Shown here piece after piece: positions 1-64,000 of a DNA stretch of 64,000 bases. Source of the stretch: Poseidonia sp. (GTDB lineage Archaea; Thermoplasmatota; Poseidoniia; Poseidoniales; Poseidoniaceae); contig JAKMEE010000039.1 of assembly GCA_022426155.1 (NCBI GenBank), positions 24,516 to 88,515 on the forward strand. The letters are read 5' to 3'. Positions within the stretch are counted from its first letter, which is position 1; each line of letters starts with the position of its first letter. Position numbers and translations under genes: made by a program. The notes below the pieces were generated by a model that was not told where the DNA came from, made no database searches, and saw only the letters and a list, made by a program, of their open reading frames with translations.

Positions 1-1
1 T

Positions 2-193
2 GAATTTGAATTCGCCATCCGCCAAGCTCTACACGGTGTGTCGGATGATGCACTCACAGCTCTTGACAACACCTTCGAAATGGCACGGTACAGCCGTGAT
101 GAGATGGGTGTTCAGCACAAGGATGTGGCAGTCCAATCGTTGACACAAATGGGTACTGAGATCCAAGAGATTCAGAAGTTCCCACAACGTTGA
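2..193 (+). CDS. 3' end of a CDS whose start lies upstream of the window (C-terminal ~63 aa, unknown function)
   Basis: Open frame from the window edge to TGA at 191-193 (…EMARYSRDEMGVQHKDVAVQSLTQMGTEIQEIQKFPQR*); no start codon in the window. Confidence 0.35.
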   Translation, partial: EFEFAIRQALHGVSDDALTALDNTFEMARYSRDEMGVQHKDVAVQSLTQMGTEIQEIQKFPQR

Positions 194-196
194 ACT

Positions 197-694
197 TCAC
201 CAGCGTAGGTGAAGTCGTCCCGCCTCAAACCGTGCTTGAAGGGTTGCTGAAGCCTCCTTTGGAAGAGGGAATTCACGAACCAAGGCTGGAAGGTCTCCGT
301 CGTTAATCTTGAGTTGGACATAGGTGTGTTCATCGGTATCTCGATGATGGAGATGGATGTTTTCCAAGGAACTACCGAGGAGTGGTAGCGTGAGGCCATC
401 TGGATTCATTCGACCGTTGACCGATTCGACAACCCATGCTAGTGCACGTTCTGGTTCAAGTTCGTGGAGAGCAGTTTCAGGAAGCATTCCTGCCGTGACC
501 AAGATTTCTGTATGACGTTCACGAACTTCGCTAAGGTGGTTGGATTGGCCGTCGAATTGTGCCTGTAAAAGGGATGCATCTCCAGCAAAGCCTTCGGAGT
601 TCACCGCTGGAAGCTTAGCAGTTTCATCGATGCCAGTTTCCTCAATGGTCAAGGGTTTCCATTCGTCCATGAGGGTTGGAACTCCCGAGCCCAC
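197..694 (-). CDS. hypothetical protein (165 aa), immediately downstream of the helicase gene on the same strand
   Basis: ORF 197..694; 24-nt gap to the upstream helicase CDS suggests co-transcription; no recognisable motif. The C-terminal region weakly resembles the Hsp20 fold but this is not conclusive. Confidence 0.45.
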   Translation of the reverse strand: MGSGVPTLMDEWKPLTIEETGIDETAKLPAVNSEGFAGDASLLQAQFDGQSNHLSEVRERHTEILVTAGMLPETALHELEPERALAWVVESVNGRMNPDGLTLPLLGSSLENIHLHHRDTDEHTYVQLKINDGDLPALVREFPLPKEASATLQARFEAGRLHLRW

Positions 695-718
695 ATGAAC
701 CTTCGGACGAGGTCATTC

Positions 719-2833
719 TCACTCAGTTTGTGGTGGTTCAGTATGGATTTTCGAAAAGAAGCGACGAGCAAAACGCTGCGTAGCGGCAGGTTCAGGACTC
801 TCATTCATTCGTAAATCACTCGGGAAGCAGGTCGCATAGGTTCGCTCTGTGACCCTTCGGTCCAGCAAGACGATGAGTGCACGGTCACCGATGGCCCGAA
901 TTGGGCGACCCATGGCTTGTAAGATGGCATTGATCGCAGGTTGTGAGACGGTATATCGCCAGGCCAAATTCCTCCCGAATCGTTCTTCAGCATGCTTCTT
1001 AAGTGCGCTTGAGAGCACCGACGGAGGGGCATTTGGAATGCCAATGCAGGCCACTGCGTCGAGGGCTCCACTGTGATAATCAACACCCTCTGAGAGCCTT
1101 GCTCCAAACACTCCTGCTAGGAGAATCCGTCGTCCTGAGCGTTTTTCTTCGAGGAGTGTCTCAACCACTTGATCTAAATCTTGCTTGGTCCAGTTGCGAT
1201 CTTCAACCATCATCTTGACGCCTGTAAACGTTGTTTCTGCAACCATCTCGTTGAGCATCGCATAGGATGGGGCAAAGACAGCAACATTGCCGGGTGTTGC
1301 ATCGATGAGAGCTTGGAGTTGAGCCCGAATGGCTTGGGTATTTTCATGACCTCTCTCGGTGTACTTGGTGGTCACATTAGAGGCAACCAAAACTGGTCTT
1401 CGCATGGCAGCGAATGGAGATGGGTAGGCCACAGCAGAAGTTTTGGGTTTTGGAAGTGCCAGTACATCTGCGTACATATTGGGTGGATACAAGGTGCCTG
1501 ACATCAAGATGGCACCAGAAGATTGGTTGAAAACGGGTTCAGAGACCAATCCTGGGTCAAGAAGGTGAGTGGTAATGCGGCCATCTTTTCCTTTGGTATC
1601 GTATACCAACGTCATAGCCGTAGTTGAGCCGAAACGAACGAGGCAATCGAGAATTTCTGCAACTCGATGTGCATCAGGCTCCATAGGTGCGTCCCCGCCA
1701 CCTGGATCGACATCCACGTCCAAACTCGCTAATATGTCACGTAATTGATGAATTCGAACTGCAGGGTCAATGCGTTGTTGAGTGGAGGGTACTTGATTCA
1801 GATTTTGCTGACCCGACACACCATCAACGGCGTCACACGCCTTGTGAATGACATTCAATATTTCCTCGACCTTCACTTCCTGCTCGTCTTTATCCCCCGG
1901 GAGGGTGGTTCGTAATCGGTGAAAGAGGTCAGCAAAAGCAGTGCGCGACGCTTTGATGACTTCCAAGGCCCAATGAACCAATTCATAGGTCATTTCCAGA
2001 CTTTCCCCTCCAGGCATTTTCATCGCTTGGACCAAAGTCCCCAAACTCTCCTCTAATTCTGCATAGGTATTGCGAATCATGGTTTGTGTGAGTCTTTTCT
2101 CGAGGGTCAGTCGAATTCGGTCAGGGAGGTTGTGGGCTTCATCAACCACAATAATGATGTCTTCGAGTGAGAGGTCCATTGCCTTGAGGCTTGATTCCCT
2201 GACGCCTTGGTCAAACAGGTGGTTGTAATCTCCAACAAAAACATCGGCACCTCCAACGGCTTCCCTGGCGATTTTCCAGGGACATGCTTGGGTGATTTCT
2301 CCATTAACCGTATGGGTTCGGCTGATGGCGACTAATTCATCAACATGAAGTGGAGATTCCAAGATCCGCTCTTTGAGACCGGGCGCGGGGGTAATCCATG
2401 GTTTGCATTGCCGTGTTTTTCGAGCCTGACTGCAGAGAATGGAGAATACGAGGGGTGATTCACGTGCGAATTCTTGGACACACATGCCTGCTTGTCCAAC
2501 CATGTCGACCAAGCGTATGGGCGAGGTATCGTCGCGTAAATCATTGATTCTTCTTACAGTATCAACCACAATCCGATGTTGAGTTTGACGAGAGGTCAAG
2601 AAAAAGACTGTTTTTTTCGTTAGTTGTTGGCTGGCAACCTGCAGAGCTGCCGCCAATGCAGCGGCTGTTTTACCAATGCCCGTTGGGGCTGCTGCCAGGT
2701 GAAAACCTCCAGTTTCGAGGGCCTTGACTGCATCGTTGATCATTTCTAATTGACCGGGGCGGGGGGTTGGGTGGGCCAAGAAGGGGAACTTGGCTGCTTC
2801 ATCCCCTCCCGTTCCATCGTTCATATTCACCAT
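719..2833 (-). CDS. XPD/Rad3-family (DinG-like) ATP-dependent DNA helicase with FeS-cluster domain
   Basis: Walker A 'AAPTGIGKT', 'VVDEAHNL' (DEAH box), four Cys between motifs I and II (C…C…C…C) typical of the XPD 4Fe-4S domain, and C-terminal 'GRPIRAIGDRALIVLLDRR' matching XPD motif VI. Confidence 0.85.
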   Translation of the reverse strand: MVNMNDGTGGDEAAKFPFLAHPTPRPGQLEMINDAVKALETGGFHLAAAPTGIGKTAAALAAALQVASQQLTKKTVFFLTSRQTQHRIVVDTVRRINDLRDDTSPIRLVDMVGQAGMCVQEFARESPLVFSILCSQARKTRQCKPWITPAPGLKERILESPLHVDELVAISRTHTVNGEITQACPWKIAREAVGGADVFVGDYNHLFDQGVRESSLKAMDLSLEDIIIVVDEAHNLPDRIRLTLEKRLTQTMIRNTYAELEESLGTLVQAMKMPGGESLEMTYELVHWALEVIKASRTAFADLFHRLRTTLPGDKDEQEVKVEEILNVIHKACDAVDGVSGQQNLNQVPSTQQRIDPAVRIHQLRDILASLDVDVDPGGGDAPMEPDAHRVAEILDCLVRFGSTTAMTLVYDTKGKDGRITTHLLDPGLVSEPVFNQSSGAILMSGTLYPPNMYADVLALPKPKTSAVAYPSPFAAMRRPVLVASNVTTKYTERGHENTQAIRAQLQALIDATPGNVAVFAPSYAMLNEMVAETTFTGVKMMVEDRNWTKQDLDQVVETLLEEKRSGRRILLAGVFGARLSEGVDYHSGALDAVACIGIPNAPPSVLSSALKKHAEERFGRNLAWRYTVSQPAINAILQAMGRPIRAIGDRALIVLLDRRVTERTYATCFPSDLRMNESPEPAATQRFARRFFSKIHTEPPQTE

Positions 2834-3165
2834 CCACCGCCGACCCTCCTAAAGGATTGGGGAGCAGAGGACAGCGGTTGCACTGTTGGGAATCGTTGTG
2901 CCCAGTACGTGGGGGGCTGGACACGGGGAACCATTCAGCCTAACTGGCTGAATTGGAATTGGAGTCTCCCTGGCCGCCATCCAGGGAGTCTTTTGTTGGG
3001 GGTTGGTTTTGGGAACCAAGGCCAGCTCGCGCATGACGGGCACGTCGACACAGTGAGGCTAAACCATGCAAGGTTGACCGGTCTTGCATGGCCAAAAGGG
3101 CGGCATTGCCGAGGTTGTATCCTTGGTTTTGCCAATTCATCCCATCCCCTCCGTTCTCTCACCAA

Positions 3166-3540
3166 TTATTCTTGGTATTCACTGCGTCTCATGGTTGCAA
3201 CTCGAGACTCCTCAAGAGCTGCATCCAGTGGATCATTTGATGCTGCCAGGCGTTCAAGGGCCTGAGCGATGTAGAGTTTGATGCCTTCTTGGGCAGCGAG
3301 TTCGGGAGTGACTCCCTGCAACTCGTAGAGTTTGGCTAATTGTGTTTGGTCGTATCGTCCCAACGGGATCTTGACGGTTTTCATATCGGTCAAAAGAGGT
3401 TGGTTATGGAGGAATTCTTGGATGGCCAAGCGGACAACGTCGGAACGATTTCGAGTTCCTTGTTGGCCAACTCGTGCATCGAGTAGTGACAAATCATCCT
3501 CAGTGATTCTGAGGGTGACAGGGCTGGTTGGCTGGGTCAT
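3166..3540 (-). CDS. ribbon-helix-helix (CopG/Arc/MetJ-like) transcriptional regulator
   Basis: N-terminus 'VTLRITEDDLSLLDARVGQQGTRNRSDVVRLAIQEFL' is a classic RHH. I place the start at the ATG at 3540 (M36 of the track ORF) because GGAGGA sits 6 nt upstream and TATA-like ATTTATA sits ~40 nt upstream. The track ORF extends to 3645 through AT-rich promoter sequence. Confidence 0.6.
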   Translation of the reverse strand: MTQPTSPVTLRITEDDLSLLDARVGQQGTRNRSDVVRLAIQEFLHNQPLLTDMKTVKIPLGRYDQTQLAKLYELQGVTPELAAQEGIKLYIAQALERLAASNDPLDAALEESRVATMRRSEYQE

Positions 3541-3577
3541 TGGTGTTCCTCCGTAAGCAAGGAGACCTGCTGGGGGG

Positions 3578-3611
3578 ATATAAATGTATTCTGTATAATG
3601 ACAATATGTAT
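3578..3611. promoter_or_regulatory. AT-rich divergent promoter region with TATA-like boxes (tataaat / tataat) between the RHH regulator gene (-) and the TerB-like gene (+)
   Basis: 'tataaatgtattctgtataatgacaatatgtat' lies between divergently oriented genes; archaeal TATA-like elements are appropriately spaced from the 3540 start. Confidence 0.4.
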
Positions 3612-3698
3612 GACAAGTGAATACAAAACAGAGTCTAGTTGTCAATAAGAACCGAAGGCTAGCGAACGTTCAAAGCACAGCAGCGTTGCCTTTGTATC

Positions 3699-4145
3699 AT
3701 GACTCTCATACCAAGTCGCGGCTTGTACCTGTATCTTGAAAGCCTTCAAATTGCCTTTGACGATGAAATTGTCACAAATGATGAAGCCCAAATTCTTCGA
3801 ATTCTGGCCCAGAGCTTGGGCGTTGCTCCCAGCGATACGGCTGAATGTCGTTCGGTGGTTCGAGGAGAGGTATCCTCTCCGTTCACCGTTGACGATGTTT
3901 ATGATGGTCACCAAATGGGCGACATCACCACCTACCAGTCCGCGCTGATTGCGGCCCTTGATGACGATGTGATCTCAGAAGATGAATGGGCCATGCTGGA
4001 TCATTTACGAAGAATCATCGGAATCCAAGAAGACCAACATGCCTTGATCGAAGAAGCCATTCGGGCTATGGGTGATGTAGATGCTGAAGGTCGCCGTAGG
4101 GTTGAACGCCTGGAACGCTTCCTAACTGTTTGTCCATACAATTGA
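3699..4145 (+). CDS. TerB-like/DjlA-N-like tandem-repeat domain protein (148 aa)
   Basis: Two internal repeats 'DDEIVTNDEAQILRILAQSLGVAPSD' and 'DDVISEDEWAMLDHLRRIIGIQEDQ' are characteristic of TerB-type helical repeat domains. Confidence 0.45.
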   Translation: MTLIPSRGLYLYLESLQIAFDDEIVTNDEAQILRILAQSLGVAPSDTAECRSVVRGEVSSPFTVDDVYDGHQMGDITTYQSALIAALDDDVISEDEWAMLDHLRRIIGIQEDQHALIEEAIRAMGDVDAEGRRRVERLERFLTVCPYN

Positions 4146-4241
4146 CGTTCACAGTTTACTCAGATATTCGTCATATTTGTGGTGGAACGATGGCAACTAT
4201 TAGAAGGGGATTTCGTCAGCGACGCACAACACTTAGTGTGA

Positions 4242-6169
<1,928 letters not shown>

Positions 6170-6279
6170 ACTCAAAATATGCGGGGTCACATCCTTCTTA
6201 GTTTTATGTCTCTTCGTGGACTGCCAAATAAAGCGATTGTTGAGGCATTCCTCTTATTAACGGAGTATGAATCCCCAGC

Positions 6280-8079
6280 ATGGCTCAACTGAGGTATGTC
6301 GCAGATTGGGAGCAACTTCCTCCCGGCGAATGGTTGGACAACGACGAAAACGGGACCCACTGGTACCTTGATGTTGAAGGAAATTATTGGCAGTCTACGG
6401 ACGACGGTTATCAAATCTGGGTTGATGAAGAGGAGGCTACAACCCCAACCGTCACAGAATCATCAAATCAATACGACCAGGACGATGGTGAAGAACTTGA
6501 TGACGAAGATGGGGAAGATGAACCATTAGGGCCGGTTCCCCTATTAGGTGCCGGAACGGGCATGCTCGGAATTGGCCTTGCCTTTCTCGTCATAGTCTGG
6601 ACTTTTTTCATCACCATGCCGACTGCAAAACTGAACATTGAGTTGCAGTCTTCAGAATCGACCAGCCTTGGAGGTGAGATGAGCGTGATATTCTTAGACG
6701 GGTTAGAACTCTATCAAACACTCAACATGGCAACCCTAATTGTTGCAGTTATCATGATTGGCGTGGGCATCATGACCATGATCAAAAGAGCACCTTGGTG
6801 GGCAGCCTCTGCATCTAATCTTGCCCTTGTAAGTCTGCTTCTGATTGCGTCCTTGGTTGCTTTTTCTTCAGAGAAGAAGAGTTTTGATGCTTGCGACCCG
6901 CTGGAATTTTATTGCTTCGAATTTGAACAGCCTTCGTTGTTCCTTATTGATGCGGTATACCCTGCGATTTTTTCGATGGGCATCTTCTTAATCATTTTCA
7001 ACAATACCATGAAGGCTTGGGCAAATTTTGACCCAAACGAAGAACCTGAACCTGAATTGGACGTTCAAATCTTCTCAAAAGATGCCCCTCCATTGGGTGG
7101 TTTTGCTGCATTGATTGGGCTGGTTGCATCACTCGCTGTTCTTGCATTTACGCAGGTCTTTACCCTGCCTGAGACGCAAGAAAACCTGGACCGATCAAAC
7201 GATCTAGGATTTACGGAGATTTCTGAAATGTTTGAAACGATTCTGCTCTACAATCAACTGGCTGTTGGCCTTTCAGCATTGGTCGCGATTGTATCATTGC
7301 TCACGCTCATCAAAAAGGTTCCATGGTGGGTCCTGCCAGCGTCCTACATTCCTTTGGTTACGATTCTATTCATGACTGTCAGTAAAAGTGATTCCACCGG
7401 TTTGAGTTCGTTTGAACAACACGCATTCTACACGGGAACAGGTTCCATCATCGCAACCATGATAATCAGCGCGAGTGCCTTTCACACCCTCGCTAATCAT
7501 GAATGGGAGGAACTCGAAGGCTACGATGACTTCGGTGAAACGAACCATTATGATTTCAACGAGGACGAGGAAGAAATTCTAGAATGGCGAGCTAAGGTGA
7601 AAACCGCTGTCATGGGATTGGTGGTCTTGATGACCGGAATTGGAGGATTTGTCTTGCAACAATACGCATTCGGAGAGACTGATGGACCGACCTTCGACAT
7701 ACGAGATGCAAGCGGTGCGCTTGGTGATGGGTCATCCGATGAACTTGTCGTGCTCGATATGCTTGACAAAACAAATTCTTACTCAGAAGAAACGATCAAA
7801 ATCTTCATCCAAATCAATGGGGGGGAAGAACTGGAATGCAAATGGAAATATTCAGGTGTTTGCACATTTGAGTATCTTGAAGTCTTTGATGACCGCAGAT
7901 TAACGGCCCAGGAAAGTATTCTCATCTCAGAAGGAACTAGTGACTTGTGCTCTGGTATTGCAGAACAGTCATGTAAAATCACGGCAAATGTCATTCACGA
8001 AAATTCTGAAGAAGATGAAAATATGCAAGTGACGGTTGAAACGGTTGACCTTGGTTCATACACCTTTGAAGCAGTGTAA
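6280..8079 (+). CDS. polytopic membrane protein with acidic N- and C-terminal regions (599 aa), unknown function
   Basis: Long ORF; acidic N-terminus (DDGEELDDEDGEDE) followed by ≥8 hydrophobic helices; C-terminal Cys-containing acidic domain. Confidence 0.55.
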   Translation: MAQLRYVADWEQLPPGEWLDNDENGTHWYLDVEGNYWQSTDDGYQIWVDEEEATTPTVTESSNQYDQDDGEELDDEDGEDEPLGPVPLLGAGTGMLGIGLAFLVIVWTFFITMPTAKLNIELQSSESTSLGGEMSVIFLDGLELYQTLNMATLIVAVIMIGVGIMTMIKRAPWWAASASNLALVSLLLIASLVAFSSEKKSFDACDPLEFYCFEFEQPSLFLIDAVYPAIFSMGIFLIIFNNTMKAWANFDPNEEPEPELDVQIFSKDAPPLGGFAALIGLVASLAVLAFTQVFTLPETQENLDRSNDLGFTEISEMFETILLYNQLAVGLSALVAIVSLLTLIKKVPWWVLPASYIPLVTILFMTVSKSDSTGLSSFEQHAFYTGTGSIIATMIISASAFHTLANHEWEELEGYDDFGETNHYDFNEDEEEILEWRAKVKTAVMGLVVLMTGIGGFVLQQYAFGETDGPTFDIRDASGALGDGSSDELVVLDMLDKTNSYSEETIKIFIQINGGEELECKWKYSGVCTFEYLEVFDDRRLTAQESILISEGTSDLCSGIAEQSCKITANVIHENSEEDENMQVTVETVDLGSYTFEAV

Positions 8080-8144
8080 TCCTGGGGCAGATCTTGTTAT
8101 CAGTCACAAATCAGTCACACGATAGCCAAGTCGCTGAATTCCAC

Positions 8145-8423
8145 TCAGTGTTCAGCTAAGTTTTCCTTGAAGTCCGCCTTTGATTGAAAAAGTGAGGGCC
8201 ATCTTCGCTTAAGCCAAGAAAACAAAACACGGGATATGATCATCGATGCGACCAAAAAGAGCAAAGGAGCCCATAGGGGAGCGGCATCATTGGTGAACAA
8301 GATGTATGTCACAATAAGAATCCCGATTCCATAAACAGCACGAAATGCGGCAAAGATGAGGAACCCCCTCACCCAAGGATTGTCCAATCTCTCCTGCCAC
8401 GATGAAGGAGTGCCTTCAGTCAT
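8145..8423 (-). CDS. small membrane protein (92 aa), directly downstream of the giant surface protein gene
   Basis: Two hydrophobic helices (FLIFAAFRAVYGIGILIVTYILF…PLLFLVASMIISRVLF); ATG at 8423 chosen (the track starts at TTG 8456, which overlaps the upstream stop). Confidence 0.45.
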   Translation of the reverse strand: MTEGTPSSWQERLDNPWVRGFLIFAAFRAVYGIGILIVTYILFTNDAAPLWAPLLFLVASMIISRVLFSWLKRRWPSLFQSKADFKENLAEH

Positions 8424-8452
8424 TTCAAAACCTGCCGTGTTGCTTTTCAATT

Positions 8453-11400
8453 TCAATTCTGAAAGTGTGGGTAGTATTGTTTGGTATAATTCATAGCATC
8501 AGCAGGTGGGTAGCCTTGTGAAATCAATTTCGCATAATATTCCTGAGCTGGGTCGGGTAGAGCCACTGGTTGAGCAACGGGTTGAGTTACATAAGCAGGC
8601 TGGGCAACGGGTTGTGCCTGGAAGTTCGGCTGAGCAACAGGCTGGGCTGCATAAGCAGGTTGAGCTGAGAAGTCTGGCATTCCAACAGCCGGTCCTTGTT
8701 GGGCCCATTCTGCTTCAGCACCCTCTCCTCCTCGACCTCGCATGAAGAAAAAGCCAACAGCGAGGAAGATAAGGAGTCCTGCACCACCAACAATAATCGC
8801 CGTGGTTCCCTCAGCAGAGTCAGCCTCATCAGAGGCTTCTTTGATCCAGCGGGTAGGGTCGTCTGGGTAGGCGTCTGCTCCATCAGAAATCCCCCATGAC
8901 TCATCAGCATTCGAGAATCCATCACCATCTGTATCCAAACAACCAACTCTGTCTGCTGTTGAATTACCACGGACCGTTTCACATGCATCCGCTCCTTGGG
9001 CAAGTGTCCAATCCGAATCAGGGTTGGAAATACCGTCACCATCAGTATCTGGACAACCATATCGGTCGACGCTTGAAATACCATCTCGCACAGCATTCGG
9101 GCAGGCATCAGGTTCGTTACCGTTCGGGTTGTCCCCATAACGGTCCTCATCAAAGTCAGCCCATTGTGTGGGATCGTCCCTGAAGGCGTCTGCTCCGTCT
9201 GCAATGGAGTATTCGAGACTTGGATCCGATACGCCATCACCGTCAGTGTCACTGCACCCCTTTCGGTCAATCATCGATGTACCATTCTGGTCTGGGCAAT
9301 CATCAGCATCAACGCCAGATGCGTTATCACCAAATTTATCTCCGTCCTTATCGCTCCATTGTGTGGGGTCTTGAGGGAATGCATCGTGAAGGTCGTACCA
9401 ACCATCTCCGTCGGCATCAGGGCAACCAATGGTCCCGTTTTGCCAAGAATCTCCTTCCTTGGTTGGACAAGCATCCTGCACGACAACATCATTTCGTAAT
9501 TCTCCAGGCCATGAAGGATTTCGATCGGTCCATGTATCATTGGCCCAGTTATCTCCATAACCGTCTTCATCAAAGTCTGACCATTGTGTCAAATCGTCTT
9601 CAAAGGCATCGGCTCCGTCTTCCAGTAGCCACATCTCATCTGGGTCGGAGTAACCATCCCCATCGGAATCGAGACATCCAATTCGGTCAAGTGTCGAGGT
9701 CCCTACTTGAGTGGGGCATTCATCAGGATTCGAACCTTCTGTGTTGTCTCCGTACCCATCTCCATCAGTATCGGCCCATTGTGTAGGGTCCATGTCGAAG
9801 GCGTCATCATCATTAGACCATCCATCTCCATCGGAGTCAGGACATGCATTCTTACCTCCAAGGGTTGAGTTGCCAGCTTGCAATGGACAATCATCGAACG
9901 TATCGGACCATCCATCGCCATCGGTGTCAATACACCCAGTTTCTCCGAGTGTTGAGGTTCCAACGGTTGTAGGGCAATCATCTTCAGCATCATCAAATCC
10001 ATCCCCATCATCATCTGGGTCTTCGTCAGAATCTCGACATCCATCTCCGTCGAAGTCCGTGATGGCATCTGAGACCCAAGTTGGGCGGGGTGGTGAATAA
10101 CTTGATCGTTGACATAGGTCGAAGTTGTTGTCAACGCCATCATTGTCCATGTCATCATCTTCACTCGAATCCTTGCAACCATCTCGGTCCCAATCTGATG
10201 AATTCGCAGGATTGTCAAAATCTTGGGTCGATGTCCAATTGAATTCTCCATTTCGAGGGCAATTATCAGGTGAATTGTCGGTAATTCCATCGTTATCATC
10301 ATCCGAGTCACAGGCATCACCTTCGGAATCACCGTCAGTGTTTCCTTGTGCGGGGTTTGATGTGTTGGGGCAATTGTCATTGACGTCAGAGACCCCATCA
10401 TTGTCAGCATCTTTCTGGAACACAGGGTCTGTGACCCAAACGAAGGTATCCCAGCCACCAAGGCTGTTGATTGTCGTTGTTCCCTTATTCATTTGGGCGG
10501 GTGGAGAATTTGAACCAAACCCACCAGAGATGGCCAGCATGTCGCTATCATTGACTGCGAGTGAACTTGGAATCACAAAGTCAGAACTTCCTGAATTCAA
10601 GAGCCAATCCCAACTACCGCCTGTGCTGAGTCCACCGACCACCATGTCGACGGTACCTCCTGCTGTTACGGCCTTACTTCCAGCGGTGAAGGAACCTTGA
10701 ATGAGGGCTGAAAACATGATTTCATTCTTTGAATTGATGACCATGTCGGCGAGTCCATCTGCAGCGTTAGTACCACCAGTTGATGCCCATTGGCTGGTAC
10801 CAGTCACCTTTGCGACAAAGACATCTGATTGGCCCTGGTTTGCTGTAATACTCCAACTTCCTTGTGCCAACGTACCTTCAAAGGAACCCCCAATGTACAG
10901 GTCTCCATTACTATCAGATTCAATCTCTGAAATTGTGACGGCATTATTGACGATTCCATAACCGCTGAGGGCTAGGATTCCACCGTTACCATCCATTTTG
11001 AGAATGAACGAATCTTGTGTTCCCACAGTACTGTAGCCTTTGTTGCCAAAGATCAGGCCAGTTTGTGTAATACCTGAGACATGGATGGAACCGGCTTGGT
11101 CAATTTCGATGTCGGTAACAACTTGATTCCCGACTCCTCCACCTGAAACCACCCAAAGGAGGGAGCCAGTGGCTCCTGATAATTTGGCTACGAATACTTC
11201 GTTGTTTGAGACATTGATGATGGTACCTCCAAAATCAGTTTCTCCACTGAACGTTCCAGCCACATAGATGTCACCCATTTGGTCGACTGCGATGGCATAG
11301 GGAATACTCTGGTCCGTGGAGGTGTTCGCCAGTGTTTGGAAGGCATGAGCCCACATCCAGGCTCCTGAAACATCTGCGACAGCGATGAATCCGTCGAGAA

Positions 11401-11902
11401 CAGCAGTTGAGTGGATGTTTTGCCCAAATGCGACAGGACCATACATGTAGCCTGCTACTACGGCAGTTCCCCCCATGCCAACTGCAGTGTCCATCAGGAA
11501 GGAGACGCCCCCTTGAGAATGGTCTGCCCCAGTGAGATAATTCCAGGTCCCTGAATTAGAAATGGACGCTAGATAGAATTCATTCCCATTAGAGAATGGT
11601 GATGTTGCACTAATCTGATGACTTCCAAAATTCATGCTGCGATTGAAATCACCTGCGACATAGTAGCCCATATTGCTGGCTGAGATTGAATCGCCAAATT
11701 CGTTACCAGCAGATCCACCCCCTGCAGCCAGAAAAATGTCTGGAGAGCCCGCCCGACCTGAGGTTTGTGAGATGTTCGATTCTGATTCAAAGACCACGGG
11801 GCCATCATCCATACTTTGGAGCATGGGAGCCATCAGGCTCAACAAGAAGAAGACGACGAGGAATTGGGCTACGGCTGGTGCTTTCGCGAAGCGCATAAGC
11901 AA
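8453..11902 (-). CDS. giant secreted/surface protein: signal peptide, beta-propeller-like repeats, thrombospondin-type-3-like Ca-binding (DxDxDG) repeats, C-terminal TM anchor and Pro/Gln-rich cytoplasmic tail
   Basis: N-terminal 'FLVVFFLLSLMAPMLQS' signal. Repeated 'GDIYVAGTFSGETDFGG'-type blades. Dozens of 'DTDGDGWSD / DNDGVSDVNDNCP' motifs. 'IIVGGAGLLIFLAVGFFF' TM near the C-terminus followed by 'AQPAYAAQPVAQPNF…'. Confidence 0.8.
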   Translation of the reverse strand: MLMRFAKAPAVAQFLVVFFLLSLMAPMLQSMDDGPVVFESESNISQTSGRAGSPDIFLAAGGGSAGNEFGDSISASNMGYYVAGDFNRSMNFGSHQISATSPFSNGNEFYLASISNSGTWNYLTGADHSQGGVSFLMDTAVGMGGTAVVAGYMYGPVAFGQNIHSTAVLDGFIAVADVSGAWMWAHAFQTLANTSTDQSIPYAIAVDQMGDIYVAGTFSGETDFGGTIINVSNNEVFVAKLSGATGSLLWVVSGGGVGNQVVTDIEIDQAGSIHVSGITQTGLIFGNKGYSTVGTQDSFILKMDGNGGILALSGYGIVNNAVTISEIESDSNGDLYIGGSFEGTLAQGSWSITANQGQSDVFVAKVTGTSQWASTGGTNAADGLADMVINSKNEIMFSALIQGSFTAGSKAVTAGGTVDMVVGGLSTGGSWDWLLNSGSSDFVIPSSLAVNDSDMLAISGGFGSNSPPAQMNKGTTTINSLGGWDTFVWVTDPVFQKDADNDGVSDVNDNCPNTSNPAQGNTDGDSEGDACDSDDDNDGITDNSPDNCPRNGEFNWTSTQDFDNPANSSDWDRDGCKDSSEDDDMDNDGVDNNFDLCQRSSYSPPRPTWVSDAITDFDGDGCRDSDEDPDDDGDGFDDAEDDCPTTVGTSTLGETGCIDTDGDGWSDTFDDCPLQAGNSTLGGKNACPDSDGDGWSNDDDAFDMDPTQWADTDGDGYGDNTEGSNPDECPTQVGTSTLDRIGCLDSDGDGYSDPDEMWLLEDGADAFEDDLTQWSDFDEDGYGDNWANDTWTDRNPSWPGELRNDVVVQDACPTKEGDSWQNGTIGCPDADGDGWYDLHDAFPQDPTQWSDKDGDKFGDNASGVDADDCPDQNGTSMIDRKGCSDTDGDGVSDPSLEYSIADGADAFRDDPTQWADFDEDRYGDNPNGNEPDACPNAVRDGISSVDRYGCPDTDGDGISNPDSDWTLAQGADACETVRGNSTADRVGCLDTDGDGFSNADESWGISDGADAYPDDPTRWIKEASDEADSAEGTTAIIVGGAGLLIFLAVGFFFMRGRGGEGAEAEWAQQGPAVGMPDFSAQPAYAAQPVAQPNFQAQPVAQPAYVTQPVAQPVALPDPAQEYYAKLISQGYPPADAMNYTKQYYPHFQN

Positions 11903-11953
11903 GGGACATCGCTATGGGACATCAAGCCTTTGCTTGATTGTACGAACAGTTTC

Positions 11954-12274
11954 TCACTCAACGTTGCTGTCCAATGTGAGCAAATCACTGTCACCTGCTT
12001 CGATGACAGCAATTGTTGAAACCGAAAACGGCTTACCACAAGCGATTCCGAGTTCACGGTTCACCATGTTGCTTCGAAACATTGTCACTTCAGGGTGAGT
12101 TGCTCGAAGCTTTGTGGTATACGATTCAGGGCAATTTGCGGCAACAACCACAAGTTTGGCAGTTCCGTTATCGCACGAAGCGGTCGTTTGTCGTTGTCCA
12201 AACAACAGATTTCCTGTTGCGATTGCATTTTTCAATTGTCGGCTTAGATCCATATTTTTTCCTCCATTCTCCAC
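11954..12274 (-). CDS. rpl30e: ribosomal protein L30e
   Basis: 106 aa; 'LKNAIATGNLLFGQRQT…KLVVVAANCPE…LGIACGKPFSVSTIAVIEAGDSDL' matches the L30e/L7Ae fold; sits directly after rpoA'' as in the conserved archaeal RNAP cluster. Confidence 0.8.
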   Translation of the reverse strand: MENGGKNMDLSRQLKNAIATGNLLFGQRQTTASCDNGTAKLVVVAANCPESYTTKLRATHPEVTMFRSNMVNRELGIACGKPFSVSTIAVIEAGDSDLLTLDSNVE

Positions 12275-12297
12275 ATGTGTTTCTCATGGTTGGGAAT

Positions 12298-17029
<4,732 letters not shown>

Positions 17030-17033
<4 letters not shown>

Positions 17034-20000
17034 CTTCGGTCCTCCAGTTCAAGGCGCATGGCCACTCCTAAACTCTTCATTTCGTCTAGAAGTAACTTGA
17101 ATGCATACGAAGTCTGCACCTTGTAAACTTCAGCTCCATCTCCGTGGATGGGGCTTACGTATGTTCCCCGCTTGGGGTCATACCATGCAATGTGACCCGA
17201 TTGAGCACAGACGTACATGTCAATACCATCGGATTCATCGAGCAATCGGTCTTTAATGACCATTGAAGCACCGTGTGCAATCAAACAGTCACGTTCCATC
17301 TCACCAAATCGCAATCCACCTTGTCGGGCACGCCCTTCAGTTGGTTGGCGGGTCAAGATTTGAACACGTCCACGTGAGCGGGCGTGAATCTTTGACGACA
17401 CCAAGTGGTGCAATCGTTGGTAGAAGATACAGCCAACGAAGATGTCGGCCGGGTAGGACTCACCGGTTTCACCGTTGATCATGGTTTCACGACCGGAGTG
17501 GGCCAATCCATTACGGACAAGGCCGTCACGAAGGCTTGATTCCTTCTCTCCACGGAACGCTGTCCCGTCGATTCTTCGTCCTTCCATAGCGCCAACCTTG
17601 CCACCAATCATTTCCAGAACGTGGGCAACGGTCATTCGTGATGGAATGGCGTGAGGGTTGATGATGAGGTCAGGAACAATACCGTCTGCCGTAAATGGCA
17701 TGTCTTCTTGCTCCACCAAGCGTCCAATGACACCTTTTTGCCCGTGTCGAGAAGCAAACTTGTCCCCAACTTCGGGGACCTTATGGCTTCGAACCATGAC
17801 ACGAACCAAACGACCTGAATCAAGGGATTCAGTGACATAGACGTTGTCGACCCATCCTTTCTCTCCGTGGCGGACGAGCATGGATGATTCTCGACGCTCC
17901 TGAGCCATCAAGAACGCACCACCAGAGGTTTCTTCCAAGAACCTTGGAGGGCTGGTCTTGCCGACTAGGACGTTTCCACCAATCAGTTCGGTCTCTGGGA
18001 CGGGCAAACCGTCACTCTCGAGGTGAACATAGGCTTCAGGGGCTTTGAGTCCCTTGATTTCTTGCTTGGAGCTACCGGGCCTTTCGATTTCTTCAACTTG
18101 GCCACCAGGGAAACGGCGACGTTCTGCGTTGTAGGTGCGGTTGAAAGTTGAACGACCAAGGGCTCGGTCAATGGATCCCTTGTTCATTATGACAGCATCT
18201 TGCATGTTATATCCATGCAATGACATGATGGCCACGATGAAGTTCTGACCACCAGGGCGCTCGTCGAAGTTTGTGGTTTCCATAGCACGAGTGCGTGTGA
18301 TGGAGCGTTGTGAGTAATGGAGGATGTGAGCCCGTGTGTCGGGGCGCAGGCGGTAGTTGGCACTTGGCAGTCCAAGAGATTGCTTGACCATGGCAGTTCC
18401 TCCAGTAACACGAGGTGTGGAGTTGTGCTCAGGGTAAGGAATCAATGCAGCACACACACCGAGAACGAGTTGTGGGTCAATTTCGCAGTGAGTGTGTTCA
18501 TCGGTGTAGAGGAGCGGCACTTCAAATTCGGTGGTTTCCCACTTGCCGTTTGGCATGCGGACGTTTGCCTTAAGTTGGGCGTTGACGCCCTTCTGTCCAA
18601 GGTTAAGCCATTGAATATCCTCATTCTTGACAGTGCGGCCAGCAAGGCCAGCGGAGTCGCCTTCGGGGACGGTTTCAGGCAGAACGAACGGTCGTGGGGC
18701 GATGTAGAGGTCTTCTTCCTCTTCAGCATCGGTCCATTCGACGATTCCTTCAATCACCAAAGAACGGAAGTTCATTTCACCTGAACTGAGTTTGGCCAGA
18801 TGATCTTGAGTCAATCGTGGAACTCCATCGTAGAGGATGAGGAGCGGTCGTAGAATTCGTCCCTTGTCTGTGTTGATGAAGATGTCTTTGTTGTCAACAT
18901 CGTGACGGATGGAAACTTCCGATGGAATAGCACCGCGACGACGTGCAGACTTGAAGTGGGCAACCAAGTTTGTGCCCTTCTTGTGAATTCCATAGATGTC
19001 GCCGTTCACGTGGATACGGTCACCATCGGTCCAGTCATCAGGTTGGTAGACTTCCAATTCGTCGAGTTGTCGGCGGATTTCAATCTCGTCGATGTTCTCA
19101 GAGATGTCAATCATTTGAGCTGCGTTCTTCACAAGACCGCAGTTTTGGCCTTCAGGAGTCTCGTTGGGGCACAGACGTCCCCATTGGGTCGGGTGCAGGT
19201 CACGAGCTTCGAAGTGAGGTTGGCTTCGCACAAGAGGAGATGTGACACGGCGCATGTGGGACAGAGCGGCAAGATAGGTGGTCCGGTCAAGTAATTGACT
19301 GACACCAGAGCGCCCTCCGACCCAGTTTCCTGTCGCAAGTGCGTGCATGATCTTAGAGGTCAAAACGTCAGGACGAAGGCATGAGGTAATCTTCAACTCT
19401 CGCTTTCGGTTGTGGTGTCGCTCGAGTTGGTACTTGAGGTCACGGGCCAATTGTCCTGCAGATACACGGAAGAGGTCTTCAATCAAATCACCAGCAAGAC
19501 GAACTCGCTTGTTTGCGTAGTGGTCCTTGTCGTTGGGGTCTCGTCCTTCAATAGACATTTCCAACACTTGTCGGACAATTCTGCCGAGGTAGATGGCCTT
19601 CTTGTCACGGTCATCAGCTTGGTCACCCAAGTGAGGCAGCAATTCTCGGTCAAGCAGTTGATTGACACGGGCTTCACGGTACTCTTTTTGCTGGCCTGCA
19701 GCGAATTTCTTTTGGAGCCATTCGTGGCTTTCTTCTTTGTTTTCAACACCGTATTCTTCGTTGTCTTTGACTTCGTTGATGTTTGCGACGATGAACTTGA
19801 AAGAATCAGTGTTTCCAGCAATGGCTTGGAAGATTTGCTGATCGTTTTCGACGCCAAGTGCACGCATGAGCATGACGACTGGGATGGCGGTCGTTCCGGC
19901 AGTACTGATTTTCACCATGAGCATACCGTCTCGACGCTTTTCAACTGTGAGTGGTTTGCGCATACCGTCTTTCTGCGAGAAGATCTTCGCAACTTCAGTT

Positions 20001-20644
20001 TGTTTTGCGTATCGCTTGTTGATTTCAACAGTGACACGGTTTGGGGCCAAGTCTTCCATCGAGATGAGGACACGCTCGGTTCCGTTGATGATGAAATAGC
20101 CACCTGGGTCAAGAGGGTCTTCTCCTTTCTTGCGGAGTAATTCGAACCAAGTTTCCTTATCTTCGTCGGAGGTAGTCGGGTTGAGAACACGGTCGCCAGC
20201 GATGTGCTTGGGATGCAAGTTGCAGCGTTCGGAACGAACCATGATTGGCATTGAACCAACTTGGACACCCTTCTCGGTTGGGGAAGGGACGCCGTTGCGC
20301 TTGATGGTGAAATCCATGGTTACGGGTGACATGTAGGTGAGTTTACGCAAGCGGCACTGCATGGGGGTTGAATCGTTGAGTGCCCCGTTGGCTTCCTTGA
20401 CGATGGGCTTGCCAAGTTTGACATTCTTGAGGCGAATGACGATGTCTTGGTCAGCCACGTCGAGTTTGATGTAACCTCCTTCGTCGTCGTTGAAATCCTC
20501 ATCGGTACCAACACGAATGTTTCGAATGATTTTTTCCATACGGGAAATACTGCTCTCTGTTGCAGGGATGCAGTCGTCGTATGATGCGAGTTGATGGTTC
20601 ACGAGGCTACGTTCTTTGAAAAATGATTGAATAATTTCTTGCAT
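17030..20644 (-). CDS. rpoB: DNA-directed RNA polymerase subunit B (unsplit)
   Basis: 1204 aa; 'GEMERDCLIAHGA', 'KFASRHGQKGV' and a C-terminal Zn ribbon; a single ORF rather than the B'/B'' split. Confidence 0.95.
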
Positions 20645-20657
20645 GATGTTCCTCTCC

Positions 20658-21308
20658 TCAGTTCCCCTCTACAATTAGTCGGTATGCAATAGATTGACCC
20701 GCCGATGGGGATGGGCGGACTACCTTGAGTACCCTGTCTGCAATCCATCCAGCGGCCAATGGTTTGTGTTCTGGATCTGCTGCGAGTGTGGCCATGTCGG
20801 CGGATTCTGCGAATTCCTTGATGACTTGGACGACAGGGTCTGAAATGAGAATTTTTGGAAGTAATTCCTTGGCCAGGCGGGGTTCACCAGTTTCTGGGTC
20901 AGGTTGGACCATGTTCCAGCGTTCCAATTCTGCCAACTCGATTTCGAGTTGCGCTTCTTCAGAGATGTTGGGTTCGCCCACCAGCTCTTGGTGGGGGACC
21001 AAAATGTGGTTGAGGGCATTAAAGCGAGAAGTGATCTCGGGACGGTCGAAGTCATCAATGGCCTTCGAGCGAATGGTGATCTTCTTGCTCTTCTTTGCTG
21101 CACGTCGGCGGGAACCTTGTTCAGCGATAATGGCCATGGTGGCAACGAATTCTTCAGCGTCTTTGGAAATTCCAAGTGTAGAAGCGACTTCGTCTGAGGA
21201 CATGTTCTTGATGTCCGTCATGTTTCTGTCTGTGGCAAGTTTGTGGGCGAACGTATCCGATACACCCAGTTCCATCAAACGCTTTTTTGTTGCACTCTTA
21301 ACGACCAT
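20658..21308 (-). CDS. rpoH: RNA polymerase subunit H (Rpb5-like) with ~130-aa N-terminal extension
   Basis: C-terminus 'ILISDPVVQVIKEF…RVLKVVRPSPSAGQSIAYRLIVEGN' matches the RpoH/Rpb5 C-terminal domain and sits immediately upstream of rpoB. The N-terminal 65 aa ('[27 protein letters not shown]…') are paralogous to the rpoA'' N-terminus. Confidence 0.8.
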   Translation of the reverse strand: MVVKSATKKRLMELGVSDTFAHKLATDRNMTDIKNMSSDEVASTLGISKDAEEFVATMAIIAEQGSRRRAAKKSKKITIRSKAIDDFDRPEITSRFNALNHILVPHQELVGEPNISEEAQLEIELAELERWNMVQPDPETGEPRLAKELLPKILISDPVVQVIKEFAESADMATLAADPEHKPLAAGWIADRVLKVVRPSPSAGQSIAYRLIVEGN

Positions 21309-21359
21309 TCTCTTACACCCCGCGAATGCCCACCCACACGGGCCGGTAGCAGTGTCAGG

Positions 21360-21433
21360 CGGGCCTGACGGGGTTCGAACCCGCGACCATCGGATTAAAA
21401 GTCCGACGCTCTACCTGACTGAGCTACAGGCCC
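21360..21433 (-). tRNA. tRNA-Lys (anticodon UUU)
   Basis: Reverse complement folds as a cloverleaf: acceptor GGGCCTG/CAGGCCC, D-arm GCTC…GAGC, anticodon stem TCGGA/TCCGA with loop CTTTTAA (UUU), T-arm GCGGG-TTCGAAC-CCCGT, discriminator G; no encoded CCA. Confidence 0.9.
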
Positions 21434-21627
21434 AATGTAGCAACTTGGGCTTTTCGTCCGACCTTCAAGGTGTTCTTATACATTTCCGTCTTATCCTAAG
21501 CCGTAATCATCGTACAGTAGTTGATTTGCCAAACGAATAATTGATGGAAAAATACCGAAAGAAGGCCAAACAAGCCGAAAGAAGGTGGAACGAGGAGGGA
21601 TAGGCTCATTTCTCGGTCACTCCAGCC

Positions 21628-23109
21628 GTGTTCATGGTGGACCCCCCGACCTTCTCCGCCGAAGACGCCGAGGCCGAAGTTCAACGTATTGAGCGGACTG
21701 CAAAACGCGTCGTTTGGGATGGTCCAGCAGGAACCTCATTCACCATCGATGTTCCTCCCACAGTATACCCCCCTCGTCAAGACACATTTCTGCTGGCGGA
21801 TGCCCTTCGTCGTCTCGGACTTTCTCAAGGTTCGTCATGTCTGGAGATCGGTTGTGGGAGCGGTGCAGTTTCGTATTATGCAGCAAGTCTTGGGCTCCGC
21901 GTAACTTCATGCGATACCAATCCGTATGCGGTGGCTTGCACATCTCACCATGCTCAATTCATGGGGTACAACCTCCGCGTGAATGAAGGTGGGCCAGGCC
22001 CTCAATGCGATGGTTTGGATGCTCAATGGGGCGGCGATCAACATTATGACGTAGTGATGTGGAATCTTCCTTACTTACCCCCAGTAGTTGAAGGTGAGGC
22101 TACGCTGGGGCCGTTCGAGGAATCTGCTCTTTTGGACAATGATTCGATTGGGTTATATGTTCGGTTATTGAAAAGAATAGAATCAGGTGGTTTGCTAAAA
22201 CCCAAGGGAGTGGGTCTCTTTGTCGTCTCGGACCTCCGGGATGGGCAACAAGCACTCGAACAAGCATGGCATCATAATTTAGCGGCCCGTGAAATGTGTT
22301 CGCATGAATTTGAGAACGGGGAACTTCTCCGAGTTGTGGCCATCTGGAGGCCATTTGAAAATGTGGAACAATTTCATTTTGAAACAGTTGATAGTACCAA
22401 TGAACAATTACTTGGTCTTGAGACTGCTTTGGGAAGCAGGCTGACGGCCAGTGTTCAGAGTGAGGGGAGGGGGCGGAAAAATCGTTCCTGGGACTCTCAA
22501 CCTGGCGCTCTCGCAGCATCATGGGTGGTCGATGATGGAGGGGGAATCACCCATTCACCCATTCATCAGCTCTGGGTTGGATGGGCTTTGACACGGTTCT
22601 TTTCTCATGCATCTATGCCGAATCTTTGGAGACTAAAGTGGCCCAATGATGTATATTTGAGATCCTCTTCAAACACAGATTGGAAAAAATGTGGTGGCAT
22701 TCTCTTTGAGGGGAAGCACCAGGGGGTGAGTCGACGTGTGGTTCTTGGAATCGGCATGAATCTCGCTGCAATTGAGCACAATCAATATGGGTCCATCCAA
22801 GAGGTTTGTCCTTCCCTCGAACTTGAGAATGTATGCGGAGGTTTACACGCAATTATTGCGTCTTTATTTGAAATCAAAACAACTCCGCATATTCCAATTT
22901 TTGACCTCCCAATCGAGCATCTCAATGACGCCATTTCAGAAGGTGTGGCATCGCTAGGTCCACTACTCTATAGGGAATTGGGATGTGGCTTTATGTCGGC
23001 GCTCAACAACGGTTCGATATCGGTTCAACTTCACGATGGCGCCACGGTCAATGTTGATGAGCCAAACGATCTGTTTTGGTCAAACATCCAGGACAGCATC
23101 GAGGATTAA
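21628..23109 (+). CDS. birA: fusion protein: N-terminal class-I SAM methyltransferase (NLPY motif) + C-terminal biotin--[acetyl-CoA-carboxylase] ligase (BirA catalytic domain)
   Basis: N-terminus has 'LEIGCGSGAVS' (SAM motif I) and 'VMWNLPY' (NPPY-type N-methyltransferase motif IV). C-terminus has 'FETVDSTNEQL', 'GRGRKNRSW' (biotin-binding GRGRxGRxW) and 'KWPNDVYL…GGILFE' BirA signatures. Confidence 0.8.
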   Translation: MFMVDPPTFSAEDAEAEVQRIERTAKRVVWDGPAGTSFTIDVPPTVYPPRQDTFLLADALRRLGLSQGSSCLEIGCGSGAVSYYAASLGLRVTSCDTNPYAVACTSHHAQFMGYNLRVNEGGPGPQCDGLDAQWGGDQHYDVVMWNLPYLPPVVEGEATLGPFEESALLDNDSIGLYVRLLKRIESGGLLKPKGVGLFVVSDLRDGQQALEQAWHHNLAAREMCSHEFENGELLRVVAIWRPFENVEQFHFETVDSTNEQLLGLETALGSRLTASVQSEGRGRKNRSWDSQPGALAASWVVDDGGGITHSPIHQLWVGWALTRFFSHASMPNLWRLKWPNDVYLRSSSNTDWKKCGGILFEGKHQGVSRRVVLGIGMNLAAIEHNQYGSIQEVCPSLELENVCGGLHAIIASLFEIKTTPHIPIFDLPIEHLNDAISEGVASLGPLLYRELGCGFMSALNNGSISVQLHDGATVNVDEPNDLFWSNIQDSIED

Positions 23110-23586
23110 TTCGGTTTCTTCTTCCTCTTCGGATTCATCATGTTGATAGAGGCCGTAAGCCAAAAGGAGTGCGCCAACTGGGAATGCAATCATATCGATG
23201 TGATATTTCCGATCCACGCTCACATCAAGAGTCGCTGCGCTTCCTTTCGTGTCGATTTCATAGGTATAATAGCCACTTTCCGTGATTTCCCAACGAACTG
23301 GATGAGTCTGGCCAGCAATCATCACAACCGATTCTGAATCCAATATTTCGCCTTCACTATTCATCAAGATCAAGCGTAAAGTGGTATCGTTTTCAACAGT
23401 GATTGCAGCTTTGAAAGAATCTCCGCTCATCATCGTGGCCCCATTCTGGTAAGGAGGTTCATCTCCACCGACGGTGATCGGAACGACCCATGCGTGCATG
23501 AACAATGCCCCCAAGAGCAAGGTTGTTCCAGTGAGGATCAGCGCATCGCTCATCTTCATCTTCGGTGCTGCACCTCCACCGCCCAT
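23080..23586 (-). CDS. membrane protein (N- and C-terminal TM helices, acidic tail), unknown function
   Basis: ORF with 'ALILTGTTLLLGALFMHAWVVPI' and 'IAFPVGALLLAYGLY' helices; overlaps the 3' end of the BirA-fusion gene by 30 nt (convergent). The start is uncertain (M1/M10/M12). Confidence 0.45.
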   Translation of the reverse strand: MGGGGAAPKMKMSDALILTGTTLLLGALFMHAWVVPITVGGDEPPYQNGATMMSGDSFKAAITVENDTTLRLILMNSEGEILDSESVVMIAGQTHPVRWEITESGYYTYEIDTKGSAATLDVSVDRKYHIDMIAFPVGALLLAYGLYQHDESEEEEETELILDAVLDV

Positions 23587-23623
23587 GACATGGGCAAATG
23601 AACGAATATGATGAAGGTATGGC

Positions 23624-24025
23624 TCAACGTTTTCGCGTTGGCTTAGGCAAATGAAGGCGTTCTCTTACCAAACGAATCTTTCCACTGGTTGTGAGAGACA
23701 TGCATCCAATGTCTTCATAGGAGCGTTCGCGTGCTAGGAGGGCTCTGACTCCCTTAATCGTCTCCAACGGGACTTGGACGATGGCAAAACCACAGGAAGG
23801 TGGTGTTTCAATTGCTTCATCAGCCATTTTTGTTCTTGATTGTTCTGCTATGGATTCATTGCTGGAGTGGAACTCCATGAGACGGAAAGGGCGAGGTGTG
23901 TCCAGTGTATCCCCTAACTGGGAGAGGACTGAATCGAGCGACGAGCGAGTTTGATGTTCTGGTGATACCGCAAGACCAACCCACCTACGTTTGCCCCGCA
24001 GTGCCTTGGTCAACCGCTTCGCCAT
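23624..24025 (-). CDS. RNase P protein component Pop5 (Rpp14 family), probable
   Basis: 'LTKALRGKRRWVGLAVSPEH' resembles the conserved Pop5 N-terminus (LRxKxRYIxFxV). 'SLTTSGKIRLVRERL' resembles the Pop5 C-terminal 'TLGVSGTIKRLKRK'. The ATG at 24025 gives ~133 aa; the track ORF extends to 24109 with alternative ATGs at 24037/24052. Confidence 0.5.
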   Translation of the reverse strand: MAKRLTKALRGKRRWVGLAVSPEHQTRSSLDSVLSQLGDTLDTPRPFRLMEFHSSNESIAEQSRTKMADEAIETPPSCGFAIVQVPLETIKGVRALLARERSYEDIGCMSLTTSGKIRLVRERLHLPKPTRKR

Positions 24026-24109
24026 GGTGCTTCCCATGGGGACCTGCTTCATGACCTTTGAGCGTAAATTCTGCCATAGTATCAAAACGGTCGGAGGGGA
24101 GGGATTCAT

Positions 24110-25507
24110 GTGTCGGATGAGGTGGAAGTGATTGAACCTGCGGATTCAACGCCATCAGAAGGTCATGAACTTGATCACTTACAAGCCTCTGACCCGTCTC
24201 TCCGAGCATTGTTGAAGGTCTTGCTGAATATCAAAACCTTGCCTCATATCCTCCTCATCCTTACTCTTTCAACACCCTTGTACCTTCTCGCAAATAATGG
24301 TCAAAACGAGTTGAGTGCCTTCTGCTTCCTCTCACTTTCTCTTGGATACCTGACGACGGGCTTGTTCTCAAACAGTGCACGAGTGAAATCTTGGACTCAA
24401 TTGCCCGATATTCGAGATCCTGAGAACTCAACTTCACTGATTATTCGCGTTTTGAAAAGTTTCAGAATTTGTCTCTTCCCCCTCGGAATTTCACTGGGCT
24501 GGTTTGTGTTTTTACAAGTGCTATTCAATGAAGGTGGTCCAGCCGCTGAATTTTCTTCCCTTGTACCCTTTGTTTTGGGAACACTGTTTTTGTTTTGGGC
24601 CGTTATGCAGGGCCGAAGTTTCGCACGATGGTTAGCATCCGTTGCGGCTTACAAACTTCCGTCATCGCATACACGAGAAGGAGGTTTGGTCGGCAGCATG
24701 GTTGTGTTCTGTACCGTAATCTCCATCATCGCTACTGCTGGATTGGCCGTATTTGTCGCCCTGCACGGTGAACCACTGGGCGTTCTCTCATTGTTCACAG
24801 GTCATTTGGGTTACTTCCTCGGCGTGGGGGCGCTCTTGGCTTTGAGTCTGTGGTCGACGCGTCACGCAAGGGAGTTGGCAGGCAGCAAAGTGATGTTGCA
24901 TCGCTTTTCCAACCGCTGGCTCATGCTTTCTCAAATTATGATAACATGGCACTTTTTGACCGTTTGGCGTCACCGGGAATTAGACCCGAGTACACCTGAA
25001 CTACTCCTTGAAGAAGTGCTTCTCATGATGTCTACTGTGTTCATGGCAATCTGGGGGTTAACGTCCAAATCTTTCCGTTCAAGCCTGCGGTTGGTGCATG
25101 AGGGGAATGCACTCACCGTTGGTCTGTCATTTGGTTATGCTTACGCAGGAAGCGTCGCCATGCTTGCTACTGTATTCGATGATTTTGTCACCGTCATGGT
25201 CACGGGGCACATCGTTGTCATTCTCACGTTCCTTTGGATGCAACGAAAGGTGCTGAATGGGATCATCACAGACCACGATGCGACAGTCAAGGTGAATCGA
25301 ACAGTGGAATCCATTGCTCCTGCACCGGTCGCTGACGATGAAACAAAAGAGCCAGGTCCAGAAGAAGCCTCCGAGACCGAGCAAGAGGGAGTCGTAACCT
25401 CAAGTGTCGAAGTGGGTGCAATCGGCGAGGATGTTGACTGGGAGGGGGCCACCGAAGTTCTTGCAGAGGGTGTGGATTGGGACGATGAAATCGAACTTCT
25501 GGACTAA
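24110..25507 (+). CDS. polytopic membrane protein (465 aa) with acidic C-terminal tail, unknown function
   Basis: ~9 hydrophobic helices; C-terminal 'DDETKEPGPEEASETEQEG…DWDDEIELLD'. Divergent to the Pop5 gene. Confidence 0.55.
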   Translation: MSDEVEVIEPADSTPSEGHELDHLQASDPSLRALLKVLLNIKTLPHILLILTLSTPLYLLANNGQNELSAFCFLSLSLGYLTTGLFSNSARVKSWTQLPDIRDPENSTSLIIRVLKSFRICLFPLGISLGWFVFLQVLFNEGGPAAEFSSLVPFVLGTLFLFWAVMQGRSFARWLASVAAYKLPSSHTREGGLVGSMVVFCTVISIIATAGLAVFVALHGEPLGVLSLFTGHLGYFLGVGALLALSLWSTRHARELAGSKVMLHRFSNRWLMLSQIMITWHFLTVWRHRELDPSTPELLLEEVLLMMSTVFMAIWGLTSKSFRSSLRLVHEGNALTVGLSFGYAYAGSVAMLATVFDDFVTVMVTGHIVVILTFLWMQRKVLNGIITDHDATVKVNRTVESIAPAPVADDETKEPGPEEASETEQEGVVTSSVEVGAIGEDVDWEGATEVLAEGVDWDDEIELLD

Positions 25508-26442
25508 GATGGCTTAATGCCAGAGAGAAGGGTTACAACCCGAATCGTATCCTGGAGGTCCTCACTCACCCTTGCTCCCAAAATGACTTGAGCGTCACTA
25601 TCTAGGGCCGAAGTGAACAATTCTGCCACAGCATCGACCTGGCCGATGGTCATGCCAGGTCCACCTTCAACCTGAATCAGGCATCCCTTGGCACCCCCCA
25701 CGTCCATTTCGGCCAAAGGGGCTTTCAATGCAGATTCTAAAATGCCTCGAGGGTCATCAGGGCGTCCAATACCGACCAGCATTGTAGCCAACCCATCTTG
25801 GTCAACGATGGCCCTTAGGTCCATGAGATCGAGGTTGATGAGTCCCATGCGCATCAGAGTGCGAACGAGTCCATCGACAAGATCTTCTACCCACTCTGCA
25901 CCCATTTGCCAATTCTGACCTTTCTCTCTCGCTTGCCTTGCTAGGCGTTCGAGGGAGAGGCGTACTGTTACATGAGCCGTTTGTTCAAGTCGTGAAAACC
26001 CTTCTTCTGCCAAAGCCAAGCGGGCGGGTTGTGCTTCAAACGGAAGTCCTGCAACGGCGAGGACAATGGCACCTGTTTGGCGTGCTTGGCGGGCGAACTC
26101 TTGTGCGGCGCCGGTTCCAACTCCACCGCCTAGGCCAGTGAGTAGGATGACCAACTCGGTGTCTTTGAGCAATTGTTGGGTCAAATTATTCAGGCCCCGC
26201 ATGCGTTGTTCAGCTAGCGGTGGGAGGGCTGCACATCCTACTTCGTCCAATGCATGACCAAGGCGGAGAACGTGAACCGTTTCACCCGTTTTGAAACTAC
26301 GATCATCGGCATCAATGAGGGCCAAATGCGCTCCCATTCCACAGCGCACATAGGCCTCGTGCGCCCATGCACAACCCAATCCGCCAACTCCGGCGATGAG
26401 GATGTTGGAGGGGTCCATGATTGACGAAGAACGCGGCGTCAC
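25504..26442 (-). CDS. divergent FtsZ/tubulin-superfamily GTPase (short, 312 aa)
   Basis: 'ILIAGVGGLGCAWAHEA' (T1 loop-like), 'LLTGLGGGVGTGAAQEFARQ' (tubulin signature GGGTGTG with T→V) and 'INLDLMDLRAIV' (T7 synergy loop NxDxxD). Confidence 0.6.
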   Translation of the reverse strand: MTPRSSSIMDPSNILIAGVGGLGCAWAHEAYVRCGMGAHLALIDADDRSFKTGETVHVLRLGHALDEVGCAALPPLAEQRMRGLNNLTQQLLKDTELVILLTGLGGGVGTGAAQEFARQARQTGAIVLAVAGLPFEAQPARLALAEEGFSRLEQTAHVTVRLSLERLARQAREKGQNWQMGAEWVEDLVDGLVRTLMRMGLINLDLMDLRAIVDQDGLATMLVGIGRPDDPRGILESALKAPLAEMDVGGAKGCLIQVEGGPGMTIGQVDAVAELFTSALDSDAQVILGARVSEDLQDTIRVVTLLSGIKPS

Positions 26443-26475
26443 TTTGAACTTTGGTGTGGTTCGCTGTGCGCGGTC

Positions 26476-26811
26476 TCAATCAATGTACCTGAGGTACCTT
26501 CGGCGGGCATCTCTGGCCCAGGCGTTGTCTGGTTCGATGATGAGGACTCGGTTGTAATATTCGACGGCGGTTTCAAATTCAGAGAGATATCGTCCATAGA
26601 GGTGGCCGAGATTGGAGAGTACTGGGATACACTCCTCATCACGCTTCAGCATGCTGAGGAGCATTTTCTCAGCAGCTCCAAGAGCCCCCTTAATCATCAA
26701 TTCCTCTGCCTCATCAAGTTCAATGAGTTGCTTGTCACTGAGGTCATAAGTGTTATCGAAGGTATGATTTCCCATGGTGTTCATGTCTTCCAAAACGCCC
26801 TCCTCCATCAA
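26476..26811 (-). CDS. small TPR-repeat protein (111 aa), upstream partner of the FtsZ-like gene
   Basis: 'LSNLGHLYGRYLSEFETAVEYYNRVLIIEPDNAWA' is a TPR motif; 33-nt gap to the FtsZ-like gene on the same strand. Confidence 0.5.
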   Translation of the reverse strand: MMEEGVLEDMNTMGNHTFDNTYDLSDKQLIELDEAEELMIKGALGAAEKMLLSMLKRDEECIPVLSNLGHLYGRYLSEFETAVEYYNRVLIIEPDNAWARDARRRYLRYID

Positions 26812-26893
26812 GCCTTCCTTCTCCTGTCGCCTCTCAAGGTTGGCTTGCTGAGTTCATTATGTTCAATTTCTTTCAAAAAACGCTACACTGCGA

Positions 26894-26917
26894 GGCGATT
26901 TATGTGGCGATTTACTG
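26894..26917. promoter_or_regulatory. tandem 12-nt direct repeat (GGCGATTTATGT / GGCGATTTACTG) immediately upstream of a TATA-like 'tttaagg', ~50-70 nt before the Rieske/cyt-b operon start
   Basis: Read directly from the sequence: two adjacent near-identical 12-mers in the divergent intergenic region 26812-26966. Confidence 0.35.
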
Positions 26918-26966
26918 ACAATGTTTAAGGAGTCCATACAAGTCGGAAACATGTAAGGGTGAGGCT

Positions 26967-27797
26967 ATGCTCAAAGGTTCACGAACATCACGCACCACCC
27001 TGCTGGCTTTGGTAGCGTCACTTTTGTTGCTGCCAACGCTCGCTTCATCGTATCACGGAGGCATTGGTGGCAGTCAATCTTACCAAGGTTCGAGTGGTTC
27101 TGTGACCATTGACGATGTTGCGCAATCAGGATGTCTTTGTCACAATGAGGTGGCAGATAATTCAGTTCAAGTAATTCTTGATGATGTCCCCTACGGTTGG
27201 ATTGCAGGAGAGACCTACACCTTCACTCTCCAACTTATCGGAGGCCCTGAAGCCTCCGGCGCCTACACAGCAGGCTTCTCTATGAGGGTCTCGTTGGGAG
27301 TCTTATCTAGCGACGTGGCCCAAAATTGGGAGGACGACCCTCAAACATTGACTCACACCGAGGACTCAGCAAACACCGAAGACCGTTCATGGGTGGTTCA
27401 ATGGACGGCTCCAGGGGCAGGGGAAGGTGCTGTAAACTTCTGGATTACAGGCAATTCTGTGAACGGTGACCAACTTCCAGGAGTTGAAGACCGATGGAAC
27501 CAACTTCTCTTTGGGCTTCAAGAAGGCGATGAAAACACGGATGCCTTCGGAACTCGTACACTATTTGCTGGTGACGGCAACGTGAGCCCACCAGAACCTG
27601 CTCATCATGGAGTGGACCTTCATCACATGGGAGCCAAACTCCGTGCTCACTGGCTTGGATTGCTTGGATTCGGTGCCGTGATTGGAACCATTATTTTCGC
27701 TGGTCTTCTTCTCCGGTATGGATTTTCAACGTCCTACAAGGGTCGAAGCAATCAGCTTCGATTGCGCTACAAACTCATGCGACGAGGTGATCAATGA
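26967..27797 (+). CDS. secreted, C-terminally membrane-anchored protein; first gene of the Rieske/cytochrome b operon (possible extracytoplasmic electron-transfer subunit)
   Basis: Signal peptide 'LLALVASLLLLPTLASS'; C-terminal TM 'LGLLGFGAVIGTIIFAGLLL' then a basic tail; His-rich 'HHGVDLHHM'. No CxxCH or clear cupredoxin motif. Confidence 0.55.
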   Translation: MLKGSRTSRTTLLALVASLLLLPTLASSYHGGIGGSQSYQGSSGSVTIDDVAQSGCLCHNEVADNSVQVILDDVPYGWIAGETYTFTLQLIGGPEASGAYTAGFSMRVSLGVLSSDVAQNWEDDPQTLTHTEDSANTEDRSWVVQWTAPGAGEGAVNFWITGNSVNGDQLPGVEDRWNQLLFGLQEGDENTDAFGTRTLFAGDGNVSPPEPAHHGVDLHHMGAKLRAHWLGLLGFGAVIGTIIFAGLLLRYGFSTSYKGRSNQLRLRYKLMRRGDQ

Positions 27798-28240
27798 TGG
27801 ACGATACCATTACCCAATTATTGCGTGGGGTTGCTGACGGCAGCGTCAAGGTCGAAGATGCCCGTACTGCTCTAGAGGGGGCAGAAATGAGCGAGGAACA
27901 AATGAACTCAGCCATTGACCATGGTGTTTTCAATGTGGCTGAGCCGGGGACCATCGTAAGTGCAAGTCTCGCACCTTCTGGTGCCTCTGGCCTTGCGATG
28001 TTTTTCCTTGCGTGGGGCCTCTTTTGGGTTTGTTATTGGAGTTTCTCGATGATTTACGGCCTTGCAAACAAATGGGACCAACAACAACTATCCTTCCATC
28101 TGGCGATGACCTTTACCACCTTGATCATGCTCGGTATCGTCTATCTCAAATTCATCCTGCCTGACACCATTATTGTCAAGCATGCACAGAATAAGTTCGT
28201 GCCAGAACATCAAAAAGATTGGCGAGAATACAAGTGGTGA
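27794..28240 (+). CDS. small membrane protein (148 aa) of the Rieske/cyt b operon
   Basis: ATGA start/stop overlap with the upstream gene (27794-27797); two TM helices (LAMFFLAWGLFWVCYWSF… / MTFTTLIMLGIVYL). Confidence 0.5.
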   Translation: MMDDTITQLLRGVADGSVKVEDARTALEGAEMSEEQMNSAIDHGVFNVAEPGTIVSASLAPSGASGLAMFFLAWGLFWVCYWSFSMIYGLANKWDQQQLSFHLAMTFTTLIMLGIVYLKFILPDTIIVKHAQNKFVPEHQKDWREYKW

Positions 28241-28245
28241 GGGAC

Positions 28246-29091
28246 ATGGCACGAGAATACGAACTCAAACCCGCTCCTTCCCAGGCATCAGTTGACACAG
28301 GCGATGCCTCAAGCCATCTCAATCGCCGTCAATTCTTGCGTTATGGGTTCAACACAGCAGCAGGTGTCCTCACCGCATCACTAGGGGTGCTTGGCTTTGC
28401 TTCAATCCTGCTTCCACCTGGGGGCTCTAGCGGTGGAGACCTTGCAGTGAAGTTTTGGGCTAAGGGCCGAGAAGATTCTGCTTGGTACGGAGCTCAGCAC
28501 CTTCAACCCATGACCAAAGATTCCTTCGTCAAAGAAGCCGCCTCCTCTTCCACAGGCACCTCTGGTGCTTCAGGTGTTTGGAACGGTGTTCCTGTGGTTG
28601 TGAATTATGTGGCTCACTCCAAGAATGCAGGTACGCCTGAATCCAACGGAAAAGCCAGATTCCAGTTCACTGAAGGCATCGATGAAACCGGAAAATACGT
28701 CGGTCACTTCGATGATCTCGCAGAACAAGATCCACGATTGATGCCAAGCGAAGACCTTGTGATGGTCTTTGGTCGATGCACTCACCTTTGCTGCATTCCA
28801 GGATGGCAACTTGTCTCTAATTCATTCACAGAAGATTCGTGGACGCCCGGTGGCGGAGATGACGGTGGAACCAAAATGTTCTGCATCTGCCATTCGTCCC
28901 GATTTGACCCGACAGTGCTTGAGATGAACACCAACCGAAACCGTTCGAACGGTTCCACGTTCAAGTATGCGGGTATTCGCCGAGCTGGTGGCCCTGCCCC
29001 TGTCGGCCTCCCAATCATCCCCATCTCCCTCAACGGTGATGTAATCGAAGGTTTGCCAGATTATCTTGACTGGTACACATATTGTGACTGA
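28246..29091 (+). CDS. Rieske [2Fe-2S] iron-sulfur protein with twin-arginine signal
   Basis: Tat motif 'NRRQFLRYG'; Rieske box I 'CTHLCC' and box II 'CICHSS'. Start placed at ATG 28246 with GAGGGA 4 nt upstream (the track starts at 28219). Confidence 0.85.
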   Translation: MAREYELKPAPSQASVDTGDASSHLNRRQFLRYGFNTAAGVLTASLGVLGFASILLPPGGSSGGDLAVKFWAKGREDSAWYGAQHLQPMTKDSFVKEAASSSTGTSGASGVWNGVPVVVNYVAHSKNAGTPESNGKARFQFTEGIDETGKYVGHFDDLAEQDPRLMPSEDLVMVFGRCTHLCCIPGWQLVSNSFTEDSWTPGGGDDGGTKMFCICHSSRFDPTVLEMNTNRNRSNGSTFKYAGIRRAGGPAPVGLPIIPISLNGDVIEGLPDYLDWYTYCD

Positions 29092-29100
29092 GGTGAAAAA

Positions 29101-29967
29101 ATGACAACAATGTTTTGGATTCTTTGGTTCTTTATTGCCTTCCTCGTCATTCTGGTGGCATTCACTCTTCGAAAAGAAGATGAAGAAATGCCACGACGTG
29201 ACATCCTTCGAGCGGTTGAATCGACAGGACGCATGGGGGTAGCAGAACGCTCCTTCTTGTGGGTATTTTCATGGCTTGACACTCGTTTCCGTTTGCAAGA
29301 TTACTGGAATATGTCCAAGGGTGCTTACTATAATATGCACCGACAAATGCCGCTTACTCACGCTGAAAAGTACAAACTCCGTATCATTTGGTATTGGTAT
29401 CCTTTGTATTGTCTCGGTGGAATCTCCTTCCTTTCTTTCATCATCTTGGTCGTCACAGGAACCGTGTTAGGAATCTACTATGTTCCTGGTGGTGAGGGTG
29501 ATCCTTCACCTGCTTATGCGAGCATGCAATACATCATGACTGAGTTGCCCTTTGGATACATCCTCCGTGCAGTTCACCACTGGACGACGCACTTTATGGT
29601 GGCCAGTGTTTTCCTTCACATGTGCCGTGTGTACTTCACAGGAGCTTACCGCAACCCACGTGAATTAAACTGGCTCATCGGTGTAGCATTGATGGCTTTA
29701 ACCATCGTGTTCGGATATTCTGGCTATCTCCTTCCGTGGGACAGTTTGGCATACGGTGCAGCAATTATCGGAATCAACCTCGCGAACTCAAGCCCACTGG
29801 TCGGGAAGTATGTGGCTACCCTCTTGTTCTCAGGTTCTGAATTAACGCCGCTCACTGTCACTCGAATGTACTTCATTCACGTGTTCATTCTACCAGTCAT
29901 TGTTACCACCCTGATCATCATTCACTTGTTTATTGTCTGGGTACAAGGCATTGCAGAGCCACATTGA
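29101..29967 (+). CDS. cytochrome b (b6-type, N-terminal four-helix heme domain)
   Basis: 'RAVHHWTTHFMVASVFLHMCRVYFTGAYR' (His pair 13 apart), 'GYSGYLLPW', and a second His pair 14 apart in 'FIHVFILPVIVTTLIIIHLF'; GAGGTGA RBS. Confidence 0.85.
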   Translation: MTTMFWILWFFIAFLVILVAFTLRKEDEEMPRRDILRAVESTGRMGVAERSFLWVFSWLDTRFRLQDYWNMSKGAYYNMHRQMPLTHAEKYKLRIIWYWYPLYCLGGISFLSFIILVVTGTVLGIYYVPGGEGDPSPAYASMQYIMTELPFGYILRAVHHWTTHFMVASVFLHMCRVYFTGAYRNPRELNWLIGVALMALTIVFGYSGYLLPWDSLAYGAAIIGINLANSSPLVGKYVATLLFSGSELTPLTVTRMYFIHVFILPVIVTTLIIIHLFIVWVQGIAEPH

Positions 29968-29982
29968 TACGGAGGAAGAAGC

Positions 29983-32793
29983 ATGGGATTGATCGACAAT
30001 TTTGGCCGCGTTGCCTCCATATACATGGAGGAAAAGAAGCACCTTCAGGAAGCGCAGGAAAAGCGAACGAGAACTCGTACAGGTCACGGGTTCTGGCCGC
30101 ATGAAGTTCTGCGTGACAGCATTCTCTTCGCCTCAATGTTGGCGATTTTGCTGTTTTATGCATGGTTGATTCCACCACCATTGCACGGTGCTGCTGACCC
30201 ATACGCACAAGCAGGCTTCGTGTTCCCTGATTGGTACGTGTTGTTCTCCTATGGATACCTTCGGTGGGGAGAATATTTGCCTCAATTTGTCGTTCCTACA
30301 GGGTTTGTTGGAGAAATAGTTGGGCAACCCATGTTCCCATGGAACGCTGCATGGTGGGGCGCTGCCCTCACCGGTATTCCAGTCGGTATTCTTGCTCTTC
30401 CACCCTTCCTCGGTGGCCGTGAGAAGCGTCCAGTCGAGGACCCATGGTTTGCTGCTGCTGGTGCGGTTTATCTCGCACACATCTGGTTTATCTCGGTCTT
30501 TTCCATCAACATCTTCCTTGAGTTATATGGTAAAAACAGGTCAGATTTCTGTAAACTTGATTCTCACGGAGATCTCTTGTGTGGTGTTCGTGAACCTTGG
30601 ATTGCCGATGTGTTCAATGCGATACCGTGGGTCATGACGGGCGTCTTGATGTGGATTTGTATCTATTTCATTGGCCGCATCTTACTGGTGAAAGCCTGGG
30701 GTACAGGATTTACCGTGGCAAAGAGCCGCCAATTGATTGTAGGGGCTCTTATCATTTCATCTGCTGCCACAGTGGCCACTTTCGATACCTATGATAACGG
30801 GTTTTGGGACGCAAAAGGACTGCTTACAATCAAAGATTACGGCGAACTTGAGGCCATGCGAACTCAACCTACCGATGTCCATGTTCACGAAACCAACGAA
30901 TTCACAGATGACCGTGGATGGTCGGACAGCGGTGTTGTCCCGAGCTCTGCATGGTTGAATTGGAACATCTACCAGCCCGCTCGATACATCCTCATTGATT
31001 TCACCGATTCTAACGGACATCAGGACGCAGCTAACGGCATCAATGCAGCCGAAGGTTCATCCACGTTTAACGGTGGAGAAGGCTGGACAGTTTCGGGTCA
31101 ATTTAGTGTCACAGAGGATCCCATAAACTTCCCTGAAGGCCATCCAGAGGAAGTGATGTCGATTACCACTGATGTTTCATGTGAATACAGGTCCAGCGTC
31201 CGTAAGATCAACGATGTCTCTACTCAAACAATGATCTCAACAACTCTTTCTGTCACGGATGCTAATGGGGCTACCGTGTCCTCATTCAATGATTGCGAGG
31301 GTGATACCGTTGAATTAGAGGTTGGCTCCTATGATTACACTTACACAGTTCTAGCAAGCGGGGCCTTGGCTCTCAATGAAAGTATTGAAACTGAGACATC
31401 TTTCGTTATCAAATCTTTCCAACCTCTCTTGATTTGGGATGAAGATGCACCAGCCGCTCTTGCTGGGCACACCGTTAACCTCTCGGACAACGAGGAGATG
31501 GCTTTGGGTGGCAGTGCGTTCTCAAGCATTGAGAATCCAACATATCACCAAAACCCGAAATCTTTGGATGCCAAGCTAACCTACGCCATGTTCATTCCTT
31601 GTGTGACCTTTGGTGCCCTTGTCTTTGTCCTCTTGCGATACATGGCCCGTGGCTATGAATTTGAGATGAACAAGTGTTACGGTTGTGACCTGTGCGACGA
31701 TGCTTGCCCAGTCCGTCTGTTCAACGGTGGTGACAAACTCAACATCATCTACAACTCATGGAATAACGAGGACGATGGTGTTCCACTTTATTCCTGCCTG
31801 ACTTGCACTGCTTGTACCAATGCATGTCCACAACTCGTCGATTATGACTCCTATGTGGACATTCGCCGAAGCCTCATCGTCGGTGGCCCTCAAGCAGAAA
31901 TCCCTCACACTGTTCTTCAAGCCGTTCTCTCAGCTGAAGCAGAAGAAGCAGCCGATGATGATTTCATTGCCACCAAAGACTACCCCATCACCTCCAACAT
32001 TGGTTACTACCCAGGTTGCGTTGATTACCTGGACCAAGAGATGGTGTTTTCACACGTGAACGAGGGTACCATGAACTTGGGTGATTCCACCACCGCTGCA
32101 TTCACCTTGTTTGAAGAGATGGAAACCGATGTATCCTACCTTGGACGTGATTTCCTCAAGTGCTGTGGTCACGATCAGAAGTGGCAAGGGCTGGATGAGG
32201 TCTTTGAGAAGTTGAAGGCCTACAACCAACGCAAGATTCACGAATCAGGCATTGATACATTGGTGTCTTCCTGCGCTGAATGTTTCCGTACCTTTGCTCG
32301 AGATTATGAATTGGAAGATGTCAAGGTGATGCATACGACTGAATTCCTCATCGAGCAAGGATTTGACATGAACCTCAAGTCAGAAGAAACTACTGTGACC
32401 TATCACGACCCGTGCAGACTTGGTCGTCAAATGGGCGTCTACGATGAACCACGTGAGCTCATCAATGCTGTCGAAGGTGTTGAAATTGTTGAGATGGAAC
32501 ACCACGGTGAAGACGCTATGTGTTGCGGTGTTTCTAGCATGATGTCATGCAATGAAAACGCTCGCTCCCTGCGTGTCACACGCATGGAAGAAGTGCGTGC
32601 TACTGGTGCCGACACCATGTTGACTTCCTGTCCAAAATGTGTTTCACACTTTGAGTGTTTGAAGTTTGAAGGCGATGAAGCCTATGAAGACATTGAGATT
32701 CTCGATGTCGTGTCCTTCCTCGCTCGACAAGTGAATGAAAAGAAAGCTCAAATTGGTGCTGAAGCAACACTCAATGAAAGCGCAGAAGCCTGA
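29983..32793 (+). CDS. fusion: cytochrome b C-terminal/subunit-IV domain + large extracytoplasmic insert + TM + 2x[4Fe-4S] ferredoxin + two CCG (HdrD-like cysteine-rich) domains
   Basis: 'VFPDWYVLFSYGYLRW' matches the cyt b/SUIV 'PEWY' motif. 'CYGCDLCDDACP' and 'CLTCTACTNACP' are ferredoxin motifs. 'LKCCGHD…SSCAECF' and 'MCCGVSS…TSCPKCV' are CCG domains. GGAGG RBS. Confidence 0.8.
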   Translation: MGLIDNFGRVASIYMEEKKHLQEAQEKRTRTRTGHGFWPHEVLRDSILFASMLAILLFYAWLIPPPLHGAADPYAQAGFVFPDWYVLFSYGYLRWGEYLPQFVVPTGFVGEIVGQPMFPWNAAWWGAALTGIPVGILALPPFLGGREKRPVEDPWFAAAGAVYLAHIWFISVFSINIFLELYGKNRSDFCKLDSHGDLLCGVREPWIADVFNAIPWVMTGVLMWICIYFIGRILLVKAWGTGFTVAKSRQLIVGALIISSAATVATFDTYDNGFWDAKGLLTIKDYGELEAMRTQPTDVHVHETNEFTDDRGWSDSGVVPSSAWLNWNIYQPARYILIDFTDSNGHQDAANGINAAEGSSTFNGGEGWTVSGQFSVTEDPINFPEGHPEEVMSITTDVSCEYRSSVRKINDVSTQTMISTTLSVTDANGATVSSFNDCEGDTVELEVGSYDYTYTVLASGALALNESIETETSFVIKSFQPLLIWDEDAPAALAGHTVNLSDNEEMALGGSAFSSIENPTYHQNPKSLDAKLTYAMFIPCVTFGALVFVLLRYMARGYEFEMNKCYGCDLCDDACPVRLFNGGDKLNIIYNSWNNEDDGVPLYSCLTCTACTNACPQLVDYDSYVDIRRSLIVGGPQAEIPHTVLQAVLSAEAEEAADDDFIATKDYPITSNIGYYPGCVDYLDQEMVFSHVNEGTMNLGDSTTAAFTLFEEMETDVSYLGRDFLKCCGHDQKWQGLDEVFEKLKAYNQRKIHESGIDTLVSSCAECFRTFARDYELEDVKVMHTTEFLIEQGFDMNLKSEETTVTYHDPCRLGRQMGVYDEPRELINAVEGVEIVEMEHHGEDAMCCGVSSMMSCNENARSLRVTRMEEVRATGADTMLTSCPKCVSHFECLKFEGDEAYEDIEILDVVSFLARQVNEKKAQIGAEATLNESAEA

Positions 32794-32871
32794 AGACCTG
32801 ATTCTCCATTCAGTTGGCGAATAGAGTTCACTTGCGACTTACTGCAATTGACATTTGCCGGGCTATGACGC

Positions 32872-33159
32872 TTAGGAAGAGCCTTCTTCATCCTCGTCAT
32901 TCATGCCGACGATCTCGTAGTTGGAAGGGAATAGGGCGATGATGACACCTAGCATCAATGAGAGTAGCCCCCATCCGAAACGCTGGTCAACAAATAGAAG
33001 TTCCAGTGCCAAGACAACCAAGAGCAATCCGCCGATGTTGGAAGTCCAGACGAGGGTCTTGAAAGTAGCAAGGCTCACACCCGTTGTGCCGGGTTTTCTG
33101 TAGGGTCCAAATTCTCCTCCAAAGCGTTGTGCTGTTGGGTCCTTTCCTGATTTTGACAT
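32872..33159 (-). CDS. small membrane protein (95 aa)
   Basis: ORF with two hydrophobic helices; follows the ferredoxin gene on the same strand. Confidence 0.4.
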   Translation of the reverse strand: MSKSGKDPTAQRFGGEFGPYRKPGTTGVSLATFKTLVWTSNIGGLLLVVLALELLFVDQRFGWGLLSLMLGVIIALFPSNYEIVGMNDEDEEGSS

Positions 33160-33170
33160 ACGTGTTCACC

Positions 33171-33503
33171 TCATCGGTCGATCATTGTGATCGCATCTGT
33201 TGGACATGCCAGTACGCAGAGACGACATCCAGTACAGGCATCGCGAATGATCTTGGCCTTTCGATTGCTTTCAACTTTCATCAAAGGGCTAAGAACATCC
33301 ACATGGTAGAGTTCGATAGCGTCATCATCGCAGACGATGGTGCATTGGTCACAGCCAATGCATTTTCGCTCCTCAACGAAGGCCACGGTACCTTCACCAC
33401 CCTTGGTGTTGGCCCGTTGCTCACCTCGTTGTCGATTCAGGGAGGCTCTGATACGCAGGGCCTCTTCCTCCCTTCGTCGCCGTAGCTCATCCGCACCGGT
33501 CAT
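33171..33503 (-). CDS. 2x[4Fe-4S] ferredoxin
   Basis: 'CIGCDQCTIVCDD' and 'CTGCRLCVLACP'. The ATG at 33503 overlaps the upstream stop (ATGA); the track ORF extends further (33626) into the upstream gene. Confidence 0.7.
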   Translation of the reverse strand: MTGADELRRRREEEALRIRASLNRQRGEQRANTKGGEGTVAFVEERKCIGCDQCTIVCDDDAIELYHVDVLSPLMKVESNRKAKIIRDACTGCRLCVLACPTDAITMIDR

Positions 33504-34174
33504 GCTACAACCTCGTTCGCAGGTTCCCCTTGAAACTTGGCAACGCTCAGGTTCACCAAAACATCGCCTAGACAGTAGAATGCTCCAACCAATAACGGAG
33601 GGTTCCAGGCAGTCAAGCCAGTCCATGGAACTTCAGCAGCCCAAGTCCAATTGAGCAGGTAGGTGCCCCAAAGTTCCATCGCCAACGCCGCCCATGCCAT
33701 CGATGCATAGAGTCGTGGTTCGGGACCCCATTTTGTGAAGCCAAGCACCATGATTAACAAGAACACCCCAGAGGTATCTCCGCCAGTCCATAGTCCGTAA
33801 AGGACCAGTGGTACGAAAGGCAACAACATGGGAAAAGCCCATGAGACTTTGAGACGTTTTGCCATCCTCCTCCCGAGATCAAATAAGAAATAGTGGCCTG
33901 CGGGAACGAAAAGTGGCATCAAATGCCGTTGGTATTCGTAAATTAACCAAATCTCGGAAAAGAATAATTCCATTGGTGTGGCGATGGCCACTACCGTGAT
34001 CATTTCAATTCGCTCTTTTCGGTCGGTATTACGATAGATGAAGAAGAACAATCCCCAACACCAGATGTTCACCGGCCATTCGGCTACGCCATCATCAACC
34101 AGGCCTCCAAACGCTGTGGCTGATGCCCAAAGGCCAATCCCGATGGTCATGATGTACCAAAGGGGGCGGTTCAT
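33500..34174 (-). CDS. polytopic membrane protein (224 aa), unknown function
   Basis: ≥6 hydrophobic helices, Trp-rich; translationally coupled to the ferredoxin. Confidence 0.5.
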   Translation of the reverse strand: MNRPLWYIMTIGIGLWASATAFGGLVDDGVAEWPVNIWCWGLFFFIYRNTDRKERIEMITVVAIATPMELFFSEIWLIYEYQRHLMPLFVPAGHYFLFDLGRRMAKRLKVSWAFPMLLPFVPLVLYGLWTGGDTSGVFLLIMVLGFTKWGPEPRLYASMAWAALAMELWGTYLLNWTWAAEVPWTGLTAWNPPLLVGAFYCLGDVLVNLSVAKFQGEPANEVVA

Positions 34175-34210
34175 GATTCGGGGAGGGCGTGCACCCTTTG
34201 AGTCTGTTTC

Positions 34211-35239
34211 CTATTCATGAAACGCTTGAATTTCAACACCCTCGGATTGGAAGAGTTCAATGGTTCGTGAGAGAAAAACCTCCGGCAAGTCTTCAGGTGC
34301 ATGAACTCCAGGTGGAAGATTCACCTCATTTTCAAGAAGGGTGAGGGCAGTTGCAACCGTGACGAGACCAGTCGTCCTTGCCATTGAGGAGTCGTGGTTC
34401 ATTCCATGATCTTGAACCGTCCATCGGCGGCTGCCTGTGGGCGAAGTAGCAGTGATCTCCATCCATGTGAATTCATCGCGGTTTGGATCAAGTTTCCATT
34501 GATTCAATAGAGCATCAATGTCCAATCCATCTGAGTCTCGTAAATCGATGTATTTCTGAATATGGCCTGGCCAACGTACGGTGTATTCCGACATATTCTC
34601 GGCGTTGATTCCATGGATTAAGGAGCGTAATCCATCTGAGAGGAACGCCTCCATGGGGCCCTTGTTAGCGACCTCGATGATGTGTCGTTCAGCAAGTGCA
34701 GGTAGGACTGCCATGGTGCCGCCTCGGACCACTCTTGCAGGGCGTGTGTACTCTGCAATCACGTCAATTGGAGAAAAGGGTGCCATGTAGGACCATGATT
34801 CATCGGATGAAACGGGATTACCACCAACTCGAATTTCAGCAAGATCGAGGTGACCCAATTCATTCTGAGCCTTCCGCAGTAACATGTTGGACAAGCCAGG
34901 AGCAATCCCTACATCCCAAATAATCACTGACCCAGATTCCTTTGCGAGGGAATCGAGTAGGTCCGGAGTTGGGTCTGCAAAGGAGAGGTCCACCACGTTT
35001 CGTCCTTCGGTAATGAGTCGTTGAGTGCAATCTCCACCAATGGTTCCAGGAAGCATGTTCACAATCAATCCCTCCTCTAGATTGTTCAACGCCTGAAAGA
35101 CATCACCCACGTGTAAATGTGCTCCTGCATGCTTCATTGGGTGCAGGTCATAGGCGTGAACTTCATGTCCACTCTTCACCAAATGGCGGATGACAAATGC
35201 ACCGACAAGTCCACTTCCGAGGCAGTGGATTTTTGCCAT
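34211..35239 (-). CDS. saccharopine-dehydrogenase-family NAD(P)-dependent oxidoreductase
   Basis: N-terminal Rossmann 'KIHCLGSGLVGAFVIRHL' and overall length/architecture of the Sacchrp_dh family (saccharopine DH / carboxy(nor)spermidine DH / homospermidine synthase relatives). ATG 35239 with GGTGA RBS. Confidence 0.6.
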   Translation of the reverse strand: MAKIHCLGSGLVGAFVIRHLVKSGHEVHAYDLHPMKHAGAHLHVGDVFQALNNLEEGLIVNMLPGTIGGDCTQRLITEGRNVVDLSFADPTPDLLDSLAKESGSVIIWDVGIAPGLSNMLLRKAQNELGHLDLAEIRVGGNPVSSDESWSYMAPFSPIDVIAEYTRPARVVRGGTMAVLPALAERHIIEVANKGPMEAFLSDGLRSLIHGINAENMSEYTVRWPGHIQKYIDLRDSDGLDIDALLNQWKLDPNRDEFTWMEITATSPTGSRRWTVQDHGMNHDSSMARTTGLVTVATALTLLENEVNLPPGVHAPEDLPEVFLSRTIELFQSEGVEIQAFHE

Positions 35240-35243
35240 AAAA

Positions 35244-36446
35244 TCACCGCCGATTGAGAGATTCAGCTCCCATTGCAAGCATGCTAAGTTCCGCTAAGAG
35301 TGCATGCCATCCGTGAGCATGTTCTCCAAAACGAATCTTTTTTTCTCCAAGTGGCTCAAACCTTGCACTAGGTGAGTTGAGATTGTCCATGTCCGAACGT
35401 TTTGGATTGATTCGATAAAACCACGATGCAGCCTCTCCGTCAATCAGATAGACCACAGGCTCAACAGGTTCTTCATCTTCAGTAACCATGATGGTCGGTA
35501 TTCCTTCCTGTATGAGGAAATTTTCAACATCAACCCCACCTTTTGCGTAGCTTAATTTGTTGGCTTTCCGATTTGATAGATTGATGATTTCATTACCAGA
35601 ATGTAGCACTATGATGCCCAACCCGTAAGTCCCTGAGTCATTTTTCATCACAACTGCTGGCTTTCTTTCTATGCCTAGAGCCGTGTACTTTTGCTGAATA
35701 CGGTCAAGAAACGCATCAATCTCCAATGCGAGTTTTTGGCGGCAGGCATCTTCAATCAGGCATTTATTCTCAGAAACAAACCACTCGGGCATCAAGTGCC
35801 AAGGGTCAATCTCCAACATCTCTGCTACCTCGTTCACATAGGGCTGAAGTGCTTCGTAGTGCTCAGATTTCCTTCGGTGATGCCACCCCATTTCTGGAGG
35901 CGGTGATACATTGGGTGATTTTAATCCAGGCAGGGTGCCGCCCGTGAGGTCGTTGTTCAGCAAGATAAAATCTGGCTTTTTCCCCTCCACCAAAATTTCA
36001 TTATTCTCTGATAATTGAACTTCATTCAGTTTGAGCGGACCTGATATGCCCTTCAATGACCCGAACTCTTCCAACTCAGGAGAGCCTACTGTGCAGCGAT
36101 ATCCTGCATCTCGTATCAGTGATTGAATGGTGGAGATGTTTTCAACATACCCTTGATTCCGAGTATGCTCTTCCGGGTAGAGGTGGACCCATTCGCATCT
36201 TGGATGCCTTCGCTCAATGTGCTCTCTGAGAAGTTTGGACAATGTGGAACGGTCTTCTTCAGCAGTGTTGTTGAATCCCGCTGGGAAGTGATTTGCATCG
36301 ACAACACCGACTTTCCAACCGGCATCACGTATGTCGACACTTCCATAGATTGGGATGGGGACTTCGGCGCGTTTATTCTGCATCCAGGAAGTGATTTCTT
36401 CTCGATGAGATTCAAGTTTTGAAGATAATTCATGAACATACGTCAA
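35244..36446 (-). CDS. ATP-grasp-like amide ligase (glutamate-cysteine-ligase/glutathionylspermidine-synthetase-like), tentative
   Basis: 'KPAVVMKNDSGTYGLGIIVL' resembles the ATP-grasp nucleotide-binding strand (cf. 'VVKPxxGSxGxGI'); start overlaps the AsnB-like stop by 4 nt. Confidence 0.4.
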   Translation of the reverse strand: MTYVHELSSKLESHREEITSWMQNKRAEVPIPIYGSVDIRDAGWKVGVVDANHFPAGFNNTAEEDRSTLSKLLREHIERRHPRCEWVHLYPEEHTRNQGYVENISTIQSLIRDAGYRCTVGSPELEEFGSLKGISGPLKLNEVQLSENNEILVEGKKPDFILLNNDLTGGTLPGLKSPNVSPPPEMGWHHRRKSEHYEALQPYVNEVAEMLEIDPWHLMPEWFVSENKCLIEDACRQKLALEIDAFLDRIQQKYTALGIERKPAVVMKNDSGTYGLGIIVLHSGNEIINLSNRKANKLSYAKGGVDVENFLIQEGIPTIMVTEDEEPVEPVVYLIDGEAASWFYRINPKRSDMDNLNSPSARFEPLGEKKIRFGEHAHGWHALLAELSMLAMGAESLNRR

Positions 36447-38227
36447 TTCATCACCTCTGTTAACAAATCATCCACGCTACCCACCTTTTTGTATCTTCCA
36501 CCATCCATGATGTGGAGGGCTTCAAATAAGCCGAGTCCGAGTGCTAATTCTTCTTGTCCAGCGAGTGATTTTGCTAGCGGCTTGTATCTGGTCATGAGTT
36601 GGGCTGTTACATCACGATGTTCATTTAAGAAATTTGAGAGCATCGTGGGTGATGTTGCCCGTCCTGCAGGCATTTTTGGACGTCGAACAATGTCTTTTGG
36701 TAATCCAGTAAGATCAGCCGCTGCTCGTAAAGCAGCCTTTTCTTCTAAGGAGTCTGGGAGGCGCCAATCCATTGGTAGTTGAGCGGCTTGACGGCGATGA
36801 GGGCCGCCAAGGAAGGGCACACGGACTTCCAAGGAGTGTGCCATCGAATGGCGATCAACCAAACGTAGTTGGAAATTGCTTAATTGGCCGTGGTTCATCT
36901 CAAACTCAAGGCATGATTGTAGGGATCCCAAATGTTCGGCCGGTTGGTGAGTTGATTGAAACCATCCATCGTCTGTATTCAAGGGACCGTTCATCAGACG
37001 TTCAGAATCTGATGTTGGTAAGGCCATGATGCGGCGCTGTATTTCTTGTTGATACATGGGAATGTTCCGATATCTTGGATACCCTGCATGGAGTTCATCT
37101 GCACCTTGTCCACACAGACCCACTTTGACCTTCTGTGCCATGGTTTTGAACAGTGGCTGGAAAAAGAGAACTGTGACATCAAGGTCTTCTCCATGCCATA
37201 CAAGGTCGGGTAAACTTTGGTGAAATGCTTCTGGGTCCAAGATGTGCTGGTGATGTTCAAGATCGAAATGTTGGGCCACACGTTCTGCGGCAATCCAATC
37301 TGGATTATGTTCATCTTCGGCCACAGTCCAGCAGGCAGGAACCGGCTGTTCGGCACGTTGTGCTGCTTCATTGGCTACAGCCGCAACCAAACTAGAATCC
37401 AAACCCCCAGAGAGAACAATCCCAACAGGCACATCTGCCATCAAACGTTGTTGTACACTCGTGATGAATGAATCCAGCAATATTGGAGCTTGACTGCTTG
37501 GATCCCATGCAGAATCTGGAGTGAGGGCTTGGTTCTCGATCGTGGCAATGCCAGTCATGATGGCATGTCCAGTTTCATCAAGCATCCAAGTTTCGACTGT
37601 TCCTGGTCGGACTTGATGAACACCTTTCAGCAGAGTGGTTGCATCGAGCGGATATTCCCAAGCAACACGTGCTGAGAGTGCTAGGGTGTCCAATTCAGGG
37701 ATATGACGCTCATCTGCTCTGAGGCCTTTGACTTCACTTGAAAAAATCAGAGATCCCTCCACCATCGTCTTGACCAACGGTTTGATTCCTAATGGGTCAC
37801 GTGCCAATATCAGCTGTTTTTCGTTGGAATCCCACAGAGCAAGAGCATACATCCCTTCCATTTTACCGATCCAGTTTGCGTGGTCTTGGGCAGTCAACGG
37901 GCTCGAGGTTTTTGCCTGATTTGAGCGGTGAAGGGCAAGAATGGTTTCACTATCTCCCATGGTTGTGTATGGGTAGGGGGGGAGAAGCCGTTTCAAATCT
38001 AGATGATTGTAAATTTCTCCGTTGACGACGAGTGTTGTTCCATCAGGCCCTAATAGTGGTTGATGACTTCCCTCAATATCAACAATTGCCAACCGTGTAT
38101 GGGCAAGCATCACATTATCATCGGACCAAACATCGTTTCCGTCAGGTCCTCGATGAGCTTGGAGTGCATTCATGCGGTGGCCGATGGATAAATCGGGAGA
38201 CCCCAGCATCCCTCCTATGCCGCACAT
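36443..38227 (-). CDS. asparagine synthetase (glutamine-hydrolysing)-family amidotransferase
   Basis: N-terminal nucleophile 'MCGIGG', class-II glutaminase domain, and PP-loop 'GIVLSGGLDSS'. Confidence 0.85.
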   Translation of the reverse strand: MCGIGGMLGSPDLSIGHRMNALQAHRGPDGNDVWSDDNVMLAHTRLAIVDIEGSHQPLLGPDGTTLVVNGEIYNHLDLKRLLPPYPYTTMGDSETILALHRSNQAKTSSPLTAQDHANWIGKMEGMYALALWDSNEKQLILARDPLGIKPLVKTMVEGSLIFSSEVKGLRADERHIPELDTLALSARVAWEYPLDATTLLKGVHQVRPGTVETWMLDETGHAIMTGIATIENQALTPDSAWDPSSQAPILLDSFITSVQQRLMADVPVGIVLSGGLDSSLVAAVANEAAQRAEQPVPACWTVAEDEHNPDWIAAERVAQHFDLEHHQHILDPEAFHQSLPDLVWHGEDLDVTVLFFQPLFKTMAQKVKVGLCGQGADELHAGYPRYRNIPMYQQEIQRRIMALPTSDSERLMNGPLNTDDGWFQSTHQPAEHLGSLQSCLEFEMNHGQLSNFQLRLVDRHSMAHSLEVRVPFLGGPHRRQAAQLPMDWRLPDSLEEKAALRAAADLTGLPKDIVRRPKMPAGRATSPTMLSNFLNEHRDVTAQLMTRYKPLAKSLAGQEELALGLGLFEALHIMDGGRYKKVGSVDDLLTEVMN

Positions 38228-38282
38228 AGTGCCGAGGAACGGTAGGTTCCTTTTGAATGAATGTAATCAGGAGAAGAGAATT

Positions 38283-38393
38283 TCACCAAAGTGGGTATCG
38301 GAACATGACAACGCCGAGGAGGACAATGGAAAGTCCAAAGGCGAATTGGTAGGCCAACTGAGGGGGGTCATTGCTATCTGAATCGTCGGACAT
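38283..38393 (-). CDS. putative 36-aa single-TM microprotein (MSDDSDSNDPPQLAYQFAFGLSIVLLGVVMFRYPLW)
   Basis: Not in the ORF track (<60 aa). ATG preceded by GAGGAA 7 nt upstream (same RBS context as the RHH gene); clear TM helix; lies in the 245-nt gap between the CdsA-like and AsnB-like genes. Confidence 0.3.
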   Translation of the reverse strand: MSDDSDSNDPPQLAYQFAFGLSIVLLGVVMFRYPLW

Positions 38394-38472
38394 GGGTGTT
38401 CCTCAAACAGACGAACGGAAGCCCCCATTTCAACATATTGAGGAATTCCTCTCAAAGAATTCAATCTGGAGG

Positions 38473-39096
38473 TCACATGATTTGAGCAAAGGGCTCGAAC
38501 ATCAGAATGAATGCCAAGGGGATCAGGAGCATTGTGGCGTTGTCATCGATGTAGGTCAATCGAGGCCATTCTGAAATCATTGCAATGGGTGCAAGAACAA
38601 AAGCCATCCACATGGGGGTGCCAAATTGCCAAGAGCAAAGAAGCCAAATAATGATCAAGAACCCTGTCGCAGCCATCATCACTTTACGGTCATTCCATCC
38701 TTTCCGTCGCATTTCTCCCATCAAAGGGTCACCCAGAGCCAGTGACAATACAAGTGGCCAAGCATAAGCTTCGTCTGGTACGAGGAGGAACACAAAACCC
38801 AAGCTTATTGAACCCCACATCAAGGCAGAAAGTTGAGTTGCTTCATAATCACGCTGACCAAAAATCGTGATGCCAAGTCGAAGGCGGATGGCTTCAGCAC
38901 ACAACAGGGCCAGCATCAATGCCGCCACCAATTGTGGAAGTGAGAGGGAGACAGCATCAGCAACGGCCTCACCGTGAGAAAAATATGCCCAGGGTACTAT
39001 GGCCATTCCGACGTGAATGGACCGGCGAAACACGTGTCCTCTCATTCCACCCACGGACAAATCCACAGGGTTCGTGAGTTCAACCTGAGCGCTCAT
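38473..39096 (-). CDS. polytopic membrane protein, CdsA/DUF46-like (possible CTP-dependent polyprenol/dolichol kinase or CDP-archaeol synthase), tentative
   Basis: 207 aa, ~6 TM helices, composition reminiscent of cytidylyltransferase-family membrane enzymes; no decisive motif. Confidence 0.3.
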   Translation of the reverse strand: MSAQVELTNPVDLSVGGMRGHVFRRSIHVGMAIVPWAYFSHGEAVADAVSLSLPQLVAALMLALLCAEAIRLRLGITIFGQRDYEATQLSALMWGSISLGFVFLLVPDEAYAWPLVLSLALGDPLMGEMRRKGWNDRKVMMAATGFLIIIWLLCSWQFGTPMWMAFVLAPIAMISEWPRLTYIDDNATMLLIPLAFILMFEPFAQIM

Positions 39097-40030
39097 GGTT
39101 CTCGCCTTTGAGCGTCATTAAAGCCTTCTCAATATCAAGTGTACCCTTTGCGAGGTCTTCCATCACACGATTGTACAGTGGGTGAGAGGTCAACCGCCGC
39201 TCATGTTGTGCCAGTAAACGTTCTCGCATGCGGGCGCGTTTGGCTCGTTGGGATGATGGGAGGTCATGGAGGAGGGAAGCTGCTGACTCAATTCCCTCAC
39301 CTGTTAGACCAGAAGTGAGCATAATTGGAGGAGCTTCTCCAGCGCCTAATCCAAACGATTCCTTGAGTTCAGATGCATGTTTTTCTGCTCCTTCAAGATC
39401 ACACTTGTTCACCAATATCGCATCGGCCAATTCCAATAACCCTGCCTTTTCGGCCTGAATTCCATCGCCCCGTGCAGGTCCTTCTACAACCACGATTCGG
39501 TCGGCTACCGCTGCGCACCTCAGTTCAGATTGACCTGCTCCAACGGTTTCAATCAGCACTCTATTCCAGCCGATGGCGACCAAAAATTTAGCCATGTCTT
39601 CAACGATTAGAGGTACACTCCCCGATGTTGCTCTGGTTGCAATTGAGCGTACATAGACGCGTTCTTTGATGGCCTCATCATCAACAGAGGTCATTCGTAC
39701 GCGGTCACCCAACAGCGCCCCACCGCTTCGAGGGGAACTTGGGTCAACAGCAAGGAGGGCTGTGTTGTGGCCTTGGTGAGCCCAACGAGACATCAGTGCG
39801 TCAACCAGGACAGATTTCCCAACGCCAGGAGCGCCTGTGATCGCCATTATGCTCCAACCATCAACCTCGCCAACAATTGGGCTCAGTGACTCAAGAGCCT
39901 GAGATAAGGATAGAGTCCCATTTTCTATAGAAGATAAGACTCGTGCAATTGAACGACGAGAGCCGTTGGATGCTGATTGAACTTCATCCGACAATCGAAC
40001 ACCTCTCATGCCTTTGATGTCCAATGCCAT
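39080..40030 (-). CDS. meaB: methylmalonyl-CoA mutase-associated GTPase MeaB/ArgK
   Basis: P-loop 'ITGAPGVGKSVLVDAL', 'DPSSPRSGGALLGDR', 'IETVGAGQSE' G-domain motifs. An alternative ATG at 40009 would give an ATGA overlap with the upstream mutase-subunit stop. Confidence 0.85.
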   Translation of the reverse strand: MALDIKGMRGVRLSDEVQSASNGSRRSIARVLSSIENGTLSLSQALESLSPIVGEVDGWSIMAITGAPGVGKSVLVDALMSRWAHQGHNTALLAVDPSSPRSGGALLGDRVRMTSVDDEAIKERVYVRSIATRATSGSVPLIVEDMAKFLVAIGWNRVLIETVGAGQSELRCAAVADRIVVVEGPARGDGIQAEKAGLLELADAILVNKCDLEGAEKHASELKESFGLGAGEAPPIMLTSGLTGEGIESAASLLHDLPSSQRAKRARMRERLLAQHERRLTSHPLYNRVMEDLAKGTLDIEKALMTLKGENHERSG

Positions 40031-40452
40031 TCATTGCCTTGTCCAACACCAGCGTCATCCATCTTGCTGGCTTGATCAATGAACTCTAGAATTTCAGACG
40101 TCGGTGTTCCTGGCCCAAATATTGCTTTGATTCCGGCTTCAAAGAGTGCTTCTCTGTCTTCATGGGGGATGATTCCTCCGCCGAAAACAATCACATCATC
40201 CAAGCCTTCAGACATCAATTCTTCACAAACACGTGGGAAGAGGTGACCATGAGCTCCCGAGAGTGATGACAAACCTAAGAAACGAGCATCTTCATCGCGA
40301 ACAGTCTCAACAATTTGCTTGGCGGTTCTTCTCAAACCGGTGTAAATTACTTCGTGACCAGCATCTCTGAGGGTTCTGGCCACCACCTTTGCGCCTCGGT
40401 CGTGTCCATCAAGTCCAGGCTTGGCGACGACAATCCTCAACGGTTGGGCCAT
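40006..40452 (-). CDS. methylmalonyl-CoA mutase small subunit (B12-binding domain)
   Basis: 'RIVVAKPGLDGHDRGAKVVARTLRDAGHEVIYTG' with the DxHxxG B12 motif; ATG 40452 chosen (the track ORF extends to 40596 through a hydrophobic, likely non-coding N-terminus). Confidence 0.8.
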   Translation of the reverse strand: MAQPLRIVVAKPGLDGHDRGAKVVARTLRDAGHEVIYTGLRRTAKQIVETVRDEDARFLGLSSLSGAHGHLFPRVCEELMSEGLDDVIVFGGGIIPHEDREALFEAGIKAIFGPGTPTSEILEFIDQASKMDDAGVGQGNEWHWTSKA

Positions 40453-40589
40453 GATGTGAGGAAGAGGCGCCACCCTAAGAACGCAACCCTTCTGCTCGGT
40501 CTGCGAGAGGTTCTTCAAACGGCATGAGCCGATGAAAAGAAGAGCAACGCATAAGGGCGTCTTTTTCATCCAAGGGTTGAGGGAAGAGG

Positions 40590-42143
40590 ATGGCAACCAC
40601 GGAGGAGCGACTCAAAGACCTCAGAAATCGTAAGTCTCGAAGCGAAGCTGGAGGCGGTCAAGCACGCGTTGATGCTCAGCATAATCGTGGTAAGATGACA
40701 GCAAGAGAGCGCTTGGAAATGTTGCTTGACGATGGCTCTTTCCAAGAGATTGATGCTTTGGTTGAACATCGTTGTCGAGATTTTGACATGGATAAGAACA
40801 TCATTCCTGGTGACGGCGTGGTCACCGGACACGGTATGGTGAATGGCCGGGAAGTATTTGCTTTCGCACAGGACTTCACCGTTTACGGTGGTTCGTTGGG
40901 CGAGATGCACGGCCTTAAAATTTGCAAGGTATTGGATATGGCTCTCAAAACTGGACGTCCAGTGATTGGGCTGAATGATTCTGGCGGTGCTCGAATCCAA
41001 GAAGGTGTGGCTTCGCTCGGGTCCTATGCAGAGATTTTCTTCCGGAATGTCAGAGCTTCAGGTGTTGTGCCTCAAATCTCAGTCATCATGGGGCCTTGTG
41101 CTGGAGGCGCAGTTTATTCTCCAGCTATCACTGACTTCGTCATTATGGTCGATCAAACAGCACACATGTTCATCACAGGTCCAGAAGTTATCAAAACGGT
41201 CACCAACGAAGTGGTTTCGTTTGAGGACTTGGGTGGTGCAGCAACTCATGGTTCCAAGTCTGGAGTTTCACATTTCACAGCCTCCGATGACGAGAATGCG
41301 ATTCAATTAGCGCGAGATTTGTGCGACCTCCTACCTCAGAACAACCTCGAGCGACCACCTATTCGCAAGACCAGTGATTCTCCAGGCCGTTTGTGTGATG
41401 CACTTGATAGCATCATCCCGGATGATCCATCCAAGCCTTACGATGTTCTCGATGTCATCACAGAAATATTGGATGATGGTGGTTTCATGGAAGTTCAAGC
41501 CGAATGGGCTCAGAACATCGTCATTGGTTTCGGACATCTTGGTGGAAAAACAGTGGGTGTTGTGGCCAATCAACCAAAGGTTTTGGCAGGCTGTCTTGAC
41601 ATTGATGCAAGCGATAAAGCGGCTCGTTTTGTTCGGTTCTGTGATGCATTTAACATCCCCATTGTTACCCTTGAAGATGTGCCAGGGTTTTTACCAGGTA
41701 CGAATCAAGAATGGGGCGGCATCATCCGCCACGGAGCGAAATTACTCTATGCCTTCGCAGAAGCAACCGTCCCCAAACTCACGGTCATTCTACGCAAAGC
41801 CTACGGTGGAGCCTACGATGTGATGTCCAGTAAGCACATCCGTGGTGATTACAATGTTGCATGGCCTTCCGCAGAATTGGCGGTTATGGGTGCAGATGGA
41901 GCAGTTGAAATCATCCATAGGCGTCGTATCCAACATGCTCGAAACCCAGAGCAAGAACGTGAGCGTCTCTCTGAAGACTTCAAGGACACCTTTGCCAATC
42001 CATACAAAGCAGCGGCGCTTGGGTATCTTGATGATGTCATTGAACCGAATCAAACACGGCGACAGCTTTGCCGTGCCCTTGACATGTTGATGGACAAGGA
42101 AGAACTCAGGCCTGCCCGAAAGCATGGCAATATACCGTTGTGA
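40590..42143 (+). CDS. pccB: propionyl-/methylmalonyl-CoA carboxyltransferase (PccB/AccD6-like β subunit)
   Basis: 517 aa; conserved carboxyltransferase N- and C-domains ('GGARIQEGVASLG', 'VMGPCAGGAVYSPA', 'RKAYGGAYDVM'); GAGGGAAGAGG RBS. Confidence 0.9.
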   Translation: MATTEERLKDLRNRKSRSEAGGGQARVDAQHNRGKMTARERLEMLLDDGSFQEIDALVEHRCRDFDMDKNIIPGDGVVTGHGMVNGREVFAFAQDFTVYGGSLGEMHGLKICKVLDMALKTGRPVIGLNDSGGARIQEGVASLGSYAEIFFRNVRASGVVPQISVIMGPCAGGAVYSPAITDFVIMVDQTAHMFITGPEVIKTVTNEVVSFEDLGGAATHGSKSGVSHFTASDDENAIQLARDLCDLLPQNNLERPPIRKTSDSPGRLCDALDSIIPDDPSKPYDVLDVITEILDDGGFMEVQAEWAQNIVIGFGHLGGKTVGVVANQPKVLAGCLDIDASDKAARFVRFCDAFNIPIVTLEDVPGFLPGTNQEWGGIIRHGAKLLYAFAEATVPKLTVILRKAYGGAYDVMSSKHIRGDYNVAWPSAELAVMGADGAVEIIHRRRIQHARNPEQERERLSEDFKDTFANPYKAAALGYLDDVIEPNQTRRQLCRALDMLMDKEELRPARKHGNIPL

Positions 42144-42152
42144 GGGAAATCC

Positions 42153-42344
42153 ATGGCAAGCGATGAATCAGTTTTGAGAATGGCTGCCATTGCTGCAGTG
42201 CTCGCAGTAACTCGGCAACAAGGACCGGACCCTGCTGAGCAGGCTCGAAAGTTAGGCCTACCCTGGTCTCAAGATCATCGAAGGATGATGACCGGTCAGG
42301 CATCTTTGATGCGGTCAAAGAGCCAACGCTCTCCTTGGAGGTAA
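42153..42344 (+). CDS. small protein (63 aa) between pccB and BCCP; candidate carboxylase small subunit (PccX/OadG-like)
   Basis: Strong RBS (GAGGGAAA 4 nt before the ATG); hydrophobic stretch 'RMAAIAAVLAVT' (13 aa, too short for a TM helix) followed by a basic tail; position conserved with small subunits of biotin carboxylases/decarboxylases. Confidence 0.4.
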   Translation: MASDESVLRMAAIAAVLAVTRQQGPDPAEQARKLGLPWSQDHRRMMTGQASLMRSKSQRSPWR

Positions 42345-42348
42345 TCTC

Positions 42349-42765
42349 ATGTCGGATGTACAAAAAGTAATGATTGACGGTGTTGAGTACGAAGTACAGC
42401 TTGAAGGAGAGGGGACCAAATGGAAAGCAACGGTCGAGGGACGTACCTTTGAAATTGAAATTCCCGATGCGGGCCCTGCAGTAAAACAACGCCGTTCCCG
42501 CTCTGGCAAGAAGAAGAAGTCAGGTACCGTCTCTGCAAACATACCAGGGAAGATTGTCACCGTTGAAGTGAACGAAGGAGACGAAGTCGTGGAGGGTCAG
42601 GTCATCCTGATTTTAGAAGCCATGAAAATGCAGAACGAGATTCAAGCTCCTGTTTCAGGAACCGTTTCCTCGGTTCAGTGTTCCGAGGGTGAGGCAATTG
42701 AAGCGAATGTGCCACTCGTGGTCATTGAACCAGCACCCGAGCCAGAAATAGAGGAAGAAGATTGA
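42349..42765 (+). CDS. biotin carboxyl carrier protein (biotinyl domain)
   Basis: 'VILILEAMKMQNEIQAPVSGTV' carries the biotinyl-lysine motif (AMKM); GGAGG RBS. Confidence 0.9.
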   Translation: MSDVQKVMIDGVEYEVQLEGEGTKWKATVEGRTFEIEIPDAGPAVKQRRSRSGKKKKSGTVSANIPGKIVTVEVNEGDEVVEGQVILILEAMKMQNEIQAPVSGTVSSVQCSEGEAIEANVPLVVIEPAPEPEIEEED

Positions 42766-42789
42766 TGCCCCGATGCCGAGCAAGACTTA

Positions 42790-43056
42790 ATGAAGCATGA
42801 AATGGAGTTCTTTGTTATGGGCGAGAAAGCGGTCTGCGATTTACCAGGATGCGGTGAAGAGGGAATGATTGTTTCTCGTTTGTCCCCCGAGGGATACCTC
42901 GTTGCAACCGGAAAGAAAGCCTATTCGTTCCGGGAAGCCTACCGTCGCTTCCATTATTGTCAAGCACATCATGATGAGTTAATGGGTGGCGTTTGGTCGA
43001 GAGTTCGAAAGCCCGATGATAAAAACGATGGGCATGTTGCACCAACAGCTATCTGA
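42790..43056 (+). CDS. small Cys/His-containing protein (88 aa), possible zinc-binding; unknown function
   Basis: 'CDLPGC…HYCQAHHDE' pattern; weak call. Confidence 0.3.
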   Translation: MKHEMEFFVMGEKAVCDLPGCGEEGMIVSRLSPEGYLVATGKKAYSFREAYRRFHYCQAHHDELMGGVWSRVRKPDDKNDGHVAPTAI

Positions 43057-43104
43057 GATTGATGGAACTGTTAGGCTGATATACCCTCAATACTTAGCGT
43101 AAAC

Positions 43105-46100
43105 ATGTCCAGTGTAAGCCAAGATACGAGTCAGAGTAAATCTGCATCATTTTCGATCGTCCTACTCATGCTCATTTCCGTTCTCTCAGCAGGATTATCA
43201 ACCGTTCAAGCGGTTGGGCCCAATCAAAACGATCTTGGTTCCGGGGGAGACCTGCCCGATAATACCACTGTGAACATCACGAATTACATTTTTTCAGGGA
43301 GTTATTCCGGGTCAGGTGAACTTGACTATGGAGACGATAACGATATCATACGAGTTGCTTTGAATGCAAATCAGGGTTTGTCAGCATCGCTTTCCTTCCC
43401 ATCCACCACGACATTTTCAAACGGGACAACCGTGATGAATGATTTTGATCTAATCTTCTACGATGCTAATCTCACCTACCTTGGCGAATCATGGATGAAC
43501 AACCCAGAAACGTTGACTACGAACAATACGCAACCACACGGCGGCATGGTGTACATTGACATATTTCGCTATGATGGGGCTGGAACTTGGAATCTAACTT
43601 TGAACAAATTCGCCGTCAGCAACGGTAGTACAGGTGGCAATGGAACAGGCGGTGGCGGCGGTAGTTCCGTCACCAATTGTTCAGGAAATGGAACAAATGC
43701 ACCAGACATCCTTGAACCAAACGACTCCATGACAGCAGCGACATCTGCTTCACTGCTTCCATTGTTTTGCTCAGGCCTTTCTATTGATTCTACCTCTGAC
43801 GAAGATTTCTATGAAATCGATATGATTTCAGGAGTTACTTACTATGTGAACTTGACCTTCACGCACTCCAACGGTGACATTGACGGGCAGTGGATGGACT
43901 CCAGCGGTACTTCTCTCGGCCTGTCTGGTTCGCTTGGTTCTGGAACTGATAATGAAGCTGCTTCATATACAGCAACATCGAATTTCACTTCCTACTTGAG
44001 GGTCTACTTCTACCAATTTAGCACATGGACATCGCCCGTCTATGACATTGAACTTTCAACCAATTTACCAGGTGGGGGACAAAGCATGGAATCGGTTTAT
44101 GTCAACATCGTGAATGATACCGATGCAATGCTGACCTTCTCAGGCTTAACCGCTGGTACAACCTACGGTTACAATCACACCTATGGTCAGGTTGACTTGA
44201 ATGAATCATGGACTTGGGCAACCTCGACGAATGGAACTTTCAATGCAACCAACACCACTCACACAATGAATATCTCCATACAGGCTGCACCTGCGGAAGG
44301 GGAACTGCTCGTGTTTGCCTCGCTTTTCGATGCAGTAGGTGTGACATTGGACACGGATTATGACGAACTTGAATTTGTCATGGTTGAAGGAAGTGTCACC
44401 TCCTCAACAACGGGAGAATATTTCTTGACCAACTTGTCAATTGGAACAGATTATGCAGTTGAGTGGATGGTATTAGATTATGTTCTTTTCATGAACAATG
44501 TCTCCTCTGGATCGAACGTCTCTGATGGGATTAATGCCTCGTTGGTTGATTCAAACCAAAGCAGTTTCACAGCAACGACATCTTCTGAATCCGTTCAAGT
44601 GACATGGACGGGTCCAACTACCCTGAACCAGCACTTATTTGTCGTTGCACTTCACCTTAACAATACTGTGATTGACTACGAAACCAGCGAAAATATCACC
44701 GGAGATTTCTTTGAAGATTTCTATCCCCAACTCCCTGCCCTTCTTATCAATGGATACTCAACAAGCGTAAATGCAACAACCAATTATGTTAGCGCAGAAG
44801 GCATGGATTTGGTTGTGGGTGATGATTACAAGTACCAATACAGAGTGACGGATAGTGGAAATGCCAATGTCGCAGTATCAAGCATGACGAGTTTCACAGC
44901 AAGCGCCCAAAACATGTCCATTTCCATGTTCAATTACACAACACCAACCTCGTCCGGCAACTACTGCTTGCACGTTGATTTGTACTCGGACGTGAACGTT
45001 CAGTTGATTGGAGACACGGTGTGTATTATGTTCACTTTTGATGATGATAATGACGGTGTTCAAAATGAGTACGATCTCTGCCCGAACACCGCATCAGGAG
45101 CCTTTGTTGATCTTGATGGATGTGCACTCTCGCAGAAGGACACGGACGGTGATGGATACAACGATGCTGTTGATGCCTTCCCGTACGATGCAACCCAATA
45201 TTCAGACATGGATGGAGATGGCTACGGAGATAACGCTACAGGAAATAATCCAGATGCTTTCCCAACTGATGCCACCCAATGGTCCGACGCTGACGGCGAT
45301 GGATACGGCGATAACGCAAGTGGAAATTCACCCGATGCTTTCCCATTCGACCCAACGCAATGGTCGGATACGGATGGCGATGGTTACGGTGACAATGCAT
45401 CAGGCAATTCACCCGATGCTTGGCCAGCGGATTCCACACAATGGGCTGACAGCGATGGCGATGGGTTCGGTGACAACCCCTCGGGAACCAACGGCGATGC
45501 CTTCCCAACTGATAGTACACAATGGGCAGATTCAGATGGTGACGGCTACGGTGATAATCCTGCAGGAACCACACCCGACGTCTTCCCGAACGATGCCACT
45601 CAATGGGAAGATGCAGACCAAGATGGTCATGGTGACAATCCATCTGGATACCTCGGCGACCATTTCCCCAATGACGCCTCCCAATGGTCTGATACTGACG
45701 GAGACGGTTACGGTGACAACCAAGCAGGCACAACTCCCGATGCCTTCCCAAGCGATAGCACACAATGGTCCGACAGTGACGGTGACGGCTATGGTGATAA
45801 CGCAGCTGGTATGAATCCTGACGCCTTCCCAACCGATGCTACACAATGGATGGATGAGGATAACGACGGTTTCGGTGACAACGCTAATGGCAACAATGGC
45901 GACCAATGTCTTGACACACCAAACGGCGAGATTGTTGATGAGAATGGTTGTTCTGCATCCCAACTCGATGAAGATCTGGATGGTGTTTCCGATGCCAATG
46001 ATGCCTGTCCTGGTACGCCTGCTGGAGAATCGGTTGATACTGTCGGCTGTTCAACCAGCCAAGAAGACAGTGACAATGATGGCGTGATGGATGCATTCGA

Positions 46101-47211
46101 TGCTTGTCCTAACACACCGCTAGGCTCAGATATCGATTCTGCAGGTTGCGCCGATTCCCAATTGGATTCGGATGGCGATAGCATCTCGGATGACATTGAT
46201 GATTGTCCCACCACTGCACCTGGTCAAATTGTGAACGGTGTGGGTTGTTCTGCCGATGAACGTGACTCAGATAATGATGGCATTGACGATGCGGCTGATG
46301 TCTGCGACTACACTCCGGCAGGAGAAAATGCAGATGACAAAGGTTGCTCCGATTCTCAGAAAGATGACGATGGAGACTTGGTTTACAATGACATAGATTC
46401 TTGCCCAGGAACACCCAACGAGGCTCTTGTTGATGCGATTGGTTGTGCCGACAGCCAACTCGATAACGATAACGATGGCATTTCCAATGCCGCAGATACA
46501 TGCCCTGTCACCCCAGCTGGGGAGCAAGTTGACCCAGATGGATGCTCCGATTCCCAGAAAGACGAAGACATGGATGATATTTGGAACAGTCAAGATCTCT
46601 GTCCAGATACTCCAGTCACACAAACAGTGGATTCGGATGGTTGCTCCGATCAGCAAAAAGACGATGACAACGATGGAATCAAGAACCATCTTGATGATTG
46701 CCCGAACACCTCCACAGACGAACTCATCGATGCTACTGGCTGTGCTTTGAGTCAATTAGACAGTGATGGAGACGGCGTCTCTGATGCGGAAGATGCATTC
46801 AAATTTGATGCCAATGAGACCGCTGACACTGATGGTGATGGAGTGGCTGACCGCTGGGATGCTTATCCAGCTGATGCAACTCGTTCTGCGGCAGATGTCG
46901 AAGATTCTGGAAACGCAATGCTCTACCTCATTGTGACAATCGTTCTGCTCGCTCTTACTGGTGGGGCTGGATTTGTGTTTATGCGAAAAGATACAGATGC
47001 AAACATTTCACCGTTCATGGAAGTGTCTACCAACGATGCTGCTACCGATCAAAACATGGGTGAGAACTTTTCAAAGGAATTACCAACTCTCCAGGGTGCT
47101 GGCCCCCAGCAATGGGAAGAAAATGGCGTCCATTGGAGTCGGGATACGAACGACCAATTGTCATACTATGACGGTTCAACCGCCACTTGGGTCGCTTACA
47201 AAAATGATTGA
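43105..47211 (+). CDS. giant surface protein (1368 aa): signal peptide, Ser/Thr/Asn-rich β-rich N-region, ~10 tandem 26-aa Ca-binding repeats, ~8 Cys-containing TSP3-like repeats, C-terminal TM anchor
   Basis: Signal 'IVLLMLISVLSAGLSTVQA'. Repeats 'DAFPTDATQWSDADGDGYGDNASGNSP' and 'DSDNDGVMDAFDACPNTPLGSDIDSAGC'. TM 'MLYLIVTIVLLALTGGAGFVF'. Confidence 0.85.
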   Translation: MSSVSQDTSQSKSASFSIVLLMLISVLSAGLSTVQAVGPNQNDLGSGGDLPDNTTVNITNYIFSGSYSGSGELDYGDDNDIIRVALNANQGLSASLSFPSTTTFSNGTTVMNDFDLIFYDANLTYLGESWMNNPETLTTNNTQPHGGMVYIDIFRYDGAGTWNLTLNKFAVSNGSTGGNGTGGGGGSSVTNCSGNGTNAPDILEPNDSMTAATSASLLPLFCSGLSIDSTSDEDFYEIDMISGVTYYVNLTFTHSNGDIDGQWMDSSGTSLGLSGSLGSGTDNEAASYTATSNFTSYLRVYFYQFSTWTSPVYDIELSTNLPGGGQSMESVYVNIVNDTDAMLTFSGLTAGTTYGYNHTYGQVDLNESWTWATSTNGTFNATNTTHTMNISIQAAPAEGELLVFASLFDAVGVTLDTDYDELEFVMVEGSVTSSTTGEYFLTNLSIGTDYAVEWMVLDYVLFMNNVSSGSNVSDGINASLVDSNQSSFTATTSSESVQVTWTGPTTLNQHLFVVALHLNNTVIDYETSENITGDFFEDFYPQLPALLINGYSTSVNATTNYVSAEGMDLVVGDDYKYQYRVTDSGNANVAVSSMTSFTASAQNMSISMFNYTTPTSSGNYCLHVDLYSDVNVQLIGDTVCIMFTFDDDNDGVQNEYDLCPNTASGAFVDLDGCALSQKDTDGDGYNDAVDAFPYDATQYSDMDGDGYGDNATGNNPDAFPTDATQWSDADGDGYGDNASGNSPDAFPFDPTQWSDTDGDGYGDNASGNSPDAWPADSTQWADSDGDGFGDNPSGTNGDAFPTDSTQWADSDGDGYGDNPAGTTPDVFPNDATQWEDADQDGHGDNPSGYLGDHFPNDASQWSDTDGDGYGDNQAGTTPDAFPSDSTQWSDSDGDGYGDNAAGMNPDAFPTDATQWMDEDNDGFGDNANGNNGDQCLDTPNGEIVDENGCSASQLDEDLDGVSDANDACPGTPAGESVDTVGCSTSQEDSDNDGVMDAFDACPNTPLGSDIDSAGCADSQLDSDGDSISDDIDDCPTTAPGQIVNGVGCSADERDSDNDGIDDAADVCDYTPAGENADDKGCSDSQKDDDGDLVYNDIDSCPGTPNEALVDAIGCADSQLDNDNDGISNAADTCPVTPAGEQVDPDGCSDSQKDEDMDDIWNSQDLCPDTPVTQTVDSDGCSDQQKDDDNDGIKNHLDDCPNTSTDELIDATGCALSQLDSDGDGVSDAEDAFKFDANETADTDGDGVADRWDAYPADATRSAADVEDSGNAMLYLIVTIVLLALTGGAGFVFMRKDTDANISPFMEVSTNDAATDQNMGENFSKELPTLQGAGPQQWEENGVHWSRDTNDQLSYYDGSTATWVAYKND
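45140..45905. repeat. ~10 tandem copies of a 78-nt coding repeat (26-aa DxDGDGYGDN…DAFPxDxTQW unit) inside the 1368-aa surface protein gene
   Basis: Visible periodicity of 'gatggcgatggttacggtgacaa…gatgctttcccaactgatgccacccaatgg' with synonymous drift. Confidence 0.7.
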
Positions 47212-50054
47212 AATCATTGTCTCATTGTGATTATACTCGATGCAAAATCGGGACCTTCTTAACAAGGTATGAAAAAGGGATTGGCGCAGCGTTAATCATG
47301 GCAAAGAAGCAAACTGCTTTGTTAATCCTCAGCATTTTACTTTTTTCATATCCCACATACGCTCATACAACCAAGGAATCGGCCGCCGTAGAGCAATTTG
47401 GTGTAGTCTTTACTGAATTTACCATCGCAGATTCAAACGATGCTCTTTCGGACCCCAGAGATCTTGAATTTCACCCTGGGCGAGCAGATGAATTGTGGGT
47501 GGCCAATCGTGCAACAGATAGTATCACCATTATTTCCAATACAGGCATGGACAATCAATCATCACAGAATCGTCAAGATTCTCACCGAAACCACTTCCTT
47601 GAAGAAGTGAGCGCTATCGCTTTTGGGGCTTATCACCCTGAATTTGACTGGCAGTGGGGGTCGGCCCAAGAAACTGCCAATACCTATTGTGGGCAGGCAT
47701 CGCCAAACAATTTCATGGGTCCAACCCTTTGGCCATCCTCACTCTCTCATTTTGCTATGGAAAATCAAAACAATGCGCTCCTTGGCAGCCACATCGATAT
47801 GAATCATGAATCTCCATACGGTGTTGGGATCGCCCATGATTCAGATAATGCGTATTGGTACAATGATGGATATTACGGAGAGCTTGTCTATTACGATTTC
47901 CAAGAAGACCATGATACCGGACAAGATGACCATTCAGACGCCATTGTTCGTAGGTATTCAGAGGTTCAACTATCACATCAACTGGGAGTTCCTGGGCACA
48001 TGACTCTCGATAAGGACAGTGGAATTCTCTACATTGCTGATTCTGGAGCAGACCGACTTCTCTGGGTGAACACGGATGATTCAACCACCAGTACAGTCAA
48101 CATTATGAACGACGCTTCTCGTTTGGAACCCTTGCAAGAATATTCCCGCATGTCAGGTATCGAATGGGGCGTTTTAGCCACAGGTCTGAACATACCATCC
48201 GGTATTGCACTTGAGGGAGATACGCTCTTTGTATCTGAAAATGGAAATGGGAAGATTGTCGCCTATGAATTAGGGTCAGATGGGAAATCAATCACCGAAT
48301 TGGATTCAATCCAAACAAGTGCTTCTTCCATCATGGGCTTAGAAATTGGCCCTTCAGGGAATCTCTACTACGTCGATAACGGGCAGGACGAAGTTGTTCG
48401 CATTGACCCATCTTTTGATGAAGACGGAGATGGAGTCGGTGACTCGGTTGACAATTGTCCGTTCATAGCGAATTCAGATCAAGCAGACCATGAGATGGAT
48501 GGTGTCGGTGATGCATGCGATACAGATGATGACAACGACGGTATTGATGACATCACAGATGAGTGTGCCCAAGGAAATTCCACATGGATTTCAACAACTC
48601 TCACCGATCATGATGCGGATGGATGTGCAGATTCTATAGAAGATTGGGACGATGATAATGATGATGTTCCTGATGTCTTTGACCTTTGTCCCACTGGGGA
48701 TGTGTCCTGGACCGCATCATCGACAACTGATTATGACGAAGATGGATGCCAGGATGCTGTAGAAGATTTTGATGATGATAACGACCGAATCTGTGATGCT
48801 ACTCAGTCGAGCAGTGAATGGGCCTGCTCGATATCTTCTGCAGGACAGGATCTTTGCCCCACCAGCCCTCCCTCTTTCATGTCTTACATTGGAAATGATG
48901 TGGACCAGGATGGATGCGAAGATATCGGGGAAGACGACGATGATGACAATGACGGATTCAAGGACGATCTCGACACCTGCCCTCGAGCCTTTGGAACGAG
49001 TTTCCGTGGTGAACGATTGGGTTGCGATGATTTTGATGGTGACGGTTTTGCAGATACCATCGATGAATTTCCAACTGAATCAAGCCAATGGTCCGATGCT
49101 GATGAAGATGGGTTTGGTGATAATGCAAGCGGTGTCGAAGCCGATCAATGCACATCACTACCAGGAAGCTCGTATGAGGATCGTTTAGGCTGTCCTGACT
49201 CCGATGGTGACGGATGGTCGACTGCCGATGAGGATTGGACTGTCCAAGACGGTGCAGACGCATTCCCTCTGATTGCGAGTCAATATCTGGACCAAGATAA
49301 CGATAGTTTTGGCGATTCACTCGATGGATACCAAGGGGACGCTTGTCCAATTGATGAAGGATATTCATACGCGGACCGCTTTGGTTGTGTAGATTCTGAT
49401 GGGGATGGTTGGTCAGATTTGAACGATGCTTTCTCAGAGGATGCAACTCAACATTCGGATAGAGATTCAGACGGTTACGGAGATTCACCAGATGGTAATT
49501 CTACAGATTATTGCCCCGATGTATTTGGGTTATCCTCTATTGAACGCCTTGGGTGCCCTGATTCTGATGGCGATGGATGGGACAATTTCCTTGACAAATA
49601 CCCTGAAGATTCTCGTTTGTGGTCAGATGGTGATGAAGATGGATACGCTGACCAAGAAGGAACAAATCTCTCCGACGATTGCCCCAATGTTGCTGGGACT
49701 TCAAAGAAGGACCGTCTCGGTTGCTTGGACGATGATGGTGACGGTTGGTCGAATAAAGGCGATACCTTCCCCGCAGATATTAGTCGATATGAGGAGAGTC
49801 AAGGACTCAGTTCACTTCGTGTAATCATAACAATCAGCGCCTTGGTATTGATTGGTTCCCTGATAGTTGCTTTGCTCTTATTCCAAAGGAAAAAGCAAGC
49901 CCAAGTTAAGCAACCCATGCCATTCCATATTCCCAGTCCCGGACTCCCAATGACACCATCGTCCGGCCCCCCATTACCTCCTGAGGGTCTGCCTCCAGGT
50001 TGGACTCAGGAACAATGGGCATGGTACGGAGAAAATTATCTCAAACAACGTTGA
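47208..50054 (+). CDS. surface protein (948 aa): signal peptide, NHL-like β-propeller, TSP3-like Ca-binding repeats, C-terminal TM anchor and Pro-rich cytoplasmic tail
   Basis: ATGA overlap with the upstream gene. 'LYIADSGADRLLWVN', 'GIALEGDTLFVSENGNGKIVAY' and 'LYYVDNGQDEVVRI' propeller blades. 'DSDGDGWSD' repeats. TM 'VIITISALVLIGSLIVALLLF'. Confidence 0.8.
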   Translation: MKSLSHCDYTRCKIGTFLTRYEKGIGAALIMAKKQTALLILSILLFSYPTYAHTTKESAAVEQFGVVFTEFTIADSNDALSDPRDLEFHPGRADELWVANRATDSITIISNTGMDNQSSQNRQDSHRNHFLEEVSAIAFGAYHPEFDWQWGSAQETANTYCGQASPNNFMGPTLWPSSLSHFAMENQNNALLGSHIDMNHESPYGVGIAHDSDNAYWYNDGYYGELVYYDFQEDHDTGQDDHSDAIVRRYSEVQLSHQLGVPGHMTLDKDSGILYIADSGADRLLWVNTDDSTTSTVNIMNDASRLEPLQEYSRMSGIEWGVLATGLNIPSGIALEGDTLFVSENGNGKIVAYELGSDGKSITELDSIQTSASSIMGLEIGPSGNLYYVDNGQDEVVRIDPSFDEDGDGVGDSVDNCPFIANSDQADHEMDGVGDACDTDDDNDGIDDITDECAQGNSTWISTTLTDHDADGCADSIEDWDDDNDDVPDVFDLCPTGDVSWTASSTTDYDEDGCQDAVEDFDDDNDRICDATQSSSEWACSISSAGQDLCPTSPPSFMSYIGNDVDQDGCEDIGEDDDDDNDGFKDDLDTCPRAFGTSFRGERLGCDDFDGDGFADTIDEFPTESSQWSDADEDGFGDNASGVEADQCTSLPGSSYEDRLGCPDSDGDGWSTADEDWTVQDGADAFPLIASQYLDQDNDSFGDSLDGYQGDACPIDEGYSYADRFGCVDSDGDGWSDLNDAFSEDATQHSDRDSDGYGDSPDGNSTDYCPDVFGLSSIERLGCPDSDGDGWDNFLDKYPEDSRLWSDGDEDGYADQEGTNLSDDCPNVAGTSKKDRLGCLDDDGDGWSNKGDTFPADISRYEESQGLSSLRVIITISALVLIGSLIVALLLFQRKKQAQVKQPMPFHIPSPGLPMTPSSGPPLPPEGLPPGWTQEQWAWYGENYLKQR

Positions 50055-50148
50055 AACAGAGGATGGGTTCATCAGAAACACTCTGTTGAAATAACAACGA
50101 AGGCTCTTCAATTAGTGGCCACGGTTCTGCGTGCAGAAGAGCTTTCGA

Positions 50149-51315
50149 TCACGTGAGGACCTCAAGCAATCGGTCTTGCTCAACAGCCATTCGTAATTCC
50201 ATTGCAATTCGCCTTCCGCTTGACATTGGTTTGCGCCAAGTTGCGTTGCCGTATGGATGGCCAACACTGACGTGAACATTTGTACCTCCACCGAGACGAG
50301 GAGCGACATCATAGATGTAATAATTCATGTCTTTGTCAATGCAGGTCTGTAAGCAAAATGGTCCAATGATACCAGGGTCGTAATGCTCCTTACTTGCTTC
50401 AATGAATTTTTCACCCAATTCGAAGGCTTTTTCCAACAAGGATTCCCGAATTGTTGCCGTGTTATGTCCTACAACCGTCATCTCAGGAATTTGTTGATGC
50501 AGAGGCATCGTCATTTGCTGAGGTGCAGGCAGTCGTACATGTCCGTCGAGTGAAGATTCGAATCGCCAATCTACGCCGAGAAGTTCCAGACGTTCACCTT
50601 CTTCGGCTAGCGGGCTATAAAAAAAGTTCAGATTGAAGACAGGGCCGATGACATAGCGTTCAATTCGTGCGCCATCAAGAGATGCTTGGTCAATGACGCC
50701 CTCAGCCAATAATGCAGCAGATTTTTCTTGGTATTCTTTGTAAGAGGCGCATGTGAAAAACCCTCGCTCGAGTTTCTTCTGGGCATGATGGAGTTTGACG
50801 ATTACCAAGCAGTCAATATCCTCTGGGTGCGGGATGGATTCGGGATAGGGAAGGCCCGCTTTTTCAAGAATCCAGTAGTAATCTTGCTCCTCAGTGCGCT
50901 CTTCCATTCGAAGCATGTTGCGCGAACCAAAGAGTGGCACATGGAAATTCTCTTCAATATCAGAGATGCTTGAATAGGATGTGAATGATCGATTGGGAAT
51001 ATAAATCACGTTTCGCTTTCTCATTTCAGCTTGGAGATCGTTGTCCATCACATCATTGAAGTCATCAAGAACGATTGCTTTGTCGACCATGCCACGAACG
51101 ACACGGCCTGAAGAATTCCGATGTGTTTTGAAGTAATTTCCATAGGTTTTGTGACGTCCTTCTTTGCAATACGCTACAGTTGGAAACCCTTCTTCAATGG
51201 CTCCATCACATATGTCAAGAGCAGAATGAGAGGCGGTCATGCCTATTCTCAATTTCAGCCGGTCATATTCTTCCACAATAGCGGCAATCTCGTCCCGTTG
51301 AAGCATGGCTGTCAC
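50149..51315 (-). CDS. purP: 5-formaminoimidazole-4-carboxamide ribonucleotide synthetase (archaeal PurP)
   Basis: 'IGMTASHSALDICDGAIEEGF' matches the PurP N-terminus (IGTLGSHSALQI…); ATP-grasp C-half; 388 aa. Confidence 0.75.
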   Translation of the reverse strand: MTAMLQRDEIAAIVEEYDRLKLRIGMTASHSALDICDGAIEEGFPTVAYCKEGRHKTYGNYFKTHRNSSGRVVRGMVDKAIVLDDFNDVMDNDLQAEMRKRNVIYIPNRSFTSYSSISDIEENFHVPLFGSRNMLRMEERTEEQDYYWILEKAGLPYPESIPHPEDIDCLVIVKLHHAQKKLERGFFTCASYKEYQEKSAALLAEGVIDQASLDGARIERYVIGPVFNLNFFYSPLAEEGERLELLGVDWRFESSLDGHVRLPAPQQMTMPLHQQIPEMTVVGHNTATIRESLLEKAFELGEKFIEASKEHYDPGIIGPFCLQTCIDKDMNYYIYDVAPRLGGGTNVHVSVGHPYGNATWRKPMSSGRRIAMELRMAVEQDRLLEVLT

Positions 51316-51369
51316 TTCCTCAACTGCTACGTGTCAAAGGGGGTCTTTGATGTGTTCGCAGGCTGAGAT

Positions 51370-52245
51370 TCAATCAAATCGTTGAAGTTGCATCAATTCA
51401 TCGGTACTCAAGGTGTCACCCGACAACAATTTCGCCATGAGGTCTTGAGTTTCGTTTGATGCTGTTGGACGCTGTCCTTCACCTGCACTTGCTCCTCGCA
51501 TTGCACGAAGAATGTCTTGGGTAGAATGGAGGCAGCGGAGAGATACGATGTACAAGCTGTGTTCTTTGTCAGCCTCTTTCTTAGAGTGACGGAGTTTTCG
51601 GTGAGATGCCTCTGCTTTCTCGCGTTGACGTTCAACTTCTGAATTCCATTCGATCATTAAATCGTGGGCACTCTGTGCAGCATCTGCGGCTTCCTTGACT
51701 GCGTTGTGGGCAGCTTCTTGTGTGGCAGCAGCAACCCGGAGAGATTCATTGCCCTCAGTTTCACCACTATCGGTCTGTAATTCCTTGAGTTTCTTTCGCT
51801 TGGAACTCAATTCCTTCATTTTCTTAAAATATTTCACTTCGTTCTTACCTTGATGTTTGCCTTGTTCAAATTCCCGTTCCAAGCGTTCCATGGTGCGAGT
51901 AAGTGATTGGACAGTATCGGGGCGAATCGGACGGCCACGCTTATCAAATTCTTGTGGGCGGTCTGGTTGAGTTCCTCGAATGGCCTCTTTTGCCTCACGT
52001 ACAGCTTGATTAGCACCATCTCGTTCTTTCTTTTTCATGCGAACCATTTCGTTCATTTGGTCGCGTAATTCACGTTGTTCTTTCACTTGAACAATGAGTT
52101 CACGTACTTCGTTATTGAGTTCGTTTCGGGTGGTAGTGAATTCTTTGGTCTTCTCATTCCAATCATCTCGAACTTCGCGGTGAAGGGTTGCTTTCTTGTC
52201 AACCATTTTTCGTCGTTCTTCAAGAAGATTTTTGAGTTCTGCCAT
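51370..52245 (-). CDS. coiled-coil protein (291 aa), paralogue of the 60656..61657 gene
   Basis: Heptad-rich K/E/R sequence; shared block 'ERLEREFEQ…KYFKKMKEL…KKLKELQ' versus 'EIKNLEERFQ…KETMERIKRMKRRVEELE' in the paralogue. Confidence 0.5.
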   Translation of the reverse strand: MAELKNLLEERRKMVDKKATLHREVRDDWNEKTKEFTTTRNELNNEVRELIVQVKEQRELRDQMNEMVRMKKKERDGANQAVREAKEAIRGTQPDRPQEFDKRGRPIRPDTVQSLTRTMERLEREFEQGKHQGKNEVKYFKKMKELSSKRKKLKELQTDSGETEGNESLRVAAATQEAAHNAVKEAADAAQSAHDLMIEWNSEVERQREKAEASHRKLRHSKKEADKEHSLYIVSLRCLHSTQDILRAMRGASAGEGQRPTASNETQDLMAKLLSGDTLSTDELMQLQRFD

Positions 52246-52341
52246 GCTTCATCTCACCTGTTCGCGGAAGATTCCCATCTTCCCGCAGACAAGGCGACCT
52301 TCCACCTCCATTTAACCCTTCACGGAAACCTTGACGGAGCC

Positions 52342-52710
52342 TTAGTTGGACCGTTCCATGTTGTGGAGGTTCTGCACACACTCGTCCAATGCTTGACGAA
52401 TGTGCCCTAGGTTCGCTCTAGCGCTGCAATGAACGAGGAAATGCAATCGTTTTCCTCGCTGAAGAATAATTGTTCCACCTTCCATGACTAAGGTGATTCG
52501 TTCTTCACCGTCCATTTCCTTTAGGGCCTGAACCCACCGTTGCATCTGGGGGGTTTCATTTGTTTGATCTTCTGAACTTCGGAACACGACAAAGCCATCG
52601 GGTTCAAACAGCGTGGTCGATTGAACCCCTTCTACTTGGGTCACAGGTGACACCAAGCGTTCTAACATGATACCAATGGGAGGCCGAAAGCGAATAATGC
52701 TTCTTCTCAT
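52342..52710 (-). CDS. Roadblock/LC7 (MglB-like) domain protein
   Basis: 'LERLVSPVTQVEGVQSTTLFEPDGFVV' and a C-terminal αβ pattern typical of Roadblock/LC7; ATGA overlap with the upstream GNAT gene. Confidence 0.6.
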   Translation of the reverse strand: MRRSIIRFRPPIGIMLERLVSPVTQVEGVQSTTLFEPDGFVVFRSSEDQTNETPQMQRWVQALKEMDGEERITLVMEGGTIILQRGKRLHFLVHCSARANLGHIRQALDECVQNLHNMERSN

Positions 52711-53186
52711 GGATTGAGCGGACCACGCATCATGTATCCCAGTCCACTTTGGTAATATCCAACCAATTCCTGACGAACAGTTAACCCTCGAAGTTTGTAA
52801 AATCGCTGGGCTCCAGTATTGTTGGCTTTGACTTCGAGTTGTACTTCATGATATCCAGATTCTGATGCTATTTGACGAAAGCGTTCCCATGCAATGTTGC
52901 CAAGCCCCTTGCTTTGATGTGTTTCACAAATCACAAAGGCAGCAACTCGAACAATGGTGTCTTTGAAAGGTGTGGCCCAAAGTACCCCTTGAATTGGTTG
53001 GGGAGAGGGTTGGTCCAGATCGATAAGGATCAAATTCGCATCCCAGGCAGGGATGGGGAGGTGTCGTATTGATACATCAGAATAGATCTCACCTGTTTCA
53101 GCCAGGAACAGTTCAATGATTTGGGTTGCTCCATCTTCAGTCAGTCGTTTCGGTTCAGGTCCCGGGACCCATTCAAGACGAGGCAT
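52707..53186 (-). CDS. GNAT-family N-acetyltransferase
   Basis: 'VAAFVICETHQSKGLGNIAWERF' (Q/RxxGxG/A acetyl-CoA motif) and 'NTGAQRFYKLRGL' motif B. Confidence 0.7.
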   Translation of the reverse strand: MPRLEWVPGPEPKRLTEDGATQIIELFLAETGEIYSDVSIRHLPIPAWDANLILIDLDQPSPQPIQGVLWATPFKDTIVRVAAFVICETHQSKGLGNIAWERFRQIASESGYHEVQLEVKANNTGAQRFYKLRGLTVRQELVGYYQSGLGYMMRGPLNP

Positions 53187-53189
53187 TGT

Positions 53190-55211
53190 TCATTCCTTCC
53201 TTGAACGGCGACTGCTTCCTTTGGCAGTTCCACGGCGAACGTTCGTATTGCGTTTTTTACGCTTTTTCCCCGAACGCTCTTCAATTTTAACTTCTTTTTC
53301 AAGATTCATTCCTAGGAGGCCGCCATTGTTCAGCAAGGCATTGAGTTCTTCCATAGAGACCGATTCACCCGTTGACATCTTCTGCTTTACCATGCTTGCA
53401 TCAGGTCCCTTTGATTTTCTTTTGGCCTGTTTTGCCCGTGGCTTATTGGGCCGACTGCCTCCATCCTTGATTCGGATGAAGGCTTCGATGCGTCCCCGTT
53501 CCCTTCGAAGGGTTCTGCGGCGTTTGATTAGCCGTTTCATGGAATTGCTGTTTTTACGATTCATGCGATTCAATTGCTTGACTTCCTTGTGGAGGTCTGC
53601 ATCAATTTGCTTTGAAGTCAAGTATGTTTGATGAGCTTTTAATGCTGAAGGTTGCATGGCTTTGAGTTCAAAAAATGAGCCGAACAATTCGCGTTCACGA
53701 TTCAAATTATGGACGTTCATGACATCCAATTCCTCAGTAATGCGTTCAAAGATGGTTCTCATTTGATGTTGAATACGGGAATGTGAAAGGATGTTGATTT
53801 CATTGATTTCGTCGACTTTGTTACGCATGGCCGTAAATTCTGAAACACTGTTTTCAAATCTCTCCTTGATTTCCACATAGTCAGGAATCGTGATGTCAGG
53901 TTTGGTTCTTTCTTGACGAAGGCCAAATTTAACCAATTTTGCCAATTCTGTGCGTCGTTGTTTAGCTTCCGTATGTTCGACATCAACTTTGACTAATTCT
54001 GATTCGATCTCAGTCATTTGGTTTCTTAACACTTCCATACTCAATGTTCGAAGGTCTGCAAAGAGGTCAAAGCGTTCAAATCGGGTTGTTTGAGGGCCAA
54101 TTGGTTCGCATACCTGCTCCCAAGACAGTCCTTGTGATAGGAGTTTCTGGGCCCGATAAATCTCCTCTCGGATGTCGAAGTACCCTTCAGGCCTCAAAAC
54201 GCGGCTGAGATCGTGACTGTGTTGAAATGGGTCTTCGATTGGCATTGAATGGTCGCCGAGTCGTTGATTCAATTCTTCTGGGACCATGTCCCAAGCGATA
54301 GGTTCTCCATGCGGCCATCGTTTGATTTCACGGCCAATGTACCCTCCATGCTTTACTGAACACACTCCCTCATCAAAGGACCAATCATTGGCAAGGTGGT
54401 CAAAGATCCCTAACACGGCTTCTGCCAATGTCATCGATGGATTGGCGGGAACAAATGTTTGGCCTTTTTTGAATCCAACATTGTAACTCTGATCAAGTTG
54501 GATGATGGATTTAGGTGCATTTTCTTGAAGATTTAACAAGGCAATGTTTGGGTTTGCTTGGAGGATTGCCAACGCTATGAGTGTCCATGCGTACGAGGAG
54601 AGCGTCCCGTTGGGTGCTTCATTGATGCTCCTGGATGAAGCCCAATGTTTGACAGCAAGGACGGTCTCCTTCACCAAAGGATGTAACTCAGCATATTCTT
54701 TAATCAAATCAGTGTTGTAAATTGCCAACTCATTGTTCACTGAGATATCAATGGGCAATCCCGATGGTCCGTCTTTGAATTTGACGATTGGAACCTTGGC
54801 TCGGCCGATGACTTCGATGTCTTTCATCCCCATTTGCTTCAAGACATTTCGAATTTTGTTGAGGAGGCGTCGAGGGGATTGTTGCTTGACCACGATGCAA
54901 AGGTCGAGGTCTCCAGCGCCCAAGGATGTCCCAGATTCCGTTGAACCGAAAGCATGCAATTGGCTTCCTTCAAACTCAAATTCAATACGTTTCTTGAGTT
55001 GTCGGAAGACAGCCTTTCGATGTGTCAATTCCTCAGAACTCATGGTCGCCTGTTGAAGACTGGCCTGAATTTCTGTTCCGAGACGCGGCAAATCTGGGTG
55101 GTTGAGAGCATGCAATGTGTCAACCTCTTGAGTGAGCAAAGCATGAAGGTGAGACCACCTCTCTTGTTGATCTTTTGAGAATCCAGAGACTGGGCAAATT
55201 TCCTCTGTCAT
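53190..55211 (-). CDS. Cid1/Gld2/TUTase-family (eukaryote-type noncanonical poly(A) polymerase-like) nucleotidyltransferase with PAP/OAS1-associated domain, coiled-coil region and Lys/Arg-rich C-terminal tail
   Basis: 'HAFGSTESGTSLGAGDLDLCIV' (Pol-β GS…DxD), 'AKVPIVKF', 'DISVNNELAIYNTDLIKEY', and 'VKHWASSRSINEAPNGTLSSYAWTLIALAILQ', which mirrors the Cid1 'KRWAKRRQIN…GTLSSY…LQ' PAP-associated motif. C-terminal 300 aa are coiled-coil and K/R-rich. Confidence 0.75.
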   Translation of the reverse strand: MTEEICPVSGFSKDQQERWSHLHALLTQEVDTLHALNHPDLPRLGTEIQASLQQATMSSEELTHRKAVFRQLKKRIEFEFEGSQLHAFGSTESGTSLGAGDLDLCIVVKQQSPRRLLNKIRNVLKQMGMKDIEVIGRAKVPIVKFKDGPSGLPIDISVNNELAIYNTDLIKEYAELHPLVKETVLAVKHWASSRSINEAPNGTLSSYAWTLIALAILQANPNIALLNLQENAPKSIIQLDQSYNVGFKKGQTFVPANPSMTLAEAVLGIFDHLANDWSFDEGVCSVKHGGYIGREIKRWPHGEPIAWDMVPEELNQRLGDHSMPIEDPFQHSHDLSRVLRPEGYFDIREEIYRAQKLLSQGLSWEQVCEPIGPQTTRFERFDLFADLRTLSMEVLRNQMTEIESELVKVDVEHTEAKQRRTELAKLVKFGLRQERTKPDITIPDYVEIKERFENSVSEFTAMRNKVDEINEINILSHSRIQHQMRTIFERITEELDVMNVHNLNRERELFGSFFELKAMQPSALKAHQTYLTSKQIDADLHKEVKQLNRMNRKNSNSMKRLIKRRRTLRRERGRIEAFIRIKDGGSRPNKPRAKQAKRKSKGPDASMVKQKMSTGESVSMEELNALLNNGGLLGMNLEKEVKIEERSGKKRKKRNTNVRRGTAKGSSRRSRKE

Positions 55212-55711
55212 GATTTTGCCTCCTTTTCTTTCCTCTTGACTGCATAACTGGAGGGTCCACCCGACTCAACACGTTGGGCATCAGTCAGCAAGTTATCCCA
55301 GCCTTTTTCCAAGATGTTCTCCCAATATTCAATCGCTCGCTGGCAATCATTGAGTGCAAAAGTGAGGCGCTTGGTTCTCGAATCCGCTCTTCGGCGAAAC
55401 AATTCATTTTCGAGGTAGGCATTCTCTGCTTGTTGTGATTCTGCAATGAATGACTCTCTTGAATCAATGAGCGATTGATGTTCTTCAGAGCCTGATTTGA
55501 CCTTAAGCAGTTGGTCATCAAATGCTACAATTTTGTCTTGGAGAGCCTCTCTTCGCTCCTTTGCATCCTTGGCCAAAGGTTCTGCAACCTGGAGTTCCTC
55601 CCCGCGAGATTCAAGTTGCTTGGGAATCATCATAGCAAGGCGTTCCCTTCGATGAATAATGGCCCGAATCATAAATTCGGGGGTCACCTCAAGCAACGCT
55701 TCATCCTTCAT
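55208..55711 (-). CDS. α-helical hypothetical protein (167 aa), first gene of the nucleotidyltransferase operon
   Basis: ATG at 55711 (the track begins at TTG 55732); stop overlaps the NTase start (ATGA). Confidence 0.45.
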   Translation of the reverse strand: MKDEALLEVTPEFMIRAIIHRRERLAMMIPKQLESRGEELQVAEPLAKDAKERREALQDKIVAFDDQLLKVKSGSEEHQSLIDSRESFIAESQQAENAYLENELFRRRADSRTKRLTFALNDCQRAIEYWENILEKGWDNLLTDAQRVESGGPSSYAVKRKEKEAKS

Positions 55712-55802
55712 GCAACACGGGCTACGGTTCAAGGTTGAATAAAGAATCCCTTTCTCTTCTTGAAGGCGAGAATGTCAAGAACCCCTGCGTTGAGCGGTCC
55801 CC

Positions 55803-58346
55803 ATGGGCGGACAGCGCTTTGGAAGATGGAGCTCCAAAGGGGCGCTTCTTGCCGCATTGATGCTCTGTTCCCTTTTCCCAACAGTTTCCGCAGCAGGGGG
55901 CGGCGCAGTCATTGATGTAAGTTCATTTTCACTTGAGAATTTTGAAACCATAGAATCAGCAGATTACACACTTGAATTCAACTTGACCGAAGTCGATAAT
56001 AGCGAAGCAGATATTGACGTCATGGTGACGCTTTCTTCCCTTGATGGGACTGTTTTTGACACATTGTACCAGAACCTTACGATCGGGCCACTCAACAATC
56101 AAAGCATGTCGTTCAACCTCAGTGCCTTACCTTTTGGCTATACCGTTGTGAATGCAACCCTTTCGGGTGATACTGGTTTAGCCAGTGCGGGTCAATCAAC
56201 AACAATTGAACGAACCATTCAACGCTTGCGACCTCTGGCCATTGCTTTGGGGAGCCAAAGCAGTTTGTTGCTTCAGGGGATTAATCAAGCAGGTGAAACG
56301 ACTGGCAACACGACATTGCATGATGGAGATAGACTTGAACTTCAAATTCCAGTCATCAACGACGGCGACATCAACTGGACAGGAAACGTCCATTTCTCAG
56401 TTGAGAACGGAGTATCTCAGTCTTTGATTGAGCTCGAAAATGTGTCGGTTCCTGCTATGTCTTCAACGCAAGTTTTCTTTGAAGATTCAAGTCTTATCTT
56501 GGAAGAAGGCGTGCTAAATTGGTCGGTGAGTCTCTCAGGCATCCTGAATAACGACTCGTTCAATCAAACACGTCAAGGGCAAGAGTCAGTTTTGCCCCCA
56601 CCTCTCCCCGTGATGATGGGCATTCTTACTAGCAATGCTGAATTCATTCGTTCTGGTGAAATACTCAACATCTCTTTGATGATTAACAACACGGGCCTCA
56701 TTGATTTCGATGGTGCCTTTGAATGCACATTAGATGGGGACCTCATCGCAACTCAAGAAGTGTTGATCAACGCCTCATCCTCGAAAACATTGAATTTCTC
56801 AACAACTGCAAAACCTGCTATTCTCATCTGTGATTCGAGAAATGTACGTGTTGATTCTTCCTCAAATTTCCCTCTGCAGGCCCTCATCGAGATGGATTCA
56901 GCAATGTTTGAATCAGCGGGATCTTCCTCGCCTACGTTGTTGGGTGGGCCGTGGCACAAAGGCGACGAAATTCACGCAACAATGTTGATTCGAAATACGG
57001 GGGACCTCTCGGGGCGCACAAGGTTGGTGCTTGAACAAGGAGCATTTTTCTCTTCAGGTGAATGGGTGACATTAGAGGCTGGGCAGGCTGGGGAAGTAAC
57101 ATCATCCTTGGCTATGTTTGACGAGGGAGCCTTAGATCTCAATTGGACCCTTGAGAGTGACGATGGTGTGGTGCAGGTCCCTTCTTCGGGCCAGGTATCC
57201 ATTCCTGTACAGCAACAGCAATCCATTGAGATTGAGTTGGATGAAATGATTTGGACTTCTCATGAAGGTGTGTCATTCACCATGCGTCTCTCTCTTGACG
57301 AAGGAAAATCACGTCCAGTCTTCCTCCAACTTGGATATGAAACCTCAGATACAACGTTCTATTTGCAGGAATATGAAATTCTTCTTGAAGAAGGACAACG
57401 AGAGCAGCATATTTCATTCGGTCAAATTTCTGCTGAAAAAGTGGTGCTCAAAGTGACACCTGTGGGTTGGTCAGCAGGGCCAGGGGCGCTTTCCACGAGC
57501 CTTTCAATACCCGATGAACGAACTCTGTATTGGGTGACCTTCAATCCAGTCACATCCCCGATACGTCCAATTGTTGGTGATTCTGCAGCAGTAACGCTCA
57601 TCATGCATCAATCTGGGCCAGTTTCTCAATCGATTGGAGAACTCCAACTCACCGATGAACAAGGTGTCATTTTGGGACAGACCGAAACTGAATCTTGGAC
57701 TTTGGACGGAGATGAAACCATCACGTTGAACGTGGTTTGGCCAGAAGGAACGAACGTGATATTGAGAGCTGTATGGGCGATTGATGGGCAAGTGATCACG
57801 GAGCAATCTTCCTTCGTTTCTGGCGAACCTCTCGAGCAAACATCTGCAAATATCCCGTATGCAGCGATGATGTGGGGTGGTCTCCTAGGTGGTGTCCTGG
57901 TACTCGTGCTTCGATTACGGGAGCAACGAAAAGTGGGGGGTGGTGCCTCTATCCCAACCAAGAAAGAGACGGTCAAACCCTCCTCCACTACCACTCAAAA
58001 ATCATCTCTTTCAAGTGAGAAGAAAGAAGTCCAATGTCCAGAATGCGAGCGTTTGTTGAGGGTTCCAATCAACTACTCTGGCACAGTTGGTTGCCCAGAT
58101 TGCACAACCAAATTCGATGTTCAAATAGAATCTGTTGAGCAGATGCCCGTTCAAAAGATCGATGATCCGGCCGATGAAGTTGAGGTTGTACCACCAAAAC
58201 CATCATCGCGAGAAGCACGTGGTGGAAAGATTGAGATCCATTGTCCAGATTGTGCTCAAAGCCTTCGTATTCCTGCTTCCTATGAGGGCTCAGTTCGTTG
58301 CCCAGCATGCACAACAGTCTTCAAAGCAGATGAAGGCGTGAGTTGA
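55803..58346 (+). CDS. large surface protein (847 aa): signal peptide, β-rich extracellular region, TM, and a cytoplasmic tail with two tandem zinc-ribbon motifs
   Basis: Signal 'ALLAALMLCSLFPTVSAAG'. TM 'MMWGGLLGGVLVLVLRL'. Tail 'CPECERLLRVPINYSGTVGCPDCTTKF' and 'CPDCAQSLRIPASYEGSVRCPACTTVF'. Confidence 0.75.
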   Translation: MGGQRFGRWSSKGALLAALMLCSLFPTVSAAGGGAVIDVSSFSLENFETIESADYTLEFNLTEVDNSEADIDVMVTLSSLDGTVFDTLYQNLTIGPLNNQSMSFNLSALPFGYTVVNATLSGDTGLASAGQSTTIERTIQRLRPLAIALGSQSSLLLQGINQAGETTGNTTLHDGDRLELQIPVINDGDINWTGNVHFSVENGVSQSLIELENVSVPAMSSTQVFFEDSSLILEEGVLNWSVSLSGILNNDSFNQTRQGQESVLPPPLPVMMGILTSNAEFIRSGEILNISLMINNTGLIDFDGAFECTLDGDLIATQEVLINASSSKTLNFSTTAKPAILICDSRNVRVDSSSNFPLQALIEMDSAMFESAGSSSPTLLGGPWHKGDEIHATMLIRNTGDLSGRTRLVLEQGAFFSSGEWVTLEAGQAGEVTSSLAMFDEGALDLNWTLESDDGVVQVPSSGQVSIPVQQQQSIEIELDEMIWTSHEGVSFTMRLSLDEGKSRPVFLQLGYETSDTTFYLQEYEILLEEGQREQHISFGQISAEKVVLKVTPVGWSAGPGALSTSLSIPDERTLYWVTFNPVTSPIRPIVGDSAAVTLIMHQSGPVSQSIGELQLTDEQGVILGQTETESWTLDGDETITLNVVWPEGTNVILRAVWAIDGQVITEQSSFVSGEPLEQTSANIPYAAMMWGGLLGGVLVLVLRLREQRKVGGGASIPTKKETVKPSSTTTQKSSLSSEKKEVQCPECERLLRVPINYSGTVGCPDCTTKFDVQIESVEQMPVQKIDDPADEVEVVPPKPSSREARGGKIEIHCPDCAQSLRIPASYEGSVRCPACTTVFKADEGVS

Positions 58347-58362
58347 TCAGAGGGCGAGTACA

Positions 58363-59022
58363 GTGGTTGGGCATTTTCAGGAGTTTGAAGATGAATACCT
58401 CGAGACCATGTATGAATTTCATGAGCATGACCCGATGGGCCTAGTCCGTACGGGAGAACTTGCTTCCCGCCTCGGCGTGACGCCTGCTTCTGCGACAGAA
58501 ATGGTCCAACGCTTGGCCACCAGGGGCTTGTTAACTTACCAAGCCTACAAGGGCGTGAGGCTCACAGAAGAAGGCCTTATTCACGGACAGAAAATGAAAC
58601 GACGTCACCGCCTTGCAGAGGTGCTGCTGGAGATTTTACCTTTTGATGGAAACGCCCATGAGACGGCCTGTCGTTTGGAACATGCTATTGACGATGATTT
58701 GGAAGTGGCGCTTTCTCAATTAATCAATAACGAAGCGACTGATCCCAGTGGTCGCCCGATCCCTCCAGCAACCACAGACATCCAAGAACGGATTTTACAA
58801 TACGCAACCACTCAATCACTGTTGGAGCTTCCAGAACAAGCTACTGGGACAATTATGGCCTTGATCCTTCCACTACCAATCTCACAACAATTGAATCAAA
58901 GAGGGTTGAGCATTGGTTCATCGGTGACTCGCAAGGGTGATTCATTTTTGTTGAATGAGCAGCATGAATTGATTGTTGACGACTCATGGGCTGCGAATAT
59001 ATTCGTGCAATTCAATCAATAA
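58363..59022 (+). CDS. DtxR/MntR-family metal-dependent transcriptional regulator with C-terminal FeoA-like domain
   Basis: 'EDEYLETMYEFHE' N-terminus, HTH 'TGELASRLGVTPASATEMVQRLATRGLL', dimerisation/metal site 'RRHRLAEVLL…ETACRLEH'; GTG start with GAGGG upstream. Confidence 0.75.
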   Translation: MVGHFQEFEDEYLETMYEFHEHDPMGLVRTGELASRLGVTPASATEMVQRLATRGLLTYQAYKGVRLTEEGLIHGQKMKRRHRLAEVLLEILPFDGNAHETACRLEHAIDDDLEVALSQLINNEATDPSGRPIPPATTDIQERILQYATTQSLLELPEQATGTIMALILPLPISQQLNQRGLSIGSSVTRKGDSFLLNEQHELIVDDSWAANIFVQFNQ

Positions 59023-59062
59023 AGGTGTGAACGCTTTAGAGTGCAACCGACTGTGGGTTACC

Positions 59063-60595
59063 ATGGAAGCCCAGGACCTGCTGACCCAGCCCATGGATTC
59101 CACCGATGATGACCCTCCTTCCTCTAGGTTTGCCTTCCGCTTTCCAGAGTCGATAGTTCACGCCATAGATCGCCAAATTATTAGTTCAGGTCTCCGTCTA
59201 ATCATGTTCTTGCCCGCCTTCGCCATTGTGACATACTTCGCATCCTGGGCATTCTCACAATCGTCTCCTGCTTGGTGGCTGAACAACATCGAACCAAACA
59301 TTGGCATGGGCTTCTCCACAGCGATGGTGTCGCTCACGTTTGTTGTTCTCATCGGTTTTATTCTCGCAGTTGGATTCCATCGTTATCGTGTTGGTCTTTC
59401 TTTGAAAACATTTCACAAACAAGTTGAGGCTTCCAATAACGCCCATCGCTCGGTCCAATCTCTCCACGGGTACGATGGTCTTCTCTTCCAGTTGCGAAAT
59501 TCAATGGCCCATCACACCCGAGCGTTGGTGTTAGCCTTTCTATCGGCAAGCATGCTGACATTCGTCCTCTTTTTTGGCATCACCAGTGATTTAGGAGCAT
59601 TGTTTTTACTGGCATCTTTTTCTTGTTTAATCCTCTCCATTGGTCAACATTTGCCAACACGAAATACTCCTTTCAACATGGTTGAACGTACTGGTTTGCT
59701 TTCCGCATACGCTCCTCCAGTTCACCCCTCAACTCTTGAGATGGTGTTCAATGATTTATTGAAAACTCACATGGACCCACTGCTACGCTCACAGTACGAT
59801 GAATTCTCAAAGGAACTTGAACATGGGTTCAAACGTGGTGTTGACAGTCACTTTGCCCATGAAAAATATTTGATGACATTGTACAGGCATGCTACGGGCC
59901 TGGACCGGAACACAATGGAATCCGAGATGGCAGAAATTTTCACCAAGAAAGGAATGAAATTTGCTTTCGAACATGAAGTGTTCACATTGGAAGTTTGGTT
60001 GGCTCTTTTCGGGAAAATCAGCCAAACATGTCCAGCGTTTTTCCGAATGGTTGACCGTTTGAAGCAGGATTTGGAATCGGGCCGCTCGCCAGCAATGAAG
60101 GACTTGATTTTCGAAGTTGACATGGAAAATGTGGTGACAAATAAAGCAAATCTTTTCACGTTATTTCACAACTTATCTGAACAAACTCGGACCGTTGTGT
60201 TTCGAATTCAAACACCGAATTTCGAACCGAAAGATTTGGCTCTAACCTACCGGCTTGAACCCGGTGAGAGTTATTGGTGGTCTGATGTTGCTTTGCCATT
60301 GGCTGCCAAAGGGAATGAAGATGTGTTAGGTAAAATGTCGGGGTTGTTGAAGGATAGCACTGTCTCTTGGCAAACCCTCATTCCAAAGACAACAGGCGAT
60401 GCGACCGTTTCAGTCCGGCTTGAGGAAATCAACGGGGAACTTTTACTCGGTCGTCAAATCAATGTCCGTGTACGCTCAGAATTCCGACAATGGTTGCGAG
60501 CAACAGGGTCGCTCGTGGCTGCAATACTGGGTGGTTTCGGGCTTGTGTCCTTCGGTTTGCTCCTCCTTTTGGAACTGTTTGGGACGGTTGTTTGA
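59063..60595 (+). CDS. membrane protein (510 aa; N-terminal TM cluster, large soluble domain, C-terminal TM), unknown function
   Basis: ATG 59063 chosen, so that it does not overlap the regulator gene as the track start 58973 would. Helices 'LIMFLPAFAIVTYFASWAF…' and C-terminal 'LVAAILGGFGLVSFGLLLLLELF'. Confidence 0.5.
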   Translation: MEAQDLLTQPMDSTDDDPPSSRFAFRFPESIVHAIDRQIISSGLRLIMFLPAFAIVTYFASWAFSQSSPAWWLNNIEPNIGMGFSTAMVSLTFVVLIGFILAVGFHRYRVGLSLKTFHKQVEASNNAHRSVQSLHGYDGLLFQLRNSMAHHTRALVLAFLSASMLTFVLFFGITSDLGALFLLASFSCLILSIGQHLPTRNTPFNMVERTGLLSAYAPPVHPSTLEMVFNDLLKTHMDPLLRSQYDEFSKELEHGFKRGVDSHFAHEKYLMTLYRHATGLDRNTMESEMAEIFTKKGMKFAFEHEVFTLEVWLALFGKISQTCPAFFRMVDRLKQDLESGRSPAMKDLIFEVDMENVVTNKANLFTLFHNLSEQTRTVVFRIQTPNFEPKDLALTYRLEPGESYWWSDVALPLAAKGNEDVLGKMSGLLKDSTVSWQTLIPKTTGDATVSVRLEEINGELLLGRQINVRVRSEFRQWLRATGSLVAAILGGFGLVSFGLLLLLELFGTVV

Positions 60596-60655
60596 CCTTT
60601 CGCCAACAAATAGAGGATTCCATAGCCTTGAAATGCACCATGCGGTGGAAGGTTC

Positions 60656-61657
60656 ATGCGCGGCCCACGAGATGAGACGGTACCGAATCCTGATTCAGAA
60701 CTACGTGACCAACTCCAAACCATGGAGGGTAAGGTCAGAAAGTTGCGAGAAACACGGAATTCCCTCCGTGATCAGGGCAAAGCCATTGCCAAGAAACGAA
60801 ACGCTGTTCAAGATCAATACAAGGAGCATAGAGACAAGCTCACAGATATGAAAGCAGAACTTGATGCCATTCATGCAGAGCGAAATTTGCACAAGGCCAA
60901 GCGTAATGCCATTCAGGAGCAACTCCGTGATCTCATTGGTCAAGCAAAGGGACGTCGCAACGAGAAAGGCGAAAAGAAATCTGCAACAGCAGAATACTCT
61001 CAATTGATGAGTGAAATCAAAAACCTCGAAGAACGCTTCCAAACCAATTCATCAAGCACGAAAAAAGAGAAGGAAACTATGGAGCGAATCAAGCGTATGA
61101 AGCGTCGAGTCGAAGAGCTTGAGCCAGAAGTTGCTAAATTTGAAATTATCAATGTTGATCTTTCCAACCTCGATGAAGCCATCGCAACACTGAAGGCAGA
61201 AGCCGATGATGCCCACAAGATGTTTGTTGAGGCACTCAAGCGAGCTGATGCTGCCTGGATTGAATACAAGGCAGGACTCGACCACAGGAATTTCTTGAAG
61301 GCCGAAGGTGATCGACACCATGAGGAATCAGTAGAATTTCATGAGAAGGCCAATGTAATTCATGCAAAAATCGAGGAATTGATGGTTGATGTCAATAAAG
61401 TACGAGATGAACTCAATATGGCACGTGAAGAACGTGAGTCATGGATTTCAGAACACAACGATGCCGTGAAAGCAGAGATGAAAACCGGTGCTGAATCGGA
61501 AGAAGTTGCAGAGGCTTTGGTCCAATCACTACTCAGCGAAGGGGAACTGGTCTTCGGCGGTATTGGAAAAGGCGATTCATCGTTGTCAAAGAAGCGTGGT
61601 TCAGGTTCGAGTAAGAAAAAGAATATGCGAAGGCTTGGTCCGATCCGACGTCGTTGA
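60656..61657 (+). CDS. coiled-coil protein (333 aa), paralogue of 51370..52245, with Gly/Ser/Lys-rich C-terminal tail
   Basis: See the paralogue; C-terminus 'GIGKGDSSLSKKRGSGSSKKKNMRRLGPIRRR'. Confidence 0.5.
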   Translation: MRGPRDETVPNPDSELRDQLQTMEGKVRKLRETRNSLRDQGKAIAKKRNAVQDQYKEHRDKLTDMKAELDAIHAERNLHKAKRNAIQEQLRDLIGQAKGRRNEKGEKKSATAEYSQLMSEIKNLEERFQTNSSSTKKEKETMERIKRMKRRVEELEPEVAKFEIINVDLSNLDEAIATLKAEADDAHKMFVEALKRADAAWIEYKAGLDHRNFLKAEGDRHHEESVEFHEKANVIHAKIEELMVDVNKVRDELNMAREERESWISEHNDAVKAEMKTGAESEEVAEALVQSLLSEGELVFGGIGKGDSSLSKKRGSGSSKKKNMRRLGPIRRR

Positions 61658-61666
61658 GGTGAACAT

Positions 61667-62746
61667 TTGTTTGGTATCATCATGGCCGGTGGCCAAGGTA
61701 CACGGCTTCGACCACTAACGCTCACACGCCCTAAGCCAATGGTCGAAGTATTAGGGCGTCCAGTTATTGATTATGTCAAAGAAGCCATGGTTCAAGCAGG
61801 CATTGATTCCATCATCGTAACCACAGGATACCGTGGAGAGCAACTTCAAGCCCATGTTGCATCTTGGGAACATGATGCAATGGAGCATCACCAACGACGC
61901 ATATCTGCTCGCATCAATCAAGAAGCCACCCCTATGGGTACTGCTGGTAGTGTTGGACTGTTACGAGGCGAGGTCAATCAAACCTGCGTGGTCGGTTCAG
62001 GTGATTCTGTTGCCTCATTTGACATTCAACGTCTTTTGGCCCAACATCGTGCTCATGGATCGAAAGTCACCATGGCCCTTTGGGAGGTTGAAGACCCTTC
62101 TGAATTCGGAATTGTGGGGCTATCTGATCATCCAGAGGGTGACATTGATGGAGAACTTAGGTCGGGATTCATTCGTCGTTTTCTTGAAAAACCCCGGCCT
62201 GAAGAAGCGTTCAGTCGCGTAATCAATGCAGGTCTGTACATCATTGAGCCAGAAGTTTTGGCTTTGATTCCCGAAGGTGTCAAATTTGATTTTAGCAAGG
62301 ATTTGTTTCCGTTAGTTCTCGAAAAGGGCTGGCCTATGTACGCCGAAACCATCGATGGTGTTTGGTTTGATGTAGGGTTGCCTCGGGAACTTCTTCGCGC
62401 CCAATCCACTTTGCTCTCCGAACAATCTCGTCTTCCATTCCAATTGCCTCCAGGCGAAGTGACTCCCGACGCCTCATTCATTCATGCTGATGCTCTGAAT
62501 CGAGGTGATGTTCACCGTTCAGTGATTTCAGCGGATACGACCCTTGAGCAGAATGCAAGAGTGGAAGGGTCGTTGCTCATGGCCAGGTGTCAAATTAAAT
62601 CAGGAGCTGTGGTGAAAGGTTCGGTATTAGGACAAGGTGTCGTGGTGGAGTCTGGGGCATACCTGATTGATTGTGTCGTTGGTGACGACATGACTGTCGA
62701 CTCAAACGCACATCATGAATCCGTTCTCATCCCAGACGAGTCATGA
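61667..62746 (+). CDS. sugar-1-phosphate nucleotidylyltransferase (NTP-transferase domain + left-handed β-helix)
   Basis: 'IIMAGGQGTRLRPLTLTRPKPMVEV' is the G-x-G-T-R-x(n)-PK signature of the nucleotidyltransferase family; C-terminal hexapeptide-like region. TTG start 5 nt after GAGGTGA. Confidence 0.75.
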   Translation: MFGIIMAGGQGTRLRPLTLTRPKPMVEVLGRPVIDYVKEAMVQAGIDSIIVTTGYRGEQLQAHVASWEHDAMEHHQRRISARINQEATPMGTAGSVGLLRGEVNQTCVVGSGDSVASFDIQRLLAQHRAHGSKVTMALWEVEDPSEFGIVGLSDHPEGDIDGELRSGFIRRFLEKPRPEEAFSRVINAGLYIIEPEVLALIPEGVKFDFSKDLFPLVLEKGWPMYAETIDGVWFDVGLPRELLRAQSTLLSEQSRLPFQLPPGEVTPDASFIHADALNRGDVHRSVISADTTLEQNARVEGSLLMARCQIKSGAVVKGSVLGQGVVVESGAYLIDCVVGDDMTVDSNAHHESVLIPDES

Positions 62747-62804
62747 AGAATGAAGGCATAGGACTCAAATAGTTCGGGATGTCGCCGAAAAATGAGTTGG
62801 AACG

Positions 62805-63038
62805 ATGACTACGCCAGCAAATCGCTCATATGACCGAACTTGGGAAGAAATTGAGGCCATGCTTGATGAAGCCGTCATCAAGATGAATCAATGGAAAGAA
62901 TGGTTTGAACAATGCAAAGATGAGGATGACAAAGACGGCATGAAAGAGGCAGCTCGTAATCACAAGGCACTTCAAGGCGTCGTCAAGACACTTCGTTGGA
63001 CTCTTGGTGAAGAAGGCGTGAATGACCCACTGAATTGA
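62805..63038 (+). CDS. small acidic hypothetical protein (77 aa)
   Basis: ORF only; helical, 'NQWKEWFEQCKDEDDKDG'. Confidence 0.3.
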   Translation: MTTPANRSYDRTWEEIEAMLDEAVIKMNQWKEWFEQCKDEDDKDGMKEAARNHKALQGVVKTLRWTLGEEGVNDPLN

Positions 63039-63039
63039 A

Positions 63040-64000
63040 TTACCAGCCACGCTGGTCCATTCTCACATCAAGCGTTTCGAGTTCATCGCCCTTCATTGGA
63101 ACACCTTGCATCATGGCCATGGCTTCGGCTACTTTTGAAGCGTCTTCATAATGTGCCGTTGCCATAACAATTGCATCAGCCATTGTTTTGGGATCGCTGG
63201 ATTTGAAAATTCCAGATCCAACGAAAATTCCATCCATGCCCATTTGCATCATCAGTGAAGCATCTGCTGGCGTGGCGATTCCTCCAGCAGAAAAAGTGAC
63301 AACAGGTAGTCGACCCATCCGGTGGACGTCGTTGAGCACACTGCGAATTCCTTCACTCATCTCTTCATCAATCGCTCCGAAGGGGGTCATGTTGTGGACG
63401 CCTGGGAGTTTGGAATGACGTGATAAAACTCGATAACGATCAATGATGCTCTCAACTGCAAGGTCGAGGCCTTTGTCATCTAGGGATTGAATTTGCCTAA
63501 TTTCTTGGTCTATGAGTCGTGCGTGAGTGACGGCTGCGACCACGTTGCCGGTGCCTGCTTCTCCCTTGGTACGAATCATAGCTGCACCTTCCCATATTCT
63601 GCGGGTGGCCTCTCCCAATCCAGTTGCGCCACACACGAACGGAATTTCATAGGTGTGCTTATTGATGTGAAAATATGGATCTGCTGGAGTCAAGACTTCA
63701 GACTCGTCAACCATGTCAACGCCCATTGATTCCAATATCCGAGCTTCACCATCGTGTCCAATACGTGACTTTGCCATGACAGGAATTGAGGTGCAATCAA
63801 GAATTCCTTGAATCATATCTGGGTGGCTCATCCGGGCGACACCACCAGATTTACGAATATCCGCTGGAACTCGTTCCAATGCCATCACTGCGACAGCTCC
63901 AGAATCTTCTGCCACTGCTGCTTGTTCTGGATTGACAACATCCATGATGACGCCGCCTTGTTGCATTCGAGCGAATCCCCGCTTGAGTAAATCGCTGCCG
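63040..64000 (-). CDS. pdxS: pyridoxal 5'-phosphate synthase lyase subunit PdxS (N-terminus runs off the window)
   Basis: '[43 protein letters not shown]' is near-invariant PdxS; the frame stays open upstream of the track's internal Met (…[12 protein letters not shown]) to the window end. Confidence 0.9.

Follow-up and report, generated by a model that had tools for sequence, protein, structure and literature searches.

Genes for an hdrD-like and an rnfB-like protein lie beside a complex III-like locus of Angelarchaeales (Thermoplasmata), for which Diamond et al. 2022 (PMC9038741) offered a ferredoxin-entry hypothesis in one sentence, without analysis. The arrangement is known in the literature from that one passing mention and has not been studied since. 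In MGII, Tully 2019 described complex III as non-canonical and RnfB as an orphan. The haloarchaeal forms of the complex were described by Baymann et al. 2012 (PMC3509893) as devoid of the haem ci cysteine, and a text search of that paper found no mention of an Fe-S extension.

We analyzed a 64,000-nt window of DNA from Poseidonia sp. (GCA_022426155.1, contig JAKMEE010000039.1, positions 24,516-88,515 of the forward strand); the coordinates that follow are those of the window. The host belongs to Marine Group II (MGII, Candidatus Poseidonia), an abundant marine archaeon. Five closely coupled ORFs occupy 26967-32793, all on the plus strand: ORF1 (26967-27797, 276 aa), ORF2 (27794-28240, 148 aa), ORF3 (28219 or 28246 to 29091, 290 or 281 aa), ORF4 (29101-29967, 288 aa), and ORF5 (29983-32793, 936 aa). 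ORF1 and ORF2 overlap by 4 nt, the subsequent gaps are 5, 9, and 15 nt, and a GGTGA/GGAGG-like motif stands upstream of every operon ATG. The initial annotation had read these five coupled genes as a Rieske/cytochrome b6 operon, and its coordinates were verified. The operon is best explained as the MGII version of the b6-type Rieske/cytochrome b complex ("complex III") that occurs throughout Thermoplasmatota. Judged by sequence, the core of the complex consists of the Rieske protein, a cytochrome b6 with four His and the haem ci cysteine, and a subunit IV with a PDWY motif.

ORF3 encodes a divergent Rieske [2Fe-2S] protein, for which the ATG at 28246 is a likelier start than the TTG at 28219 that opens the longest ORF. 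The Tat export previously assigned to it is borne out by a twin-arginine motif (RRQFL, residue 36) and one TM helix as anchor. The cluster boxes CTHLCC and CICHSSRF, about 30 residues apart, correspond in alignment to CTHLGC and CPCHGSRF in a bc1 Rieske protein; Pfam gave no match to the Rieske protein, and the match to TIGR01416 (2.5e-10) fell under the cut-off. ORF4 is a b6-type cytochrome b (PF00033, 7e-41) with an additional N-terminal TM helix and a ~100-aa extension, and its top PDB matches are b6 of b6f (1.7e-43). Both bis-His pairs are present, as had been claimed: His159/His173 and His260/His275 align with His86, His100, His187, and His202 of b6. Cys104 aligns with b6 Cys35, the haem cn/ci cysteine, whose retention had been overlooked. 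Ser replaces this cysteine in most MGIII b6 sequences, so haem ci is dispensable for the module.

The first gene had been described as encoding a secreted anchored protein, and hydropathy indeed places a signal-like helix at the N-terminus of ORF1 and a TM helix at its C-terminus. The ectodomain between them is a beta-sandwich of the Reeler-like/"choice-of-anchor V" type, and the tail that ends the protein is basic and conserved; GC56xC58H59 and His130 are nearly invariant. The position of this gene is that of a plastocyanin-like protein gene in other lineages, and ORF1 is a plausible candidate for the p-side electron acceptor, functionally analogous to cytochrome c1/f or a blue copper protein. 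This possible stand-in for cytochrome c1/f had also been overlooked. The absence of a CxxCH haem c site, noted earlier for the operon, holds for all five proteins and extends to every ORF of at least 80 aa in the 64-kb window. ORF2 is a conserved second operon gene of the DUF7318 family with two TM helices and homologs in 59 of 82 loci; its own match to PF24002 is weak (1.1e-3), and an ortholog (L062:5979-6272) scores above the gathering score (40.1 bits).

The fusion protein ORF5 begins with a subunit IV/cytochrome b C-terminal core (aa 1-236, 29983-30690, plus strand) of helices E-H, with the PDWY Qo motif at aa 82-85 (nt 30226-30237). Of the domains expected from the initial annotation, Pfam recovered Fer4 and CCG and missed the cytochrome b C-terminal domain. 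An MGII-only profile matched b6f subunit IV only (E=0.03), a family-wide profile matched subunit IV and the C-terminal halves of cytochrome b (1e-10 to 1e-8), and distant homologs exceed the PF00032 gathering score; the profiles and these homologs establish the subunit-IV identity despite the Pfam miss. Hydropathy and the K+R distribution resolve aa 250-553 (30730-31641) into TM5 (250-269), an extracytoplasmic insert (270-529), and TM6 (530-553). The extracytoplasmic insert of ~250 aa proposed earlier thus stands, at 260 aa, whereas the single further helix becomes two. The insert is acidic, forms a beta-sandwich with conserved Cys400 and Cys438, gave no match in a family search, and was encountered only in MGII proteins (MGIIa and MGIIb alike), shorter homologs lacking it. 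AF2 predicted beta strands at aa 340-520, with pLDDT mostly 80-92; the model of the whole fusion was poor (pLDDT 58.6).

ORF5 is predicted to have six TM helices and both termini inside, which would place its Fe-S/CCG part in the cytoplasm, the side to which it had been assigned. Tat-exported Fe-S domains need a twin-arginine motif, and none precedes TM6. The positive-inside pattern of K+R and the position of the ferredoxin domain directly after helix H in short homologs point the same way.

A GYEFEMN linker leads into an HdrC-like 2x[4Fe-4S] ferredoxin domain (aa 560-620, 31660-31842, plus strand), matched at residues 561-617 by Fer4_8/9/10, with ligands C565/568/571/575 and C605/608/611/615. 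The domain aligns with EtfD Cys412/415/418/422, and its cysteines are invariant in MGII. Two CCG domains of the HdrB/HdrD type follow (aa 675-892, 32005-32658; PF02754 x2, 1.4e-22), with the motifs C679...C727C728...C764xxC767 and C811...C847C848...C883xxC886. Among solved structures, mycobacterial EtfD (PDB 9ojn, 1.7e-23) comes closest to the cytoplasmic module; Foldseek retrieved EtfD, LutA, and HdrB, and domain-level matches to TfrB, LdhH, GlpC, and GlcF were found, every NCBIfam score lying far below its cut-off. All 18 Fe-S cysteines are invariant among 24 aligned MGII sequences, which retain the full HdrB-like set of 5+5 CCG cysteines. The second CCG domain shows 100% conservation among 55 orthologous modules. 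In the first motif, 35 of them have Ser, Val, or Thr in place of the second Cys (CSG, CVG, CTG), which resembles the non-catalytic cluster of EtfD. This degeneracy indicates electron transfer, not disulfide chemistry, as the family function.

The fusion itself, as previously claimed, is real and conserved. Over 100 independent Poseidoniales protein clusters (61-89% identity) contain ORF5 at full length, with the same architecture and a conserved junction region; they come from many assemblies, including contigs of 0.4-3 Mb. Among 80 genome loci outside MGII, 47, including every scored MGIII locus, have a separate CCG gene directly after the gene for a subunit IV+Fer4 protein, and six carry the full fusion; additional fused forms of 543-789 aa occur in the representative library, and some related lineages have subunit IV alone or subunit IV+Fer4 only. 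The association of the module with the complex is lineage-wide in Thermoplasmatota, frequently as separate genes. This wider occurrence had gone unremarked.

Downstream of the fusion gene, on the minus strand, lies a gene for a soluble rnfB-like ferredoxin with 2x[4Fe-4S] (33171-33503, 110 aa; Fer4_21, 1.6e-13; TIGR01944 rnfB, 3.1e-13, under the NCBIfam cut-off). Its inversion sets the window apart from other Poseidoniaceae, in which it comes after the fusion gene and shares its strand. Of 82 loci, 47 have an rnfB-like gene downstream, adjoining orthologs also occur in L001/L002 and L084, and in some MGIII its position is taken by a polyferredoxin or by a CysJ-type flavodoxin fused to ferredoxin. 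The rnfB-like ferredoxin is likely a sixth component of the complex.

We tentatively favor a scheme in which ferredoxin is the electron source and haem bH/ci and the Qi quinone are the destination, with the RnfB-like protein and then the HdrD-like wire as the path between them; both direction and donor are our inference. Quinol would be oxidized at Qo. One electron would leave through the Rieske protein and arrive at a haem-copper oxidase via ORF1, a cupredoxin, or both; the other would reach bH(/ci) at the Qi site by way of haem bL. This n-side haem/quinone site would be joined to the cytoplasm by the Fe-S wire, most likely for electron input. The donor would be ferredoxin reduced by 2-oxoacid:ferredoxin oxidoreductases (flavodoxin in some MGIII), and its electrons would enter at the RnfB-like protein, cross the CCG clusters and then the [4Fe-4S] clusters, and end on bH/ci and quinone. 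In this role the complex would double as a ferredoxin:quinone reductase, similar in architecture to an EtfD or HdrDE run towards quinone. A functional analogy is the long-proposed role of b6f as a ferredoxin-plastoquinone reductase.

Support for ferredoxin input comes from the reality of the fusion and the lineage-wide association, the rnfB-like gene in 47 loci, the predicted cytoplasmic location of the Fe-S/CCG part, the degenerate first CCG motif, the conserved b6 Cys35 equivalent, and the likeness to EtfD, whose wire runs from CCG through 2x[4Fe-4S] and haem b to menaquinone. The MGII observations of Tully 2019 agree with it, as does the independent proposal of the idea by Diamond et al. 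2022 for Angelarchaeales. Against it, the full 5+5 CCG cysteines of MGII may leave room for catalytic disulfide chemistry, the poor AF2 model yields no Fe-S-to-haem bH distance, and the rnfB-like match is sub-threshold, its gene lying on the opposite strand in the window. Most MGIII b6 proteins have Ser at the ci position, and these archaea also possess a complex I that could oxidize ferredoxin.

The HdrD-like module might instead admit electrons from ETF, as in EtfD, or from a flavoprotein dehydrogenase, with GlpC, GlcF, LutA, and SdhE as precedents. EtfD is the best solved match, the domain-level matches include TfrB, LdhH, GlpC, and GlcF, and fatty acid and protein degradation is reported for MGII. 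We nonetheless consider this unlikely: no etfAB, glcD, glpA, or lutB-type gene occurs in the surveyed neighborhoods, where the conserved neighbor is the rnfB-like ferredoxin, and the NCBIfam matches all fall far short of their cut-offs.

Similarly improbable is the reverse flow, in which the low-potential Qo electron (bL to bH) exits through the wire. It would then reduce ferredoxin or, by HdrD-type chemistry, a disulfide in the cytoplasm, with the exergonic high-potential branch to oxygen as the driving force. Both CCG motifs are complete in MGII, as in HdrB/HdrD, and a sister clade without the Fe-S module has a membrane-anchored glutaredoxin-like CxxC protein directly after subunit IV. A glutamate-cysteine ligase gene lies near the operon in MGIIa genomes, but this linkage is missing in MGIIb and may be mere conserved gene order. 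Anammox Rieske/cytochrome b complexes are proposed to make NAD(P)H comparably (PMC12954380). However, most orthologous complexes have not conserved the first CCG motif, some 85 neighborhoods contain no thiol-cofactor or DsrC/LbpA-type gene, and MGII, described as aerobic heterotrophs, would have no obvious need for quinol-driven reductant. The unusual electron route suggested in the initial annotation is supported. Its quinol:disulfide version has no specific support, the first CCG motif being variable and the conserved partner being a ferredoxin, not a thiol-handling protein, and bifurcation-like coupling is not favored.

More doubtful still is a structural, regulatory, or vestigial Fe-S/CCG domain in an otherwise ordinary quinol oxidase; subunit IV alone or with Fer4 suffices in some related lineages, but no cluster cysteine varies across MGII, the second CCG domain is fully conserved, and the module persists both fused and split. 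A frameshift or assembly artefact uniting two genes, a notion that the separate CCG gene of MGIII might encourage, is for practical purposes refuted by the independent full-length clusters and the conserved junction.

Set beside known systems, the complex shares with b6f/b6c-type enzymes a Tat-signal Rieske protein, a four-helix b6 with b6-type His spacing and a Cys35 equivalent, and a separate subunit IV with a PEWY-type motif (PDWY). It differs from them in having no cytochrome f/c1, in an extra N-terminal b6 helix, in a subunit IV with a fourth helix (H), two more helices, and an outer domain, and in the cytoplasmic HdrD-like module. Like mycobacterial EtfD and methanogen HdrDE, it joins a membrane haem-b protein to cytoplasmic 2x[4Fe-4S] and 2xCCG domains, which form a wire that exchanges electrons with a quinone-type carrier; their membrane part, however, is of the NarI type, with 5 TM helices and one or two haems. 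EtfD carries CTG and His583, which yield a linear, non-catalytic [3Fe-4S] cluster, where MGII has CCG and Glu; we see no pointer in the sequence to CoM-S-S-CoB metabolism in these reported aerobic heterotrophs. The haloarchaeal halocyanin-Rieske cluster (PMC3509893) likewise has a split cytochrome b, whose second subunit bears an eighth helix, and is free of cytochrome c; in homologs from Halobacteria MAGs the PDWY subunit IV recurs, fused to a 2x[4Fe-4S] domain, but haloarchaeal forms lack CCG domains and use halocyanin. Anammox Rieske/cytochrome b cores are likewise proposed to exchange electrons with cytoplasmic partners (NAD(P)H), but belong to bacterial anaerobes and have a flavoprotein and multihaem c as extra subunits instead of an HdrD-like one. 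The Angelarchaeales locus has the same families in the same order (p-side protein, DUF7318, Rieske, b6, subunit IV+Fer4, CCG, rnfB-like), with a plastocyanin-like cupredoxin as first gene and a separate CCG protein, whereas MGII has the Reeler-like GCxCH protein and a single polypeptide from subunit IV to CCG. In MGII, the HdrD-like wire built onto a b6f-like respiratory complex probably joins the quinone site to cytoplasmic ferredoxin.

The operon at 26967-32793 (+) encodes a Rieske/cytochrome b complex joined to a membrane Fe-S wire of the HdrD/EtfD type. An ORF check returned its five plus-strand genes exactly where the initial annotation had placed the operon. They are ORF1 at 26967-27797, ORF2 at 27794-28240, ORF3 at 28246-29091, ORF4 at 29101-29967, and ORF5 at 29983-32793, with a 4-nt overlap followed by gaps of 5, 9, and 15 nt. 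A GGTGA/GGAGG-like motif precedes every operon ATG, which makes ATG 28246 a likelier start of the Rieske gene (ORF3) than TTG 28219. Base composition is even throughout the window (45-52% GC), Rfam detected a single tRNA and nothing else, and the closest homologs of ORF5 are Poseidoniaceae and Thalassarchaeaceae proteins. ORF1 shares 100% identity with a protein of a Candidatus Poseidonia sp. MAG; together, these matches place the window in a Marine Group II (MGIIa) archaeon. Upstream of the operon lies a divergent FtsZ/tubulin-family gene (25504-26442 (-); TIGR00065, 8.8e-41, below the cut-off), whose position relative to the operon is kept in the related loci L001 and L002 (Marine Group IIb, MGIIb) and L083 and L084 (MGIIa type). 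Two predicted multi-pass membrane proteins with no NCBIfam match, of 465 aa (24110-25507 (+)) and 224 aa (33500-34174 (-)), flank the locus.

Domain, profile, and alignment results upheld the proposed set of Rieske protein, cytochrome b6, and subunit IV carrying a Fer4/CCG fusion. A twin-arginine motif (RRQFL) and a TM anchor are present in ORF3, whose boxes CTHLCC and CICHSSRF align with CTHLGC and CPCHGSRF of a bc1 Rieske protein. It had no Pfam match, even at E<=10, and its TIGR01416 score (40.6 bits; cut-off, 97.4) marks it as a divergent Rieske; its weak PDB matches were nearly all Rieske subunits. By the Ser/Phe rule for Rieske potential quoted in Baymann et al. 2012 (PMC3509893), ORF3 would be of intermediate potential. 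ORF4 is a cytochrome b (PF00033, 7e-41) with best PDB matches to b6 of b6f (1.7e-43). Its haem ligands His159/His173 and His260/His275 align with His86/100/187/202 of b6, and the two histidines of helix D are 14 residues apart, the b6-type spacing. ORF4 also has an additional TM helix at its N-terminus and an extension of ~100 aa. Cys104 of ORF4 (LYCLGGIS; codon at ~29410-29412) aligns with b6 Cys35 (FYCLGGIT), the covalent ligand of haem cn/ci. Related loci carry Cys (34), Ser (30, mostly epipelagic Marine Group III, MGIII), or Ala (2) at this position. A strict tie between the haem-ci cysteine and the Fe-S module was ruled out, as MGIII has the module but mostly Ser.

Pfam is blind to the N-terminus of ORF5, and profiles were thus needed to identify it: neither the isolated N-terminal 274 aa nor the insert that follows gave any match at E<=10. 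A PDWY Qo motif is found at aa 82-85. A profile of MGII N-termini matched only b6f subunit IV in the PDB, collinearly and with PDWY over PEWY, at a marginal E=0.03. Searching the full library with aa 1-270 recovered distant relatives at 30-41% identity, several of which score above the PF00032 gathering score (e.g., P0167, 48.7 bits), and a profile of these diverse relatives matched b6f subunit IV and the C-terminal halves of bacterial cytochromes b with E-values between 1e-10 and 1e-8. Given the agreement of the MGII profile, the PF00032-passing relatives, and the family-wide profile, we assign this region as subunit IV. The predicted outer G-H loop contains invariant Cys190 and Cys200 (aa 183-200; window 30529-30582 (+)), which may form a disulfide.

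By hydropathy, helices E to H of ORF5 are followed by TM5, an acidic stretch of 260 aa, and TM6. Lys and Arg are dense in the N-terminus, in the F-G and H-TM5 loops, and in the linker after TM6, and very sparse in the insert and the PDWY loop, a pattern consistent with both termini and the Fe-S/CCG domain lying in the cytoplasm and the insert lying on the outer side. In short homologs, a GYEYxLN linker and the ferredoxin domain directly follow helix H, which in cytochrome b ends on the cytoplasmic side; in longer homologs, read by eye, helix H and the ferredoxin domain appear to be set apart by extra hydrophobic segments. Exported C-terminal Fe-S domains require a conserved twin-arginine motif directly ahead of the last TM helix (PMC5449189). 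Tat export of the ORF5 domain was ruled out, since no RR precedes TM6, where the sequence reads NPKSLDAKL. On the strength of the Lys/Arg pattern, the short homologs, and the missing RR motif, the Fe-S/CCG domain is predicted to be cytoplasmic, as the initial annotation had proposed, and not outside the cell.

The insert (aa 270-529; window 30790-31569 (+)) is a predicted acidic outer-face domain of 260 aa between the two extra TM helices, found only in MGII (MGIIa and MGIIb). It varies across a 24-sequence MGII alignment but retains a Cys400/Cys438 pair. AlphaFold2 modeled the full 936-aa ORF5 poorly from this alignment (pLDDT 58.6, pTM 0.35), with a confident β-sandwich for the insert; the usable regions were confined to the insert and parts of the CCG region. 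Because the model is poor overall, Foldseek was informative for the C-terminal module only, and the insert, which matched no family, gave generic β-sandwich, jelly-roll, or GOLD-like folds.

For the C-terminal module, Pfam identified two CCG domains (1.4e-22) and a 2x[4Fe-4S] domain. Its best solved relative is Mycobacterium smegmatis EtfD (phmmer 1.7e-23, aa 601-930), also the top Foldseek hit (7.4e-11), followed by LutA and HdrB. Against NCBIfam equivalogs, the best score was TfrB at 112.7 bits (cut-off, 385); the LdhH, GlpC, DsrK, GlcF, and HdrB models fell even further under their curated cut-offs, and the sole Hdr-model match was to TIGR03288 (HdrB) at 20.3 bits (cut-off, 345). Both CCG motifs are complete in MGII (C679...C727C728...C764xxC767 and C811...C847C848...C883xxC886). 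The first has a spacing of 47 residues, and the canonical spacing is shorter. The TM core, eight ferredoxin cysteines, and ten CCG cysteines are invariant in the 24-sequence alignment. The second CCG domain shows 100% conservation in the 55 orthologous modules compared. In the first, the residue at C728 is Ser (29 modules), Cys (20), Val (5), or Thr (1), and 16 modules have Gly at C767. This plasticity of the first cluster site across the family suggests that the module more probably serves as an electron-transfer wire than as a conserved enzyme of disulfide cleavage.

A genome scan with a family motif whose pattern leaves out MGII itself recovered 80 loci, with MGIII, many Thermoplasmata/Thermoplasmatota MAGs, Halobacteria, and Hydrothermarchaeota represented. 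These loci were scored by BLAST of the window proteins against their ORFs together with motif counts. Subunit IV with Fer4 and a separate CCG gene directly downstream was the arrangement in 47 of the 80, including all scored MGIII, with a 4-nt overlap; Pfam confirmed the MGIII split into a 351-aa subunit IV-Fer4 protein and a 295-aa protein with two CCG domains. The full subunit IV-Fer4-CCG fusion occurred in 6 loci, subunit IV with Fer4 only in 5 (Halobacteria among them), subunit IV either on its own or truncated at a contig end in 21, and subunit IV with a separate FeS/CCG gene in one contig-cut locus. The conserved gene set comprises a p-side protein, DUF7318, Rieske, b6, subunit IV-Fer4(-CCG), (CCG), and an rnfB-like gene. 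In a Thermoplasmatota clade without the Fe-S extension on subunit IV, the next gene encodes a glutaredoxin-like (DUF836) CxxC protein of ~150 aa (14 loci; e.g., L051:8682-9140, L055:1501-1956, L069:4718-5209, and L082:8738-9175); its N-terminus forms two TM helices, and the CxxC domain is predicted to face the cytoplasm. Three MGIIa-type genomes carry a glutamate-cysteine ligase gene (TIGR02049, score barely over the cut-off) a few kb past the fusion gene, at 35244-36446 (-) in the window, L084:9962-11197, and L083:13744-14817, suggesting a γ-glutamylcysteine-type thiol in MGIIa archaea. The ligase is absent from the MGIIb loci, and any tie to the HdrD-like module may therefore be mere conserved gene order.

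An rnfB-like 2x[4Fe-4S] gene lies downstream in 47 loci. We use only the term rnfB-like, as the protein scored 49.7 bits against TIGR01944 (cut-off, 68.7). In another Poseidoniaceae genome (L084), this gene begins 4 nt past the fusion-gene stop; it is ~350 nt downstream of the fusion gene in MGIIb (L001, L002) and 2.9 kb downstream in L083. In the window it is inverted (33171-33503 (-)). The inversion includes an adjacent small gene as a block (32872-33503 (-)), and in L084 (8768-9456 (+)) the corresponding stretch continues the operon on the same strand. In MGIII, the rnfB-like subunit is either a four-cluster polyferredoxin (L016:9799-10641) or a ferredoxin with an N-terminal CysJ/flavodoxin-type FMN domain (L010:5287-6276, L014:6507-7499, L028:9885-10874). 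Tully 2019 found no rnf genes other than rnfB in MGII.

On the opposite face, no c-type cytochrome (f, c1, or di-haem c) was found as the Rieske acceptor: the reported lack of CxxCH in the operon was borne out, and extends to every window ORF of at least 80 aa. ORF1 (276 aa) has a signal-like helix at its N-terminus and a TM helix at its C-terminus; it scores above the cut-off for the NCBIfam "choice-of-anchor V" domain (2e-24) and is weakly Reeler-like. Its homologs are the first operon gene in MGII, MGIII, and Hydrothermarchaeota (e.g., L016:5207-5902 and L043:3153-3941) and share the C-terminal TM anchor and tail along with nearly invariant G-C56-x-C58-H59, His130, Trp142, Pro149, and Asp175-x-Trp177; CxCH is not known to act as a haem-c motif. 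The first gene in Angelarchaeales-type loci encodes a protein of ~210 aa that carries a CxxHxxxxM type-1 copper motif and whose match to plastocyanin falls near the threshold. As ORF1 shares its operon position, ORF1 is the best candidate for the Rieske electron acceptor, a putative replacement for cytochrome c1/f. ORF2 (148 aa) has two TM helices and a weak DUF7318 match, and its ortholog in an Angelarchaeales-type locus exceeds the Pfam threshold. The DUF7318 gene follows the plastocyanin-like gene in those loci, in line with the description in Diamond et al.

At the sequence level, the analysis yields a parts list, a predicted sidedness, and a conserved ferredoxin partner. In the mechanism we propose, quinol would be oxidized at Qo, one electron would pass from Rieske via ORF1 to a cupredoxin or oxidase, the other would pass from bL to bH/ci at Qi, and the Fe-S chain would link a carrier in the cytoplasm with the cytoplasm-side bH/ci/Qi site. 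Archaea that degrade peptides should make much reduced ferredoxin via 2-oxoacid:ferredoxin oxidoreductases. With this expectation, a conserved ferredoxin-type partner, and a catalytic CCG site that varies across the family, we favor electron input from reduced ferredoxin or flavodoxin via the RnfB-like protein, a reading to which we give slightly less than an even chance.

Output or bifurcation of electrons to a disulfide or ferredoxin draws on the full HdrB-like cysteine set kept by MGII, the membrane-anchored glutaredoxin-like gene after subunit IV in the clade without the Fe-S module, and the nearby glutamate-cysteine ligase gene in MGIIa, yet we consider it unlikely. The initial interpretation stands in part: the fused Fe-S wire on a Rieske/cytochrome b complex is retained, and the quinol:disulfide route that it offered as an example is not favored. 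A more specific and equally doubtful proposal has bH and haem ci (Cys104) hard-wired to the ferredoxin pool by HdrD-type noncubane and cubane clusters as a quinone-based bifurcating or confurcating complex, with ORF1 as a new redox subunit replacing f/c1. In the bifurcating variant, quinol oxidation by oxygen would yield a low-potential reductant (reduced ferredoxin or thiol); in the confurcating variant, ferredoxin and bL electrons would merge at Qi. The wire might instead be a docking site for an ETF or dehydrogenase, as in EtfD, GlpC, and GlcF, for which the chances also appear poor; neighborhood clustering of 82 loci found no ETF, dehydrogenase, DsrC, LbpA, or thiol-cofactor genes. A non-redox role for the Fe-S/CCG module is more improbable still. 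The frameshift or assembly artefact raised in the initial annotation can be dismissed with near certainty, given that the ORF5 architecture is found full length in >100 protein clusters (61-89% identity, some on 0.4-3 Mb contigs) with its cysteines invariant.

Marine Group II is among the most abundant archaeal groups of the surface ocean and is still uncultured, and ferredoxin:quinone reductase activity of b6f in cyclic electron flow has long been debated. The complex is significant for this abundance, for a respiratory chain that has gone unstudied, and for its bearing on the b6f-ferredoxin question. If the wire is integral in MGII and its Thermoplasmatota relatives, the routes by which ferredoxin, ETF, or thiols feed electrons to respiration would have to be redrawn, and the Rieske/cytochrome b core would have a new mode of coupling to cytoplasmic redox carriers. 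An integral wire would also provide a fused, genetically defined model for b6f-ferredoxin electron exchange at haem ci/Qi, and the bifurcating or confurcating reading, if true, a natural fused case of the debated activity. Two uncharacterized candidate subunits are also flagged, the Reeler-like GCxCH protein (ORF1) and DUF7318 (ORF2).

In the paper library searched, prior mentions bearing on the MGII fusion were found only in Tully 2019, which reported cytochrome b and a Rieske protein without canonical bc1, an orphan RnfB, and a non-canonical complex III, and in Diamond 2022 (PMC9038741), where one sentence places an hdrD-like and an rnfB-like gene beside complex III in Angelarchaeales and complex III is considered a possible entry point for reduced ferredoxin. 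The association is thus barely known, and as far as we found, the MGII fusion, its outer domain, the Thermoplasmatota-wide spread of the association, and the ORF1 family are undescribed. Dibrova 2017 makes no mention of CCG or heterodisulfide reductase. Baymann 2012 reports an eighth helix for the haloarchaeal halocyanin-Rieske/split-b cluster and describes no Fe-S extension.

Among known systems, HdrD shares the 2x[4Fe-4S] motifs and two CCG motifs with ORF5, but in HdrDE the partner is HdrE, a NarI-type cytochrome b, and the substrate is CoM-S-S-CoB, whereas the ORF5 module sits on cytochrome b6/subunit IV. EtfD, the mycobacterial ETF:menaquinone oxidoreductase (PDB 9ojn), has a homologous cytoplasmic module of two Fer4 and two CCG domains, with a 5-TM mono-haem b membrane domain in place of subunit IV. 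Of the clusters in its two CCG domains, one is a linear [3Fe-4S] and the other a noncubane [4Fe-4S], and two cubane clusters connect them to the b haem and menaquinone. The linear form results from CTG replacing CCG; where EtfD uses CTG and His583 for cluster ligation, MGII ORF5 has C727-C728-G and Glu766.

Follow-up and report, generated by a model that had tools for sequence, protein, structure and literature searches.

The activities known to add nucleotides to RNA 3' ends in archaea are heteropolymeric tailing by the exosome and class I CCA-adding enzymes. The window analysed here (the whole 64,000-nt stretch of Poseidonia sp. contig JAKMEE010000039.1) encodes a 673-aa nucleotidyltransferase (NTase) that the initial annotation assigned to the Cid1/Gld2 family and placed in a four-gene operon. 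This raises the question of whether such a gene is truly archaeal, what reaction its product would catalyze, and whether the neighboring genes act with it. All four open reading frames are on the minus strand, at the coordinates given in that annotation; the features of the region are as follows.

51370..52245, minus strand: adjacent gene; its 291-aa product is a DUF7121 coiled-coil protein (51 bits to Pfam PF23435)
52342..52710, minus strand: gene 4, Roadblock/LC7 protein (MglB/LAMTOR-like) by AlphaFold, Foldseek and profile, 122 aa (first ATG) or 108 aa (start at ATG 52668)
52707..53186, minus strand: gene 3, 159-aa GNAT acetyltransferase whose acetyl-CoA motif is Q-S-K-G-L-G (Pfam PF00583)
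53190..55211, minus strand: NTase gene (read 55211..53190), 673-aa open reading frame
53190..53459, minus strand: NTase residues 585-673 and stop codon, two disordered Lys/Arg-rich segments around a helical motif (pLDDT, K+R counts)
53460..54086, minus strand: NTase residues 376-584, long helical coiled coil (AlphaFold model)
54087..55076, minus strand: NTase residues 46-375, Cid1/URT1-type catalytic palm and PAP-associated (PAP/OAS1 substrate-binding) domain (Pfam, phmmer, Foldseek)
55077..55211, minus strand: NTase residues 1-45, N-terminal extension (alignment of 63 sequences)
55208..55711, minus strand: gene 1, helical/coiled-coil protein with a Lys-rich C-terminus, open reading frame of 167 aa from ATG 55711
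55712..55802, no strand: divergent intergenic region between the operon and a plus-strand gene of 847 aa (sequence read)

Sequence profiles and predicted structure together confirm residues 1 to ~375 of the NTase as a Cid1/URT1-type terminal nucleotidyltransferase of the Cid1/URT1/TUT4-7 branch, and by both measures the assignment is far beyond chance. In Pfam, MTPAP-like_central (PF22600) matches at 102 bits, the TUTase domain at 27.5 bits, and PAP_assoc at 20.5 bits in this protein and 48 bits in its relatives. Among PDB sequences, phmmer retrieved URT1 (9e-40), TUT4 (3e-37), TUT7 (1e-34), Cid1 (5e-29), and GLD-2 (3e-25). The A-adding GLD-2 and Trf4 and the C/U-adding CutA also match, with scores below those of URT1, TUT4, TUT7, and Cid1. 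The AlphaFold model of the whole protein (pLDDT 81) was matched by Foldseek at E=8e-21, aligning with URT1 at TM 0.90 and rmsd 2.5 Å and with Cid1 at TM 0.87-0.89. The proposed family membership, including the PAP-associated domain, is thus supported by profile and by structure comparison alike, and the protein did not fall in a minimal-NTase or CCA-adding clade.

The best match both by sequence and by structure is Arabidopsis URT1 (UTP:RNA uridylyltransferase 1; PDB 7xs4, 6l3f), aligned over residues 48-373 with ~29% identity in the structural alignment. The two enzymes share the catalytic triad, the EDPF-x2-S-H-D nucleotide-recognition loop, with the selectivity histidine followed by Asp, and the architecture of palm and PAP-associated domain. 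URT1 is eukaryotic and starts with an extended disordered stretch. The archaeal enzyme instead begins with a 45-residue conserved motif, its loop preceding EDPF is enlarged by 13 residues, its C-terminus is a coiled coil of 300 residues with basic tails, and it is encoded in an operon. Cid1, the poly(U) polymerase of Schizosaccharomyces pombe (PDB 4fh3, 4e7x, 4nkt), is essentially a bare catalytic module, unlike the archaeal NTase, in which the equivalent of the Cid1 beta-trapdoor loop is longer and modelled at low confidence. Family and fold are also shared with the catalytic modules of human TUT4/TUT7 and GLD-2 (TENT2), and, similar to these enzymes, the archaeal NTase probably needs appended or partner domains for substrate choice. 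However, a second, inactive NTase module and CCHC zinc knuckles set TUT4/7 apart, the selectivity histidine is missing from GLD-2, and none of the three has a coiled-coil C-terminus or GNAT/Roadblock partners. The archaeal exosome is a phosphorolytic complex of unrelated fold. CCA-adding enzymes, including the archaeal class I, have a Pol-beta core and a PAP/OAS1-like domain (PMC2794190; PMC11646218) but are absent from the significant PDB matches of the NTase, which groups with eukaryotic TUTases. We found no description of a Cid1/URT1-type enzyme in archaea in the literature searched, which agrees with the earlier statement that such enzymes are outside the known archaeal RNA toolkit.

The alignment of 63 homologues demonstrates that the predicted active site is intact, as G89, S90, D101, D103, D155, N160, N166, K188, S205-S206-Y207, E326-D327-P328-F329, and H333 are invariant. 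In particular, the counterparts of Cid1 D103, D160, N165, N171, F332, and H336 are all retained throughout the archaeal family (residue roles: PMC3950679; PMC4931116). The motifs quoted initially, AKVPIVKF, DISVNNELAIYNTDLIKEY, and KHWASSRSIN...GTLSSY, are all found in the protein; the GS...DLDL motif is also present, although its spacing is GS-x(10)-DLDL (G89 S90 ... D101) rather than the x(9) given before.

Residues 1-45 contain the near-invariant, family-specific motif C6-x2-T-G-x-S-x2-Q-Q-x-R-W-P and are outside the URT1 and Cid1 alignments. In the AlphaFold model, the coiled coil comprises helices 392-430, 443-472, 477-492, and 504-582 (pLDDT ~80-91). It is kept within the family, with conserved positions including E506, F513, E515, L516, R570, E571, G573, and R574; searches linked residues 376-584 to no Pfam family, PDB entry or DUF7121 protein. 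The Lys/Arg-rich segments are residues 585-604, with 8 K+R in 20 positions, and 636-673, where 16 of the last 38 residues are K or R; pLDDT is below 50 at residues 585-601 and 636-673. Between them is a small conserved helical motif, SGESVSMEELNALLNNGG (residues 605-635), with G615, S619, L626, L627, G630, and G631 conserved. Model and residue counts therefore bear out the suggestion that coiled coil and Lys/Arg-rich tail make up ~300 aa of the protein.

Judging from database searches, the NTase family is confined to Poseidoniales. We found it in 115 species-level genomes, nearly all of which bear a Poseidoniaceae or Poseidoniales label; one of them is the 2-Mb MG-II chromosome CM001443.1. An exhaustive search of 1.84 billion representatives yielded ~14 archaeal clusters, whose named members are all Poseidoniales or marine Euryarchaeota, followed by a score drop from 192 to 157 bits; the matches from 157 bits down are eukaryotic wherever named. 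Viral relatives were searched for, and none were found. The archaeal sequences form a single clade in a distance tree. As the nearest relatives are all eukaryotic and the family is monophyletic, an old eukaryote-to-archaeon transfer appears to be the best reading. The NTase is 44% identical in the nearest relatives, compared with 86-94% for DUF7121 and PurP; this low conservation fits no simple housekeeping role.

The identities proposed for the two downstream genes were upheld, by Pfam PF00583 (36.8 bits) for the GNAT and by the predicted fold for the Roadblock/LC7 protein. The GNAT is present in 76 of 80 loci. Its best solved relative is the Thermoplasma Ard1 N-terminal acetyltransferase 4pv6 (E=1.2e-6), a general enzyme, and it could be a housekeeping enzyme; it does not qualify as a RimI equivalog (TIGR01575 at 34.7 bits vs the cutoff of 86.4). 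The gene 4 sequence is below the Pfam Roadblock cutoff (13 bits vs 23). Its model (pLDDT 82) has the topology alpha-beta-beta-alpha-beta-beta-beta-alpha, and its top 50 Foldseek PDB matches are all Roadblock, LAMTOR or MglB (TM 0.7-0.78), with the same fold as MglB, LAMTOR2/3, and Asgard Roadblock. In addition, its profile matches 7f8m (E=1.7e-4), JGI annotates some family members as Roadblock/LC7/MglB, and a family member holds this slot in 71 of 71 loci. Known Roadblock/LC7 proteins act with small GTPases (MglA, Rag) or with dynein; by contrast, no small GTPase, the usual partner, is encoded in or adjoining this operon.

Gene 1, whose longest open reading frame starts at TTG 55732 (174 aa), is, by sequence comparison, a shortened, divergent DUF7121 paralogue. 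Its family aligns with DUF7121 in hhalign (probability 92%, E=6e-7), a 268-aa homologue matches Pfam DUF7121 at 31.5 bits vs the cutoff of 29, and precomputed DUF7121 matches exist for 272-274-aa orthologues (loci L081-L083 and L085). The adjacent DUF7121 protein is paralogous to gene 1 and has a short C-terminal motif in common with the NTase, and its gene is probably a separate unit.

The four genes form a tight, conserved operon. The predicted ATGA overlap of gene 1 and the NTase gene was read directly, and the median overlap is 4 nt, in 62 of 75 loci. The 3-nt gap to the GNAT (TGA-aca-ATG) was likewise as described (median 5 nt across loci), while the ATGA overlap of GNAT and Roadblock genes exists only if the first ATG is used. 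The annotation of an identical database protein (P0372) begins at M15 (ATG 52668), leaving a 38-nt gap, and the median in relatives is 29 nt. The Roadblock and DUF7121 genes are 96 nt apart in this contig (median 139 nt), and 17 loci have a KaiC/RecA-like gene on the opposite strand between them. Upstream, TATA-like TTTATT at 55743..55738 (minus strand), ~29 nt before ATG 55711, is inferred from the usual archaeal TATA-to-start distance to be a promoter giving a leaderless or near-leaderless transcript. The neighborhood was conserved in all relatives examined, with the same gene order on 66 kb and 952 kb contigs from divergent lineages. However, synteny spans the whole IdeR-to-PurP region, including the 847-aa protein gene and DUF7121. 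Therefore, operon linkage rests on spacing rather than synteny, and co-occurrence alone is no proof of a joint function for the NTase, GNAT and Roadblock. Of the proposal of a single functional module, the tight spacing and overlaps remain as support; conserved synteny does not.

Eukaryotic contamination or an assembly chimera would be suggested only by the eukaryotic nearest relatives outside the archaeal family, and we consider it refuted, with hardly any residual doubt. The contig is gene-dense, archaeal PurP and DUF7121 flank the locus, and the NTase gene has no introns, overlaps an archaeal-type neighbor by 4 nt and matches the host in GC and GC3. The locus recurs in the 115 species-level Poseidoniales genomes, and the arrangement is identical in 80 independent loci from many studies, on contigs including ones of 0.95 to 2 Mb. 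Co-transcription of unrelated genes, with a real tailing enzyme inserted among a general N-terminal acetyltransferase and a Roadblock protein of another process, is a rather doubtful but serious possibility. The extended synteny, the similarity of the GNAT to Ard1, the absence of any known system combining these families (PADLOC finds nothing) and the frequency of mixed functions in archaeal operons are all compatible with it. On the other hand, spacing is much tighter inside the four genes than at their borders and stays so as NTase identity falls to 31%, the flanking DUF7121 and PurP evolve more slowly than any of the four, and the GNAT is not a RimI equivalog.

As for the reaction, H333 aligns with Cid1 H336, shown to confer UTP selectivity (PMC4931116; PMC3950679), and it points to U-addition rather than A-addition, albeit without activity or substrate data. 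Nucleotide choice is not certain from sequence, since ATP also serves as a substrate of Cid1 in vitro (PMC3950679). This, the matches to A-adding and C/U-adding family members, and D334 next to the histidine, where Cid1 has an Asn described as conserved (PMC4931116), would allow a non-canonical poly(A) or mixed-tail polymerase making A-rich or heteropolymeric tails instead of or alongside the exosome. We regard this as unlikely: the histidine, missing or replaced in A-adding members (PMC4931116), is invariant in all 63 sequences, the top matches are all U-adding, and the proven uridylyltransferase URT1 has the same H-D pair. The suggestion of nucleotide signalling found no support. Synthesis of a nucleotide second messenger, or nucleotidylation of proteins or small molecules, as known from cGAS/OAS/CD-NTases or minimal NTases, with the operon as a signalling or defence system, would be consistent with the Pol-beta core and PAP/OAS1 substrate-binding domain common to OAS and cGAS, with a weak PADLOC match to the CBASS cyclase core (20 bits, residues 52-130) and with fast evolution, as in many conflict genes. 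Yet OAS, cGAS, and CD-NTases are absent from the significant PDB matches by sequence and structure, the NTase going with URT1 and Cid1 (E ~1e-40, TM 0.90). MntA reaches only 16 bits vs the cutoff of 60, effector, HEPN and sensor genes are missing from the cluster, and the NTase occupies a fixed core-genome position in every genome rather than a variable island, which makes such a role very improbable.

Most likely, then, the NTase adds non-templated uridines to RNA 3' ends, and on balance we favor a catalytically intact enzyme of eukaryotic origin with the operon products as its partners. U-addition, the RNA substrate, complex formation and the cellular role are inferred; activity, substrate and expression data are lacking, and the organisms are uncultured. 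An ancestor of Poseidoniaceae (Marine Group II archaea) most likely acquired the gene from a eukaryote, and the lineage has retained it as a core gene ever since. Catalysis of the transfer would rest on the two-metal triad D101/D103/D155, with N160 and N166 holding the RNA 3' end and ribose in place, and F329 and H333, both in the nucleotide-recognition loop, would grip UTP and keep ATP out. Cid1-family catalytic cores generally have no parts for RNA binding or attachment, which are supplied by other proteins (Lin28 for TUT7, RNA-binding partners for Gld2). In the archaeal enzyme, these functions probably come from its additions, the ~200-residue coiled coil and the disordered Lys/Arg-rich tails. 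Its likeliest partners are the other operon products: the DUF7121-type coiled-coil protein is translationally coupled to it via the conserved 4-nt overlap, and acetylation by the GNAT could target lysines in the basic tails or the N-termini of partners. Roadblock/LC7 folds are dimeric platforms in known complexes. The tails may mark RNAs for decay or provide oligo-U sites for archaeal Sm-like proteins.

The Cid1/URT1/TUT4-7 family has been described so far only in eukaryotes, and here an intact copy is encoded by a marine Group II archaeon. If the proposed activity is true, this suggests that abundant ocean archaea put U-tails on RNA, a modification that has not been described for archaea.

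In this window, the nucleotidyltransferase (NTase) is encoded by the second gene of a four-gene operon. Reading of the open reading frames gives the layout below; the protein just downstream of the operon belongs to the DUF7121 family.

Genes of the operon and the gene downstream of it (window positions)
55711..55208, reverse strand: helical protein (gene 1), 167 aa counted from ATG
55211..53190, reverse strand: NTase (gene 2), 673 aa
53186..52707, reverse strand: GNAT acetyltransferase (gene 3), 159 aa
52710..52342, reverse strand: Roadblock protein (gene 4), 122 aa
52245..51370, reverse strand: canonical DUF7121 protein, PF23435 at 51 bits against a cutoff of 29

The helical-protein and NTase genes share a true ATGA overlap, and the NTase and GNAT genes are separated by a 3-nt gap (TGA-aca-ATG) preceded by a purine-rich stretch. 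The second ATGA overlap proposed in the initial annotation, between the GNAT and Roadblock genes, holds only with the first ATG as the start; in P0372, a database protein of Candidatus Poseidonia sp. identical to the Roadblock protein of the window, the annotated start is an ATG 42 nt further downstream. Otherwise, the window contains the usual housekeeping genes of an archaeon: PurP, asparagine synthase, a carboxyltransferase, MeaB, a B12-binding domain, SOR/SNZ, an IdeR-type repressor, large TSP3-repeat proteins that are secreted, and one tRNA. Two adjacent forward-strand genes with a 4-nt overlap (43105-47211 and 47208-50054) encode very large, highly acidic secreted or membrane proteins of 1368 and 948 aa with thrombospondin type-3 calcium-binding repeats. 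Divergent from the operon, at 55803-58346 on the forward strand, is the gene of an 847-aa protein with a signal peptide, a membrane anchor, and two zinc-ribbon motifs (CPxC...CPxC) at the C-terminus; it adjoins the operon in 71 of the 80 loci retrieved from other genomes for neighbourhood comparison.

Profile, PDB, and structure comparisons place residues 46-375 of the NTase in the Cid1/URT1/TUT family. The protein scores above the Pfam cutoffs for MTPAP-like_central (PF22600, 102 bits) and NTP_transf_2 (PF01909, 31.7 bits), and reaches 27.5 bits with the TUTase domain. With PAP_assoc (PF03828) it scores 20.5 bits, slightly below the cutoff of 22.6, while its homologues P0091 and P0030 score 48 bits. 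Given the homologue scores, the alignments of URT1 and Cid1 extending to residues 359-373, and the superposition on the whole URT1 chain, the NTase does have a PAP-associated (PAP/OAS1 substrate-binding) domain after the palm. The best match among all PDB sequences is Arabidopsis URT1 (E=9e-40, residues 48-373), and other matches are human TUT4 (3e-37), TUT7 (1e-34), Cid1 (5e-29), GLD-2 (3e-25), and CutA (6e-24); Trf4 and TUT1 have far lower scores. An AlphaFold model built with 63 homologues as input has a mean pLDDT of 81, mostly above 85 in the catalytic half. In Foldseek comparisons, it matches URT1 with E=8e-21, a target-normalised TM of 0.90, and an rmsd of 2.5 A, and Cid1 with a TM of 0.87-0.89, followed by TUT7, CutA, and GLD-2; the modelled fold is bilobal and superposable on solved members of the family.

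All sequence motifs quoted in the initial annotation are found in the NTase, with the correction that G-S and D-L-D-L are 10 residues apart and not 9. The Pol-beta-type core, hG[GS]-x(9-13)-D-h-[DE]-h with a third carboxylate on the next strand, is present as F88-G89-S90-x10-D101-L-D103-L and D155, invariant in 63 sequences of the family alignment, as are N160, N166, K188, S205-S206-Y207, E326-D327-P328-F329, and H333. The recognition loop IEDPFQHSH(333)D aligns with IEDPFEISH(336)N of Cid1 and IEDPFETSHD of URT1, so that H333 occupies the position of Cid1 H336, the histidine characteristic of the uridylyltransferase subgroup. It could be proposed that the NTase performs A-addition or makes mixed tails, and here the known role of this histidine is relevant: H336 confers UTP selectivity on Cid1 and its mutation broadens the enzyme to ATP, while its insertion into GLD-2 turns that enzyme into a U-adding one (PMC4931116, PMC3950679). 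These papers also assign roles to D103, N165, and F332 of Cid1, to which D103, N160, and F329 of the NTase correspond. Since the functional residues are invariant and H333 stands at the position of H336, the NTase is predicted to be an active RNA 3' uridylyltransferase, although its template-independent addition to RNA 3' ends is inferred from sequence and has not been shown.

The archaeal proteins also have parts that are absent from the eukaryotic relatives. These are an N-terminal extension of 45 residues with the nearly invariant motif C-x2-T-G-x-S-x2-Q-Q-x-R-W-P, a 13-residue insertion, modelled with low confidence, in the loop matching the Cid1 beta-trapdoor, and a C-terminal half of ~300 residues conserved inside the archaeal family. 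The N-terminal motif (window 55152-55196, NTase residues 6-20) is specific to the archaeal family and does not occur in Cid1 or URT1. In the AlphaFold model, the C-terminal half contains four long helices (392-430, 443-472, 477-492, and 504-582, pLDDT 80-91); in addition, it has a small conserved helical motif at 605-635 and two disordered Lys/Arg-rich segments, with K+R accounting for 8 of 20 and 16 of 38 residues. It has no significant match in Pfam, NCBIfam, or PDB. Homology of this half to the neighbouring DUF7121 protein or the upstream helical protein was considered and is not supported (BLASTP E=0.09; hhalign probabilities of 7% and 3%), the only match being a C-terminal motif of 26 columns. 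This motif, S-G-[DE]-[ST]-[LV]-S-x-x-[DE]-L-x-x-L (hhalign E=0.005), is common to the NTase (window 53331-53372, residues 614-627) and the extreme C-terminus of DUF7121 (51385-51426, residues 274-287), and may be a docking peptide or a chance similarity.

Among 5.8 billion clustered proteins, a search identified 187 full-length relatives of the NTase. Those with a name are all assigned to Candidatus Poseidonia, Poseidoniaceae, or unclassified marine Euryarchaeota; JGI calls some 'DNA polymerase sigma'. When one genome was scanned for each GTDB species, 115 species proved to carry the gene. The 80 retrieved loci, including that of the 2012 MG-II chromosome CM001443.1, are nearly all labelled Poseidoniaceae/Poseidoniales, and one is labelled Thalassarchaeaceae. 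Two loci carry bacterial labels but share 83-96% identity with archaeal ones, and are evidently archaeal contigs that were misbinned; these are L025 (CAXQWT010000045.1) and L057 (CALDQY010000113.1), filed under MAGs of Salipiger bermudensis and a Rhodobiaceae bacterium. In several long-read assemblies (contigs of 0.1-2 Mb; locus L084 and the clusters of database proteins P0128 and P0129), the NTase, DUF7121, and PurP genes are fragmented, which looks like assembly frameshift errors and not pseudogenes. We found no Poseidoniales without the NTase when searching with the GNAT of the most divergent locus, the one labelled Thalassarchaeaceae (L064): only NTase-carrying lineages with the identical arrangement were retrieved, plus one frameshifted long-read contig.

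When NTase residues 1-380 were searched exhaustively with HMMER against 1.84 billion representatives, ~14 archaeal clusters scored 192-862 bits, after which the scores fall to 157 bits. Among the next 20 matches examined, every named one is eukaryotic, and their sources are taxonomically scattered (chytrids, Basidiobolus, Amoebozoa, an ancyromonad, Pharyngomonas, Cyanophora, a haptophyte, and plant URT1). These eukaryotic relatives are 33-38% identical, hardly below the 35-40% observed inside the archaeal family. In a neighbour-joining distance tree, the archaeal NTases form a single clade with no eukaryote within it; the tree is too crude to name a donor, and its sister pair Pharyngomonas/Cyanophora should not be trusted. 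The Cid1/URT1/TUT family is universal in eukaryotes yet confined to one archaeal order, and therefore the parsimonious reading is one old transfer from a eukaryote to the ancestor of Poseidoniales, with the donor left unnamed. Viral origin or carriage was rejected, as there was no structural match in BFVD at E<=0.001 and no relative in IMG/VR.

The gene order IdeR(-), 847-aa protein(-), DUF7121 paralogue (gene 1), NTase, GNAT, Roadblock, DUF7121, PurP is the same in all loci that are long enough. The GNAT gene is present in 76 and the helical gene in 75 of the 80 loci, and a Roadblock-family ORF in all 71 loci having both flanks.

Spacing of neighbouring genes in the retrieved loci
Helical protein to NTase: median -4 nt, overlap in 62 of 75 loci
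NTase to GNAT: median 5 nt
GNAT to Roadblock: median 29 nt
Roadblock to DUF7121: median 139 nt

The Roadblock-DUF7121 junction is a real boundary, as 17 loci have an opposite-strand KaiC/RecA-like gene inserted there. In L057 (7711-8436, minus strand), it encodes a 241-aa ATPase with the P-loop GPPGSMKSS; other carriers, such as L013, L017, L019, L025, and L038, belong to one Poseidoniaceae group. An RNA gene in this long spacer was rejected, as there is no Rfam match and the KaiC/RecA-like ORF is found there instead. The operon could be just a set of unrelated genes: the whole region is syntenic, and thus conservation alone is weak evidence of functional linkage. By the more telling measure of spacing, tight inside the operon and with a boundary after the Roadblock gene, the four genes form a conserved and probably co-translated unit, which has been maintained while NTase identity fell to 31%. 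The strongest argument for a partnership is the conserved overlap, which links the DUF7121 paralogue to the NTase.

Gene 1 in its shortened window form has no PF23435 match. Longer orthologues do match DUF7121, one of them at 31.5 bits against the cutoff of 29 and others as precomputed hits (L081-L083, L085), and the gene 1 family profile aligns to DUF7121 with a probability of 92%, to be taken with some caution for coiled-coil sequences. From these comparisons, we identify gene 1 as a shortened, divergent DUF7121 paralogue. Its orthologues have ~270-290 aa in most lineages; here (55208-55732) and in the Poseidonia alphae group, it has 167-174 aa, ~100 residues fewer than in most Poseidoniaceae, the middle of the coiled coil being lost. 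DUF7121 presumably corresponds to COG1340. The latter is described only as a coiled-coil family without known function that is highly conserved in archaea (PMC1322226).

Gene 3 is a GNAT family member (PF00583, 36.8 bits, cutoff 20.7) with the acetyl-CoA motif Q/R-x-x-G-x-G/A present as Q-S-K-G-L-G. Among solved structures, it is closest to Ard1, an N-terminal acetyltransferase of Thermoplasma (4pv6, E=1.2e-6). Equivalence to RimI, the ribosomal protein S18-alanine N-acetyltransferase, was rejected (TIGR01575, 34.7 bits, cutoff 86.4).

Gene 4 belongs to the Roadblock/LC7 family. Its score with Pfam Robl_LC7, 13.3 bits, is below the cutoff of 23, and 16 of 23 orthologues have only weak matches to this domain (best E=5e-4), so the assignment rests on the fold and on profile-to-PDB comparison. 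The profile of the 23 orthologues aligns over the full length with the Asgard Roadblock structure 7f8m (E=1.7e-4), and the AlphaFold model built from database homologues (pLDDT 82) has the alpha-beta-beta-alpha-beta-beta-beta-alpha order of the fold. All of its best 50 PDB matches are LAMTOR/MP1-p14, MglB, or Asgard Roadblock proteins (TM 0.7-0.78), and JGI names several members Roadblock/LC7/MglB. Neither the conserved cluster nor the 28 kb around it contains a small Ras-like GTPase, the usual partner of Roadblock proteins; the sole nearby GTPase is the metabolic MeaB (39080-40030).

The genes of the region evolve at different rates, as estimated by comparing the window proteins with their nearest genus-level relatives.

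Identity of window proteins to those of loci L001-L007
PurP: 94%
DUF7121: 86%
IdeR: 63%
GNAT: 60%
Helical protein: 58%
Roadblock: 50%
NTase: 44% (catalytic half 52%)
847-aa membrane protein: 44%
948-aa secreted TSP3 protein: 35%

The NTase diverges as much as the adjacent surface proteins, with all catalytic residues fixed. The 948-aa TSP3 protein is among the fastest-evolving in the region (35-44% identity to relatives). The cause of the fast NTase evolution is unexplained; genetic conflict would fit, but the gene keeps a constant place in the core genome and matches no defence model. Assignment of the locus to a defence system was rejected, since PADLOC gave only a weak match to the shared core, and so was a toxin-antitoxin pair of a minimal NTase (MntA) with HEPN, as NCBIfam MntA scores 16.1 bits against a cutoff of 60 and there is no HEPN protein nearby.

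That the NTase makes a second messenger or nucleotidylates a protein is very unlikely. The similarity to CBASS CD-NTases and OAS-cGAS enzymes is limited to a PADLOC cyclase match that scores just 20 bits and spans 80 residues within the shared core; OAS, cGAS, and CD-NTase are absent from the significant PDB matches, and the cluster contains no effector gene. Contamination, which might be suspected given that all the non-archaeal relatives named above are eukaryotic, is refuted: GC and GC3 of the NTase gene are those of the host, and the gene lies in the same arrangement in the other loci.

On their own, Cid1-family catalytic cores generally select substrates poorly and depend on added domains or partner proteins; Lin28A drives TUT7, and Gld3 stimulates Gld2. 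The NTase has a coiled coil and basic tails of its own, and its operon also supplies a coiled-coil paralogue, a Roadblock protein, and an acetyltransferase. Roadblock proteins, as in the solved MglA-MglB and Ragulator complexes that match the AlphaFold model of gene 4, are dimeric platforms. As the most likely mechanism, we propose by inference that the NTase complex is a U-tailing machine: the basic tails would hold RNA, the coiled coils and the Roadblock protein would assemble or localise the enzyme, and the GNAT might tune the system, for example by neutralising tail lysines; the U-tail could then recruit decay enzymes or U-binding archaeal Sm-like proteins. In its full form, the proposal is that Poseidoniaceae run a eukaryote-like RNA uridylation pathway, in which a TUTase gained by horizontal transfer works in a complex with DUF7121 coiled-coil adaptors, a Roadblock dimer, and an acetyltransferase; this complex would add U-tails to selected transcripts or to RNAs of foreign origin and pass them to decay or to Sm-like proteins. 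We consider this complete pathway rather unlikely and put it forward tentatively. Were it true, conflict with viruses or mobile elements would fit the unusually fast evolution of the NTase, and the pathway would be the first case of RNA uridylation beyond eukaryotes and their organelles, as well as a rare instance of RNA-processing machinery passed in working form from a eukaryote to an archaeon.

As far as RNA tailing is known in archaea, the exosome is held responsible for it. In reviews and classifications, TUTases and non-canonical PAPs count as eukaryotic (PMC11646218, PMC7988573, PMC2794190). We found no description of a Cid1-type enzyme in archaea in the literature, MGII genomics and transcriptomics included, with subscription journals incompletely covered; sequences of the family have been in databases since 2012 under generic names. 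The NTase is a genuine member of a known family; the novelty lies in the domain of life, the domain architecture, and the operon context. It is a clear example of gene transfer from eukaryotes to archaea, a direction rarely documented, and is of clear interest to the RNA-tailing field and to archaeal RNA biology. It can be tested without culture, using recombinant protein and a search for non-templated 3' tails in existing marine metatranscriptomes. As a scaffold for a poly(U) polymerase that is compact, thermally ordinary, and equipped with its own tail inferred to bind RNA, it may also be of biotechnological interest.

Poseidoniaceae dominate the archaeal plankton of the surface ocean and are among its most abundant archaea, and an intact UTP-type member of the Cid1/URT1/TUT enzymes is a conserved core gene across this whole family of uncultured organisms. 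If the NTase is active, RNA uridylation exists in archaea, which would raise the questions of what reads the U-tails (Sm-like proteins, RNase R, or the exosome), how a eukaryotic enzyme became wired into archaeal partners, and what the DUF7121/COG1340 proteins do.
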